A stretch of DNA of 64,000 nucleotides, taken from Haliotis rufescens. Its lineage: Eukaryota. The position numbers and the translations under genes are program-made. Shown here piece after piece: positions 1 to 64,000 of this stretch. The number at the start of each line of letters is the position of its first letter. Within the stretch, counting starts at the first letter, position 1. The notes under the pieces were generated by a model, which was not told the origin of the DNA, did not search any database, and saw nothing but the letters and a program-made list of their open reading frames with translations. The stretch is from the NCBI RefSeq assembly GCF_023055435.1, contig NW_025964112.1:20026001-20090000 (forward strand). Reading direction: 5' to 3'.

Positions 1-324
1 TGTGTGCTACAGCAGTTTTGTCAATGCTAAGAATGCTTTATGGAATGGTAAAAGTGGCAAGTAAGTGAGAGTTGTCTTCCCTTGCTTAGAATCAGCTCAG
101 CTTATTCCTGCTTAGTGAGCAGTCTTCTAACATGTCCATGTAACTGATACTATTAATGATCCTCTGCTTAAGCTTTTACAAGTTTTTTGGGGGGGTCAGA
201 TGACATATGTTTTTCCCTCACTCTTGGATGACCATGAGAGGCAACATGTGTCCCATTTTGGGGTGCAGATCATCCTTCAGAAAGGTGGCACATAGGGAGT
301 AAAGAGGTATGTCTGTTTTTGTAG

Positions 325-618
325 ATATTCGAGGACCAATTGAAATTCCAGAATTTGAAGACTATGAACCATCCAATTTGCGGCTGTCTTGGAAACGACC
401 TGAGATCCCTGCATATGAGAAGACAGCACCAACATATCAGATCGAGACATGGAGACCGAAAGAACGTGATTGGCATCCATATGTGTCCAAGCTGACTGAA
501 CCATCATACAAGCTGACAGACCTTGACCGCTATAAGGATCATGTGTTCCGGATCCGTGCCGAGACTGATACTGGTCTTAGCGCACCTTCTATTCCCATTT
601 CCTACTCTCCCAGAAGAG
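325..618 (+). CDS. unc-89-like exon: Fn3 domain 1
   Basis: gtag|AT...AGAG|gtcagt, phase 1-1; LSWKRP...TYQIE...W...YKLTDL...FRIRAE. Confidence 0.9.
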
Positions 619-3600
619 GTCAGTATCACAGAACTCCTTTCTGTCCCTCTCTGTCCCTTCCAACAGTTAAGTTAGATCTCTTTTCCTTGGAGTTGATAGC
701 AAGTTAAAGTCGTACCATTGACAACTGACATATATATTCAGTTCTGTACATTGTACCATGATTGAAGCCAGTTCATGATGTCACCCTCGGTTATTTGTGA
801 TATTTAGCTATGAAATAACTAAAATGCTGTTAGAAGCAGTGTTAAATGCAACTCACTCACTCACACCAGATCTCCAGATGTCGAAATGCTTTATTGGGAA
901 CAAGGGAGACACTTGGTGAGTGTTTTAATAAACTATGACCATTGACAATTCAGTTTTATTTTTCTGGAACTTCACAGCAACACAAAGCATGAAAACAAAT
1001 CTATAATTTGAGCAGGTTTGAATGTTTCAGCAATATCTTATTTGATTTTTTTCCTTCCAGTTGTGCCGAGAGTCCCAGTAGAGAAGCCTGAGATCTATGA
1101 TATCCATGGTGACTCTGTCAGGGTGTCATGGCGACCTGTCTATCTCCCATCCTTCTCTCCAATGGACCTGCGTTACCGTCTGGAGATTCGTGAACTCCCA
1201 ACCACCCACTGGCGAACTCTTGTCCCCAACACCTCAGACCTTTCCTATCAGGTGACTGGACTTCGGCCCAGACAAGACTATGCGTTCCGAGTCCGCGCCA
1301 TTACTGAAGAAGGCCCCTCAGAACCATCATACCCGGTCTACCTGTACAGAAAGCCTGGTAAGTATATTTGTCTTGTGACAATGTTGTGAAATGGTTGTAG
1401 TCCACTGGTTAGGGTGTTCTTGAATTAGGATACAGTGTATGAAGACTATAAATTTAAGCCATCCCTGCCCTGATGTTACAGCCAAATTGCTTGATTTGTG
1501 TGTTGCCTGAGGAAAGCTACGTTCTGATGAACTGTCCGCTTCATATGAAAATCTTGCACTAAACAGATCAACATCTGTAAATGCATAATAAGGGCATAAT
1601 AATTGTATGGTTGAAATGTTCACTCGTCCAACCGAAGACCCAGGTTCGATTCTACACATGAGTTTAAAGTACATTACATCATAGTGACCAAGCAATGACA
1701 CAACAAAATAAAGTTTATTGTTGTAAAAATATAATATGTTAGTTTTATCCAGTGTTTTCTCAATACTGGTATGTGTAATTGCCTTTTGCATGTCACCGTC
1801 TTCTTCGGACATGTCTGCTTTGTGGGAATGCACAGAGCTAAGACTGATGGTTAGCGACTATAACGTCACTAACATATGATGTCACTGCTTGGTCACATGA
1901 CTACACTTAAGCGTACATTCTCACTTAGGTGTATTTTTTATCGACAAGTCCACATATCCATGTATTTGAAATTTTCCTTCCTGGATATTTAGAGTCTACT
2001 CAGATGAAGGTTTTACTGTAGACAGGAATGGATGATACTTTGCTAATGTCTGAACAGTAGCTTGCAGCCTCTGCCACTGAGTCATAACAAGTTAAGGATG
2101 TCCACCAGTTTATATTTAGAGTATTTAACTTTTTCTGAGATAGGTATTTCTGAAATCTTTGTTTAAGAAATAAAGTTTAATCTACTCCCATGTATAGTGT
2201 AATATAAATATAGTTTTTCCCTGAAATATTATAGTTAAAGCAGAAGGCTAAGATGCCAAATTTAACACTAACCTTGTGTTTCATTAGAGGGGGGTCGGTG
2301 GGGTGGTAAAAAGAAACTTGTAATAAGTGCCATAAATTGAAAATGCTCGAACAGGGCTAACTGATGCATAATAAATTGAAGTGTGTCGGCTAGAAATGAG
2401 GGTGTGATGTATGTGGCATACTGTGGTATTACTGGGTGTTTTGTATGTAGGTTCATGAAGGAATGAAGTTAGTTGGATAATAATGTGTGTGATATATGTA
2501 GGCATAGAACGACATGTTTTTGTATGTAGGCTTAAGAGGGCATGAAATGTGTCAGCTAATAGCGAGGGTGAGATGTATACAGGCATAGAACAAGGTGTTT
2601 TGTATGTAGCTTTATGAGGGTGTGAAGTGTGTCAGCTAATAATTTAGGGTGTGATGTATCTAGGCATATAATGAGGTGTTTTGTATGTAGGCTTATGAGG
2701 GTGTGAAGTGTGTCAGCTAATAATTTAGGGTGTGGTGTATCTGGGCCAAGAACAAGGTGTTTTGTATGTAGGCTTATGAGGATGTGAAGTGTGTCAGCTA
2801 ATAATGAGGGTGTGATATTTGTAGTCATAGAACAAGGTGTTTTGTATGTAGGCTTATGAGGGCATGAAGTGTGTCAGCTAATAATGAGGGTGTGATATAT
2901 GTAGTCATAGAACAAGGTGTTTCGTATGGAGGCTTATGAGGGTGTGAAGTGAGTCAGCTAATAATTTAGGGTGTGGTGAATCTGGGCCAAGAACAAGGTG
3001 TTTTGTATGTAGGCTTATGAGGATGTGAAGTGTGTCAGCTAATAATGAGGGTGTGATATATGTAGTCATAGAACAAGGTGTTTTGTATGTAGGCTTATGA
3101 GGGCATGAAGTGTGTCAGCTAATAATGAGGGTGTGATATATGTAGTCATAGAACAAGGTGTTTCGTATGTAGGCTTATGAGGGTGTGAAGTGTGTCAGCT
3201 AATAATTTAGGGTGAGATGTATACAGGCATAGAACAAGGTGTTTTGTATGTAGCTTTATGAGGGTGTGAAGTGTGTCAGCTAATAATTTAGGGTGTGATG
3301 TATCCAGGCATATAATGAGGTGTTTTGTATGTAGGCTTATGAGGGTGTGAAGTGTGTCAGCTAATAATTTAGGGTGTGGTGTATCTGGGCCAAGAACAAG
3401 GTGTTTTGTATGTAGGCTTATGAGGATGTGAAGTGTGTCAGCTAATAATGAGAGTGTGATATATGTAGTCATAGAACAAGGTGTTTTGTATGTAGGCTTA
3501 TGAGGGCATGAAGTGTGTCAGCTAATAATGAGGGTGTGATATATGTAGTCATAGAACAAGGTGTTTCGTATGTAGGCTTATGAGGGTGTGAAGTGTGTCA

Positions 3601-6600
3601 GCTAATAATTTAGGGTGTGATGTATCTGGGCATAGAACAAAGTGTTTTGTATGTAGGCTTACGAGGGCATGAAGTGTGTAGGATAACAATGAGTGTGTGA
3701 TATATGTAGGCTTATGAGGGCATGAAGTGTGTCAGCTAATAATGAGGGTGTGATGTATACAGGCATAGAATGAGGTGTTTTGTACGTAGCTTTATGAGGG
3801 TTGGAAGTGTGTCAGCTAATAATTTAGGGTGTGATGTATCTGGGCATATAATCAGGTGTTTTGTATGTAGGCTTATGAGGGTGTGAAGTGTGTCAGCTAA
3901 TAATTTAGGGTGTGATGTATCTGGGCATAGAACAAGGTGTTTCGTATGTAGGCTTATGAGGATGTGAAGTGTGTCAGCTAATAATTCAGGATGTGATGTA
4001 TCTGGACATAGAACAAGGTGTTTCGTATGTAGGCTGATGAGGGTGTGAAGTGTGTCAGCTAATAATTTAGGGTGTGATGTATCTGGGCATAGAACAAGGT
4101 GTTTCGTATGTAGGCTGATGAGGGTGTGAAGTGTGTCAGCTAATAATTTAGGGTGTGGTGTATCTGGGCATAGAACAAGGTGTTTCGTATGTAGGCTTAT
4201 GAGGATGTGAAGTGTGTCAGCTAATAATTTAGGGGGGGGGTGATGTATCTGGGCATAGAACAAAGTGTTTTGTATGTAGGCTTATGAGGGTGTGACGTGT
4301 GTCAGCTTATAATTTAGGGTGTGGTGTATCTGGGCATAGAACAAAGTGTTTTGTATGTAGGCTTATGAGGGCATGAAGTGTGTCAGCTAATAATGAGGGT
4401 GTGATATATGTAGTCATAGAACAAGGTGTTTCGTATGTAGGCTTATGAGGGTGTGAAGTGTGTCAGCTAATAATTTAGGGTGAGATGTATACAGGCATAG
4501 AACAAGGTGTTTTGTATGTAGCTTTATGAGGGTGTGAAGTGTGTCAGCTAATAATTGAGGATGTGATGTATCTGGGCATAGAACAAGGTGTTTTGTATGT
4601 AGGCTTATGAGGGCATGAGTGAGTGAATACGGTTTTACGCCGCTTTTAGCAATATTCCAGCAATATCACGGCAGGGGACACCAGAAATGGGCTTCACACA
4701 TTGTACCCATGTCGGGAATCGAACCCGGGTCTTCGGCGTGACAAGCGAACTATGAGGGCATGAAGTGTGTCAGCTAATAATGAGGGGTTGATGTGTGTAG
4801 GCGTATAATGAGGTGTGATGTTTGTAGGCTTATGAGGGCATGAAGTGTGTCAGCTAATAATGAGGGGTTGATGTGTGTAGGCGTATAATGAGGTGTGATG
4901 TTTGTAGGCTTATGAGGGCATGAAGTGTGTCAGCTAATAATGAGGGTGTGATATATGCAGTCATAGAACAAGGTGTTTCGTATGTAGGCTTATGAGGTTG
5001 TGAAGTGTGTCAGCTAATAATTTAGGGTGTGATGTATCTGGGCATAGAACAAGGTGTCCTGTATGTAGGCTTATGAGGGCATGAAGTGTGTCAGCTAATA
5101 ATGAGGGGTTGATGTGTGTAGGCGTATAATGAGGTGTGATCTTTGTAGGCTTATGAGGGCATGAAGTGTGTCAGCTAATAATGAGGGTGTGATGTATACA
5201 GGCATAGAACAAGGTGATTTGTATGTAGGCCGATGAGGGCATGAAGTGTGTCGGCTAATAATGAGGGCGTAATATATGTAGTCATAGAACAAGGTGTTTT
5301 GTATGTAGGCTTATGAGGGCATGAAGTGTGTCAGCTAATAATGAGGGGTTGATGTGTGTAGGCGTATAATGAGGTGTGATGTTTGTAGGCATATAATGAG
5401 GTGATATGTATGCAACTTCATGTCATATATATCAGGTAGACAGCTGTTTCTTGTGTAAACCAGCAACATATGGCGATGTTACTTTATCTCCTACCAACTT
5501 ATATCAAAGTGGAATTCCTGGAAGCAGTGCCAAGATAAATGTTGCGTGTAAGCCACCTTCTGTCTGATGTATGAACAGTTTTACCTGTCCTTAAAGGTGC
5601 AGGGGTAGCGCTTGGAAAGGATTAGGTATCAATTATTAAAACAATTATTCCAATGTTTTTATTCTGAAAAAAAATTATTATATTGATTTTCACATGAGAG
5701 GATGAAATGCTGAGATTTGTGCTGTAATCTGATTGGCTCGAAAAAATGGTAACTGTATTCGCTTAAAAAATGGATAAAATTGGACCCTCATTAAAACTAT
5801 TTACAATGAGTTATTGAAAGATTTATTAATGGTGTTGACAGGACAGAGGTAATGCCTGTTCTTGGGGAAAAGACATAACTTGCTGTCTGTATAACATACA
5901 CTTTCTTCACTGCTGTATTTTCTGTAAAAAGTATTGTATTACACAATATTAAAAAAATATGGACTATCTTGAAAACTTTCGGGCTCAGTATGAGGCAATT
6001 GTAAAAAATCTATTAGAGTGGGGCGCTTAATACCCCAAATACGGTTTGTGGAATTGAAAGCGTTGACATCTTCTGGAAGTTTCATTTTACTGGATTAAAG
6101 CACCACACTATTTGGAATGTATGGTTATAACTATAAACATTTGATAAATTAATATTTAAGTAAATAGTGAACTTTACTGTTGTATCATTTTTGTTGTTGA
6201 TACTGATGTTTTAATATAAAGGTCTTTTTGCATAATATTTTGTTATCTCTATTCAAATACGGAGCAAATTAGAATAAATTTATTTTGTTTTATTTTGATT
6301 TTGTCATGTTTACCCAAGTACTATATTTTTCTCAATTTCAAATATACAAGATGTAGCATCTCATGTTAAAGGCACAGTCATGTATACACTAATCTGTATA
6401 TCACTATTCATACATCTGGGAAAGTGTTAACGGTATCTCCAGATCTGTATATATTGATTGTTTATGTTGAACTGTTCGACACCATGGTCTTAGATACTAG
6501 ATTGTTTCTTGAATGTCAGAGGTAAGCATGGAGGATATGATAGTCTCTGGACAAAAACATGATCCACTGAAGAATATCAGTGTAATATTGGCAAAGCAGA

Positions 6601-9600
6601 ACACTGACTCCATCACATGATCGTATGTTGTTCTGTAGCTCCGTGACCAAGTATGTCCTTGTGTAAACTCCTGGTCAGAACAGACCTCCTGTATTCTCTG
6701 CACGTTGTAAGAAATAAAACAAACTAGAGCAGCCATAAAGTTTGCTGATGAACCAATGTCAAGTTTGCAGTGGCTAGGCTATACTTGCACTATTTACAAC
6801 TTTTTGGACAGACATTAAGGCATGGATGGTTGAAGCTGACATTCCTAGGGCATTAAAAAAAGTACTTCATCCTCCTTGCAAATCATTACATATCTCAAAT
6901 GCATCACTGTTGAAGAAATAGCCCTAAAAAGTTTCTACTCAGGCTGCTGATTCCAACATCAGTGGTGCTAGTAGGAATTCCTTCTGCTCTCTGTACGTCA
7001 AGAGATAAGATGGGGGACCTGGGTCGATTGTTCTGTCAGTTCTGATAATACTGGCGGTGTTACATCAGTGCTTTTCACATGAAAATACAATCTTATCTTA
7101 TAGAAACAGGTTTGATGGTGGGTGTTGTGATATTGATGTAGTCATGGTTGCCCATCATGAGTTTCAAATGTTCAGGTAATATGTATTCTTGAAGTCTGGA
7201 TAGGTGTTTATAGTGCAGATATTACTTCAGTGTAGGAATGTTTACTCACATTTTAAAGTTAGCTAGTAAAATGTTGAGATTTATGCTTAAATGAAGCAAG
7301 AAACAATATTAAAGGGGCACGGATCTAAAGCAATTCCCCGGGACTGGTTGTTGCCTTTGTTATTGTTTTTTCCCTGTGAGTACCCGGACGATACGCAACG
7401 CAACTGAGCATGACAAGAGACTGGGCTACCATCTGCAAGGACAGCTAAATAAACTTGGAGGCAATATATGTTTTACTCATTTTTGAACATTGATTGGTTA
7501 ACCGTTATCTATAAAGATTTCGACAAAGGGTGCATGTTAATTAATTTCTTCAGCCTAAATGAACAGACAAAAAGAATGGCGGAGCTCATTTGGAAATACC
7601 CCTGATTGTTATAGTTTTATAATAAAAAAAAGTATCTATGCAGTGAAAGCATTTTCGGATTTCGGATTGCGTCGATAATACGATTACTACTCCCTTGTTG
7701 TAATCTACGTTTTCTGGTATAACCTTACACTTGTGTATTTGTCGTCTTTCACAAGATGCTCAGTTAATGAATTTATTACAGGTGTAATTAGTGGTAGCAC
7801 CACTCAGAATACCTGACAAAGGTTCCCATTTGGCATTTATTGTGCCTGGGGTAATGATTCAATCTAAATCCAGGTTTGAAGTGAGGTGAAATGTGTGTTA
7901 TTTAATATGTATGTGGCAGCCCAGCAAGAGATGAATGATCAGTTGATTTACTTTTTTGTAAATCAACGGATCGTTCCTAGTCATCAAACGATTAACAGAC
8001 ACTACATTGATTAATTAATCACTGTTATCTTGCACATTGGATATGTCAAAAGTGAGTGTTTACATATATAGGTTTACTAAAACAAAGGGAATACACTCAT
8101 ATCATGGTGTGAAGTGTAAAAACAACATACTCTGTTCAAAGGGTTAACTGATAATACGTTGATTGATTGCTCATTGTTATCTAACTCAATGGATTTTTTT
8201 AGGAACCTAGGACGTTTTGAAAATAGTTGTCACATGGGTTTTCTCAGCCAACCTTTGAGACTTGACACCTATGTTAAACACCTGAAACAATCTAAGTGAT
8301 CAGTTGAGAAATGAACACGGGTTATAATATCCCGAAACGATATATATATTTTAAAATATTTGATTGTTACAGAGACATGTGACATCGAATAAGTTTCTAT
8401 GTACAGCTGCAGACATGTGGGATATTGTTCCTTTGTGTTGATATTCAAGGATACATTCCTCATACAAGGAAGCTGCCTAAAATTATACACATAAATTTGG
8501 TATGTTGTAATTATGTTATTTGCATTTTGTTTTCCTTCATTTGCTGTAGCACTGGACAGATTTATTCTTGTTCCTCTTGGTTGGGAAATTCTTCGATGCA
8601 CGATAGACGTTGTTTTCACAAGTCTTTTCCTTTGTAAGCATGTATATATTACAGTCAGTTTGTAAAATGTGATCCTCTCAGGCAGTTTATAAAATGTGTA
8701 AATATATCAGTCATTTTGACTGAAAAATCTGTCCATTTCTTTAACAGATTGACTAAAATTGATTAAGATGATCAAAAGGGCCTAAAAACATCACAATAGA
8801 TTATTATGTAGGATTAGAAGCCAAACAATATAGAAATGTTCTTTTCATCGTAACATTTTCAGTCTCTTGGTGATGATATTAAACATAAAAATGTTTGGAA
8901 TTCGTTGTCATAATAATACAGATGGACATATTTTTCAGTCAATTTGTAAAATAACTGAATATTCAGGCGTTTAATAAATTTCCTAAGTGAAAATTTGGCA
9001 CATTTTGACTGTAAAAATATAAACACGATAAAATAAGCAATGCTCAGGAGAAATATTTACTTTGTGTTGCAAGTCAAAATAGTGTAAACGAAAATCTCAC
9101 AATTACCAAGCAAGTGACTTATCAAAACCTCGTCACCATTACCCATGCTACCCACAGAGATTACATTTTATTATTATTTCCAAAACTGTATTTCATTTTG
9201 TTGATCAATGTGACCATACGCCCTTATACTATCAATAAAAGTGACAAATGCGCTTACGAATTGCGCAGCACAGGTCGCAAACTAGTCTCGGTTTCTGCTA
9301 TATCATCCGGGTACTCACGGAAAAAAACAATAACAAAGGCAACAACCAGTCCCAGGGAATTGCTTTAGATCAGTGCCCCTTTAACAACATCTGTAACCAT
9401 GGTTGGGAATTTTAACTTGAGCAGTGAGAGCAGGGCTATGGGCTGGATTATGAGCCACGTACCGGTATATTTTCAGGGGATTCCTATTATAGTTTCCTTT
9501 TATAAACAATCATAAGGGTACTAGGTAGCTATTTCACCTTCAACACTGCAAGATATACCTCCGAACCAAAATGGCCAACATCCAACATCTTCATTAATGC

Positions 9601-12600
9601 ACAGGATAAACATTAATCAAGTTCCAACTATTTCCTGTCTGTGTGTTTTGTGACATTTTCTATCTCCATTCTAGCATATAACAAACCTGTCAAATCACTA
9701 AAAGCGTTTCCTTGTGTACCTGGTATTGATACTGTAAACTTGAGTGGAAGAAACTACCATGACCTTGATCTGCAAGGACTCATAACCAAAATAGAATTAA
9801 GACCTTTAGGAGGTGATAGTGTTATGCATTCCATGTATGTGATTACATTTTGTTGATGTTTTGTTTAAAAATAAGTCCTGCACCTTAAAAGGCTATCTTA
9901 TCGATAGTAGTGTCTTTGTAGTTAGGCCTGCTATGACATTGAATATCAAAGCTCTTAGGTTAATCATCGTTCAAAGACGACCTACATGTCAGTATGGTGG
10001 AAAAACAGACTTGAAGATGTTCATTTCAAAATAAATCTTGCATCTTCACAAGATTACCTCTAATGTTGGCAAGTCTTGCTAGGGTAGTGCATTCTGGCAG
10101 GTGATGCGGTGATGTGATAGTTATCTGGGGCTTGATGGTAACCTCCTGGGGCTAAGGTTTGCTGGAATCTTCTGATGATCCAAACACCTGTCCATGTTTA
10201 GGTGGGAGATAAGTAGTCAGGCTTGATAGATGTTGAAGACTTGCTTCACTCGTGTAGGGCATGGTCTAATTTGTATTTCCTTACAGTGTTATAATGGTAT
10301 TTTCCTTAACGGCAGCCAATTTGTGAAGTTTTCACCACCTTAAAGAACTTATCACTTAAGAAATTTGGAAAGATCTATGTTGAACAATGTGTCCCTTATT
10401 TTGAATTAAGTACTCCATGTTTTTGATGAACTACTTTCAATTTCACATCTTTGAAGATATATCTTGACAATGCTATCAATGCATGACATCTCTGGGAGAG
10501 GAATGGGGATGTCTAGCAGCTGGGGGCGGCCTCCCACAACAGGGACTGAATGTTTTGATAACGCCTGTATGTTTATTTTCCTGGTAATGTACATATTTCT
10601 CCCAGTCAGGCTGAATCATGTTTCTGACACTTGCTGTAGGTGAACTGCCATCTCGTCTTTATGTAATCAAAGGCATTAAAAATGTTACTTTTATTTACAG
10701 TTACTTCATACAGTAAACTATGTTAATAATGAAACGCTTATAACGATCTGACGGATATAACGAATTGTTCATTTGGTCCCGGCCATTTGGTGTATATTTT
10801 ATCATATAAGACTGATGGATGATTACGAACATGCTCATAATGAAATAAAGGATATAGTGAACTCACCTTGTGGTCCTGTCTGTACTCTGTCAACGATAAG
10901 TGTATTATGATCTATTAATCCCTGTGCTGAGCTCCTCACGTGTCACCAATCTGCCTATTAAAACATCCGCGACCAAGCGCTGCTGTTCAAAGTGGCAATA
11001 AACAAATGAAGGCAATTGATTTACTCTTAAGTACTGACACCTTGTCCTCATTTACATCCTCAATTAACAATAGTGACACAGTGATTAGGCTATAGCCTTT
11101 GAAGTGGATATATTCTGTGTATAAAATGCGAAGACTAGAGTGAGGAAATCCATCTTTCAACGATTGTTCAAAGCAAAATCACTAAACCATGTTTTTATTT
11201 ATGTTATGTATGATGAATAGAAATAGTACACGTACAGTGCACACTTTAGTTATTTATCGAGTAACATGATGTTGTCACATGACTTGATGCAAGATGTCTG
11301 ATGGTCGAAATGCGTGTAACGAACGACAGATATAACAAACTAAAATTAGTGGTCCCTTTGAGTTCATTATGACCGAAGTTTATATATTGTAACTGTATAG
11401 GTGGTAAATACCAAACTGAAGGGGTAACATTTTAGACTTGCTGTCATGTCCAATCTTTTGATCCACCCTTATTTCTTTAAAAGTGTACAAAAAAAGCATT
11501 CATGTATTGTTTCAGCAACGCTTTTGGATACCTGTCCTTCTTTCCCTGACCCGTGTGTACTTACATAAAAATATACCACTAATATAGAAACATCTTTATG
11601 TGACCTTACGTGATTCTCTCTTCACTCACTGTGGTGCATATTATTTGTTGAGATCTGACTGCAACAGTAGTGGGTAGATTTCAGTAGTACAGAAGGAAAC
11701 TGTAGATGTGCGGAGACGAAATGGAGTAGGTAAACATTGCTGGCTGGTCATCATAGTGTTTAGTTTTCAGGTCTTATTTTGAGAGTTCTCTTTACAGCCC
11801 ATGTTTGAATCTGTTTAATGTAGGTTCTTACAAAAATTCTTTCAGTTATCAAACAATTGGAAAAGCAAAAATATTTCTTTCGTAAACACTGTTTCAAATT
11901 ATTTGTTTTCACACTTATGTTTATACGTGGCTGAATATTCACTTCATGTTTTGATGATTTTCTTATGAAATGTTAGCATTTGTTTTGCTCATCTCATCAC
12001 AATTCCAGTTTTGTTGATATCTATAAGGCATGGCAATAATGCATCAAACATTTACACTCTTTTTTGAAGCAGACTTTTAGCTTTAAATACATTTTTTTGA
12101 TCTCATGAAATATCAGCATTTGTTATGTTCATCAGGAAAAAAATTCACTTTTTGCCCATGACTCAGGACTTATTTTTAGATCCAGTAATGATGACTCCAC
12201 CAGGCAGACATTTCACAAGGAAGGCAGTATTTAATCCATGTCCCTAATCACCTTGGAAATTGACTCCAACTGCTGGAGGGAGATTATGCTGCGTTTAGCA
12301 CTGGGGCCTGCAGGCTGGGGCAGTGCTACAGAGAAGGCAGGGTGCATGTTCCTCCTCGGGGACTGGGCAGGAATTACCTCATTCTTTTCCCCATATATCA
12401 TTGCTCTTGGAATCAAATCATTGCACCCTCTGAAAGCTGCTGAACATGCCTATTTTCGTGGACTAACATTTCTAAGATCGTGGACAGGCTGCGATAGCAT
12501 AGCAATTTTTGTGGATGCAACTATTACCAGCATGAAATTAGACTTACAGGAAAGCACTGGTAGATGAGGTCTGGGCTTGTATGGTGTTGTTGCTTCTCAG

Positions 12601-15600
12601 GAGCAAAGGGTTGTACCAATCTGTGGTGGTAGTTGTGACATCCTGATGATGATGTTTGCTTACTTTAGTACCTCTTCACCAAATCTACTGCAATGCTATT
12701 CCTAATGATGGAATGACCAGAACTCTGCAGTGTATAGTGAATGGATTAACAGACCAAGTCAAGGACTTTGATGTGGAGTTTCTTGTACTTCACAAATCAT
12801 GGGGATAATATGCCAAACAAGATTGGAGAATATTTGTATATTGTGTGTTTAACTTTTACTGAATTTGGATTTAAAATTATCAGAATCAGATCAACAAGTT
12901 TGTGAGAACTTGCAATTGTGCCCTAATGCCACCCTATCAAAACACATCATAAATGAGATGGATATCTCTCATGTGTTGTGGATGTTACTAATGGTTCAGG
13001 GCACCCCCAGATGGTGTTTGCCTTGTGGCCAGTTCTCACTGACCATTAAGCTGCCAAACTGACCAGCCAGATATTTGACCCCAGTATTTTGGCCAACTGC
13101 TTTTCCAATTATACCAGTCTCATGACCATTTGAATGAGATTTCAAAGTATGACAAGGTAGATTGGCCAGACAAGTACAAGACAAGCAGTTCCTGACTGTC
13201 CAGTCACAATTGTGTCTGACGGAGTTTCTGAATTTGTTTTCAAACAGCAGTGTGTACAGAGTGTGTATATTTTCACATGTAGGACAAAACTGAAATTTGG
13301 AAAGGATTCATATATAGAATTTATCAATTTCTCTATGGTCAAGCCGTTCCAAGGACAACACCTGTATGTTCCTGCCTTCAGTTCTAGTTTCTTATACCGT
13401 GGATTCTCAACCCCAGGCACCTTCCATCTGGGAAGCTGCTGACTTCTCCCCTTGCTGTTTGTGGTAACAACTTGAGATATTCTGTGTAGATATTCTGCTA
13501 CCACAGCCATGCTGACATTTGCAGTAAAGCCGCTATAGTACCTGATTCAGCACCATTCCTGAAAGTCTGCTAGCAGAGTTTTTTCTGAAATCAGCATGTC
13601 GCAGGATCTCCTCTACTGGCGCCGAGAGGTCATTCACTATAATCTGTATGGGAGGAGGAAACAGTTATATTTTCATCATTTTTTTGAACACAGGGGTAGG
13701 TTGTGTAACTATTTAAATAACAGGTTTATTATAATAATTAATTACTTTGATTCTGTAATGATAAAACTTAGAAAGTGATGTTTAGGAAGTGATGTCCCTA
13801 TACTCAAAAAGTGGTTTGTTTTAGTATGTTTGAATTAGGGATCACTGGTAATAGCATTAAAACAAACCTTGTCTCTGTTTATACTCAAACATTGTCTAAG
13901 TGAATCCATAGAGAAAATGATGCAAGTCTATGTTCTAAACTGCACTCCACTACCACTGCCCAAATATATTGCCACTAAGGGTGCGCGGTATTACCGGTAT
14001 ATCGGTAAATTGAGGTTAATTCTTTCCATGAATTCACATTATTATGTTTTAATGCTCGGTATATCGGGTGATTTCAAATAGCGATTTCATCATGTGTTTA
14101 ATGTTATTCACTTGCCAAATACATGTACCAGGTACCTTCAAAATCTGTAATTCCAAAATGCAAGTTCCCATTCTGGAGTTCCTCTGTGGCAGTGATGTAA
14201 CATTGTCATCACTGTCCCGGAGAGTGCATCCTTGCATATTTTTTGAATGAGTAATCTTGTTTTCTTCCATTTATGAACTTCAGTTCCTGCATTGATGTTT
14301 CAAATTGCTTCTGAATCAAATTTTGAATTATACAATATATTGTGAAATGTATCGCAATATCGCCTTGTGCATTGTCGAATATTGCAAACTACTTTAAACA
14401 TCCATTACCCATCCCTTTTTGCCACACAGACTTTTTTTTGTCAACTGCAGTTGCACATATTGTTTCTAAAATCCCTACTGACAATATAATTTTTATGAAT
14501 ATAAAATAATTATTATATTAGTTTGTTACCTAGATTTCTATCCTCAATTACTGATTTATTGCAACTGTGTTATTGTCCCTGAATCAAAACTATATTTAGA
14601 TTACAAAATAAACAGCCAAATAGGAAGTTGATGTGATCTATGAGTGAGACATCCCATCCAATCAGTGACAATCAGTACTCAGACTATGCCCTTGTCTGTG
14701 GAGGAAACAAACTGCTGTCATTGTACAGTGGAAAGTTTTACAGGCTCTGAAAACATAGGCACATGACTCACTGACTTCCGAAAATGATCTTGTCAAATTT
14801 TGATATTTTCATTTCCAGCAATCCCGTACATCCCCTTCTCTGCCCCTGAGATTGAGGATGTTGAAGATACCTCCGCGAAGCTTCGCTGGCAGCTTATTGA
14901 CGTTCCAGCTTTCGAATGTGAAGATGAGCCTCTATCGTTCATGGTTGAGAGTCAGCGTTTCCCTGACTATGAATGGAGGCCTGTTGCCCGGGGAATCACG
15001 GGAACATCTCATCGCTTGACGGGACTGCAGCCACGACAGGATTACTATTTCCGTATCCGAGGAGAAACACCGTATGGACTGACGGAGCCATCCACACCAG
15101 CCACTCTGTACAGGAGACCAGGTCAGCTTCTCTCAGACACAAATATCACTGTTTATCACTTCACAAATATAAAACAATGTTATATGTATCGCTGTTTATC
15201 CTAATCATTCAGAAATGTGTTGTGCCTCTTGAGTAGAGGCTGATTAAATCTGAAAGAACTGAACATTGTACTTCTTCTAGTTCTTCACTCTACCATTATG
15301 TAACTCAACATTTTATCAAGGACAAAATAAAACCCAACTAATTTATAGTAGTAGCACATAGAGAAGATAATATAGCCCATCATGTGCAAGATGAAGATAA
15401 TGCTGTCATTTTTTTGTCCTTGGAACTGCAACACACAACTTAATTGTATGCTCAAAATATCAGATCTTCATAATTTGTTAATTCTTTGCTGTTAACTGTT
15501 CAGTTTCATCAGGAGTGCCAATTGCTAGACCGTCTATTTTCGCCGATGAGCCGTATGGCGCCAGACTCCGTTGGAGCAATGTCCACATTCCATCCCGCAA

Positions 15601-18600
15601 GTCCATGCCAAAAATGTCCTACGTCATCGAGATGCAAGAACCGCCACGAAGGGAATGGACACCAATTGCAAGGGACATAACTGCACATGAGTACAAACTG
15701 ACGGACCTCAGCCCACGCAAGGACTACATGTTCAGGATCCGTGCCTCCGACCCAAGTGGTGACGTCAGCCGACCTACACCACCCATTCCGTACTGGAAGT
15801 CCACTAGTAAGTAGGAGAGGAGAGTGGATACGGTGTTACATAGGAATACCATTGTGATGTCAGATCATTGATATATCATTGTCACCAACAAAATATACAT
15901 GCCCTTTACATCGATTGCTGTAACTCTCTGTAACAGGATTGGATGCACGTGTTTCAGTAGAACTATCATCTTGAGGCACTACGGGTTAACAGCATTTTCA
16001 GTTTTTGTCCAACATAAGACTAACAGTATCTCTCTGATAGGGCTCATTCAGGTTTTTTTACTCCAGATTTTTTGCATTGATAGGGGATGATAAGAAACCA
16101 TTGATACTAAAGCAACTTGCATGTCTGTTCTCCAGGACTGAGCTACGAACCACTGGTTGCTCCAGAATCCCTCATCAACCAGGAGGACTTCACTCTGACA
16201 AACAGACCCTATATCGAAAGCCTCACTGTTAAAGGTAAGTGCTTTTCTGACATTTTTCATTTATTGAATAAATGTTCATAAACTAATTTTTCATTGGGGC
16301 TGATCAATGTCAGAATACAATATGTATATCAATAGTGAGGATGGAGTAACAGTTACAATTCACGAACATATGCAGGAGCTGGGCTTTGAGCAGAGAGACA
16401 CAGAACACGTTGGTATATTATAAATGTATATACTGATGGTAGTCCAAGACATCCAGCACATATCGGAAACAAACAGTTTATAACTCAGTTTCATACCACA
16501 TAACACCTGAGACATATATATCTACATACATTAACAGTGAGTGAGTTTGAGTTTAATGCGGCTTTGAACATTATTCAAGTTATATTACGGCGTGTCAGCT
16601 AAATGTGGGAGGAAAGTCCGAAGTGAGGCAGGTCTCAGACATTTCCACTTTGGTGAAACCCACGAGCACTAGAAACATAATTGGGTGAACCAGGATCCGA
16701 AACCTGTGATCATTGTTTTGAAAGAATGAATAATAACTTTATATGTGCAAATTTGTTATGCTAAGTGTTGATTATTCAGTTGCTGCAATATAGTGAGTGA
16801 GTGAGTGAGTGAGTGAGTGAGTGAGTGAGTTGTGTTTAACGCCGCCTTTGACAGATTTCCAGTTATATCACGGCATGTCAGCTTAATGTTGGAGGAAAGC
16901 CCGAAGTGAAGCAGGTGTAAGATGTTTACCACTTCGGTGAAACCCACTAGCACGGGTATGGTGCTGACAAACCTAGAAACATAATTGGGGAAAACCGGGA
17001 TTCGAACCCACATTCATAGGTTTCTCTGCACAGTGAATCGCGGTGCCTTAGACGACTGGGCCACCAGTGGCCCCTGCTGCAATATCACATAGCTACATTA
17101 TTGTGATTAATAGGGTTTAACATCATCCATATTTTCATTATGTCACAAAATGGTACATCATCACAACAAAATGTTGACTGTAGTGTCTTTGCAGATTTGA
17201 CATTTCAACCAGTTTTCTTCCTAAGATGATAATGGTAATTATTAACATATAGAATAACTTACTTAGGATTTACAAATGATCTGTTCCTCATGAATGCTGT
17301 GAGTTTGATGCATGGGACTTACACTGTTCTTTCACTCAGATAATCTAGTTTGTTGTGGGTTATTCTCTAAATATGTATTTTTATTGTTTCGTATCAAAAC
17401 TTGTCTTGTGACACTTGCAGTTCCACCTCGGCTCACCATTGAGAAGCCCACAATGTATGAGTCGACCCCCGAGTCTGTCCAGCTGTCCTGGCATCCTGCT
17501 CGTGTTCCCAAGGCAACCACCTCCCTCTCCAGGACCACCTACAGAGTGGAGATGCGGCCTCAAGATTGTTTCGATTGGCGAGAGGCGGGATCCGGCATTG
17601 TTGGTACAACTTTCCAAGTAAAGGACCTCCACCCATTCCTGGACTATGCCTTCCGTGTCCGTGCAGTCAATGATTTCGGTTACAGTGAACCAACACTTCC
17701 TGTATTCCTTAACAGACCAATAGGTATGCACGTCAAGACCTTATTTTCAATTAAAATAGGTTTATTAAATTTCATTTCAAAATGGTCAAAATACTATTAC
17801 TTTTGAAAGCATGCATATTAGTGTAAAAAAATCGATATTGCTGTTTGGAGTGCTCTTTTTGATTAAAACTCAGAAATCTGTCAAAATACTCAATTCGAAT
17901 AAAAAAAAATACAATTTTTTATAAAACTTGTTTCATGGATTTGTTATTATGTAAATAATTCCGTACAAAAAAAGAGTTGTTGTTCCTTTATTTGTTTAAT
18001 ACCAGTACTTCTGTGCATGGTGCAATGATGTTTTATTATGATGAAAGTATATGATCATAAATATGATATACATTTCAAGCTGAGTTCTGTGCACAGACAT
18101 TGCGAATATAGCCAGGCAGGCAACTGTTTATTTGGGTAGATAGTGACCAGAACGGTGACCAAAAGCTTGGCGGTAGGCTAGCTGACCAACTTGCTTGGGT
18201 TTAACTGGTTACAAATAATGGCTTATACACATTCAGAATGAGATTTATATAAATGTGTTATTATTTTCTCATATCAATTCTCAATTTGGCCTTAAACAAT
18301 GATGAATTTTAGTCATTAGCTGACAGAATGGTATCAGTTACAAGACCTGTAGACAATATTACATGTACTTGTATTTTTGGTATGACCTGAGTTACCTCAC
18401 TTGTTTCAGAGCACAGGCTGTTGGGTGATGAAGATGATGATGAGGCATTTGACTTCGGAAAACCAATGAGCGAAACTGGTGAGTTATTTCATTATTATGA
18501 AATTAATTGAGTTACGGGAAAACAATGAGAATAAAGTATTTTAAAAAAAACACTTTACATGGGTCCATGGTTTTTTTCCTTTAAAAGGGCCTTGCAGTTC

Positions 18601-21600
18601 AACACAACTCCAAACATTTACAGGTACTGTTTGAAATAAACACACTTGATATTCTAACAATAGTCTCATTCATTTTCACTTTTCCAAATTTCAGGTTGGT
18701 GTAATTACAAAAGAGAAACCAAAATGTATATACGACAATGATTATCCATAGAACTAGTTCAATATAGTCTCATATTTTAACGCAAATGGATAACTCCTAT
18801 AAACAGAAACAATTATTCTTTCAGTGCCACCAAAGCTTCCAATTGATACGCCACGTCTGCTCACCATGGGCCCAGAGTCGGTGCGCATGTCCTGGATGCC
18901 GGCAAGAATCCCAGTGTATGCCAAGTCTACACCCATCACCTACACCATCGAGGTCAAGGACACTCCATCTGGGTCATGGAGGGATCTGATCGGTGGAATA
19001 AGTGACATGAGTCACGAGATTGGTGACCTGAAACCTTCTCAAGACTACCACTTCCGTGTGAGGGCAGAGAATGAGTATGGTGTCAGTGAACCTACCTTCC
19101 ATGCTGTGCTGTCAAGAGCGAAAGGTAGCATAGTATTCTTTATTGGTTAATCCTGTGTGAATAGGCACTTGAGGAATGTGTGACTGTTTGCATGTGGATT
19201 GCTGCTCATGCTATCAACCATTGGTTTATCTGAATAGTGTGAGCATAATCTGTTTTATGGTGACTATTGAACGGGTGGTCAGGCTCGCTGACTTGATTGA
19301 TGCATATCATCGTATCTCAATTGCTGGATTCTCTGGTCCAGACTCGTTTAACAATCAAACAAACAAACAAACAAACAAACAGTACAACAAGGACCCCAGC
19401 AACCTGTACTTGTCGTAGGAGTCTGCTAAATGGTGTGGGTGGTCAGACTCATTGACATGGTTCTTTGCATATCATTTGCCAAAAGCATGGATCGATGCTT
19501 GTGATATCAATCTGGTCCAGACTTGATTATATACAGCCCACCATCATACAGCTGAGAGTGGCACTACAAGCATGGTGTACTCTGGACCTTATCTATCTTG
19601 GAATCCCTATGGGGTACAAACATTGGTAAGAGAGTATTTAATGTGCAAGTGGATAAGATATATATAACTATTCATTATCTAGCTTCTGCCCTTACATTAA
19701 GGGACTTTTTTTTCTAAATTGTTTTGAATACCTCATTGCTAAAATGCATTTTAGGTTTCTAAAAATTATGAACACAAAGTGAGCTTACCATCAGGATGTT
19801 TAAAGCTAAAGCTCCTGTTATATTGTGTGATTATCATATAGCAGTTGAAAGTTTGGATTTGATGTTTTGATCATTTCAGCTGCTGAGAAGAGACGCCCAT
19901 CCATTGAGCGTTCTGACGATGGAATACTGTCATCAAAGACACCATCCTACATCGACAGTCTCATGTCTGGAGGTATGCCTTGAACCCTTGCATATTCATG
20001 TACAACAACTTCCATGCCTAAACCCTTGTTTACCCTCAATACGAAAGAAATGTATGAAGTCAATTGAATAATGTTAATAAGTACTCTGCTTTGAAATTTT
20101 TATCTTGAAGATCTCAAAATGGGATACTTGTCAGGAATATTTTCTATCATGGCCTCCATGCACTGAAGGCTAATGGGCTCTGACAGAAGATCGAGTGACT
20201 GTAGTTTAATTATATTAATGGTCAAGAGTAAGCAAATGAAAAATGTCCATGTGACCATGTAACCATGTGACTGACGTTTGACTTTCAGTGCCTCCAAGAA
20301 CACCTACTGGTCGCCCAACCATCAATAGCCAGACAGAGGATCGTCTTGTCTTGAACTGGCAACCTGCAAGAATGCCATCCTACCTGCGCCAGACGAAGGT
20401 CAGCTATATTGTAGAGCAGCGGGAACCGCCAAATCATTTATGGTCTGTCATTGCTGAAGATGTCCCAGAAACATCCTACAAAGTGCGTGACCTTGACCCT
20501 GAACAGGACTACATGTTCCGAGTGAGAGGTCAGAATGAGTTCGGTACCAGTGACCCCACGCTTCCAACATCTCTAACAAGAGAAAGAGGTAGGTGACTTA
20601 ACTCTGACTTAATTGTCAATCTAGCTGTCAATAGAATCAAATTCAAGATTAAATATGTTCAGGGAAACATTTACAATTTATCATATGGCATCACATATAA
20701 TGAGTGGTAATATTGGTTACTCAGGTAGGAAATATGGGATGTTCTATCTAATCACATACAGTTAAGCCTTGTTAAGCCTTGTTAACTCAAATGCGATCAT
20801 TTGACATATCATTCATGATGAAGTAATTTTATGGTTCTGGTAGAACCTGTATTATGATCATTCTGTTTGCGTCAAAATATTGAACATTCAATGATGCAAA
20901 ATCTTTCTTGACTCAGAAAATGAATGTTTCCTGTTGTAGTGAAGCTAACTTATTACACTATGATAGTGACCTGGGCTTCTGTGAATGCCTCTAAATGGAT
21001 GTACTTCTTCCCACAGAGGACCCCAATGCTCGGGAATACCGTGGACGCTCCAGCTCCAGGGCTCGCAGTGTCAGTCCGTCAGCTCACCGCAGATTGTCCC
21101 TCACACAGAAAGATGACGATCCTTTCTCTGAAGGAATCCGTGAGTGTAGAATCAATTTGATAGGATCAAAAGAATCATGGCCATTTTGCCCAGTCTTAGA
21201 AGACTAGCTATATCATGTGTACAAGAGTCTTTCATATATTTTAGAGGATAGAAACTGTTCAAGATTATGACTGTTTTCATTTTCTTGTGATTCATAATGA
21301 TAAAAATGAATTCATAAAGCTCCTGAATTCCATCATAAAGATGATCAATGGCCCTTGATTAATTCACAAATGTCACAGTTGTTAATTTGCATCTATTTAC
21401 ATCTTCAGTTTTGTCATATTTTCAAAACCAGAATGAATATTAAATCAGGCACTGCTTAATGTATCAGTATCAAATTAATCGTAACCATTTAAATATTTTT
21501 CCAGCCATTGCTCCTGATTTCGTTCTGCCCAAAGAGAACAAGCAGTATGGGGTGGAAGGTGGAACAGCCAAGATCATCCTACAGTTACGTGGTAACCCCC

Positions 21601-24600
21601 TCCCTGTCATCATGTGGTACTTCAATGATGAGAAGATCATCTATGGTGACCGCTACAATACTTACATTTCCCCCAGTGGTCAGGTTGTCCTGGAGTTCAC
21701 AGACATGGGCTGGCCTGATGTTGGACATTACAAATGCGTGGCCGAGAATGACCATGGAATAGCTGAGAAGACCACACATCTTGAGATGGCAGGTAAGAGA
21801 TGATATTAACAATATTTTGCTGTGTAACTGTTCTAAACATAGCTTATTTGCAGCTACCACTGGTACATTGGAGAAAGGCTTGACACAACTTCCAACTGTT
21901 TGCTCTATGGATTGTGCTGTAACATCAATATAGAGCCAGCATAGAGAAGCTAATTGCTTTTTCAATATTTAAACAAGATGACGTCACCGACTTCAACTTT
22001 TTGACTGTTTGTCAGCAAATTTTCAAAATATATTTTCCTTATGATCCTAGCTAGAACTTCTATATCATATTAATAATGTAAAAGGACTTTAATCTTAAAA
22101 AACTTTGGAAATCTGTTCAGATTTAGGGATCACAAGGAAAACGTATGAAATGATCCAAATGATGAAATAAATAGAGCACAGATTCTACATGCACCTTACA
22201 TTCCAGATCCTCCGACCATCATGGTGGCCCTGAAGGACACGACCTTGGTGGAAAGAGGCAGTGGCCAACTTCTATGTCGTATTGATGGTTATCCCACCCC
22301 ATCAGTTAAGTGGAGCAAGGACTGGCGCCCTCTGTCAGAGACATCCAGAATCTATGTGTCGAACCAGAAACCAGACACCTGGACGATGAACATCAACAAT
22401 GTCATGTCAATGGATGAAGGCCAGTACATGGTGGTGGCTGAGAATGTTGCTGGGAAGGTGCACTGCTCTGCCAGGCTCACTGTGGAAGGTAGCTGCATAT
22501 CAGAATTGTTGATTTGGTGTACGTTTTTTTGTAAATGAGTTAATGCCAGATTTAAAAGCATTTTATCATTACTTGTCCTACAAAAAAACCCTATCTAATT
22601 GGGTTTTCCTAATCGGCTGGTCGACATGACATTATATAGATATGACACTGTATAGACATGACATTGTAGTGTTTTATGTGGACACAATTTCTTCATAAGA
22701 AACAGGCACTTGATCTAATACTTTACTGGACCCATGAGGATCAGGGGTAGAATAAGTCTTCAGCAACCCATGCGGCGTAAGAGGCAACTAACATCATCGG
22801 GACCTTGTACTGATAATTTGTTGCATGTGTCCAGAGGTAATGGGGTTTGCAAGCAGAATGTACCTGCTCATCCTTACACATTTAGATCATTATCCATAAT
22901 CCGCTCCAAATGTCATTTCCTTGCGCAATCATTCCCACTATCGACAGTTAGAAGTTTCCACATTTAAATGCAACAAACCACTTGGTATTTTGGCACAACT
23001 GTCAATATTTTCATGGTCAATCCAGTTGTTACATCCCTCCCCTTGAACGCCGTCTTGTATTACTATTCTGCTCCTCCTAAACCCTACAATCCCTTATGTG
23101 ATTTGTTATCAAATATTTGGTATCCTGAAGACAAGCAGAGGACATATTCTCTAAGAAATGGTCATAATTTGAGGATTCCTTTTCACAGATGTCATGCCAA
23201 CCAAAGGTACCACAGATTTCAAAGACACTTCCAGCATCGAGGATGGTTACTACGTCTTGGAAGAACTTGGCAGGTAAGACATTCATTGAAGTATGTGGTC
23301 TGAGGCTAAGTTGACTGATGGGAATCAAGGACAGATGCAGGAATTGTAAAAGTGGGAAAGGGGCAAATTAATAATTTGGCAATGTATATATATATGTTTA
23401 TTTATAGAAATGTTTTTTTAAAGGATAATCCCCATATGTGAATCTGCCTGTAGGATTGCTTGTATATTAAACAGTTTACTCTAACACTAACTTTGATGAT
23501 ACAATGTAGTAATACAATTATAGCTCTTGACATTTTTTTTTTGGATTTCACTGGTATGGTACCAACTGATTAATCTCACATTCCAGGGGTCGTCATGGTG
23601 TTGTGCACCGAGTCATTGAGAAATCAACCGGCAACGTATATGCTGCCAAGTTTGTGCGAGTACGCGATGACACAGAGAAGGATTTCTTCAGGCCAGAACT
23701 TGAAACATCACGGATGGTAGACCACAAAAACCTCCTGTCACTTCATGATGCATATGAAACACCCAAGAAACTCATCATGGTCAACGAACTGTATCCTCAA
23801 CAAAGAACATTCATTAAAGTTCACATTTTATCTTCACCTAACTTAAAATGGGTTTCAGTGTCCCGGTTGCACATTTCATAAAACTGTTATGTTTTCACAT
23901 TGACCTTGGCTAAATAATACCTTGAAAAGTGTGTTTTTTTGTATGAAATACCCTGGATGAGATAATCTTGACACTCCCCACTCTTTTTAGTAGAGTGAGT
24001 GAGTTCACCTTATTGATGAAGCCCTTGAAGGAGGGGAACGGTGCTTATAGACAAAGGATTATGATTCGGGAGATTTTGACTATGGAACTTAATTGTGGAT
24101 AACTTTCAACATTCATTGATGTATGTCAAAAGCAAAATAGTCCTGTTTTCCACAACGATCACAATTCTTTTCAACCTAAGAAGAAAGTATTCAAAGAATT
24201 AATCAATTTCTTGTTTTCATATGAACATACAAGTTGCTTAATCTGCTAACATAGTAGTTAAACATAAAAGCAGTTGTGGAACTTAACCACTGCCAGATTG
24301 ACCGGTGGCTCGCTTCTAGACCGCATCATCAAATCTGGAAGTCTGACTGAGAATAGTGCTGCCTTCTATGTGAGGAAGCTACTGGGAGGCCTGAATGAGC
24401 TTCACAAGATGAACATTGTACATATGGACATCAAGGTGAGGAAGAGGCTAGTCCAACACTGGACTGGATTTCATGTCCTTGACTTCTGTGGCTCATATTG
24501 TTGAGTATTTTATAACATAAGTATCTGGGATTCAAAGCCATGATCAATAGTTTCTGGCATACTCTGCCCAGAGAATTGAAACATTTTAAAACAAAGGTAT

Positions 24601-27600
24601 GTGAATGGGAGACAACCTATAGTAGAACTTCTCTCAACTCTCATCTGAGCTATTGTACCCTGATGGTGTGGATCATAGAAAAGAAAATGTAATTCTTTTG
24701 AAATATCATGCATGTTAACCTAATAACTTTGTGTGCAGCCAAACAACCTGATGTTCCCAAGTCCTGAATCTGATGAGCTCCGGTTGATTGATTTTGGCTT
24801 TGCAAAGAAACTTCCTCACACCAAGGATGTTCTGTTCAACTTTGGTACGCCTGAGCACGCGTCCCCAGAGCAGATTGACCATGAGCCCGTCACTCTAGCC
24901 AGTGACATGTGGTCAGTCGGTGTCCTCACTTACATACTGTGAGTAGCTTCAGTGTTCCTTCATCATATAGTAACAATACAATACACTATATCATTGAAAC
25001 TTAAATATGATATCACATAGAAACATCAAGGCATTTTGTAAGTAATTATATATTTTCACTTCAGTGGAGATAGGAAAGAGGATTTTGTTATTGCTGAGAT
25101 ATAAATGTGGAGAATGTGGGTTAGAATTAGTCCCGAGTAACCTCTGCTTCTTGAAAGAGGTGACTTAAGAAAATGGATTGGGTGCTCCATCATATCCCAA
25201 TGAGTTTGCCCATAATATCAACCCATGGTATGTCTAGACCATGCTCAGTTATTAACAGGTTGCCATGATATAGTGGAAATATTGCTGTACAAATAAATAT
25301 ATAAATAGATCTTGTTGAAATGAAAATCATTTGAGAAGATTGAAAAAATGAGATTCTCTCTTGGCTGATGTCAATGGCTCAGCAACATTTGGAATATGCA
25401 AGATAAAAAGTGATGGATTTTAGATTTGTTCTAACATGAAAATGGACTGCAAAAACAGGTGATGAAGTAATCAAATATAGTAATCCAATCCTGATAGGAA
25501 AATGCCTGCTACCAAAAGTTAGACAGGGATTTGGACAAATAAATAATCTATTTTTTGGTTCTGAGAGATATCGTTTAAAATTAATACCCACCATTTTGCA
25601 GGCTGAGTGGTGTGTCTCCTTTCCATGACAACACTATTCGAGATTCCCTCATCAAGACTGTGGACTGTGACTGGCAATTTGACACCGCCTTCAACAAAGT
25701 CTCTGCCGATGCGAAGGACTTCATCTCCAAACTCCTTGTCCTTGACCCAATGTAAGTGAAGTGAATCCACATGCAGTTTAAGTTTCTTTAGTACATAGTT
25801 CTGATGTGGTTATTCATTACAGCCTCATGTGAACTGAGGTCTCCTGTGCTCATTAATGCCCAACAAAAATGGGGATTGGTTGGTGACAATGGCTGCAATA
25901 TTTCTTGAAAGGATAACCGTCAAGAGGACCAACTCTTATTGACCTGAATGTCATCGTATCTTGATGGCATATTGCTCATTCTGTCATTCCTTTGTTTTGA
26001 TATATAACAATGAGCTTGCTGACAAAATGTCATGGTTAGTTAACTATGGAGAAACTGTTGACACACATATTAACAAATATATATGCAAAACAATATTTCA
26101 TCAATTGGTAACACACTAAGACTTAATCTCTTGAGCTTCTTAAAATTGCATGGAGAGTTACATTTTTGTCTTACAAAACTTTATACAGCCATAGATATGT
26201 CAGTAAATGAATGATGAACCTGATGGATACAGCTGATGATGGAGCCCTGTAGTGTTAACATGGTTTGAATATCCTAATATTATTTCCAGGGACCGCTTGA
26301 CAGTTGAGGAGTGTTTAGAACACTCTTGGCTGAAGAACACCACAGACCGAAATGGAGGTGCTAAGATTGATGTGGGCAAACTCAAGACTTACCAAACTCA
26401 GGCACGCCAGGTAAGCAAGTGTGAGGTAAAAGTGAAAGATTGAAAAGTTTTCAGATGAACTGAGACATGTTTGCAAGGAATCTGGGCAAACAAGACCTTC
26501 ACAAAGCCAATAGGTTAGATCGTTATCTCACATGAGTTTTGTCCCGAGAATTGTCCGGACTCACTTTTCAATGTGTACATTGTTTTCTTGTCCCCAGACT
26601 GGTGAGCCTTCTATGCGGACTGTGGCTGACCTGTACAGTCTGAGCAAGTTGTTAGAGGGCACTCCCCGCCATGGAGGTCTACACCCAGAGGTCGACTCGG
26701 CCACAAGCAAGATCACTTTCCCAGGGTCCGAGGCATATGGAGAGTTTCTTGATGATGAGTCTTGGTAAGGGAATCACACTGACATTCTTTGACTGCAATT
26801 TAATAAATATGAAAGAACCCATTTGATAGATTTCTTTCCATTACATGTGGTAATAGAGCTTATCAATGTTTTCATTGATATGTATTGCTGGTTGTAATTT
26901 CTTGATATACATTGGATTGATACATATTTTCATTTGGGGAAATTTGGAACATCAACCTTTCGTTCTTTTGTTCATTGTGGTGTTTTTGGTTTCCTAGTTG
27001 AGGAAATATCACTTATTGGGTTCATGAAAAATGAATAAAAGGTATTAATTATTGCCAATGCTTGAAAAAATAAGGGTTAGAGTAACTATATCCAGTGTCA
27101 CAATGAAGACAAGATTACACTTTATCATATGCAAATGTCAGAGAAATTCCTGGCACGAAACATTGCATATTGGAGCAGTTATCAAAACAAAACAATCACC
27201 CACAAAGTCATCCTATCGATCCCATGCTAGGTATGACTGGCAGATGCGCTACCAGCCTGGCCATGAATCAGAGCTCTACCCAACCAAGGACACTGATTAC
27301 TCTCTGCGAGTGCGTGGCTACCGGCGCCAAGCTGGTGAGCCCGATGACAGCTTTGACCTTGAAGATGAAGTTTATGGGGATGACGATTACTCTGTAAAGG
27401 CACCTACTGTCCGAGAGCGCCGTCTGTTGTCTGATGTGGACAAGGAAACCCTGCCGCCTTCCCTGGAAAAGGAAATGGCATGGATGGCGGAGATGAGAGA
27501 GAAGAGACCAAAAGATACTGATGAGATGAGCATTGCTTCCAAGCGATCATCCCTGGGATCTGTTTCAACGGAAGGTACTTGAAACTCTTATAGCAGGCTC

Positions 27601-30600
27601 TTAATGGTATTTGCCAGGGCTGACCTGCAGACTCATATCTTAATTGAACAACTTCTGTAAGTCTATGTGGTACGGTAAATACATGCAGAGCAATAATATT
27701 TGTTCTTTCCTAAGTGAATGTCTGATAGACCCTGCATTGGGTCAAGTTAGGTGAACTTTCTATATCCTTGGTATAAGTGAAAAAAGTATTTAGAGAAACA
27801 TCTGATTCATGTATCTTGAAAACAAACATAAACAGGAATTTCTAAATGAAAACAAAAGTATAGGCTACACATATTTTGTTGTGGATACTTCATGTGCCCT
27901 TCCGTTTATGAGCGCAATGGCATATACACTGGTGACTATCGATGTGATATTAATGTTCTTTATGGGTTTTATTTTGTTATCATTAAAGTTTCCAAAAGAA
28001 ATGAAACCAAATCATTTTGAAAAGCTGACATCTGACTGGTGCAGAATAGTTGTGTCTGTCATTTGGAATGTTTTAATTTGTAATCAATGATACATCTCCT
28101 TAGATATGTTAGACGTCATGAAATTTATTTGATTGGTGTCCTTTTTTCTATACCCATCTATTTCACAAGGTTAAGAGAATGAATAAGACATACAATATGA
28201 TGAAAAGAAAGCTGATAGCTCCTATATCATTCTGTAGATAACAAATGCCTGATCAATTAATCTTGTTTTGCTGTTTGGTGGTTATTTAGTAAATATCAAC
28301 ACATGATCTTAACCTGTGGGTTTGTAATTCATCCCTTTGATAAAGGAATAATAACACAAGTAAGGCATGTCATTTCACAATGACAAGCATGGGTATGCTT
28401 CCAACAGCTCAATATTCAATGTACGCCACCTTCACAATGAAAAATGACTTTCTGTTTGCAGGATTCCCTGGTCCAACATTCAAGGCCAAGCTGGAGGATA
28501 TGGCTGTCGGGGTAGGGGAGACAATCACATTATGTTGTCACATGATGGGGCCGCCCTTGCCCACTGTTGCCTGGTATCGCAACGAGGAACTCCTCTCAGA
28601 TGCTACCCGTACAAAGATCGGTGTGTGTGGTGATGGCCGAGCTTACCTCACCCTCTCCAATGTGAAGGAGTATGACACAGGCATATACAAGTGTGTCGCC
28701 CGGAATAAGTATGGACGCTCCTCGTGTAGGTGCAGGCTGATGATTGGAGGTGAGAGTTGATCACATGTTGGAAGTACTTGAAGTTGATTGGTCAGTGAGA
28801 GGTATCAAATGTATGTTAGCATGTAAGTAACATAATGAGTGTGAAAGCATAAGAAACGTAAAAGATTGTTCAGTTTTGAGATTCTGAGTAGTGAGAATTC
28901 ACTTATAGTGCTGTTGAATATTCTTGACCACAAACACATACAGTTACATCTGTCTAACCGTGACTAACAAATCCAGATCAACTCTACAGTCTGGAATGTA
29001 CTGCTTCAAAGTGTGTATATTTAGAATTGGGAAAAGTTTGTAAGGATACTTCTTTCAGTTTATGTGTAACATTAAGATACAGGAAACATGTTTTTGTATC
29101 ATTTTAAACAAGTATATTGGTTTAACAGCATGTGACACAACTTGGATATCAGTTGCTACCTTCATGTCAGAATGATTGATCCATGTGATCTTATAAAGTA
29201 CTATGTATCTTGCCTTGGGGAAAAATAAATTTCTCATCGGGTGAATAAATCCCTTATACCCTGCCATTAGCAAGACAGGCTGCACATGGATTTCTGAAAG
29301 GCAGAATAAATCCCCAATAATACCCCGCTTCCAAGCAAAAAGAGGCACGCTATTTCCTGAGTCAGTTAAAGTCATTGACATAGCACAAGTTAACGTCTGT
29401 TCAATCAAACAGCTGTTTTCTATCAAATTTTAATTATTTGAATTCTTTGACAATGTCCTATTAAAACATGTCAGTAACATAGATTTGTTGTAGCAGGATC
29501 ACTCGTGGTACATGAAGATGTATGCTGGAGGCTTGTGGTATAAAAACCTAACATGGGATTTATAAAACCTCATGTAGCCCTCATGATCCTGCTACAACTT
29601 ATAATGTCTGATGGATAAGTATATGTCAGACTCACAGCAGTATCCATTTCTGAGATGTCTAGTCTATGGCCATAAGCAGATAGTTACCCAGAGTGTGTGT
29701 TGTCCTTACAGAGCCCCCTGAGCGGCCAGGTCATCCAGTGGTAACTCAGATCACATCTGGTGAGGCCTTTGTCATCTGGACTTCAGCCAAGACTAATGGC
29801 AACTCTGATATTCTTTACTACAGGCTGGATTACAAGAAACCAGGTGAGCGCTTGTTTGATAATGACAGAGGCACCGCAGTACTGCAGTATTGCAGGGCAC
29901 ACCAGGTATGGGCTTCACATTCTGTACCCATGTGTAGAATGGAACCTGGACCTTTGTACAGTCAGTCAATACTAACCCCCACTAGGCTACCCAACTGTTG
30001 TGTCTCTTTAATAATGTTGGTTCTGTCAATGGGAGATGATCAAAGATGAAGTTATGTAAGCAAGGATTATATTCCACCTAAATATTATCCTGGGGGAAGT
30101 TTTACATTAGAGTATAGTATAGGATAGGATTAAACACACTGGTATGGGTTCAAATTCACTAGGGAGAATCATCCTGACACTAGAGAATTTCATCCCCGGG
30201 ATAAAAAATAGGGTAGGATCATATTCACTCTTACAGTTACACATGTTTGGAGACAGTGTTCACTTGTATAGATGTATTCTGCATCTGGAGTTGAAGATTG
30301 GTTGAGCAAACAAGATTATCTCATATTCATTCAGCACTACTTGTGTACTAGTGGTTACTCAGCTATTATGTCCAAGAATCAATTGGTTTAAATTAAAGGA
30401 CCATGCTTTAATTGGGGTTAATTTGTACTGATATAGCCAATATGTCTGGCAATGGCATCAACCATCATCAGTCTGCAGCAGAATATTTACCGAGTCGCAC
30501 ATGGTAATGACAACCAGATTACTTAAATGTGTCATGTTTCACTCTTTTAGCAATGAAACTATTATCTGTAGGAGCAGAGAAATGGAAGACAGCTGCCAAG

Positions 30601-30931
30601 GTGACCACAGAGTGTGCCATCGCAACAGGTTTGATGCCAGACACACCCTACAGGTTCCGCGTGTGTGGAGTGAATGAGTTTGGGCCCAGTCCTTACAGCT
30701 GGGGGTCTGTGGAAGTCACAAGCAAACCTGCAGGTACGCAACCGATGTGTGTGGGTGATGGGTGAGGTTTAGTGTGTACAGAGATATACAAGTTTGAGGT
30801 GGGTGGGTGGGTGAATCTAGTGTAAAGAGGTGGGTTGAAGGGATGGGTAAGTCTAGTGTATACTGAGATATATAGGTTGAATGATGGTTTTATGTGTGGG
30901 CAAGGCCGTAGTTAACTTTTTTTGACAGGGG

Positions 30932-30969
<38 letters not shown>

Positions 30970-33900
30970 AATAAGATTTTTCATTTCTTATTCAAGTTAA
31001 CTTTCACAAGGAAAAATGTTTTCTATAAAAAATCCAGGGGGCAGTTGCTGGCTGGCTACGGCACTGGTGGGGGGTAGTTTGTTTTGTTGGAGTTACATTG
31101 GTGCAGTGATCAAGAAAGGGATCTGTTGGGATTTAAATAATAAATACTTCCTTCTCCTCCTTGACAGGTGCACCTGCTATCACCTCTGATCCTGAATATG
31201 ACCTACGGTTATTGCGACAGCGTCAGACTGTGGCACCGGAACCACCAGCAAGTCGATGGGAAGTCAGTGAAGTGGAAGAGGTTGAGACTGAAGCTGACCT
31301 GAAGAAGACCAAACCAGAAGATGTGTACAACCTCGGAGACACACTCTGGAAGTCAGTATTTGATATACTAGCATTTATTGATGTATCCTCTGAGATATAA
31401 CTTTGCTCACCTGGACTGACAGTCTAATCTGATTTTTCATATGGCTGTCATAAAGAAAAGGCTTTATGATCTATAGTAGGGCTGTACATAGAAGTAATGT
31501 GGTGGTTGCAACTTTTACCAATCCTTCATGAAAGTTTCAAAATAGAAAGAAGAGTAACTTTTTTCAGGCATGTGTAGGTCTACTTCCAAAAACAGGATGT
31601 GCTGCTATTTACTCTATATGATTCTTGGGTGAGTGAGTGAATTTGGTTTTACGCCGCATTGAACAGTATTCCAGTAATATCATGGTGTGCAAGATTGATA
31701 TGGGGGTGGGGGGGGGGGGGAGCCCCAAATGATGCAGGTCTTAGACGTCTACCACTCTGGTGAAACCCTCAAGCACGTGTATGGTGCTGATAGACCTAAA
31801 ATCAATCAGGCCAATAAGGATTCAAAACCATGAACATAGGTTTCTGGTGTGTCCAAGGGAAGCAACTCTAGACAGGGAATTGCAGCTCCTTAGATGACTG
31901 GGCCACCCGTGCTTCGGGTGATTCTTGAATCAATCCTGTACCCCAGTACAGGATTCTGAAAATTAAAAGGGAAAAAAATACATCAAACAATAAAGAAATA
32001 ACATGTACTCATGACTTGAGAACAAATAATGATTTCGGTTGGAACATCAGCATTTCATGCTCTTGCTGTTCACAGGGGCAAGTTCTCACAGTACATAAGC
32101 TGCAATAATGCTGCGACAGAAAAGGATCATATAATGCGAGTGGTACCTCTAACAAAGGACAATGAAAGTGACAGGTTGCGTGAGTTTAACATTCTTAAAG
32201 GCATCCAACACAACCACGTTGGACAACTTTTGGAAGGATTCCAAACAAGCACAGACTTTTACATGGTGTTGGAGAGAATGACAGGGGACAATATTGCTCG
32301 TTACCTCGGCTACAAACGTAGATACAGTGAGGATGCTGTTGTGTGTGTTTTACGGCAAGTGATTGATGCCTTACAATTTTTGCATCGCCATGGTTATGCA
32401 CATCTGAATCTTCAACCTGGTAGCATCATCATGGCCAACAGACAGAGTCTCAATATCAAGCTAGTTGATTTCAGTCTAGCAAGGAAGATCTCACCAGAGG
32501 GAGATACTGTGCCAAGGATGGGCTACCCTGATTTCATGCGTAAGTAACTGAGTCTGATTATTTTTAGATGATGTAGGGTAAGATCTCAAATAATTGTATT
32601 GTAGGTAATGAGAATTGGAGTTTTTCTTTCCAAGTTATAAGTAGCTACCTGGGCAACAGAAATCCTTTTCTCTTAAGACAGGTAATAATGTGAGTTATTA
32701 TAAATGTTTCTTTAGCTTTGATGTTATCTTTCTTGTTGCAGATCAATTTAGTTTACAAGATCAATTTGAATTCTTATTTTTTTTATGGTTTTCTGTCTTA
32801 ACTAAAGAAAGAATTTGTAGATTTCTGACTCCATAAATCTTCATTTGGGACAGTCTATTAAAACAAGTAGTCATGCATCATCAAGGGAAGTGAGACTTCT
32901 GACCTCTCCCTATTTCACCTTCAGCTCCTGAGGTTGTTGTCGGAGAGCGTGTGGGCTGCTGTGCCGACCTGTGGGGACTGGGTGTCCTAGCCTTCCTGCT
33001 GTGAGTACACACTGGTTGCCCCAGCAGGGGCACAACACATCAGGAGTAATGTTGCATTAAATATATATAGACATTCCAACAATATCACCTGGAGTGAGTG
33101 AGTTGGGTTTAACAACACTTTGAACAGTATTCCAGTTATATCCGCCTCATGTCTGCTTGATGTGGTAGGAAAGCCCAATAACTTCTTGTGAAGAAAGCAT
33201 TACTCTCTCATGTTTATTTTTCATCAAATTTCTGTAAATAATTATGAAGGCGAAAATATGATTGGTACTAAAAATATTGTCTATGTAGTCAGGTATTGTC
33301 ACTGTTAATCTCTAGTTGTTGAAGGGTTTGTAAAGAAGAAAACACCTATTTCATATTTGCTTTTCAGCAAGAATGATTTTACAGAATCACATTCTTGGTT
33401 AGCTTATGTCACATGACTGATTAATGTACAGACTGGTGAAGGAATTACTAGTGAATATTGTCAAGAACAAGGCATACTATTTTTTATAAAACACGATTCC
33501 TCATATCATGTCCATAAATACATAGTTCTTGATGGGTTGGTATCATAAAGTGTCATTTTACTGAGAGGCACACACAAACTAAACTTTCTGATTACCTTGT
33601 GTTTCAGGCTTAGTGGGGAGTCTCCCTTCTCTGCCAACACAGATGATGAGACGCTTGCCAATATTGCATACAACAGATATAATGCTAATGACATGTATGA
33701 AAACGTCTCAAAGGAGGGACTAAAGTTTATCTTCAAACTCCTCAAGCGTATCCCAAGGTGAGTCACATGCACAGGCACATGCACAGGCACAAACACATGC
33801 ACAGGCACAGGCACACTCACAGGCACATGCACACTCACAGGCACATGCACACTCACAGGCACATACACAGGCACACTCAGAGGCACACGCACAGGCACAG

Positions 33901-35019
33901 GCACACACACAGGCACATTCACTCACAGGCACACACACAGGCAAACGCACAGGCACATGCACAGACACACTCACAGGCACACTAACAGGTACACTCACAG
34001 GCACATGCACACTCACAGGCACACACACACGCACAGGCACACTCACAGGCACACTCACAGGCACACGCACATTTACATGGACCAGTTGTTTATTACAGGG
34101 GGTAGAGGCTCAGAGGTTTTTGATGCACTGATGTACTGAAAATAATTACCCTCCCCTAATATCTTGAGATGATCATCTTTGTACATGTTTTTCATGCAAA
34201 AGGCCTTAATATTTTATTATAAAATGGCCATTTTTTCATGACCCTCCTTAAATATGTGAATGATTTTTTAAGACCCTCCCCTTGTGACTGTCATATATTT
34301 GGTGACCCTACACTGATTCTCACCCCCATCTCATTTATAATAATGGATCAGTTCCTTGGGATAAAGAATGTGATGGATGGTAATCAGGTTTGTAGTGTCA
34401 TCAGAAGAACTTTCAAATGAGTCTACAACTGTCTCAATCTGCTTTTACACTTATCAGAAAGTAACCAATGAGCTACAAGGAACGATGAATTAACTGCCCT
34501 GTATGCATGGATGTTGCCAGTCCTAGTCTTTGTGAACCAGCAGATCTGTTATGTTTCAGGAACCGTCCAAGTCTGGCTGACTGCCTGGACATGAAGTGGA
34601 TGCTGCAGACAGATGCCATCATCAAGTCACGGAGTGAAACTTGGTTCCCAACAAACAAGATCCGCACTTTTGCTGATGAATATGACAAACGAAGAGTGGC
34701 TGACAGCTTCAGACTAGATTACACAAAGCTTGAGCTGACGACCAAAAAACCTGTAGAAAGCAAGCGTGTGCGCAAAGAGAGAAAACCTGCAGCTGAAGCT
34801 GAACCTCAAGCTGATCAGTCGGTAACTGAGAGCACAAAGAAATTTGCCCCTAAGGTTATAAAGGAATTGGAGGCTGAACCTGAAAGTGAGGCTGGTGCAG
34901 GTGAAAGTGAGGCTGTTAAGCCTGAGACAACAGAAGAGAAGATAGAACAAGTTGCTGATGATGTTGTGTCCAAAGCTCTTGATGAGGCCATGCAATCTTC
35001 TGAGTTAACCAGTGCATGA
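325..35019 (+). CDS. unc-89: UNC-89/obscurin-like giant muscle protein, 3' part (29 exons, ~2,125 aa; 7 Fn3-2 Ig-kinase-linker-Ig-Fn3-pseudokinase-tail); 5' end outside window
   Basis: All 29 exons have AG/GT boundaries with matching phases, totalling 6380 nt (2 nt + 2126 codons including TGA at 35017-35019). The kinase-linker-Ig-Fn3-kinase order and the linker motifs (GEFLDDESWYDW...LRVRGY...VRERR) fit the UNC-89/obscurin/SPEG family. Confidence 0.88.
1061..1357 (+). CDS. unc-89-like exon: Fn3 domain 2
   Basis: ccttccag|...CCTG|gtaagt, phase 1-1; VSWRP...YRLE...W...YQVTGLRPRQDYAFRVRA. Confidence 0.92.
2370..5410. repeat. Intronic satellite array, 79-81 bp monomer, with higher-order structure
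   Basis: Repeats of tagaacaaggtgttttgtatgtaggcttatgagggtgtgaagtgtgtcagctaataatttagggtgtgatgtatctgggca; 27-aa periodicity in minus-strand ORFs. Confidence 0.95.
4619..4750 (-). mobile_element. tRNA-derived SINE (family A), 5'-truncated, inserted into the satellite
   Basis: B-box GGTTCGATTCC, (CACT)n tail, 13-bp TSD tatgagggcatga (4606-4618 / 4751-4763); near-identical to 56362-56517. Confidence 0.9.
7313..9380. mobile_element. Non-autonomous Kolobok-like DNA transposon
   Basis: ~75-bp terminal inverted repeats AGGGGCACGGATCTAAAGCAATTCCC... / ...GGGAATTGCTTTAGATCAGTGCCCCT flanked by TTAA; AG...CT termini; no transposase. Confidence 0.75.
10711..11389. mobile_element. Degenerate Tc1/pogo-type MITE
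   Basis: TA-CAGTAAACT...ATAATGAA start, repeated ATAACGAA motifs, degenerate complementary end ttcattatgaccgaagttta...tgta. Confidence 0.4.
14819..15121 (+). CDS. unc-89-like exon: Fn3 domain 3
   Basis: tttccag|...CCAG|gtcagc, phase 1-1; LRWQ...W...LTGLQPRQDYYFRIRGE. Confidence 0.92.
15504..15806 (+). CDS. unc-89-like exon: Fn3 domain 4
   Basis: gttcag|...ACTA|gtaagt, phase 1-1; LRWSN...YVIEM...W...YKLTDLSPRKDYMFRIRA. Confidence 0.9.
16136..16234 (+). CDS. unc-89-like 99-nt spacer exon (RLSYEPLVAPESLINQEDFTLTNRPYIESLTVK)
   Basis: ttctccag|...AAAG|gtaagt, open frame, phase 1-1; not in the ORF track. Confidence 0.8.
16538..16715 (-). mobile_element. SINE family B, truncated copy
   Basis: Similar to the adjacent full copy; gtgagtgagt tail. 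Confidence 0.75.
16792..17074 (-). mobile_element. Full-length tRNA-derived SINE (family B, tRNA-Leu/Ser-like head)
   Basis: A-box TGGCCCAGTCGTCTAAGGC, B-box GGTTCGAATCCC, (CACT)n tail, 11-bp TSD tgctgcaatat. Confidence 0.9.
17421..17723 (+). CDS. unc-89-like exon: Fn3 domain 5
   Basis: cttgcag|...ATAG|gtatgc, phase 1-1; LSWHP...YRVEM...W...DYAFRVRAVNDFGYSEP. Confidence 0.93.
18410..18478 (+). CDS. unc-89-like 69-nt acidic spacer exon (EHRLLGDEDDDEAFDFGKPMSET)
   Basis: ttgtttcag|...ACTG|gtgagt, open frame, phase 1-1. Confidence 0.8.
18825..19124 (+). CDS. unc-89-like exon: Fn3 domain 6
   Basis: ctttcag|...AAAG|gtagca, phase 1-1; MSWMP...YTIE...W...DYHFRVRAENEYGVSEP. Confidence 0.93.
19255..19570 (+). 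mobile_element. Two degenerate copies of another SINE-like family (core gggtggtcaggctcgctgacttg...ctggtccagact)
   Basis: Same core recurs at ~25110-25290 and 60210-60500; (AAAC)n tail. Confidence 0.6.
19880..19972 (+). CDS. unc-89-like 93-nt spacer exon (AAEKRRPSIERSDDGILSSKTPSYIDSLMSG)
   Basis: catttcag|...GGAG|gtatgc, open frame, phase 1-1; contains RRPS. Confidence 0.82.
20289..20588 (+). CDS. unc-89-like exon: Fn3 domain 7
   Basis: ctttcag|...AGAG|gtaggt, phase 1-1; LNWQP...YIVE...W...DYMFRVRGQNEFGTSDP. Confidence 0.93.
21017..21139 (+). CDS. unc-89-like 123-nt Ser/Arg-rich spacer exon (…RGRSSSRARSVSPSAHRRLSLTQK…)
   Basis: cccacag|...ATCC|gtgagt, phase 1-1; contains RRLS. Confidence 0.85.
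21505..21792 (+). CDS. unc-89-like exon: I-set Ig domain
   Basis: APDF...GNPLPVIMWY...DVGHYKCVAENDHG; phase 1-1 splice sites. Confidence 0.93.
22207..22488 (+). CDS. unc-89-like exon: I-set Ig domain
   Basis: LLCRIDGYPTPSVKWSK...DEGQYMVVAENVAG; phase 1-1 splice sites. Confidence 0.93.
23189..23273 (+). CDS. unc-89-like exon: start of kinase 1 (…YYVLEELGR)
   Basis: tttcacag|...GGCAG|gtaaga, phase 1-2. Confidence 0.87.
23587..23790 (+). CDS. unc-89-like exon: kinase 1 subdomains I-V (GRGRHG, YAAKF)
   Basis: ttccag| acceptor; ends GAACT|gtatcctc (U12-type donor); phase 2-2. Confidence 0.9.
23791..24296 (+). other. U12-type (minor spliceosome) GT-AG intron
   Basis: Donor GTATCCTC (consensus RTATCCTT). 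Branch-like ACTTAAC at 24281-24287 (consensus CCTTAAC) ends 9 nt before the 3' splice site. No polypyrimidine tract. Splicing restores NEL-LTGGSL. Confidence 0.85.
24297..24435 (+). CDS. unc-89-like exon: kinase 1 (LTGGSLLD...HMDIK)
   Basis: phase 2-0; catalytic-loop HMDIK|gtgagg. Confidence 0.92.
24739..24938 (+). CDS. unc-89-like exon: kinase 1 (PNN...DFG...GTPEHASPE...SDMWSVG)
   Basis: phase 0-2; subdomains VIb-IX. Confidence 0.93.
25602..25751 (+). CDS. unc-89-like exon: kinase 1 (LSGVSPF...AKDFISKLLVLDP)
   Basis: ttttgcag|...CCAAT|gtaagt, 150 nt, phase 2-2; read directly, not in the ORF track. Confidence 0.92.
26290..26410 (+). CDS. unc-89-like exon: end of kinase 1 (RLTVEECLEHSWL)
   Basis: phase 2-0; subdomain XI. 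Confidence 0.9.
26598..26764 (+). CDS. unc-89-like exon: interkinase linker
   Basis: ccccag|...CTTG|gtaagg, phase 0-2. Confidence 0.85.
27231..27574 (+). CDS. unc-89-like exon: interkinase linker (YDWQMRY...VRERR...KRSS)
   Basis: gctag|G...GAAG|gtactt, phase 2-1. Confidence 0.85.
28462..28749 (+). CDS. unc-89-like exon: interkinase Ig domain
   Basis: PTFKAKLED...WYRN...DTGIYKCVARNKYG; phase 1-1. Confidence 0.93.
29487..29598. mobile_element. Small foldback/MITE
   Basis: Perfect 15-bp inverted repeat gttgtagcaggatca / tgatcctgctacaac. Confidence 0.55.
29712..29843 (+). CDS. unc-89-like exon: Fn3 N-half
   Basis: PPERPGHP...IWTSAKTNGNSDILYYRLDY; phase 1-1. Confidence 0.9.
30572..30733 (+). 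CDS. unc-89-like exon: Fn3 C-half
   Basis: W...GLMPDTPYRFRVCGVNEFGPSPYS; phase 1-1. Confidence 0.9.
30901..31066. mobile_element. Short MITE with internal poly-G (G32, 30936-30967)
   Basis: Termini caaggccgtag / ctacggcactg. Confidence 0.45.
31168..31351 (+). CDS. unc-89-like exon: linker into kinase 2 (…PEDVYNLGDTLWK)
   Basis: ccttgacag|...TGGAA|gtcagt, phase 1-2. Confidence 0.87.
31628..31918 (-). mobile_element. SINE family B
   Basis: Homologous to 16792-17074; 9-bp TSD tgattcttg. Confidence 0.8.
32076..32539 (+). CDS. unc-89-like exon: kinase 2 (pseudokinase) subdomains I-VIII
   Basis: GKFSQY...HIMRVV...HLNLQPGS...DFS...GYPDFM; phase 2-1. Confidence 0.92.
32925..33000 (+). CDS. unc-89-like exon: kinase 2 (PPEVV...ADLWGLGVLAFL)
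   Basis: ccttcag|...TGCT|gtgagt, phase 1-2. Confidence 0.9.
33608..33757 (+). CDS. unc-89-like exon: kinase 2 (LSGESPF...LKFIFKLLKRIP)
   Basis: gtttcag|...CCAAG|gtgagt, 150 nt, phase 2-2. Confidence 0.92.
33762..34070. repeat. CA-rich minisatellite (ACAGGCAC-based units)
   Basis: Tandem acaggcacatgc / acaggcacactc starting just after a splice donor. Confidence 0.92.
34560..35019 (+). CDS. unc-89-like last coding exon: end of kinase 2 plus acidic tail with AKAP-like helix
   Basis: tttcag|G AAC CGT...; NRPSLADCLDMKWM...; TGA at 35017-35019. Confidence 0.9.
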
Positions 35020-36498
35020 TGTGCACACCTTGTAAGTGGTTTTAAAAAACAAAATACAATTGTACAGGATAAACAAATATATTTTTCTTAAAATGATCAA
35101 TGATTTGTTTTTGTAATTTGCTCTGTGATTTGTGTTGAAATTACACTCCAATTTGTTTGTACACACACAAACATGCTTTAAGAAAAGGAATTCTGAAATA
35201 GATCTGTCACTGTAAAGTATTGGAAAGTTATTTAATGGTGTGTGGTGAATACAAATTAATGCAGTTCATCTGCTACTTTATACTCTGTAAGAAATTCATT
35301 ATGAAGGTTTATCTAATCTTATATTTATTTCAGATAGGATTTCTTACCAAGGAATGATGGAATGAAAGAACAGCGGTGACTTGTTGAGATGTGTATTTTC
35401 GAAAATACGTGAAGACTTCTATATATTTCTACCTATGTGATAACCAGTTGCCCTTCATCTAGATATTCCCGTTTGCCTGCAGTAACCTCAGTCAAACATT
35501 CTGTACACTGAATCAGATTAAATCATCACTTATTTAACAATTCCAGAGTGTTCAACTTTAAAAGTCATAATATAGAGAAACTGGCTACTTCCCTGTTATA
35601 TATGGAATATAATGGTTCTATTTGATTCAGTTCAGTGAATGTTAAACTGGGAGACAAAAGTGTTTCTCTTTATTCAAGGTTAGTGAGTGACCTTGACCTA
35701 CTTTGTGTGGTGCTCCTACTCAGATGTGTGAGGGATTGTGAAATGTGTAATTTTTGGTACAACATTGCATCACACCTAGAAGTTGTGTACATTTTTGAAT
35801 ATTTATTTTTGAAAGGGTCAGTTGCAATCTTCAGATTCTGAAGTGAATTTGAGTCTGAAAATGTGATATTTTAACCTGTTTGCATTTGAATGCATTTTAT
35901 GATGCTTGACTAAGTCATCTATGTACTTATGACACATTATATGTGATTAGTTTGATTCCTCTGTGCTTTCTGGAATGCTTAGTGATTGGTGAACATATCA
36001 ATCATTGTGTAAGTCATACCAAAGAAGTGATATTATTGCGAAACTATTTTTTACCCTTTAACCCAAAATGAATGTTGTAAGCGTAATTGGTATATATTTG
36101 TGCATATTTTTCTATGTAAAAAAGAATACAGATGCACACTTGCATCAACCTTTTGTCATCACAAACTAAATACCAGAGGATAAATGGATATCTTTTGGAA
36201 GAAAAAAATAGTTTTCTATATTCACAGTATATGAAAAGGAGATTTGGGTGGTCCAATGTGTTATTCATTTATTTAAAAAATGTTTACATTGTAGATGTCT
36301 TTATATTTTGTATTCATTGATGGACAAAGATAGCAGTTTGTGAACAACCACTGAGTATTCAGAAATAACAGATGAATCCTAATGTGCAATATCGATGTTA
36401 TACTTTATCATATTACAAGAATTACATGCAAGTTTTCTGCAAAGGTTTACATATGTGTATTTATTTTATCAATGGATGTAAACAGCTCCTTGCATTAA

Positions 36499-36635
36499 CA
36501 TAGGTGGATCCAGAGTGGTGTGTGTGTCCAGGCCCCACCTTTTGAATGTGGTATGTTGTAGGCAGTAAAATTGTTGGAGGGAGGATTTTCATATTTTGGA
36601 CACCTCCAATTTTAAAAATGCCGGATCCGTCCTTG
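36499..36635. mobile_element. Short MITE in the 3'UTR
   Basis: Termini cataggtggatccag / ccggatccgtccttg; 6-bp flanking duplication cattaa. Confidence 0.55.
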
Positions 36636-37311
36636 CATTAAGTTAATTTGATTTGAGACAAGACCAGGGCTATGTTGTGTGATGTTGAGATAAGTACTAA
36701 GAGCTGGCAACTGCAATATGTAGATCTCATAGGACTCAGGGTGCAGTGCCTGTGCCCAAATTTGTGTACAGTAGTCAGGAATACATGATGGGAGGTTGTG
36801 GTATGGTTTTTGTGTGACATGTACAGCCAGATTAACAGTTTGTTTGCATTGTTTTCAGAATATTTATTTGAAAATACTGAGCTCAATCTATGACAACATG
36901 TTTTTGACTTGGCTCATTCAATATCACAGATTTCACAACATTTGGCATTCAGGGGAGATTACTGCTTGGAAGGGAGATAACTGGAGAGGTTATTTTTCTG
37001 ATCCATTGCTTGTATTTTTCAATCATTTCTTCTGAGTTGTTTCTTTCTTTTTTTGTAATGGTAGATACTGAATTTGGATATTTAGTTTTTTTTGTAAAAG
37101 TGTAATTATTCAAGTACATTTGCTTTGCATGTATTACTTTGAATGAACAATGTAATGACCATATGTTGAAGGATTTTGTGATTGAAATGTTTACCAACCA
37201 ATCTGTGATCACATTACTGCATTTATTGTGTGAAATACCCTTTCTTCGTGTAGACTATTTACCCTTTGGGTGTCAGGAAGGGCAACTGTGAACTCCTCAC
37301 TATATAGCTGA

Positions 37312-37317
37312 AATAAA
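37312..37317 (+). promoter_or_regulatory. Probable polyadenylation signal of the unc-89-like gene (~2.3 kb 3'UTR)
   Basis: First AATAAA seen after the stop codon, followed by GT/T-rich sequence (ttgtatgttgtt). Confidence 0.5.
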
Positions 37318-37498
37318 CCCTGTGATAATATCAAATTGTATGTTGTTAATTGACTCTGATAATGCCTAGTTTACCTTTGGAAAATGCCAAAGTTGTAACA
37401 GTCTCACCTGTGTTCTGTGATTCTACAATTTCTTGATTCAACAGAGAACTTGTACCTAATTCAAAATCAGATCTTGCATGATTCCATAAAACATCTTG

Positions 37499-38149
37499 AT
37501 TTTTATCCCCCGCCGGGCCAGAATGGCCGAAGGGGGATTATGTCGTGGTGCAGTCCGTCCGTCTGTCTGTCTGTCCTACAGAGGGTACTAAGCTTGTGAA
37601 ATCAACTCCTCCTACAGTTTCCAGAGAATATCCCTGAAACTCTACACACAAGATGTTGACATGTTGATGATGCGCATATCGCAGTCCCGTTTCATTTCGA
37701 CTAATTTTGACAGAGTTACTGCCCCTGTTTTACGGAGCTTCATTTGCCTAAATGTGAGAGAGGGTACTGAGCTTGTGAAATCAACTCCTCCTACAGTTTC
37801 CAGAGAATATCCCTGACACTCTACACACAAGATGTCGACATGTTGATGATACGCATATCGCAGTCCCGTTTCATTTCGACCAAATTTGACAGAGTTACTG
37901 CCCCTGTTTTACGGAGCTTCATTTGCCTAATTGTGAGAGAGGTACTTAGCTCTTAGAGAATATCTCTGACACTCTACACACAAGATGTCGACATGTTGAT
38001 GATACGCATATCGCAGTCCCGTTTCATTTCGACCAAATTTGACAGAGTTACTGCCTCTGTTTTACGGAGCTTCATGAAAAATACAAAGAAAATATAACCA
38101 CGTTAAAAAAATTCATGCGGGGGATGTTGTGCTCTCAGAGCACTCTTGT
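37499..38149 (+). mobile_element. Non-autonomous Helentron/HINE-like element carrying ~2.7 copies of a 179-bp repeat
   Basis: T-rich start, subterminal inverted repeats atcccccgc / gcgggggat, (GTCC/GTCT) microsatellite, central tandem array, 3' hairpin gtgctct-c-agagcac (38129-38143). Confidence 0.75.
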
Positions 38150-38249
38150 GGAGTAAGTGAATGAGTGATGTTTTATTATCAGCTAGGGATAGTCCAGCCA
38201 TACCATGACAGCCCCTTATAGTGAGTGAGTGTTAAAACACAATTCAAAC

Positions 38250-38990
38250 TTGATCAAAGACGAGATTCAGGAAGCGTAGTACGGGAGGAGATAAACAGAA
38301 ATGTGTTTGTTCAAATAACACCGTCATCTTGCTTCCTTGTAAACCTTTTATCTGCAGAAACTCCTTGCTTTCCTAATTCTGCTACAATTTCTTGCTCTGA
38401 CACATCAGACAGACAGTCGGGCACAATGCCGCGACAAGAGTTAAGTGGACTGTGCACAGCCACAGCAATGTCCTTATTTGCAAACAATTAGACAGATAGT
38501 AGATTGGGAAATTGCTGTCTCTTTGTGAATTCAACCAGAAGGACCTTGACAGGTCTTTACCTTTACCTCTCCACAAGTTTCAGAAATACTTTTGATATAA
38601 CAAACGGATTGAGATTGATTGTCTGCTTGCCAAGGATCTCTATTATAATCAATCACGCACAGGAATCAATATGTTGAGATACATCATCAGTTTCAATTTC
38701 AAATTATAAATGTCTTCTTTTTGGACGATTGGAACCCAACAATTGTTTGGACATGGTGAAGCCCACCCTCCATCGTGTCTGAACATGGAATTTTATTGCA
38801 TCGGATCTCCAGCATGCAAATACCAGGGATACAGGGGTGTTGTACTCGAAATATGACATGATTAGCTTTATTTGTTAAAAACCTTCATTGCCGGGCTAGT
38901 TCGGCCCATAGCAATACAGTATTCAGCCGTCTACATTACCAGATCGGCCCATGAGCCACCGCCTTCTGGCATAGGACTCCAGACGATTTA
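38250..38990 (-). mobile_element. Degenerate 5' fragment of an I/Nimb-clade LINE (ORF1 remnant)
   Basis: Minus-strand translation with stops: LNPFVISK...LLVEF...AVHSPLNSCRGIV...SEQEIVAELGKQGV...TNTFLF...TLPE, resembling I-group ORF1. Confidence 0.65.
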
Positions 38991-39059
38991 TTACATCAAT
39001 AATTAGTGTATTCTGCGACCAAAGACCAAACAATACATTTGTCAAAAATAAAATACATG

Positions 39060-41024
39060 TATGTGCAAAAACATCCTATGCACAGGGCTTGGAATGACCA
39101 GCCGATTGACCTTCTAGCACCTGTTCGGGTAAAGTCAGGGTCAAAGTTGTGTGTTGGGCAGGGGAAACCTGTTCCTGGCACAAGATCCCCAATCTACCAG
39201 ACTCCCCATTCTCCACCGGCATAGAGACGCAACCCACGGCAAACGGGTTGCTCAATTTAGTCACCTTTTAGGACAAGCAATGGGGTGCTGGGGTCATATT
39301 CTGATACGATGTCGGCGTCGTCTACCGGACATAGAAAAAGTAGAGAGCGCTCTCGACCCACAGCAGACGATCGACATCAAGATACAGATCGACATTCTAA
39401 GGATCGACCCCTAGAGTCACATCCTAAGGCTCGACATTCACAGGATCGAGCCTCAAAGGGACCCAAAGGAAAGCTCTTCTTCAGGTCGTCGGTCGCGGGG
39501 TCGATCTTCTAAGAGTCGTCAGTCTAAGGATCGATACTCCCAAGGGTCGACATTCGGATCGTTCTCGTCAACATTGATCATCACGGGAGTGGACTTCTAC
39601 ATCGAGGCATTCCTCCAAGCAGAGGGAGATCGTCATTATGAGACCAATTCTGAATCTTCGGACCGTCATCACTCCATGGATTGATCTTATAATTATGACC
39701 ATGGCCGCTCCCGTTCGATCGCGTTCTTTGGACTCTTGGCTCTCAACACCATCCCTATCGAAACTCATCACGAAATTATGGATACGACAAGCCCCTCGGC
39801 TAGGATTGATATCCATCTCCATCCCATCGATACCAGCCTATGCGATACTATCTTTTTCCCACACCTGATTGATATGGGGATAATCGATATCGGCCCTACT
39901 CTAAATACCCTTCAATGCCTGATTACTATCGCTATGCTTCTCCTACACATCGACATCGAGATTGACATTGACATGAGGATCGACAGGAAATCGACATCGA
40001 CCTTCCTCTCATTCACGTTCCGCGTCCCCTACTGATACCGATCCAGATCAGTGATCACCCGACATGTCGCACTCCCTGGTCGTAACGCCGCCCTCTCAAC
40101 TTCCTGTGACAGACCCTTCCACTAGTACGGTTCCTCCAGCGACTAATCCCTTACCAACTTCATGGGGTCATAGAGATCAGACCGTGTTCTCGGCATCACA
40201 GATGGGATCGCTTTTACAGTCCTTGTCGGCAGCCTTACAGCAACGCACCGAACAGTCGGGGGTATCACCTACCGATGCTAAACCACAATTGCATTACAGA
40301 CGACTCCAGGTACTGCGGTTAGAGACAGGCTCGATAACAGGCCTATTCCTCCGGATGCTATCCCTGACAGCCAGGCTTCACCTCCATCAGCTACGCCCTG
40401 GGGATCCTACTCTGATTCTTCCTTGGATCGCGTACACACTCAACTTTCCTCGTAGTACAACCGAGGATGATCTCCTTTTGGGGTTTGCGATGTCCACTAA
40501 CGCGGCTTCTCCAATCACGTTGCCTCCCGCGGCGATCATGGCGGACTTCCCAAAGAACCTGGATTTGGCCTTTGCCGCCTTCCGTCGTCAGAAGGACAAA
40601 CTATCTATGCCCCGGTTCAACATCGCTGGGGACACATGGGATGTCAACCATTGTCTCTTCTCAGAGGTTGGACAGTAACATTGCGACCCTCTCCCCGAAG
40701 CTTTCCTCCACTACATCTGTTATTGATGATCGGGAACTAGTTCATCTGAATGTCACCATCAGACGGACCCTGTCCTTATTGTCCACCATACTGTCGGCGA
40801 CAGACGCAGTAGCTATGTCCGTGTCCCATGCTAAGACGTCAGAGGAATCATACATCAAAGGGACCCTAAATTTAATCAATAGAAATTCCAGGACGTCATG
40901 GACCTTATCACACATCAGTTGGTATCACTTACTGCTCAACTGCGAAGAGGCCTACTCACCAGGTCCTACTGTCCTCCTTAAATACATCATGTTTAGAACA
41001 ACAATCTGCGACTATTTCAGTTAA
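39060..41024 (+). mobile_element. Decayed retrotransposon gag-like region, probably DIRS-type
   Basis: CpG-rich, frameshifted ORFs; long R/S/H/D-rich low-complexity region followed by a helical segment (…ITLPP…DRELVHL…TAQLRRGLL); no RT seen. Confidence 0.45.
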
Positions 41025-41602
41025 GTGTTTTAGAACTAGGAAGACAAGAGCTCTCATTTAGCTGCATGTATTGGTCCAATTGGCTTGTACTGGGAGGTTT
41101 TATAATACTTGCGTTTCAGGTCTTCCCAGTGAAGCATCTCCTTTGTGATAAAGGCATTGATTTAAATGTTGCATTTGTATAGATATATAGATTTCTGATA
41201 AAAAAATATTGCTGTCTGCTGTATGATGGCATTATTCCAGTAATCCATCAATGTGTTTTTAAGAACCTTCTCATAACGCTTAAGACTTTAATTATTAAAC
41301 TGACAATGAACATCCCCCTGGTGATATTCATTTGTGATACCTGAATAAACTCTGGAGCGCTCTCAGAAAACCCCCAATCTACTTTGATGATGAGGACCAG
41401 TATGTTATAATAGGGAGTTACTATACTAACTATACATCCTTCTCATGATTCAGTAAACCTGCTACGGTTCTTAAGTTAATTGATTACTGATTCTGTAGGG
41501 ATCTGTACAGATGGTTTAAAACGTTTGCCACTCACTGTATGTCGGATACAGTGTATGCTTGCCCAACAGCACAGGCAACAATTTGAAACAACCCCGTATA
41601 GA

Positions 41603-41929
41603 ATGGGTTCCTTCTACGTTATAAGCATTGCGGTCATTTGTATGAATTGTGTTTCTCCGGTATCCGTGAGGAAAATGTGTTCAAAGGTAGACGATCTGTC
41701 ACAACTGCGGCAAAACCAGCGACTTCCTGGAAAAGAATTATTTTCAACCATGACAGATGGAGTCATGTTATGTGCACGCTTATGCCTTGGTGTTACGCTG
41801 TGTGGTTCTTTCAACTTCAACACCAGAACTGGTGCTTGTGAACTCAATGACGTCACTCTTGGGACAGAAGGAACCGAAGTAGTCCATGCACCCAATTACG
41901 TTTTCTCCGAAGTCAACTTTTGGCCAAAG
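41603..41929 (+). CDS. PAN-GON exon 1: signal peptide + PAN/Apple domain
   Basis: MGSFYVISIAVICM...; CARLC...CGSFNF...CELN; AAG|gtaatc. Confidence 0.85.
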
Positions 41930-44900
41930 GTAATCTTCAAAACCCATGTCTTTCATTAGTTTCCCCGTGTAGTTCTTGGGGCGAAACATGTCCCTGGTAC
42001 CCATGCTTGTCGATACAGGCCGCAGAGATATAGGTGAAATGTTGTGGGATGTTGTAGAATGTTGCGGACTCGCGCGATACAGGCTGCAGAGATATTGGTG
42101 TAATGTTGTAGAATGTTGCGGACAACCACGATACGGGCCGTAAAGATATAGGTGGAATGTAGTGGGATGTTGTGGAATGTTGCGGCCTGGCGCGATACGG
42201 GCCGCAGAAATAATGGTGTAATGTTGTGGGATGTTGTAGAATGTTGCAGACTGGCACAATACAGGCTGCAGAGATATTGCTGTAATGTTGTGGAATGTTG
42301 TAGAATGTTGAAGAATGTTGCGGACAACCGCGATACGGGCCGCAGAAATATAGGTGGAATATTGTGGGATGTTGTAGAATGTTACGGGTTGGTGCGATGC
42401 AGGCTGCACACATATTGGTGAAATGTTGTAGAATGTTGCGGAAAACCGCAATACAGGCCGTAGAGATATAGCTGGAATGTTGTGGGATGTTGTAGAATGT
42501 TGCGGACAACCGCGATACAGGCTGCAGAGATATTGCTGTAAGGTTGTGGAATGTTGCGGCCTGGCACGATACGAGCCGCAGAAATATAGGTGGAATGTTC
42601 TGGGATGTTGTAGAATGTTGCGAACTGGCGCGATACAGGCTGCAGAGATATAGGTGGAATGTTGTGGAATGTTGCAGATTGGTGCGATACAGGCTGTAAA
42701 GATATGGTTGGAATGTTGTGGGATGTTGTAGAATGTTGCGTACTGGCGCGATACAGGCTGCAGAGATATTGGTGTAATGTTGTGGAATGTTGCGGACAAC
42801 CGCGATACGGGCCGTAGAGATATGGTTGGAATGTTGTGGGATGTTGTAGAATGTTGCGAACTGGCGCGATACAGGCTGCAGAGATATAGGTGGAATGTTG
42901 TGGAATGCTGCAGATTGGTGTGATACAGGCTGTAGAGATATGGTTGGAATGTTGTTGAATGTTGTAGAATGTTGCGTACTGGCGCGATACAGGCTGCAGA
43001 GATATTGGTGTAATGTTGTGGAATGTTGCGGACAACCGCGATACAGGCTGCAGAGATATTGGTGTAATGTTGTAGAGTGTTGCGGACAACCGTGATACAG
43101 GCTGCAGAGATATTGGTGTAATGTTGTAGAGTGTTGCGGACAACCGTGATACAGGCTGCAGAGATATTGGTGTAACGTTGTAGAGTGTTGCGGACAACCG
43201 CGATACAGGCTGCAGATATATTGGTGTAATGTTGTAGAGTGTTGCGGACAACCGTGATACAGGCTGCAGAGATATTGGTGTAATGTTGTGGAATGTTGCG
43301 GACAACCGCGATACAGGCTGCAGAGATATTGATGTAATGTTGTAGAGTGTTGCGGACAACCGCGATACAGGCTGCAGAGATATTGGTGTAATGTTATAGA
43401 ATGTTGCGGACAACCGCGATACAGGCTGCAGAGATATTGGTGTAATGTTGTAGAATGTTGCGGACAACCGCGATACGGGCCGTAGAGATATGGTTGGAAT
43501 GTTGTGGAATGTTGTAGAATGTTGCGTACAGAGATATTGGTGTAATGCTGTGGAATGTTGCGGACAACCGCGATACAGGCTGCAGAGATGTTGGTGTAAT
43601 GTTGTAGAATGTTGCGGACAACCGCGATACGGACCGTAGAGATATGGTTGGAATGTTGTGGGATGTTGCGTACAGAGATATTGGTGTAATGCTGTGGAAT
43701 GTTGCGGACAACCGCGATACAGGCTGCAGAGATGTTGGTGTAATGTTGTAGAATGTTGCGGACAACCGCGATACGGACCGTAGAGATATGGTTGGAATGT
43801 TGTGGGATGTTGCGTACAGAGATATTGGTGTAATGCTGTGGAATGTTGCGGACAACCGCGATACAGGCTGCAGAGATGTTGGTGTAATGTTGTAGAATGT
43901 TGCGGACAACCGCGATACGGGCCGTAGAGATATGGTTGGAATGTTGTGGGATGTTGTAGAATGTTGCGGACTGGCGCGATACAGGCTGCAGAGATATAGG
44001 CGGAATATTGAGGACTGGCGCAATACAGTCCGCAGAGATATAGGTTGAATGTTGTTGAATATTGAGGCCTGGCGCAATATTGGCCGCAGAGATATAGGTG
44101 TAATGTTGTGTCATGTTGTGTAATGTTGTGTAATGTTGTGGACAAAGCGATACAGGCCGTAGGGATATAGTTGGAATGTTGCGTATTGCCGCAGAGATAC
44201 AGGTGGAATGTTGTTGAATGTTGTTGAATGTTGCGGACTGGCGCGATGCAGACCTCGGGAATGTAGTTTGAATGTTGAGGACAGCTGTGATCTTCCCGAG
44301 GCAAGAGTGTCCACATGCCTATATCAAAGCCTACTTTCCACCCTTGCCATTTCAAACCTACTTTTCTGATCTAAAATATGAAAGGACTATCGCACATATC
44401 GACAGCCCCATCAGAGAACGTTCTCCAAAATCAACATCTGGGTTCCGAAAACGTGGTCGTTGCCATCGCCTGTCGAATTGTTCCAAAAACTAAGTGAAGT
44501 CAAATATTTCGGAGTGGTTCAAAGTTTTTAATCAACCCGCCAAAGTACTATCTATACATATATAGTTCATTGTTGTTTTTTTTTTATCTCGAACGACTGA
44601 ACGCTTATAGCGGTGAGGTGAGGTGAGGTGAGGTGAGGTGAGGTGAGGTGAGGTGAGGTGAGGTGAGGTGAGGTGTTTAACGTCGCGTTCAAGATTATTA
44701 TACAGGGACGTGCATGTGTGGGGCTGCTTGTACTTGTCCGGACAAATGCTAGCCCACTGAGATATCATGCCGCACTCAGACACAGCATCCAAGCCGACCG
44801 GTCCTTGTTTTAGCCCGATAATGCCGACCACCAGGCAGGTTAACAACAAGTTTTTAACGTTTCGTTGTATGTCGCAACCTCCCGCTCTCCGGGAAGACGA

Positions 44901-47900
44901 TCTACCACTTGTCCACGGAGGCAGTCTTATGGCAGTGACTGAGATGAAGTGTTATTTCCAGACGACCCCTGCGGAGTGTTTCACGTTACTGCGATGTTCA
45001 GTGTTACTTTGTCCTGCCTAGTCTGTATGAATATATTAGTGTAAGATGAGGCAGTAATAAGAATCCTAACTGTGTTGGGTGAAATGGTTTACCGTGGCGT
45101 CTTTGCCGTGGTTATTTTGTGTCTGTCAGGGGTGAAATCTCGAATCTTTTTGTAATCTGATGGACCAGTTAGCCATCTTTGTGAAGCCATTCGAAATAAG
45201 AACATCGATCTTGTTGGATATCGCCTTTTCATCAAAGGGAAACAACTCGTGTTCCACACAGGGTAGCGCCACGATCGCTGTAATACACGGGTGGAAACAA
45301 GGCTTTTGACATAGGCAATTATTTTATGAAAACATGGGGTTTTAAGTTTGTTTGTTTGATTTGTACTTTTTCAATGGATTATTGATGTTGGAAGAATTAT
45401 TATTATATACTCATATGACCATGCATGTGTTGCCTGCCAGAGACTTGCCGGAGTGTGCATGAACCACACGTGCCTCGAGTCCCAGTACTGTCAACCAAAG
45501 AACGACACTGACTACTCCTGCAAGCCTTGGGGTGAGTATAAAGGACGACAGTCATTCCAGTATTATTCATAAATTTTAATATTCAATTATTATACCATAT
45601 TTAAGTTATTTTCCTTCTCCTGGCACTTTTAAAAAGACTAAATTCTTTAAGTTCCCCTGTGTCGCTAAATAGTGTAGAAAAAAAATCAGAAATCTGGGAA
45701 ATACAATCTTTCTAAATTAATTCAAAGTGTGTTTTTATTTGTGTGTGTTTTATTTGAAATGTGTTGTGCACATATAAACTATTTATGAAATGTGAAAAAT
45801 ATCAAGTATTTGTCATATACTCAACAACAAAAGTTCCTGTGACACCAATATTTTAGTGTATTTTCAAACAAGTAAAGTTTGGTTTTCAATATTGTAGTAC
45901 ATGTATGGAATCAAGTCACAAAAACGCAACTGCTACAGAAAAGCATGCATTCCATGCAAAAGGTGACTTTTATGCAAGCCCCATGAATTTCACTACTCAA
46001 AGAATGGGTATAAAAACATGTGCGTTAACGGGATTCCATATGCATTGTTTAGCATCGTGCTGACAAAAACCACTCAGAAAAACATCAAAATTACGCAATT
46101 ATTCAACATTACGAAATGCCACGCCTGTCCGAAAATGAGCGTTTGCGAGCCATTGGTATGCTTGAAGCAGGATCGTAACCAATAATCGACAAGACAACTG
46201 GATTCGAACAACACACCTACGAAATCGATTCCAGCTTGCAACAGTGACTGCAAGAAGCATCCCTGGCCTTCAACGAATATCTTCACAAACCGTACGTCGT
46301 CGCCTCAGATGTGCAGGGATTGTCGCCAGAAGACCCGTCAGACGTCCCATGGACGGCCATGCAGTGGAGACAAGTTCTATTCACTGACGAGTCTCGTTTT
46401 CACCTCAGCCACAGCGATGGGCGGATTCGAGTGTACCGACTTCGAGGTGAGCGTTATGTCAATCATTATGTCATTGAAGAAGATCGGTTCTGGGGAGGCA
46501 GCGTAATGGCATGGGGTGGGATTACAGCAAGACAGAGGACCCGTTTGATAGTGGTAGAGGGAAATCTCAATGGACAGCGCTACCGCGACGAGATCATCGG
46601 CCCTGTTGTTCTACCGTTTTTTGCGTCGTCATGGCCCAGGCATTACCTTTCAACATGACAACGCCCGGCCTTATATTGCTCGACTTGTTCAGGATTCCCT
46701 TCAACAAAACAACGTGAATGTCATCCCCTGGCCGGCTCGCTCCCCTTATCTCTCACCAATCGAGCACATGTGGGATGAGATGGATCGGCGCCTTCGACGT
46801 CAACCACGTGTTCCACAGACACTCCAGGAACTTCGGAACATGCTCCAGCAGATATGGACAGTTATCCCACAGGACTTTGTGCGACGCCTGGTCCATTCCA
46901 TGAGACGAAGATGTGTTGCTTGCATCGCAACCAAAGGTGGATACACACGCTATTGATTTGTAAATTGACATTTTGGCATGTTCATGTTTTTGTTTATGAA
47001 ACCACGCATTTTCTGAAGTAAGTATGGCAAATTAAACCATTTGAACACTTACAGGAGTCTTTTATCTGTTGCAAACCGGAATTGTTTCAGATTTGGTTAA
47101 AAACAAAACTTTGCATTTAATCTTATTCAATGTCACAGGAACTTTTGTTGTTCTGTATATATATAAATATATGCATGATACTTTCCATATTTCATAAAAA
47201 GATTCTTTGTACGTAGGTAAGCTCGCATGCACGCACGCACGCACACACGGACATAGACATACATTATATATACGGTATGTTTTACGGTAGGCCTAGACAT
47301 TACCTATAACAGTGGGTATATTCAATGATGATGTTTATCGCTAAGAAAATGGACATTTCTTGGAAAGCGCACTTTGCAATTTTTTTGCATAACTGTAGGT
47401 AATAATCCTTATCGGCTGAATGGTTTCACTTTATAAGCATTAATTTAGCATACATGCGTTAATCATCGCGATGTTTCGCTATTCTATTTCAAGTGGCGAG
47501 GACTATAGCAACACATACCAAATTTCAGTACATGTTGTCGTAACTGCGTTTTGGGTTTAAGGCCAGGTTCACACAGTGCCGATTATGGCTCCCGTTTGAG
47601 ATCAGAAAGAGCGACGACACGTAAAGTGAAAAAGTCGGATAACTATCCTTAATGATCTGGAATGTCCTATCATTGTCTGAACGCAGTCGTATACTTTCGT
47701 AACAGAGTCCTACGGATCAGGAAAGGTCCAGAGAGGTCGGCCAAGCACTTCCGACAGTATGGTGCGTCCCGTAACATTCGGGAAACCTTTTTTTCGGGAA
47801 AACTCCGATTTTGTCTCGTCGGATTACAATCGTCACTATGTCTTGACAGATTCTGCTGTATCGGATCAAAATCGTAACAATTTCCCGTGTTGTCTGGGCG

Positions 47901-50900
47901 GTGTCCTGTGGATCGGGCATAAATTGTTCATTGCCCTTTTTTTGTCGACTGAGTCCAGATTGCGTCCAGATCTTGCCGAATGCGAACCGTCTTTGTCGGT
48001 GCACTGTCCGGTCAGTGTCTGATCTGTGTCGGATTGCATTCGGGAGAATCGGGACGCTGTCGGAGCAGATTAGGTCGTTTTTCACCATGCGGAAGATACT
48101 GATCAGATCAGATTCAGATTGAGAACGGGAGAATCGGGACGAATTCGGCTGGAAACGGCTGAATCGGGACGCTTCCTGAACAAAATCTGATTGTCAATTT
48201 CCCGCCACGAATCACAGGATCCTTGATCAGACTTTTGACACATTTTAATTGGGAATGGTCCTATCAAGGACGGCTGTAAAACTCCTGAATGTGTGACTGA
48301 GACCTAACTGAACCCTTCTACAGTTACCTATTTTATTGTCGTTCCGTGTCGTTATACGAACATACGTTTTAATCGCTCCAGTCCATCAAAGACAAATTCT
48401 ACACAAGCGGCTCGTAAGTTTCGGTATTTTTCCGAGTACGACACACATGAGTTCATGGTCAGATCAGACTGTTAAAGAATCAAAATGAGGCATTGTTACA
48501 TGTGACATGTGACAAATACGGAACACTAAAAAGAGATGTTCAGTACTTACTTTGGCAGCGACTGAAGCCAATCGACGCCATTTTTCAGTCTGTGACGAGG
48601 CTGGCCTGTCTTGTGTATAAGTTGTCTTTGATGGACTGGAGCGTATGTGAGTATAACCTATGAGTTGTATTTATTCCTGGAGATTCGCTGTGCAGAGTGG
48701 CGTCCCTTGGGCACGCCAGAAACCTATGAGTGTGGGTTCGAATCCCGATTACGTTTCTAGGTTTGTCAGCACCATATCCGTGCTCGTGGCTTTCACCGAA
48801 GTGGTAAACGTTTGAGACCTGCATCACTTCGGGCGTTCCTCCCACATTAAGCTGACACGCCGCGATACAACTGGAATATTGTTAAAAGCGGCGTTAAACC
48901 CAACTCACTCACTCACTCGCTATTCCTGGAGAGAGAGGCATAACGTAAGTTCCGAATTGATGCCCTTTGTTATGTAGTAGTTCAAGTGAGGGTAGAGTTG
49001 AACTCATAAGCTGTTCATCATTCATTATAAAATCGCTGAAATCAGACATGTGCTGAACTGGCGCCCTATTCTGTTCTGAAGTGTCCGGTTAAAAGGTAGG
49101 TAGGTTTAGTTTCTGGAGAAAACTTATAAACTGTTAAATATTGTTAATTTTACTTTGTATATAGAATACGCAACAACTGAACTGGTGGCTTTTGCGATTC
49201 GGGAACTTATAATTTGCAGTTTTTTGCTGTCGCTTCAATGACAGATAATTTAATTTAGTGTAGGATTTGATACCAGTGTCAAACTATCACGTTTCATTTA
49301 CTGGACTCCTTCAAAGATTTCATCACAATCCCAGGGGGAGATGGTTGTTTGAAATTGTTGGAAAGCGTGAAGGTGTAAAAATCATTAATTACTTCAACTG
49401 ACCTCGACTCGTTTTTTAACCCGTTCACCTTGCGATACATGTTTATAAGCAGGAAACCTTTCGTTCGTAACCTGAATAATAAGTGTTATCCACTAATCAA
49501 CCCTTCACAGTATATGTTCCCTATTAAAGAACGACAACAATTCCTCCAGGCGTTCTCTCACTACTTTAATCGGTACAAAACTCACTCGTATCACTTATAA
49601 TTAAAGATGCACTTTGCTGAATATGTGTATATTTGGGTGAGGGTTTACCGCCGCTCAGGACAATAGTTTAGTTTTATCACAGCGTGTAATGTACGAGAAA
49701 AGTCCGAAATCACACAGGTCGAGGGCGTCTACAGCCTTCATGAAGCCCATGATCGCGATAACGTTGCACACAAACCAGGGCGAACCGCGGTTCGAACCTA
49801 CAATCGTAGTTTCAGGAAGTTCAAAGAGACGCAACTCTCAACGGCAAATTGCGAACTAGTAGGCTTTCTCATTATTTTTTCAACAGTGGCTATGTCGTGC
49901 TCTGATGTGCAGCAGTGTCAACCAAACAGCCCAAATGGGGAGTACTGGCTCCATCTTGGGAGCCATCCGTTCAACAAAACCCGGATATACTGCCACGACA
50001 TGAGTACAGAAAATCCTCAGGAATATGTTACGCTTCTCCACGAAAACGATGGCTTCTACCCTGCCAAACAATCACTTGGGTGTACGAACGAATACACATG
50101 GCCAAACAAAGGTGGATCTGTGTGGTTCCAAAAGATTAGATTAGATGTCAAGGTGAGTAACATAAGACGGGTGCAATTAGGGTTTATACAGTTAGAGGTA
50201 TTTAAATAACAGTGAGTTAGTATTGAACCGCACTTAAACAGCATTTCAGTCATATCACGGGGTGTCAGCTTGGTGTAAAGGTCGCCCCAAGAGATACGAG
50301 GGGCGATTGATAAGTTCTAAGCCTAACAAAGAAAACAAAGTCAGTTTGATACCAAAGCTTTTTATTTTTCGACATAGTCCCCTTTAAGGTCAACACACTT
50401 CTGCCAGCGATGTTGCAATGCCATTATGCCACTTTGGTAGAAGTCAACTTCTTGGTCTCTCAAAAAGTTGTTGACCACTGTAATGACGTCATCATCTGAC
50501 TGGAAATGAGTTCCAGCTAAATGCCTTTTCGACTGTGGGAACAGATGATAGTCCGACGGAGCCAAAACAGGTGAATAAGGTTGATGTTGGAGAAGTTCAA
50601 AGCCACACTCATGGATTTTGGCCATTGCTATCAGTGATGTGTGTGCTGGAGCATTGTCGTGATGATATAGCACATCTTTCGTCAACTTTCCACGTCGCGT
50701 AACTTTGATTTTCTCTCTTAACTGTCTCAGAAGTTCCACATAGTAAGCCCCTGTAACAATACGGCCTTTAGGAAGCCAGTCCACCATGATCACACCTTCA
50801 GAATCCCAAAACAGGGATGCCATGACTTTCCCAGCTGAAGGCACAGACTTTGCTTTCTTTGGAGTAGGAGATGTGACATGTTTCCAGTGTTTAGACTGTT

Positions 50901-53900
50901 GGTTTTGATTGAGGCTCAAAGTGGTGGACCCATGTTTCGTCCATTGTAACAAATCGTTTGAGAAAGTTATCTGGATCACCCTCAAAAACCTTGAGGTTCT
51001 CCCTTGAGTGATTCTCTCTTTGACGTTTCTGATCAGCTGTCAACAGTTTGGGGACCCATCGAGCAGAAACCTTGTGCATTCCTAGAATATCTGTCAGAAT
51101 GAAATGCACTCGCTCCTGAGAGATGTCCACTAAGTTGGCTATCTGTCGCTGTGTCACTCGTCGGTCGTCCATGACTATGTCCAGGATTCGCTGTACCATT
51201 TCAGGTGTTGAAGACACAACAGGTGGACCAGGATGGGGTTCATCATCAGTGCTCGATCGCCCGTGTTTAAACTCTGCCACCCATCTTTTCACTGTTGCAT
51301 ATGACGGGGCATCTTCCCCAAGTGTGGATAACATATCCTCATATATGGCATTGGGTGTTAAGCCTTTCATGTAAAGGTATTTGATAACAGCTCGCTTTTC
51401 CTGTTTCTCCATTTTAAGTCATCTCATTGCAGTCAATAGCTTATACTGAACTAAATAATGTGTCCAATACAACAATCCTCCTGGGTATGTCAATGTACTT
51501 GATCAGTCTATCACCACCACAAAGGAATTCAGCCGTACCACACTCCTTCAGAGGTAGGCTCACAACTTAACAATCGCCCCTCGTATTTTCCGCTTCGAGC
51601 CCCACGGGCAAGAGTAAAGTGTTGACAAACCTGGAAATGTTAGCAGGACGATTCTAGGATTCGAACCCACGATCATGGGTTTCTAATTTACCTAAAGGAC
51701 GAAGCTATGCTCAGGGAATTACTGTGCATTAGACGACTGTCCGTCCGTGCCCAATAAACTGACAACATGTCAAAGCTAGTTAGATATTTAAGGTATCTAA
51801 CATCTATTTTATTATATAAAAGGCCTTATTTTTATGCCTGTAAATATATGGTGATAAACGTAATAATTACTAGGAAATGGGAAGATGGTCGGGGGATCGA
51901 GGAACGGACTTAATCTTTCCGACCGTCCGTCCGATTCTCAATGGGGACAAATGTTCTCAAAAACTATGCAAGTTAGAGAAATGGATTTTTACACACTGAT
52001 CTTACTGGTCATCATCTTAAACGAGTTAAAAAATTGGTGCCGTTAACTATTCCTTTACACAGTTCTAGCCCTTGCTCCCCGCTTTTCAACTCAGTGCCTA
52101 CTGCGTGATATTCAGATATGTTTTCTCAAAAACACCATAAGTTTCATGAATGAAAGTGTGTGTGCTTATCTTGTTAAAACTGAGTTCGAAAATTGGTGAC
52201 GTAAAATATATTTTTCCAGAGTTACATCGCTTGCTACTTGTTTTTATGTTTGTGCATACACAGGTAGGCCCTTGATCCATGTATTTTTCTATGTAGTGCA
52301 TAACGTGTGCCATCAGATTTTCTCATGACATAAGGCCACCCCAGTGCCTAGCTCTGGTTTATAGTTAACATTAACTTCCATGTTATTCACTACTATTCGA
52401 TTAAACAAAAATTCTAATGTGCCGCATGGCTAGGGATAGTGATAAGGCTGTTTTCTTGTTTAAGCAGGAATTCAACTTGGTGCTGCTAGTGTCTCCACGC
52501 TAATGATCCTTGGTTCACGGGTCCCATTCATTCAAGTCAAAACTGCTATGATCTTCATTGTATTAAACTATAACGCACTAGAGACCTTGTTTATAAAATA
52601 CTTAATATAACTTTGACACAGGAAGTCCAATTGGTAAATCTACAAAACACCGAGGGACCTCAACCTTGACCAAATTTAGGTGATGTTATATATGTAAAAT
52701 CTCTATTCAATGCTAACATTAACTTCCTGAATGTAACTAGAGGCAAGAATTTCGTAAATGACTGACTTTCAAGCAACCTTGGCATGTGACACAACCATAT
52801 GTATTGATTTAATTATTAGGTCTTCTTAAATGATTTGAACATACAGATGTTTGACGAATTATTCCAAAACATACAGATGTCCGAAGAATTATTCCAAAAC
52901 ATACGGATGTTTGACGAATTATTACAAAATATTTTGCCATATTTTATAGTTTGACCTTGACATTGGCCATATTTGGAGGTTACCCAAAACATGATGCGTT
53001 TGAGAGCCTGCCTTAGAGATAATGTATAGTGCGTTTTGTCAAATGATCAATACTCAAGTGATCTTGTACACAAGCATTTCTAACGCCTATCTCACACTGA
53101 GTGACCTTGACCTTCAATCGCATGCGAGAACAATAGTTGTTGCAAACTTAGGTGGGGGGACAAATATGAAGACATTGCCAATACTTTCTGAATGAAACCA
53201 TTTTCAAGCCATTTCAAAAGCCTTTAAAGCAACCCTAACATTTGACGCAGCCATGAGGTATTGTCCTAATCATAGGAAGACTGGATAACGCGTCGTTTTT
53301 TTAGAAATTAATCCGAAATTCGGGAAATTTTAATCATGTTTCATAATTCGACCTTTAGTAACCTTGGCCTAAATACGAAGTTCACACAGTTGATGCGAAT
53401 GAGACCCCACCCTAGAGATCATATTTACTTTTACTTAGGTTACATCAAGTTACATTCATAAACACCCAAGCTAGTCAATATTCGTGTACACACGTTTCTT
53501 AAGCCTATTTCACACGGAGTGACCTTGACCCTCAATGTTATTCCCTTATAGGGGGTATATCATGTATGACGTCTGACATTTGCCATGAGCACGTGGCTAA
53601 GAAAGCCAATGCAGTGGCAGGATACAAAACCAAGCAAACACATTAACCAGGCCCCATCCTAGAGGGGGCTGCCTAATAAGACCAAATAGCCAGCCAAATA
53701 ACAATACAAAATTTAATGTCGGGATGACAAAACTGTGGAACATTTCTCTTATACTGTAATGAGTACGCCTGGAATACATGAAGGAAGCAATAATATAATT
53801 TATGACAATTATCAAATTCATGGCCTATTTTCCATTCATCCAAAGAACATGGCTGTTGTGCGGAAGGACTACACATTCGCCAATTGGACTAATGCGGCAA

Positions 53901-54432
53901 TGCAATATGGCAGAGCTGCTGACTGCTATACCACTCACGCGAACGGTCTTGCTAGGTGTGGAACTAAAGGAAGATTTACAGTTGACTTGAGGGGAACTGG
54001 ATTGGCTGTCGTGCCAGAGGTAAGCATGTGATATTATGTAAATAAAAGCGACCAAACCCTTTCCATATTCATATTAAATCCCTGCTACAAGCAGAGTCGA
54101 TTTACGACATCGACTATATCATGAGCATGTGTTTATGAATCACTTTCAAATAGTGATGATACCTGGGGTTCGTGAAAAAAATTGCATCATTTTGTCTCTG
54201 ACGCGTCAAATGTGGAAATGTCCTCCACATGTCTATCATAAAACGTTTTAAAAGCTTTATACAGGCCTTGAATGTTGTAACGTTGATCAAAAAGATTCTG
54301 ACCAAGAATGGTACGGCGCTCGTTGAGAGGTAGAATTGGTAGAAAGAGCATGCTCGATTGTACCTCAAATGTTGTGAAATGTGGACACCAAAGGCTGGAG
54401 CTGCAGGAATGTTTAAAGGGAAAGTGCTTGTA

Positions 54433-54463
<31 letters not shown>

Positions 54464-56828
54464 TTGTACTAGTCCGGACTAATGCCGAGTTCATAGTGCT
54501 AGCCCACAGACATAACATGCCGCAGGTTAACTGAACCGACCAGGCCTTGTTTTAGCCCCATAGTGCCGACCGCTAGGCAGGTAAGCACCATCGTTTAACG
54601 TCTTTGGTATGATGCTGTCGGGGTTCGAACCCACGACTTCCGCTCTCCGGGCAGACGCTGTATCCACTAGACCACGGAGGCGGTCCATTGACCTGATGTT
54701 TCTGAGCGTCCGAGGTATCACCGATACCCGCTGCAGAATTGTTACAAGAACTGTATGTTTCACCAGATGGTCGCAAGTATTGAGTCCTATCATCATGCAG
54801 TGAGGCAGAGGAAGCACCAGAAAGGGTAGTCAAGTAACTTTAAAACAGTGCCAAAATACACACACTACTTCGGTTAAGTATTATAATATGAGTATGTCTG
54901 GAATTTGAGAAAATATGATTTATTTAGTATTTTAATTGGGTGAATGTGTGTGTTCGTATGTTCGTGTATTCTTGGAAATGTGTCTCGGCTGCTACTACAG
55001 AAGGGGTCTCCCACATATAGCCAACCTTAACATCTCCACTGATTTTTATATGCAAGTTAATATGAATGGTTGTGATTTCAAAACAACCAAAATATGCATA
55101 TCACATTTCGGAACAGCCATGTTTGAATAAAACGTTTTTAACAACGAAACACTATAATCAAATAAAGCCAACTCCATTTGCAATTTCAATGGGTCGTTTA
55201 CGATTTTGTGTCGGTATATTTCAAAATTAGTAGGAATAGGTTGTCTTAAAGTTCTGATAATAAATCAACCATATCAGAGACTTGTGTTATGACTGAGAGT
55301 ACTCAATACATCTCTTCGTTATCTGTATTGATGTATTTAGAAGAGAAAAAACCGTTTAATAAGTCTTTAAAAGCATCCCAAGTTCGTTTGTTTTACAAAC
55401 GTTGATCACTGCCGTTAAAGACAAATTTGTTTGAAGATAATCGGCACATAGATAAAAACATGTTCAAAGAAGTGAAGGAACATATATCAAGTACGATAGT
55501 TAGGGACCGACCTTTTGTGGTTATCAAACAAAATCATTATGCTTCAGGCTTTTCAGACAAAAATAAACTGCCTGCGACAAAAAATGCAAATTACTTTGTT
55601 TGAATTCTTTGTATCTCATGGCATTCTCATCAAATTTTAATAGTGCTGATCTTGACCATTGTAGTACATTCTAAACATTCAGTACACTGCTAAGAACACA
55701 TAAACCCCACATGGCACACCTACCTTTCTTTACTAATACTCTGTAGAACGCTGCAAAACACACGTATATCCATGCAGCTTTAACAATGTGGCAACGAATC
55801 AACAAACATCTATGGGGATCTTCTTCCGTATAAACTCTACACAATAGCAGGATTATAGAGGTCGGCGTCGTGGGAATGAACCTATATATGTGTAGAGGCT
55901 GATGAAGTCATCGAGTTGTTGTTTTAACCCTTGTGTTTGTATCACATTCAACGAATGCTCCCATCCAAGGTTCATGCTTGAAGTCATAACATAGCATAAT
56001 CAGCACACATGAACCAACCTTGTTTGTCACCTCAGTGGATCAGCTTATTTATAAATATTAGTTAAACATATTCTGGATATTTGGCTAAGCTTACAACTTG
56101 TTTATCTCAAAGGGTGATGTAACAAGGATGAAAATCCATGGGTGCCACATAGCATTGAGGTGAATGGAAAATATCCGAACGTATTCAAGTAAAGTATCGA
56201 TTATACATATTCAGGTATATATAGGATATTATCACTAAATGCATAATAATACTCATACCATATGGTGGTAAAGATACTGGATTTATCTATTAAAGGGGGA
56301 TACAGGTTAGGGCCTTTTAGTTATTCATGTAGGATTCATCCATACCCCAGATTCACTTTGTGGGGCGGTCGTTAAAGCGTTGGCTCGTCACGCCGAAGAC
56401 CCGGGTTCGAATCCCGACATGGGTACAATGTGTGAAGCCCATTTCTGGTGTCCCCCGCCGTGATATTGCTGGAATATTGCTAAAAGCGGCGTAAAACCAA
56501 ACTCACTCACTCACTCACCAGATTCACTTTGTCTTCCAAGACTGTTGGCAAATTGTGATGTAGTCATCGTTATGAGCGAATGATTTAGTTCGGTTAGTCA
56601 GCTGAACCACGTGACACACGACATCTGCTTGCTGCTTCCTTTTTTCAGCAAACTTGGAGGAAATACGGTTATAAGTCTATAATCCAGTCCATTACTCGCA
56701 ACCAAGAAGGAACCGTCATCGAGTTGAAATGTGGCGGGTACTGTGGACATTGTGATCCAGCAGGGCCTCTGACGTTGCAAGTAAATTCAGCTGAGAGTGA
56801 GTGTTCTTCGCAACTGATAATAAATTGA
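41603..56828 (+). CDS. Secreted PAN/Apple + GON-domain protein (5 exons, 345 aa)
   Basis: Exons 41603-41929, 45441-45531, 49887-50152, 53846-54019 and 56649-56828 join in frame (phases 0,1,0,0; 1038 nt including TGA). Hydrophobic N-terminus, PAN cysteine pattern and full GON motif set. Confidence 0.85.
42010..44285. repeat. Compound intronic satellite: 54-bp core with variable GAATGTTGTR decamers and a 144-bp higher-order repeat
   Basis: gatacaggctgcagagatattggtgtaatgttgtagagtgttgcggacaaccgc; gcgtacagagatattgg recurs at 43524, 43668 and 43812. Confidence 0.95.
44613..44926 (-). mobile_element. tRNA-derived SINE (family C, MetaSINE-like), (CTCAC)n tail
   Basis: Homologous to 54425-54686; (GTGAG)n at 44613-44674. 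Confidence 0.7.
45441..45531 (+). CDS. PAN-GON exon 2: 4-Cys EGF-like linker (RLAGVCMNHTCLESQYCQPKNDTDYSCKPW)
   Basis: ctgccag|...TGGG|gtgagt, phase 0-1, which bridges exons 1 and 3. Confidence 0.8.
45820..47155 (+). mobile_element. Tc1-like (DD34E) transposon with defective transposase
   Basis: 25-bp TIRs ctcaacaacaaaagttcctgtgaca / tgtcacaggaacttttgttgttctg, TA flanks. Confidence 0.92.
46116..46956 (+). pseudogene. Tc1 transposase pseudogene
   Basis: MPRLSENERLRAIGMLEAG...VLFTDESRF...FQHDNARP...SPYLSPIEHMW; internal deletion and frameshifts. Confidence 0.9.
47561..48304. mobile_element. Non-autonomous PIF/Harbinger-like element
   Basis: TAA on both sides; imperfect TIRs GGCCAGGTTCACACA / TGTGTGACTGAGACC (10/15 match); CpG-rich body. 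Confidence 0.55.
48684..48920 (+). mobile_element. SINE family B, 5'-truncated
   Basis: B-box GGTTCGAATCCC, (CACT)n tail, 12-bp TSD tattcctggaga. Confidence 0.88.
49887..50152 (+). CDS. PAN-GON exon 3: GON N-part
   Basis: SCSDV...NGEYWL...IYCHDMSTENPQEYVTL...FQKIRLD; phase 1-0. Confidence 0.9.
50297..51583 (-). mobile_element. Full-length mariner (DD34D) transposon, 1287 bp
   Basis: 29-bp TIRs CGAGGGGCGATTGATAAGTTCTAAGCCTA (3 mismatches), TA duplication at 50295-50296 / 51584-51585. Confidence 0.95.
50362..51412 (-). pseudogene. Mariner transposase with a single +1 frameshift (~50901)
   Basis: WVPKLL, VTMDETW, SAGKVMASLFWD, HHDNAPAH, YSPVLAPSD; motifs resemble Himar1/irritans-type transposases. 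Confidence 0.92.
51828..52360 (+). mobile_element. Probable second HINE-like element
   Basis: T-run start, (CGTC) microsatellite, 3' hairpin ccagtgcctagctctgg followed by TTT. Confidence 0.4.
52838..52929. repeat. 3 x ~30-bp tandem repeat
   Basis: aacatacagatgtttgacgaattattccaa. Confidence 0.8.
53846..54019 (+). CDS. PAN-GON exon 4: GON middle
   Basis: DYTFA...YGRAADCY...GRFTVDLRGTG; GAG|gtaagc; phase 0-0 (AAG acceptor). Confidence 0.88.
54150..54424 (-). mobile_element. Penelope-like retroelement fragment
   Basis: NIPAAPAFGVHISQHLRYNRACS resembles the PLE post-RT motif (PAYGVYISQLIRY.RACS). Confidence 0.6.
54425..54686 (-). mobile_element. tRNA-derived SINE (family C, MetaSINE-like), (GCAC)n tail
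   Basis: A-box TGGTCTAGTGG, B-box GGTTCGAACCC, followed by accaaagac...ggcact...aggcctggtcgg core. Confidence 0.8.
56362..56517 (+). mobile_element. tRNA-derived SINE (family A)
   Basis: B-box GGTTCGAATCCC, (CACT)n tail, 15-bp TSD ccagattcactttgt. Confidence 0.92.
56649..56828 (+). CDS. PAN-GON exon 5: GON C-part and stop
   Basis: ttttcag|QTWRKYG...TRNQEGTVIELKCGGYCGHCDP...TGA; not in the ORF track. Confidence 0.88.
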   Translation, partial: QTWRKYGYKSIIQSITRNQEGTVIELKCGGYCGHCDPAGPLTLQVNSAESECSSQLIIN

Positions 56829-56831
56829 TAT

Positions 56832-58229
56832 TGTTACGTGTCGATGCACAAATTGAAACTATATGTTAACCCAAGAATCTGTACGTAAAAGAATTTGGTA
56901 TGAAACTCTCTCTTCTTTTTATTTCTCTTTTTCTGCTTCCATTCCTCTAAGCCGAATTTCTTTTTCCATAGCCACTTTTTCTCTTCCAAATTCTAACCTC
57001 TTAAATAACATCAGTTTTTTTCAATCAAGGCCAGAACATCATCATAAAAAAATCATTCCAAACAGGTGTGTTATAACATTTTCCTTGACATTAGCCTTAA
57101 GCATACCCGATTTGATATCAAGTTTGTAATGTTTGGCCAATTCGACCAGTTCTGACTTTTTGAGTGCAGATAATTGTTCCGTAGAAGTTTGGCTAACAAA
57201 CTCATCTACACTAAACACCATAGGGATTGTTGGCTTCACACAATTTTAGACAATGAAATGTTTATATAATAATTTGACAAATAATTTGTGATATATATTC
57301 AATTCGATCCCGGACGAGCCCCCAATTTCTGTTATGTGTCGATTCTCAAATTGAAACAATATATTACCCAATAAATCTGTATGTTAAAGAATTTAGTGTG
57401 AAATCAACAAATGGCATCAACAATTGTATTACACAAAAATCTAGGTTTACAAATAATCAACACAAATTACTACACAGCAATTGAATTGGCAGTACACATT
57501 AGAGTGGTCGTACAATATTCAATGGCAGTATAAAATGTGAAAGCTGTGGAAATAACACCGACAAGAATAATAATCACCTCGCCGCAACAGTGGTTAAGCT
57601 TCCGAGATAGGTCTAGGCTAGGAATCCAGGGTGAAAGCTGGTCTTGATGTAATGTCAGACGAAATGTGAGATGACAGACGTAATAAGTGGAGCGGACGCG
57701 TGCCTAAATATCTTCCAGACATTTCACACAAGGCTTGGCCAATCCAACACAGAGTATTCCACGTTTCTATAACACATGACATCCATCCATGCTATTCCGG
57801 AAGTTTACAGATTTTTCGAGCATCTAAATAGTATAACTTCCTCACCACTGCTTACATGAAATATTACTACATTCCTGACAACTAATCATTGTCCAAATAC
57901 AATGTAATGAACTGCTACTGAATCTCAACAAAAACAATGCAATACAGTTACAATCATTGTTTAACAATACATTACACTGCCATATATAATACTAAGTTAT
58001 TTAGGAGATAAACATACTGTTTTCAATGAAGAGCTAGATTATCAATCGGTTTAACCTCGCTGAAGAGAATTTGGAACCGAAAGCTCATTGTGAGTTTCAA
58101 AAGTAATATTAAGCGGATTAGAAACTTGATCGACCAAGAGGAAAAGAGAATTTTCGAACTACTTGAAAGTTCGCTTTTAACTATTCTTTGAAAAGTATAT
58201 TAGTTTAATTATCTCAGCTCGTCATAACA
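56832..58229 (-). mobile_element. Internally deleted Gypsy LTR retrotransposon (5' LTR 57330-58229, tRNA-Pro PBS, gag start, stub of second LTR)
   Basis: LTR ends TGTTATG...CATAACA. PBS TGGGGGCTCGTCCGGGAT at 57307-57324 is complementary to the tRNA-Pro 3' end. Gag-like FSVDEFV...LKKSELVELAKHY. 56832-56875 repeats the LTR end. Confidence 0.8.
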
Positions 58230-61200
58230 CAATCTCTACCCGGACTAGTTATAAGCAAAATCAGTAAGTATTCGAATAAATTTATTTGGACCGCCGAGTT
58301 CTCGACCAACATGCTTCAAGCAATGGTAGGGCTACGACAATCGTACGACCAAGATGTTTCTAGCAAAAGAGCTTCTGTCAATACAAAGTGTTATGCATTT
58401 GATTACATAGTAAAATTCAACTTGTGTGGCGTAATAACGAAACATTTTTGTTTTCAATGACGATCCCCGTAATAAAGGTTGGAGGGATCCTGAGCACGGG
58501 ACAGCAAACTTTAGATAAGACGGTTATGGTTATAATTTCCTTGCTTGATGTCACCTAAGACATTTAGCTTTCTTTGTAAAGCCGGCACAAATCAACTCTA
58601 AGTTCGCAAGGTTATCGGGGACAGCTTACCGATAATCTACAAATGGAAAAAAAATAAACAACTTAGTTTCTGCCATGTAAAAGCATACATCAGTATTTGT
58701 AAAATATAAAATAAAATACAGAATCTAAACACGAGGGCGAGAGTCTACTTGTCATGGACAATCATGGTTCCAACTTTTTCAGTCTGTAAACATTAATAAC
58801 CAGTGTCTTGAGTGTGAAACGTACAGCTAACCAGCCAAAGTGGCTTATAGATTAGTCATGACATTGTCTCCTGGGAGATATCGCTTGATCTATCCCAACC
58901 GATATCATCTGTGGATAATAAATATGTGTTCGTAATACTGAACAGAAAAGGTTAGGGATGTGGAATATTTTTACGAAATTGATTGGTTGGTTTCCATTAC
59001 ACAAAATAGCCCCCGAAATAGTCATGACACCCAACTCTTTTTGTTCAGAATAGAAAACCGTATGTGGTACACGTATGCCGTATGTTGTCATTCCAAGTTA
59101 GTTCACGATTCCACGTCTCCGAGACTGGCAATTTACCGCTTTGTGTTTGTATTGTAGGCCAGTTTGCGGTTGTTTGGTCTTGTCATTTGATACTTTTGCA
59201 TGCTTATATCGGCGAATATGTTAACAAGTTTACCACTTTCTTTCAGACATACCGTCGACTTCTACCACAGAGGTAACGTGTGGTTAGAACTCCCTACCCA
59301 TGTTGTATGCCTGTAGAGAGAGAGAGCGCCTACACGGCAGTCAAATGTCTGTCCAACTACACCCTGAGCCCCCGAGTCACTGAATTTTGTTTCAAAGCCG
59401 CCTTGGGCAGTACTTCATTTAAATTGCGGTCTGTGGGCTAAATGTAAGACGGAAGTCCAATTTTATGCAAATCTTAGCCGCTTACAACTTTGATGAGACC
59501 ATGAGCACGGGTATTGTGCTCGCAAACTATACATCATAAACAGGGCAACTCTGGGATCCGAAACCACAATAACCGGTTTCTTGCACACCAAAAGGATACA
59601 ACGTCATGACACTACCGTTATTCGACCAACGCTCATCCTCGATTATCCAGTCTTTGATATAACCATTCCATTATGATTAAAACCCTTGGCACATTCATTT
59701 ATATAACTACATGACGTCACCACCTCCACTGCCCCTATATCATCTTATAATTGATATTGTATAGCTCGTTAATTTAATTTGACTGGACGGTTATTTTTAG
59801 CACTGTGCTGTTCGAATGGGTCCAGGGTTTTTTTTGCAACTGAGATATAATACACAGGTTATCGAGGATGACTAACGCTCAGCGTTGTAGGAAACAACAT
59901 GGAAACCTTAAATATTTTGTCGATTTCGCTCACAAATAAAAATACTTCGTGCGAGTCGCGAATGAAATATTGATGACGTCTACTTCAGTAGAGGTACGAT
60001 AGATTTAAAAAAAGATAGGGTAAAAAGGATTTGGCTGACTCACTGTCAACCATATGCTCCTTGCTTAAAGGTTATACCCCACAGTTAAAAATAATACCTT
60101 TTTAATAATGCGCATTATGCATATATACTTTTCTCCCGGAAATAAAATATCCGGTTAATGCTTGTATTTAGGACTCCAAAACTGACAATTAAGTACTTGT
60201 TGGTTACACTTTGTGACCTGGATGCACTGGATCGTTCCTCATATCAAACACTGGATTGTCTGGTCCAGACTCGGATATTACTCACCGCCGCCATACAACT
60301 AGAATATTTCAGAGTGCGGCTTTAAAAAACAAATACAACTGAACAATGAATGCATGATTTGAAGAGTAGTTTGCTGGAGGTGACTTCTGTCACCGGGTGA
60401 TAGGGAGGTCAGACTCGCTGACTTGGTTGATGCATGTCATCGTATCCCAATTGCGTGGATCGATGCTCAGGATGTCAATCACTGGATTGTCTGGTTATTA
60501 ATTTTATTTCACCATTATTGTCAATTACCGCTTTTCCTGGTGCCGTATTATACTTTGAAATAAATGCTTGAATCCTGTGATAAGGGTGTTCAACACGAAC
60601 CCCCGATCACTACATCATTTGGTCTCTTGTATATCCTGAAACTTGCTCATCTTCAACTTGTCGACACTTCTCTGGATTCTCAATATATGTTGAACTCTGA
60701 AAGCTGAAAGATAAATAGTTACTTCCTTTCATGCAATGTGTAATAATTGTCACCATAAATATTGTTCCTAAAAAAAAATGTGCAGTGAAGGTATCCTTGC
60801 AGAGATATATTCAAGTAAAGTCTTTGGTACATGGGTGTTCTATTTAACCGCAAGAGTGTTTACATAATAACAACATTAATACAACGACGTTTGGAATAGT
60901 GTAGTATACAAATGTTTTCAAAATAAAATGTGTTAATAATGAATATTTGAGAAGAAAGGAATATGTATTTAACATTGTATTAACAATGTGACTTATGACA
61001 TAAAGAACCAAAAAAGATGTGTAAGTGGTACTTGTTCTATTTGTAGGAACTATGTGTTCACAGCATACAGTTAACTAGTCTGTTAATCCACGCCTGGACA
61101 TTTAGAGGGACTAGTTGTTTCCTCCACAATTGCAGTATGTTACACAACCTACTAGTCTGAAAATACCTACGGACTAGTTCCATATCACAAATAGTGTCTA

Positions 61201-62789
61201 CCCCTGCACGGCATGTTTTGATTACAATATAGTGTATCTGTGCATTTAAGATGAACGTGTACATATTGTATACTCTGCAAAAAAGGAAACGCATAATAAG
61301 GAACGAATAAATGTTTTTTTATTGTCGTGGTGTATAACCATATTGTATGTCGTCACCTCGTGCTTTCCTCACATACCAAACTCACATGGAACTGAAATAC
61401 TGTTCAAAGCGGCGACGACCGGGAATCCACACAGTTTTGTAAAACGAAGAACTCGACTTCTGTGCGCTCTTGTTTTGATAAAACCCTTCCAGGACTGGAT
61501 TGTAAACAACATGGTCAGCAGTGTATTATCACATTCTGTATCTAAATCATCATTTATTCTTGTGATAGTGCACTAGAAAAGTGTCTCCTATACCATCTGT
61601 ATTAGCATTGTAATTGATGGAATAAAAAAATGATGGAGAAGTTATCGATAATTATTAATATAGACGGATCTCCACTGGAACGACACTAAAGAGAACAGAA
61701 CCAATCCATGCTGCATTATACATGCAATTGTTAGCAGTCTATAATATACACTCACTGGGGACGCAAAGTTACTGTAGATAGAAAATGAGATCTAGACCTC
61801 ACGTTTTCTGCGTAGCAGAATATCTACCCAACAATAACGGCCAAACCCACACACCACTACTTCCATATGTTCTCTAGGGAGTGCTACACTCAGCTTAAGA
61901 CTATGACTCTCAGGACATAACTGCTTTCATGGCATGCATAGAATAATAGGGGCAATAAATGCTATTCCGGAATACCGATAATTACCAACCCCACACGCAT
62001 CAGAAATGTCTATGTGTGCTCTATGGAGTGTCACATTGACAGCCCTCATGTTTATTGCTTGAGACTCTATGGCCTTTCCTAGTGATTGTCACTCTCCCAC
62101 GACCTGTGGGGATAACGATCCCCGGTGACCTATACAATATACATATATGGGTTGTAAGTGTGTAATTAAAACAAAGGACGAATCTAGGTACAGTTACAGT
62201 GGATGATTGCGTTCGCTGGTGCGCCTATTGATTACTACATATCTACCGCCGTGAGGTTGTCTGAATCTCTAACCTGCGCCTGCTTCAAGCTATCATGGTT
62301 TTTTTTCAGAAATATCCCGTTGAACTTATTTCAAGGATCGATGCAAATAAGTAGTTTGTTGGATACAGCCGGGATAAAATATATTAATCTGACCTCCCGC
62401 CCCCGCCCTTAACAATTACATTTGGATGACTAGACGATGATATTTGAAACCCCCAACCGACACCCCCCCCCCCCCCCCCCTCCCCACCCCACCCACACAC
62501 ACACACCACGACCACCGCTCCCCACACGAACAAATCAATACTTATAATGAAACATTTGAGCTATGATACCTTCTTTTATAGTATTTCCAGTTATACATCG
62601 ATGCATACCTTGTACGAAATGCCTCCGTATCTGTAACAATGTGTTAATTGTGTGTCATAATCTAGAACGCAAAAGTATAAGATGAGATCCGACAAATATG
62701 TTACAACAACAACAACAACAATGATAATAATAATAGGTTGAAGAGGGAAGAGTCAGTTTACTAGAAGAGGGGGGATCAGTCAGTTTACT

Positions 62790-63935
62790 TGGAGGCGGAG
62801 TTATTGACCATCTTGTGGAAGGTCAGGCCTATACATACTAAGGGATGCAAACTCCAGAATGCCCATATCAAGGGCAAACTTCGGGCAGAGTACAAATGTA
62901 GATTAAAGAAAATCTGGAATTCAGAGCTGAACGCTCGCAATAAAGTCAAAGCCACAAATACTTATGCTGTGCCCGTCCTTTCGTATTCTTTTGGTGTTGT
63001 TGATTGCACGAAACAAGACATTCAGGGAATTGCCACTCTCTCAATCGATTATATTTACCAATTATGATGGGAGTGCGTGGTTTGATTAATGTCGAGGCTC
63101 TTCATGATAGAATTGTTTTGTGCATTTTTGCACATATTTATTTGTCTGATGATCCTCTTGTGAGGCATGTCAAGTTTGGGTTTAACGCCGCTTTTGACAG
63201 TATTCCAGTTATATCACGGCGTGTCAGCTTAATGTGGGAGGAAAGCCCAAAGTGATGCAGGTCTTGGACGTTTACCACTTCGGTAAAACCCACGAGCACG
63301 GGTATGGTGCTGACAAACCTAGAAATATAATCTGGGCTCATGGGTTTCTGGCGTGCCCAAGGGACGCAACAGAGCGAATCGCAGCGCCTTAGACGACTGG
63401 GCCACCTGTGCCGCCGTAACCTCGAGGAACCATGGGTAGAGGATTATAATGATTGCGTACACGAAAAAATAAAATTACCATTGTTGCGTTTCATTACACC
63501 TGATTGCCTGAAAAAATGTAATTAAAAAGTCCAAATCTAATACGGTGCCAGGGCCTGATGGTATTCGAATCCGGTTTTGGAAACTGTTCCCTTGTGTCCA
63601 AACATCATTATTTCACTGTTTAAATTCTCTTGTGGATACATGGGATGTTCCGCCTTGGTTGTGCAAAGGTCGAACAATACTTCTCCCAAAGAGTGACCAA
63701 AAAACTTCCGCCCTATTACTTGTCTGAATACACAATACAAAATATTTACAGGCTGTCTTACATATATTGTGTCATCATACTCCGCATCCAATGACATTGT
63801 TTACATGGAGCAGAAAGGAGCTAGAAAGGGATGTTGGGGCTGTAAGGATCAACTACTAGTTCAGAAAATGATCCTTGAAGAGGCTAAAACTTACCATCGT
63901 AACCTTTCAATGTGTTGGATAGACTACCAATCTCA
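62790..63935 (+). mobile_element. Degenerate R4/Dong-like non-LTR retrotransposon fragments in permuted order
   Basis: 62790-63170: SELNARNKVKATNTYAVP...RLYLP..GVRGL (post-RT). 63420-63935: PGPDGI...GRTILLPK...RPITCL...EQKG...DQLL...WIDY (RT N-part). Confidence 0.75.
63172..63415 (-). mobile_element. SINE family B at the junction of the two LINE fragments
   Basis: Homologous to 16792-17074; B-box segment deleted; no TSD seen. Confidence 0.85.
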
Positions 63936-64000
63936 TAAAATAAAGATCTTAGTTCTAGCTACCGCTAAACAAGGATCTGAGGACATCCCATTACGGGTCA

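What the first reader, a model, noticed from the sequence alone, without database searches (positions are those of the whole stretch)
34939..34989. Candidate AKAP (PKA RII-binding) helix at the C-terminus of the UNC-89/obscurin-like protein: a possible built-in PKA anchor plus substrate system
Seen: after kinase 2 the protein ends in a disordered E/A/K/P-rich tail containing KIEQVADDVVSKALDEA. Established: RII-binding AKAP helices follow phi-x-x-phi-phi-x-x-phi-phi-x-x-phi-phi (e.g. AKAP-IS QIEYLAKQIVDNAIQQA). This peptide aligns without gaps (I-xx-VA-xx-VV-xx-AL). The same chain carries PKA-consensus sites RRPS (19891-19902), RRLS (21088-21099) and KRSS (27541-27552) in linkers. Inference: the protein may tether PKA to the thick-filament/M-line and be phosphorylated in cis. 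Molluscan catch-muscle relaxation is PKA-dependent through twitchin, so a filament-bound AKAP would be relevant. I am not aware of obscurin/UNC-89 being described as an AKAP.
Basis: partly seen in the sequence, partly recalled or inferred. Interest (0 to 1): 0.8.

Follow-up and report, generated by a model that had tools for sequence, protein, structure and literature searches.

The report
Conserved AKAP-like helix ending mollusc obscurin
The giant muscle protein obscurin/UNC-89 of an abalone ends in a short helix that looks just like the docking site for protein kinase A and is also kept in scallop and oyster, so it is probably functional, but no binding to the kinase has been tested.

Summary
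Observation confirmed. KIEQVADDVVSKALDEA is encoded at 34939-34989 (+), nine residues before the stop codon. Spliced RNA contigs from four runs confirm this exon and stop. The gene is the UNC-89/obscurin orthologue of an abalone (Haliotis), not of a bivalve.

The peptide is not a chance match.
- It is the only stretch with aliphatic or aromatic residues at all eight AKAP hydrophobic-face positions (2, 5, 6, 9, 10, 13, 14, 17) in the 5,867-aa H. asinina orthologue.
- It is the top scorer of 194,533 17-mers against three published RII-binding helices (87; background maximum 58).
- AlphaFold2 predicts an isolated helix after a disordered linker.
- The helix recurs ungapped at the C-terminus of scallop obscurin. 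A shortened form ends oyster obscurin. The surrounding tails are otherwise unalignable.

The abalone genome encodes PKA RI and RII subunits, and the RII docking domain is close to mammalian RIIα.

Against: Pfam finds no AKAP family. Limpet, chiton, octopus, mussel and non-mollusc gene models lack the helix. Binding is untested.

Verdict: a conserved C-terminal linear motif (about 0.9). It is most likely a PKA R-subunit docking helix (about 0.45). That would make it a new candidate member of the AKAP class. I found no paper describing obscurin or UNC-89 as an AKAP.

The parts
34939..34989 (+). 17-residue AKAP-like core KIEQVADDVVSKALDEA. Hydrophobic-face positions are I2, V5, A6, V9, V10, A13, L14, A17.
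34936..34998 (+). Predicted isolated alpha-helix (last-exon residues 126-146, EKIEQVADDVVSKALDEAMQS). This block does not vary among three Haliotis species.
   Evidence: AF2, (helix 126-146, pLDDT about 60); 0 of 23 variable columns, against 14 of 66 in the linker.
34699..34935 (+). Disordered, fast-evolving E/A/K/P-rich linker between the kinase regulatory tail and the terminal helix.
   Evidence: AF2 pLDDT below 50. Not alignable with scallop or oyster except at the helix.
34560..34698 (+). End of the kinase-2 domain plus a conserved regulatory-tail segment of about 45 aa (two predicted helices).
   Evidence: Conserved across molluscs. AF2 helices 5-24 and 32-46. Splice acceptor at 34559/34560.
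35017..35019 (+). Stop codon TGA, 12 nt upstream of a 3'UTR splice donor.
35032..35333 (+). 3'UTR intron (GT..AG, 302 nt). It is retained in low-depth contigs.
   Evidence: tables 5 and 8.
35334..36900 (+). 3'UTR exon. It continues beyond the stretch that was laid.
   Evidence: table 8.
32076..33757 (+). Kinase-2 coding exons 32076-32539, 32925-33000 and 33608-33757, spliced to the last coding exon.
   Evidence: joints. Pfam Pkinase 3.9e-24.
27541..27552 (+). KRSS(L) basophilic (PKA-type) site in the interkinase linker. It is conserved in Haliotis, Arion and Lottia.
21088..21099 (+). RRLS(L) basophilic site in the Ser/Arg-rich linker before the Ig pair. It reads RRMSL in H. asinina.
19891..19902 (+). 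RRPS(I) basophilic site in an inter-Fn3 linker. It is conserved in H. asinina and in Patella.

Best explanation
The last 20 or so residues of abalone UNC-89/obscurin form a short, acidic, proline-free amphipathic helix. A disordered linker of about 80 residues tethers it to kinase domain 2. The helix is a conserved short linear motif. Its most likely job is to dock the dimerisation/docking (D/D) four-helix bundle of a PKA regulatory-subunit dimer. The subunit would be RII-type or dual-specificity, because the RI-specific aromatic-Ala start is absent. Obscurin would then act as an A-kinase anchoring protein that holds PKA at the thick-filament/M-line region. There PKA would sit near basophilic sites in obscurin's own linkers and near other sarcomeric substrates such as twitchin. 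Shown: the sequence, its transcription, its position at the C-terminus, helix propensity, rarity of the pattern, conservation across gastropod and bivalve orthologues, and presence of RI and RII docking domains in the same genome. Inferred: binding to the R subunit, sarcomeric PKA anchoring, and phosphorylation in cis.
For: (1) All eight hydrophobic-face positions given for AKAP helices (2, 5, 6, 9, 10, 13, 14, 17; PMC12083921) are small aliphatics. Net charge is -3 and there is no Pro or Gly. (2) The pattern is a single hit in the 5,867-aa H. asinina orthologue. In 196,833 aa of 140 related proteins the only other hits are one oomycete kinase and one read-through artefact. (3) Summed BLOSUM62 score against AKAP-is, Super-AKAP-is and Ht31 (sequences from PMC4526808) is 87. 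That is rank 1 of 194,533 17-mers, with a background maximum of 58. Oyster scores 60 and scallop 54, both in the top ten. (4) Conservation: the scallop (Ylistrum) tail ends GIKQLADDIVASAMDAALQ, matching ungapped at every face position. The tail alignment scores 94 against 47 +/- 7 in shuffles (0 of 2000). The oyster tail ends NNIANEAIDEAL, which keeps three hydrophobic pairs, and scores 66 against 41 +/- 6.5 (2 of 2000). Within Haliotis, 0 of 23 helix columns vary against 14 of 66 linker columns. (5) AF2 predicts helix 126-146 after a disordered linker. AF2 of oyster Ig-Fn3-PK2-tail gives no sign that the tail docks back on the kinase (pLDDT 32-34). (6) The genome G000 encodes an RI D/D exon, an RII D/D exon (IPVGLTDLLQEFTVAVLREKP, close to human RIIalpha) and two full-length RII open frames (E = 1e-104 to RIIalpha). 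(7) RNA contigs confirm the exon and the stop. (8) RRPS, RRLS and KRSS lie in the same chain.
Against: No binding data of any kind exist. Pfam gives no RII_binding_1 or other AKAP family on the tail, even at E <= 10. A peptide search of the PDB finds no AKAP peptide. The helix is absent from available models of Lottia, Patella, chiton, octopus, Mytilus, Sinanodonta, Solemya and heterobranchs, and from all non-mollusc orthologues. The oyster version lacks the N-terminal turn. AF2 confidence for the helix is only about 60. Amphipathic helices with this spacing can bind other partners. The reference set used for scoring is only three peptides, two of them near-identical. The basophilic sites are not enriched over chance and would also suit other kinases.
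Confidence: 0.45

Rival explanations
1. The helix is a conserved linear motif that binds a partner other than a PKA R subunit. Candidates are a sarcomeric or M-line protein, a phosphatase or adaptor of the kinase-2 region, or another RIIa/DPY-30-type four-helix-bundle protein.
For: Conservation shows function but not the partner. The genome also encodes SPA17/ropporin-like RIIa-domain proteins (L003, L004). PMC8339350 describes 18 D/D superfamily members that can take AKAP-type helices. Pfam sees no AKAP family. The residues shared by all three lineages (two hydrophobic residues, two spacers, then A-[LIM]-D-x-A-[ML]) are shorter than a full AKAP helix.
Against: The full eight-position register and the outlier similarity to high-affinity RII binders are more specific than a generic amphipathic helix. 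Non-PKA D/D proteins are mostly ciliary, flagellar or nuclear, whereas this transcript is an abundant muscle-type giant protein. No alternative partner is suggested by any result.
Confidence: 0.33
2. The helix acts within obscurin itself. Either it folds back on kinase 2 or its regulatory tail as an extra autoregulatory element, or it pairs with the same helix of a neighbouring molecule (an Ala-rich antiparallel helix pair) to dimerise obscurin at the M-line.
For: Titin-like kinases are regulated by their C-terminal tails. The helix is tethered about 80 residues after the conserved regulatory segment. Small Ala/Val faces permit tight helix-helix packing.
Against: AF2 of oyster Ig-Fn3-PK2-tail leaves the whole tail 556-632 unplaced, at pLDDT 32-34. 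The linker is long, disordered and variable in length: about 80 aa in abalone, about 110 in scallop and about 60 in oyster. An 18-residue acidic helix of low mean hydrophobicity is a weak self-associator.
Confidence: 0.12
3. It is a chance amphipathic stretch in a low-complexity acidic tail and has no specific function.
For: AKAP-type patterns are degenerate. The looser 12-residue pattern hits buried kinase helices one to six times per protein. Many orthologue models lack the helix.
Against: It is retained ungapped between a gastropod and a bivalve while the rest of the tail is unalignable (0 of 2000 shuffles). It does not vary among three abalone species where 21% of linker columns vary. The strict pattern is extremely rare.
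Confidence: 0.07

Closest known systems
Canonical RII-binding AKAP helices (AKAP-Lbc/Ht31 and the engineered AKAP-is and Super-AKAP-is)
   Same: 17-18-residue proline-free acidic amphipathic helix. Small aliphatic residues occupy positions 2, 5, 6, 9, 10, 13, 14 and 17. Six of 17 residues are identical to AKAP-is and seven of 17 to Super-AKAP-is, ungapped. It sits in a disordered region.
   Different: No binding has been shown. It is not detected by the Pfam RII_binding_1 profile. It lies at the extreme C-terminus of a giant sarcomeric kinase. The oyster orthologue keeps only three hydrophobic pairs.
AKAP-Lbc (AKAP13): a RhoGEF that is also an AKAP
   Same: One polypeptide would combine a DH-PH RhoGEF module with a PKA-anchoring helix and further kinase scaffolding. 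The full-length abalone orthologue has SH3-RhoGEF-PH.
   Different: There is no homology outside the DH-PH fold. In obscurin the helix is more than 4,000 residues from the GEF and follows two kinase domains. The analogy is functional, not a claim of family membership.
Sarcomeric and muscle AKAPs of vertebrates (synemin, myospryn, mAKAP, AKAP18 delta, troponin T, MYPT1)
   Same: The concept of PKA tethered to the contractile or SR apparatus next to its substrates. PMC5850968 and PMC3058960 mention synemin and troponin I as AKAPs.
   Different: None is an obscurin-family protein. None is known from molluscs. This would be a thick-filament/M-line giant-kinase AKAP.
UNC-89 (C. elegans) and obscurin (Drosophila, vertebrates)
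   Same: Orthologous architecture: SH3-DH-PH, Ig/Fn3 arrays, PK1, interkinase region, Ig-Fn3-PK2.
   Different: The nematode, arthropod, echinoderm, hemichordate and amphioxus orthologues retrieved here have no such terminal helix and no strict-pattern hit anywhere. They end in other lineage-specific motifs.

Membership tests
AKAP (functional class) | 14-18-residue amphipathic helix with hydrophobic residues at positions 2, 5, 6, 9, 10, 13, 14 and 17 (PMC12083921) | tested here: met
   I2, V5, A6, V9, V10, A13, L14, A17 (+M18). Scallop meets all eight positions. Oyster meets six of eight in a register shifted by four residues.
AKAP (functional class) | The segment can adopt a helix, has no helix breakers, and is accessible rather than buried in a fold | tested here: met
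   AF2 helix 126-146 flanked by a linker with pLDDT below 50. No Pro or Gly. The tail is not docked in the oyster PK2 construct.
AKAP (functional class) | Direct binding to the D/D domain dimer of PKA RI or RII, lost on proline substitution and competed by Ht31 or AKAP-is | not testable with these tools
   No multimer modelling and no wet assay were available. The partner domains do exist in the genome.
AKAP (functional class) | Targets PKA to a defined subcellular site in vivo | not testable with these tools
   This needs localisation or pull-down in molluscan muscle.
Pfam RII_binding_1 and other Pfam AKAP families | Match to the family profile | tested here: not met
   hmmscan of the last exon and of the 79-aa tail at E <= 10 lists only FdhE_C and DUF809, both far below their cut-offs. 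Caveat: the profile is very short, and HMMER's filters drop most weak matches.
RI-selective AKAPs | F/Y-A dipeptide at helix positions 1-2 (PMC12083921) | tested here: not met
   Positions 1-2 are K-I in abalone and G-I in scallop. The helix is therefore RII-type or dual, if it is an AKAP at all.
UNC-89/obscurin | Two C-terminal kinase domains separated by an interkinase region, with Ig-Fn3 before PK2 | tested here: met
   Pfam Pkinase on exons 23570- and 32020-. I-set on 22149- and 28344-. fn3 on 29684- and 30511-. Exons are joined in RNA.
UNC-89/obscurin | N-terminal SH3-DH-PH RhoGEF module in the giant isoform | tested here: met
   H. asinina orthologue P0142 (5,867 aa, same tail): RhoGEF 1.8e-29, PH 6e-26, SH3 1.5e-08. 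This part of the gene lies outside the window.

The most novel reading that the evidence does not exclude
In conchiferan molluscs, UNC-89/obscurin is a true sarcomeric AKAP. Its conserved C-terminal helix docks the PKA RII dimer at the M-line/thick filament, so one giant scaffold would combine a RhoGEF, two kinases and anchored PKA. That would give the long-known cAMP/PKA control of molluscan muscle (twitchin phosphorylation, release of catch) a filament-bound kinase source. It would also be an independent, mollusc-specific origin of an AKAP outside the vertebrate expansion.
Probability: 0.35. Interest if true: 0.72.

Novelty: new member of a known kind. Interest (0 to 1): 0.58.

Why it matters
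PKA relaxes molluscan catch and tonic muscle by phosphorylating thick-filament proteins such as twitchin (PMC12040844). How the kinase is positioned on the filament is not described. A conserved RII-type docking helix on obscurin would give a concrete, cheaply testable answer using a peptide, an RII overlay or a pull-down. It would add a giant sarcomeric kinase and RhoGEF to the AKAP class. It would also be an AKAP that arose outside vertebrates, where most AKAP diversification is placed (PMC12083921). Even if the partner is not PKA, the result defines a previously unannotated, anciently conserved C-terminal motif of molluscan obscurin.

Tried and rejected
- Pfam scan of the tail for RII_binding_1 and other AKAP families gave nothing.
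- phmmer of the 32-aa tail against the PDB gave only a designed four-helix bundle at E = 6.8.
- The representative search with the last exon gave eight hits, mostly fragments ending before the tail.
- The word search with the last exon found only the same sequence.
I could not read the Lottia, Patella or Mytilus genomic 3' ends to see whether their models are truncated.
- The protein-atlas search could not take the sequence.
- The supplement of PMC12083921, which has thousands of AKAP helices, is not held. I could not build a proper position-specific matrix and used three published peptides instead.
- The looser 12-residue AKAP pattern was rejected as evidence, because it hits buried kinase helices one to six times per protein.
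- Hydrophobic moment alone does not single out the helix. A linker segment scores equally.
- The intramolecular-docking rival was tested by AF2 on oyster Ig-Fn3-PK2-tail and got no support.
- Enrichment of PKA sites was rejected: four sites against about 1.6 expected.
The window was searched only with its last coding exon, and longer comparisons used database proteins.
Full report
**1. The observation**

- The + strand at 34939-34989 encodes KIEQVADDVVSKALDEA, in the frame of an open frame ending ...MQSSELTSA-TGA at 35017-35019.
- The window is eukaryotic (40% GC) and carries a multi-exon gene.
- Pfam on individual exons finds seven or more Fn3 domains, an Ig pair, kinase 1 (23570-), an interkinase exon (27049-27579), Ig (28344-), Fn3 (29684-, 30511-) and kinase 2 (32020-32544).
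The window was searched only with its last coding exon. Longer comparisons used database proteins.

**2. Is this the real C-terminus?**

- The look-up of sequencing runs found 20 holders of the stretch.
- I laid contigs of four runs from four studies and four organism labels. All were more than 95% alike.
- The contigs are spliced at GT..AG introns, so they are RNA-derived.
- They join 31165-31351 | 32076-32539 | 32925-33000 | 33608-33757 | 34560-35031 | 35334-36900+.
- The stop codon lies 12 nt upstream of the last junction, so the intron 35032-35333 is a 3'UTR intron.
The refutation condition "RNA-seq showing a different terminal exon" is not met.
- One run has G>A at 34957. This changes D to N at helix position 7, which is on the solvent face.

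**3. Which organism and which protein?**

- The last exon alone has few detectable relatives.
- Stepping through the Lottia partial protein and an alignment of orthologues retrieved "obscurin-like" proteins of many molluscs.
- H. rubra P0010 and H. asinina P0142 have tails nearly identical to the window's. The window therefore comes from an abalone.
- P0142 is 5,867 aa. It carries SH3-RhoGEF-PH, PEVK-like repeats, Ig and about 17 Fn3 domains, PK1, the interkinase region, Ig-Fn3-PK2 and this tail.
It is not from a catch-muscle bivalve.

**4. Is the AKAP resemblance more than chance?**

- PMC12083921 defines the AKAP helix as 14-18 residues with the hydrophobic face at positions 2, 5, 6, 9, 10, 13, 14 and 17. 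It gives an F/Y-A start as the RI determinant.
- The abalone helix has I, V, A, V, V, A, L, A at those positions, followed by M18. It has net charge -3, no Pro or Gly, and starts K-I. That makes it RII-type or dual.
- The commonly used 12-residue pattern is not informative here. It hits buried kinase helices one to six times per protein.
- The eight-position pattern is rare. It occurs once in the 5,867-aa protein.
- In 196,833 residues of 140 related giant kinases it hits this helix three times (P0001, P0010, P0026). The only other hits are one oomycete kinase and one read-through artefact.
- I scored every 17-mer of those proteins against three RII-binding peptides printed in PMC4526808. The abalone helix ranks first of 194,533, with 87 against a background maximum of 58. 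The oyster and scallop helices are also in the top ten.
- Against this, Pfam gives no AKAP family and a PDB peptide search finds nothing. Both tools are weak for 17-residue motifs.

**5.

Tails after the conserved 45-60-aa kinase regulatory segment are acidic, low-complexity and unalignable between classes. The exception is the very end:

| Species | C-terminal sequence |
|---|---|
| Abalone | ...EEKIEQVADDVVSKALDEAMQSSELTSA |
| Scallop, Ylistrum (P0026) | ...TEGIKQLADDIVASAMDAALQTPESNSGDATSDA |
| Oyster, Crassostrea (P0013, all RefSeq isoforms, and transcript-derived P0156) | ...EETSNNIANEAIDEALSSENVS |

- Scallop matches ungapped at every face position.
- Oyster keeps the three C-terminal hydrophobic pairs, which is still a two-hydrophobic, two-spacer core repeated three times.
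- Local alignment of the tails scores 94 against 47 +/- 7 for shuffles (0 of 2000) for scallop.
- For oyster it scores 66 against 41 +/- 6.5 (2 of 2000).
- Among three Haliotis species the helix block has 0 of 23 variable columns, against 14 of 66 in the linker.
- A motif retained since the gastropod-bivalve split, inside a tail that has otherwise diverged completely, is under selection.
- The helix is not seen in models from limpets, a chiton, octopus, Mytilus, Sinanodonta, Solemya and heterobranchs, nor in hemichordate, echinoderm, arthropod or nematode orthologues.
- Several of those models are partial. The Lottia model stops at ...TEEKPETS, exactly where the helix would start.

**6. Structure**

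- AF2 on the last exon gives two helices in the regulatory segment, a linker with pLDDT below 50 (residues 47-125) and an isolated helix at 126-146 with pLDDT about 60.
- This is the behaviour expected of a motif that folds on binding.
- AF2 on the oyster Ig-Fn3-PK2-tail construct folds the domains confidently (pTM 0.70). It leaves the tail 556-632 at pLDDT 32-34.
- There is therefore no support for the idea that the helix docks back on the kinase.

**7. Is the partner present?**

- The window's genome (1.33 Gb) has six RIIa-domain loci.
- One is an RI-type D/D exon.
- One is an RII-type D/D exon whose helix I (IPVGLTDLLQEFTVAVLREKP) is close to human RIIalpha in solved AKAP complexes.
- Two are intronless full-length RII open frames (E = 1e-104 to RIIalpha).
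- Two are SPA17/ropporin-like genes.
- A canonical docking groove is therefore available. Non-PKA D/D proteins also exist as conceivable alternative partners (PMC8339350).

**8. Substrate sites**

- RRPS, RRLS and KRSS are at the stated coordinates, in open frames.
- In H. asinina they are RRPSV 4404, RRMSL 4555 and KRSSL 5221.
- They are three of only four [RK]R-x-[ST]-hydrophobic sites in 5,867 aa. The fourth, RRTTA, follows the PH domain.
- RRPS is kept in Patella. KRSS is kept in Arion and Lottia.
- Four sites against roughly 1.6 expected is not an enrichment, and other basophilic kinases would fit. Cis-phosphorylation remains an inference.

**9. Literature**

- Full-text searches found no paper describing obscurin or UNC-89 as an AKAP.
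- They also found no description of a filament-bound PKA anchor in molluscan muscle.
- PKA phosphorylation of twitchin as the catch-release switch is established for bivalves (PMC12040844).

**10. Verdict**

- The helix is a real, transcribed, conserved C-terminal linear motif (about 0.9).
- The best-supported mechanism is docking of a PKA R-subunit dimer (about 0.45).
- The main rival is a different binding partner (about 0.33).
- Self-association or intramolecular use (about 0.12) and chance (about 0.07) are less likely.
- It is best classed as a new candidate member of a known kind, the AKAPs, in a protein family not previously linked to PKA anchoring. It is functionally reminiscent of AKAP-Lbc, a RhoGEF that also anchors PKA.
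- Binding assays or multimer modelling are the decisive missing steps.

Noticed in passing
window 35032-35333: A 302-nt GT..AG intron sits in the 3'UTR, only 12 nt after the stop codon. Low-depth contigs retain it (X1 record 4, X3 record 14). At that distance the junction should not trigger nonsense-mediated decay.
   Followed up: partly
G000 loci L005 (C605:28708587-28711679) and L006 (C1:69194069-69197161), versus L002 (C68): The abalone genome has two intronless, intact, full-length PKA RII open frames (385 and 394 aa, diverged from each other). It also has an RII gene whose D/D domain sits on a separate exon. The intronless copies look like old retrogenes that have stayed open.
   Followed up: partly
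window 21444-21800 and database proteins P0010, P0141: The H. rubra RefSeq model 'obscurin-like' (P0010) starts by reading the first Ig exon in the wrong frame; the window's frame-0 ORF 21493-21759 gives the same peptide. The neighbouring 'twitchin-like' model P0141 (660 aa) is really the upstream Fn3 part of the same obscurin gene. That annotation therefore splits the gene.
   Followed up: partly
window 31591-31787 and 32970-33166: Two intronic segments attract RNA contig depths of tens of thousands, with hundreds of partly fitting contigs and many loose ends. They are dispersed, highly expressed repeats (SINE-like) inside kinase-2 introns.
   Followed up: no
window 33720-34130: A long CA-rich compound microsatellite in the last coding intron gives open frames of HTHRH and PVSV repeats on both strands. 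It is not coding.
   Followed up: no
window 41780-44370 (minus strand): A large tandem minisatellite is open in all three minus-strand frames (repeats like HYTNISAACIAVVRNTLQ). It overlaps the region of another first-stage note about a PAN/Apple-GON protein.
   Followed up: no
window 46186-46953 (+) and 50365-51418 (-): Open frames that look like mariner/Tc1-type transposase remnants lie downstream of the obscurin gene. This reading is by eye from the translations; no family scan was run on them.
   Followed up: no
P0002 (Lottia gigantea partial protein), C-terminus: The Lottia model ends ...KPEPVDETEEKPETS. This aligns with abalone ...KPETTEEKIE, so it stops exactly where the helix begins. 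The limpet 'absence' may be a truncated model.
   Followed up: partly
Non-mollusc orthologues (P0044, P0006, P0028, P0033, P0034, P0035, P0039): Other phyla end their obscurin/SPEG-like proteins in different lineage-specific terminal motifs. Insects end ...SVQEELFTTF, hemichordates ...TMTIRRYCLVQQSFSFTTDDD..., and spiders ...LLNIFGKS.... The extreme C-terminus may be a general site of lineage-specific partner motifs.
   Followed up: no

Follow-up and report, generated by a model that had tools for sequence, protein, structure and literature searches.

Described GON, apple and fibrinogen-related proteins

Almost all that is known of the GON domain concerns the tail of ADAMTS9/20, a protease family associated with human disease. 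ADAMTS9, ADAMTS20 and GON-1 of C. elegans carry it at the C terminus after a phase-1 intron, in nearly the same position as in the abalone PAN-GON gene described here, but they also have a prodomain, a zinc protease and thrombospondin type 1 (TSP1) repeats, which the abalone protein lacks. The sole published GON function, as presented in the text of Yoshina 2012 (PMC3338439), is exerted inside the ER, and the discussion of that paper already mentions protease-free GON proteins. In the literature searched we came across no account of a PAN-GON family, although Ruder 2013 and Table S1 in the supplement to Yoshina 2012, both outside the search, may list such architectures. One protease-free GON protein has been named in cuttlefish (GON-Sep-2).

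This coleoid protein (UniRef R4FJA6) resembles the abalone one in its signal peptide, absence of protease, C-terminal GON and identical tail cysteine (36% identity over 190 aa), but it has Sushi and no PAN, and falls on a separate tree branch. Snail FREPs, ficolins and intelectins are fibrinogen-related recognition proteins. They are secreted, multicopy and diversified, with an N-terminal module and a C-terminal head starting with a fibrinogen-type A subdomain, and the abalone protein may work in a similar way; it differs in having no Fibrinogen_C match (P0011, the H. cracherodii ortholog, at E<=0.01), and the comparison of binding is by analogy. The PAN fold is common to Sarcocystis SML-2, Toxoplasma MIC4 and the kallikrein/factor XI apples (Z 9.6-10.7), which differ in their low identity (~15-27%) and in lacking GON; a common fold does not imply a common ligand.

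Gene model and transcript

We analyzed 64,000 nt of Haliotis rufescens DNA (GCF_023055435.1, contig NW_025964112.1, positions 20,026,001-20,090,000, forward strand), called here the window. A sequence-only reading had proposed five exons (41603-41929, 45441-45531, 49887-50152, 53846-54019, and 56649-56828) that join at GT-AG sites into a 345-aa frame. Splicing and frame were upheld, but a sixth exon had been missed. Judging from sequence, this is a real gene of six exons rather than five that encodes a 348-aa protein, with exon 6 identified by comparison. Transcript evidence comes from a contig of run X2, which is probably RNA (assigned by guess; no run is on record as RNA). The features, in window coordinates, are the following:

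41596..41602, + strand: 5' leader; the X2 contig starts at 41596, without a loose end before it
41603..41929, + strand: coding exon 1, with a predicted signal peptide (aa 1-~22) followed by PAN/Apple (aa 24-109); on the X2 contig
45441..45531, + strand: exon 2; four-cysteine linker, ends in phase 1; its first 30 bases are the loose end of the contig
49887..50152, + strand: exon 3; N-terminal part of GON, with the fibrinogen/COLFI-like subdomain and variable loop A (aa ~197-219); on the X2 contig
53846..54019, + strand: exon 4; middle part of GON (Pfam GON, E 4.4e-8); spliced on the X2 contig
56649..56796, + strand: exon 5; C-terminal part of GON with CGGYCGHC; GT donor, phase 1; the X2 match stops at 56796
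56797..56828, + strand: intron read-through, starting GTGAGT; missing from the X2 contig and from orthologs; noncoding in the observed transcript
59247..59287, + strand: coding exon 6, a tail that carries the conserved last cysteine, C347, then TAG; acceptor ...CTTTCAG

A single X2 contig of 2,042 nt (depth 10.9) spans exon 1 to exon 5. Its letters 1709-2042 correspond to exon 1, with 0 differences, followed by the first 30 bases of exon 2, while exons 3, 4, and 5 are contiguous at letters 1355-1618, 1180-1354, and 1030-1179. The space between exons 1 and 3 fits the 91-nt exon 2; hence, PAN and GON lie on one spliced molecule, as the earlier proposal required. A search of intron 2 by tblastn with Sushi-bearing paralogs gave no hidden Sushi exon, and the contig has room for exon 2 only.

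The contig departs from the genome at 56796, ahead of the GTGAGT donor, with 1,029 letters remaining. Considering this exit together with exon 6 at 59247, the last ten residues of the five-exon model (SECSSQLIIN) are intron read-through and the gene extends to 59287. When exon 6 is joined after exon 5, the protein ends NIPSTSTTEVTCG, at 348 aa (joined translation, matched to orthologs), so that the true tail, with C347, replaces the ending first given. This translation is 96% identical to P0011 over 348 aa and has the same final residue, the H. rubra and H. asinina orthologs are likewise 348 aa long, and the same short last exon is present in neighboring paralogs. Provided that the remaining 1,029 letters are colinear, the 3' UTR would reach about 60275.

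The contig begins 7 nt before the ATG; the true transcription start may lie 5' of 41596. An alternative in-frame ATG at 41555, in a weaker context, is the one chosen in the annotation of P0011. Exon matches came from one of six runs (X2), among the matches listed; X1, X6, and X13 gave no exon-1 match, and X1, X8, and X11 no exon pieces among the matches listed, which carries no evidential weight.

Domain architecture and fold

A signal peptide, PAN/Apple, a half-EGF linker, and GON follow one another in the protein, which has no protease. Most of this order had been read from the sequence and was borne out by Pfam, which placed PAN_1 on exon 1 (E 2.4e-7) and GON on exons 3, 4, and 5 (E 1e-12, 4.4e-8, and 4.3e-7), all above curated cut-offs; COLFI on exon 3 (E 0.0034) fell below its cut-off. 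In P0011, GON covers residues 158-347 (E 7e-39) and the Pfam list comprises GON and PAN_1 only. By inspection, the protein has a hydrophobic N terminus, four N-glycosylation sequons, and no later membrane-spanning stretch, and neither membrane anchor, KDEL, nor protease is present in the sequence. It is predicted to be secreted.

In a model of P0011, the best match of the PAN domain was the galactose-binding apple lectin SML-2 (Z 10.7, rmsd 1.9, 72 aligned), with the kallikrein apples tied within 1 Z. The core cysteines (Cys57/61/67/79) are kept in 53 to 57 of 59 relatives, and the two core disulfides fit the apple fold. Cys26 is found in 46 of the 59 aligned relatives and has no obvious partner. 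The exon 2 linker, whose pattern corresponds by eye to the first half of an EGF module, gave nothing significant in Pfam or the PDB; its four cysteines are present in 42 to 44 of the 59. At the other end, the tail cysteine and the cysteine located six residues after the first GON cysteine co-occur: among 99 scorable sequences (kinship uncorrected), both are present in 55, neither in 37, and 7 are discordant. The abalone protein has both, C150 and C347. A homodimer prediction for P0011 residues 39-364, run without an alignment, scored 0.00.

The GON N-subdomain matched the procollagen C-propeptide (HMM E 4e-5; Z 4.2, rmsd 4.4, 71 aligned) and fibrinogen (Z 3.4, rmsd 2.1, 41 aligned), Foldseek returned weak rows for tenascin, intelectin, and angiopoietin (E 0.14-0.66), and the language-model neighbors were COLFI and Fibrinogen_C clusters. 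In these models, GON appears to begin with a subdomain that resembles those of fibrinogen and the collagen C-propeptide. The fibrinogen likeness, with weak Z-scores, is confined to the first 45 to 80 residues, outside the ligand-binding part of ficolins and intelectins. For the other ~150 residues, a beta-rich domain is predicted that has no clear counterpart among solved structures. GON alone had no fold match at Z>=5 in 48,161 chains or at E<=0.001 with Foldseek, an absence that does not make it a new fold, and our structure and literature searches found neither a solved structure covering GON nor a GON ligand.

Relationship to ADAMTS9/20 and GON-1

The absence of a protease extends beyond the coding exons. 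There is no HExxH in the + frames of 35000-41602; in the window plus 150 kb, long ADAMTS queries match only the GON exons, with no upstream protease exons, and TSP1 repeats are missing there as well as in P0011. Together with the Pfam content of P0011 and the contig start 7 nt before the ATG, this agrees with the claim of a stand-alone gene. A genome-wide Reprolysin search gave five matches on other contigs and none on C146, the contig of the genome's own ADAMTS9/GON-1 gene, which makes the genome-wide protease negative a weak one. That gene (G000:C146) has TSP1 repeats upstream of its GON, ends at a point equivalent to the exon 5 end of the PAN-GON gene, and has five internal GON introns, none of them common to the PAN-GON gene.

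In a 57-row tree, the 12 ADAMTS rows formed a clade (100/99) with the PAN-GON protein outside, and a forced grouping of PAN-GON with four ADAMTS rows, including the genome's own, was rejected (p-AU 0.002). The protease-free GON proteins (29 rows), which may have a single origin, need two changes on this tree, in which the deep forks are weak and the root on bacterial rows is long. Exon shuffling at the phase-1 junction, which the sequence-only reading had put forward, thus loses its candidate donor: a GON moved out of the mollusc ADAMTS9/GON-1 gene is contradicted by the AU test (p=0.002) and by the lack of any common internal GON intron. With this origin unsupported, there is little reason for the suggested role as a competitor of ADAMTS9/20.

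In C. elegans, ER export was reportedly rescued by GON with no more than a signal peptide (PMC3338439), from which an ER-lumenal trafficking factor or dominant competitor of ADAMTS9/GON-1 could be envisaged, acting through the GON activity of worm and human cells. We regard this as highly improbable here. The GON of this family falls outside the ADAMTS clade (100/99), and a sister relationship with mollusc ADAMTS9 is rejected; it also bears an extra C-terminal tail with the Cys pair, found in 0 of 18 scorable ADAMTS sequences, whereas in that paper a free C terminus of GON proved important. A retention signal is absent, and dozens of divergent copies are ill-suited to a housekeeping role.

The suspected misannotation was found in the databases, where Haliotis orthologs are named "ADAMTS9/20-like." P0011, P0015, P0016, P0004-P0006, and proteins of other molluscs under such automatic names are orthologs or paralogs with Pfam GON and PAN_1, and protease and thrombospondin are absent from their precomputed Pfam lists. 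Dozens of genes of abalone and farmed molluscs tabled in transcriptome and GWAS studies as "ADAMTS9/20/gon-1 protease" may be nonproteolytic binding proteins; if so, matches to them would read differently, as candidates for host-microbe recognition. As small secreted proteins with a mapped variable loop, they also offer a natural, easily expressed GON, so that the question of GON binding becomes directly testable.

Family expansion in abalone and other molluscs

Of 182 candidates in the genome, 150 were scored, and these gave at least 110 GON matches, ~65 of them starting at profile positions 1-5 by hand count; some may be pseudogenes, haplotype duplicates, or N-subdomain-only copies. Intronless copies are common, with single open frames of signal-PAN-linker-Sushi-GON at 16 of 30 loci fetched, and in a tandem cluster from the window gene onward, about 120 kb contain GON exon 3 seven times and a complete PAN exon five times. 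Relatives occur in Haliotis, Patella, Lottia, Gigantopelta, Ruditapes, Saccostrea, Argopecten, Mya, and Sepia, in line with the paralog expansion anticipated across molluscs. The presence of PAN-GON in a bivalve (P0099/P0179 of Ruditapes, the genus being taken from the neighboring accession P0130) points to an old architecture, and the Sushi cassette of close paralogs at the same junction suggests that the Sushi-less form may derive by loss. From sequence comparison, the gene is best described as one of dozens of abalone copies of an old mollusc PAN-(Sushi)n-GON family. Amphioxus has fusions of GON with C-type lectin, Link, and VWA domains.

The cephalopod members bring to mind a salivary or digestive-gland secretion whose targets would be food, prey, or gut microbes, comparable to the "GON-domain" gland proteins of cuttlefish and octopus. 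Sepia GON-Sep-2, a signal-Sushi-GON protein in the same search set, is placed at 100/100 beside a Sepia PAN-Sushi-GON protein by way of the cluster representative P0056, and it reportedly originates from the posterior-gland transcriptomes of Ruder in 2013. However, the window gene falls apart from the cephalopod pair in the tree, abalone are grazers without a comparable venom gland, and with microbial targets this role overlaps with recognition. A gland function thus seems unlikely.

Sequence evolution and loop A

In young paralog pairs (six pooled, five for PAN), dN/dS was 0.31 for PAN (p=0.009 versus neutrality), 0.54 for linker plus Sushi, and 0.88 for GON, and pN was higher in GON than in PAN (p=0.0014). 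Two additional cluster pairs differ by 11 amino-acid changes in exon 3, of which 8 fell inside the 22-aa loop A (p=0.0009). With the eight pairs pooled, loop A pN was about twice the gene-wide pS (0.072 versus 0.036, p=0.004), although not significantly above its own local pS (0.050; ratio 1.46, p=0.67). Loop B had no excess (ratio 0.67). Since the GON scaffold ratio is near 0.83, relaxed constraint in young duplicates accounts for part of the signal, and the loop A test is partly post hoc, the loops having been spotted in ortholog alignments before the structure model set their bounds. The dN/dS check thus indicates a conserved PAN and a loop A pN above gene-wide pS, with no sign of positive selection across the whole GON (0.88) or in loop B.

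Other Haliotis orthologs keep 8 or 9 of 23 loop A residues, versus 66 to 73 of 86 in PAN. Such strong differences among species with the remainder conserved, in a genus whose gamete proteins are well known to evolve fast, could be reproductive rather than immune in nature and reflect recognition at gamete or larval surfaces. Against this, loop A is identical to that of H. cracherodii at 20 of 23 residues and the family is large and found across molluscs, so we hold out very little prospect for a gamete role. The window gene, at 96% to H. cracherodii, is more conserved than expected of a fast-moving immune gene.

The same pattern bears on a structural or adhesive role in mucus, extracellular matrix, or shell matrix, in which the two heads would cross-link matrix polymers and the many copies would serve tissue-specific matrices rather than recognition of foreign ligands. 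The collagen C-propeptide likeness of the GON N-subdomain, the long Sushi or EGF arrays of the relatives P0080 and P0032, and the place of GON in a list of extracellular-matrix domains (in PMC4224354) speak for it, but a plain scaffold should not concentrate change in one GON loop while PAN stays conserved, and "GON" occurs 0 times in the main text of a 2026 comparative shell-proteome paper. We consider a matrix function rather unlikely, if still to be reckoned with.

A putative diversified recognition protein

We give about even chances to the reading that this predicted secreted, protease-free 348-aa PAN-halfEGF-GON protein is a diversified extracellular recognition protein, from an old mollusc family multiplied in abalone. 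A recognition role had been suggested from the sequence; the conserved PAN and the variable loop A lend it some support, and it is still one that we infer. The wider proposal seems doubtful to us, namely, that the family is a hitherto unrecognized, mollusc-wide set of diversified pattern-recognition proteins, the vetigastropod counterpart of snail FREPs, and that GON is an ancient ligand-binding domain (a fibrinogen-type base with a beta head that lacks a solved structure), shared with bacteria and recruited secondarily to ADAMTS9/20.

As a recognition protein, it would be a two-headed molecule, the apple domain forming one head and a GON clamped by disulfides the other, with the spacer between them lengthened in paralogs by extra Sushi units. 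The GON head, in which loop A changes fastest, may bind ligands that vary, for instance surface glycans or proteins of microbes or food. Much as with FREPs, ficolins, and intelectins, the repertoire would be widened by tandem duplication, intronless copying, and mosaicism at the level of exons, and the apparently unpaired Cys26 could, speculatively, link chains into multivalent oligomers or to matrix. The conserved PAN end would bind a constant partner, such as a host glycan, mucin, or receptor. Among PAN domains in general, protein binding is as frequent as glycan binding.

Gene structure and transcript

The sequence-only reading had proposed five exons coding for a secreted 345-aa protein with PAN/Apple and GON domains. 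Its canonical splice sites do yield a 345-aa frame, and Pfam places PAN_1 on exon 1 and GON across exons 3 to 5, but a sixth exon had been overlooked and the 3' end was wrong. We compared six public sequencing runs as contigs, none of them recorded as RNA. A 2,042-nt contig from one run (X2; depth 10.9) carries exon 1 with no differences and runs on into exon 2; exons 3, 4 and 5 are contiguous on it and exon 2 fits the gap between exons 1 and 3. The PAN and GON exons, which the earlier reading needed to be joined in a transcript, thus share one spliced molecule. The contig starts 7 nt 5' of the ATG without a loose end, the forward frames of the 6.6 kb upstream contain no HExxH, and ADAMTS queries around the gene matched GON exons only; hence, the objection that upstream exons might add a metalloprotease domain fails, none being seen in those 6.6 kb. 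The contig match ends at 56796, directly 5' of a GTGAGT donor; 1,029 letters of the contig lie beyond that point, and the frame is completed farther downstream:

59247-59287, forward strand: predicted exon 6, which completes a 348-aa protein and agrees with the Haliotis cracherodii ortholog (P0011)

This product is 96% identical to P0011 and alike through the final residue, the orthologs of H. rubra and H. asinina are also of 348 aa, and neighboring paralogs share the short final exon. As judged from sequence, the gene is real and its 3' end is corrected by the predicted exon 6. The exon 6 cysteine and Cys150 are both present in 55 and both absent in 37 of 99 scorable relatives, with 7 discordant (kinship ignored), which suggests a family-specific disulfide that would require exon 6.

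A family of PAN-GON proteins in mollusks

The PAN+GON architecture and paralog expansion across mollusks, which the sequence-only reading proposed to look for, were found by genome and protein profile searches. A profile search through 1.84 billion representatives gave 1,390 protein matches at E ≤ 0.001. PAN_1 (E ≤ 1e-4) was present in 19 of 77 scanned GON proteins, picked from those up to 600 aa out of 146 new proteins among the matches listed, and the family PAN profile labeled 71 of 203 GON sequences, including those of the H. rufescens genome. Named members belong to Haliotis, Patella, Lottia, Gigantopelta, Ruditapes, Saccostrea, Argopecten, Mya and Sepia, and the Sushi-less PAN-GON architecture also occurs in a clam protein.

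The suspicion of misannotation held, since the gene belongs to a large, misannotated mollusk family. No description of it was found in the literature searched, and it is apparently undescribed. UniRef holds a cuttlefish signal-Sushi-GON protein under the name GON-Sep-2, reportedly from the coleoid posterior glands studied by Ruder in 2013; a gland secretion is an improbable role for the PAN-GON proteins. Yoshina 2012 (PMC3338439) describes Pfam GON proteins of 219 to 2,289 aa in which protease and thrombospondin domains are not obligatory, and a clam GWAS (PMC12123719) cites a 'gon-1' gene as a protease. The PAN-GON family is a novel form among these already noted protease-free GON proteins, with a role that we infer below.

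In H. rufescens, the GON profile gave 110 matches from 150 of 182 candidates scored, 65 of them starting at the beginning of the domain (hand count); part of the 110 may be pseudogenes or haplotype copies. Sixteen of 30 fetched loci are single open frames (signal-PAN-linker-Sushi(n)-GON), likely retrocopies plus duplicates of retrocopies. A tandem cluster that spans ~120 kb starts with the window gene; it contains seven copies of GON exon 3 and five complete PAN exons, and all complete copies in it share the exon plan of that gene. The intronless copies nearest these six-exon genes (L001-L005, on contigs C523 and C609) have one Sushi each, whereas the cluster genes have none, which implies that a Sushi exon was present at the phase-1 junction of the parent transcript. 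Broken-looking partial copies lie near 20121-20139 kb and 20163.7 kb of the cluster contig. On contigs C157, C90 and C223, other PAN exons, ~40% like that of the window gene, form large clusters at several loci, and the genome GON profile search (150 of 182 candidates scored) found no GON near them.

Outside mollusks, amphioxus GON is joined to C-type lectin, Link and VWA domains. P0096, P0114, P0119 (Branchiostoma), P0100, P0113 and P0101 combine GON, often N-terminal, with C-type lectin, Link, VWA, trypsin, Fn2 or Kazal domains; such fusions would be a second shuffling burst outside ADAMTS. Bacterial GON (Actinomadura, metagenome proteins) sits after signal-like N-termini. In P0019, P0021, P0022, P0026, P0029 and P0030, from Actinomadura and bacterial-looking metagenomes, GON is often in tandem and the proteins are predicted to be secreted or lipoprotein-like; their GON domains form one branch of the tree.

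Relation to ADAMTS9/GON-1

C146:3157000-3215000, reverse strand: true ADAMTS9/GON-1 gene of H. rufescens, with TSP1, spacer and GON exons

Five introns interrupt the GON of this gene, and the window gene has none of them. Both genes have a phase-1 intron directly before GON, and the ADAMTS9 GON ends at a point matching the exon 5 end of the window gene. In a maximum-likelihood tree of 57 rows, hand-picked from 203 domains plus this ADAMTS9/GON-1, the 12 ADAMTS rows cluster as a clade (100/99) with every protease-free mollusk protein outside, and a 203-row FastTree gives the same separation. Forced grouping of the window gene's subfamily with four ADAMTS rows (that of H. rufescens included), a group defined after tree inspection, was rejected (p-AU 0.002). 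The trees bear on the ADAMTS separation, not on a single origin of the mollusk family or the direction of recruitment. Clade, AU test and intron positions together rule out that the window gene's GON is a piece of ADAMTS9. A function as an ER factor or ADAMTS competitor is very improbable.

Predicted structure

Secretion and a two-headed fold are predicted. The AlphaFold2 model of P0011 has a mean pLDDT of 78.9, and that of one paralog's GON alone 83.5. The PAN fold matches are apple domains (SML-2, Z 10.7; MIC4, Z 10.2; kallikrein, Z 9.8). GON, from residue 1 to 45-80, resembles procollagen C-propeptide and fibrinogen in their N-terminal subdomain (profile E 4e-5; fold Z 4.2 and 3.4, respectively), and language-model neighbors concur; the remainder is beta-rich in the model, with no clear match among solved structures. 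Two low-confidence loops, at paralog residues 61-71 and 126-131, coincide with variable regions. Ten of 11 relatives without Cys318 have an extra cysteine in loop A, the variable loop of exon 3 (aa ~197-219), which suggests packing of this loop onto the CGGYCGHC hairpin. Cys26 occurs in 46 of 59 relatives and is left over after pattern-based pairing of the 19 mature cysteines.

Sequence evolution and possible role

Six pairs of young paralogs give a dN/dS of 0.31 in PAN, 0.54 in linker plus Sushi and 0.88 in GON, and pN is higher in GON than in PAN (p=0.0014). In two other cluster pairs, 8 of 11 exon-3 changes fall within the 22 residues of loop A (p=0.0009). Pooled pN of loop A is 0.072 against a gene-wide pS of 0.036 (p=0.004), its difference from local pS (0.050) not being significant, and loop B (the second GON loop) and the GON scaffold have no excess change in paralog pairs. 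With moderate confidence, and partly post hoc, we read this pattern as a conserved body that carries a variable, putatively ligand-binding tip; the rates may also reflect relaxed constraint. In the inverted paralogs C334:20139970-20143505 (reverse) and 20165756-20170495 (forward), pS is ~0.07 in PAN and exon 3 but rises to ~0.27 in exons 4-5; such a mosaic suggests recombination or conversion.

The conserved PAN end would bind a host partner that stays constant, and diverse ligands would bind to the variable GON head, a diversified recognition to which we give an even chance. Its action would resemble the functions of FREPs, ficolins and intelectins, of which PAN-GON proteins are not members. 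A matrix or mucus component seems unlikely, and gamete recognition is hardly to be expected.

Surroundings within the window

300-35016, forward strand: 3' portion of a giant gene of muscle type; it has numerous Fn3 and Ig exons plus two kinase domains (Pfam fn3, I-set, Pkinase)
39000-40740 and 62700-64000: possible retroelement remnants (open frames, judged by eye)
42011-44250: 2.2-kb minisatellite, unit ~54 bp, in intron 1 of the PAN-GON gene
46000-47100, forward strand: Tc1-like (DDE_3) remnant, in intron 2
50300-51600, reverse strand: mariner-like (Transposase_1) remnant, in intron 3

The giant gene, which we take to be obscurin/UNC-89-like, has its last frame stop at ~35017, 6.6 kb ahead of the PAN-GON gene. 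Three pieces of the retroelement-like frames had no Pfam match at E ≤ 0.01. On the strand opposite the minisatellite, open frames of 662 and 793 aa are long but spurious, and many contigs map over the transposon remnants of introns 2 and 3.
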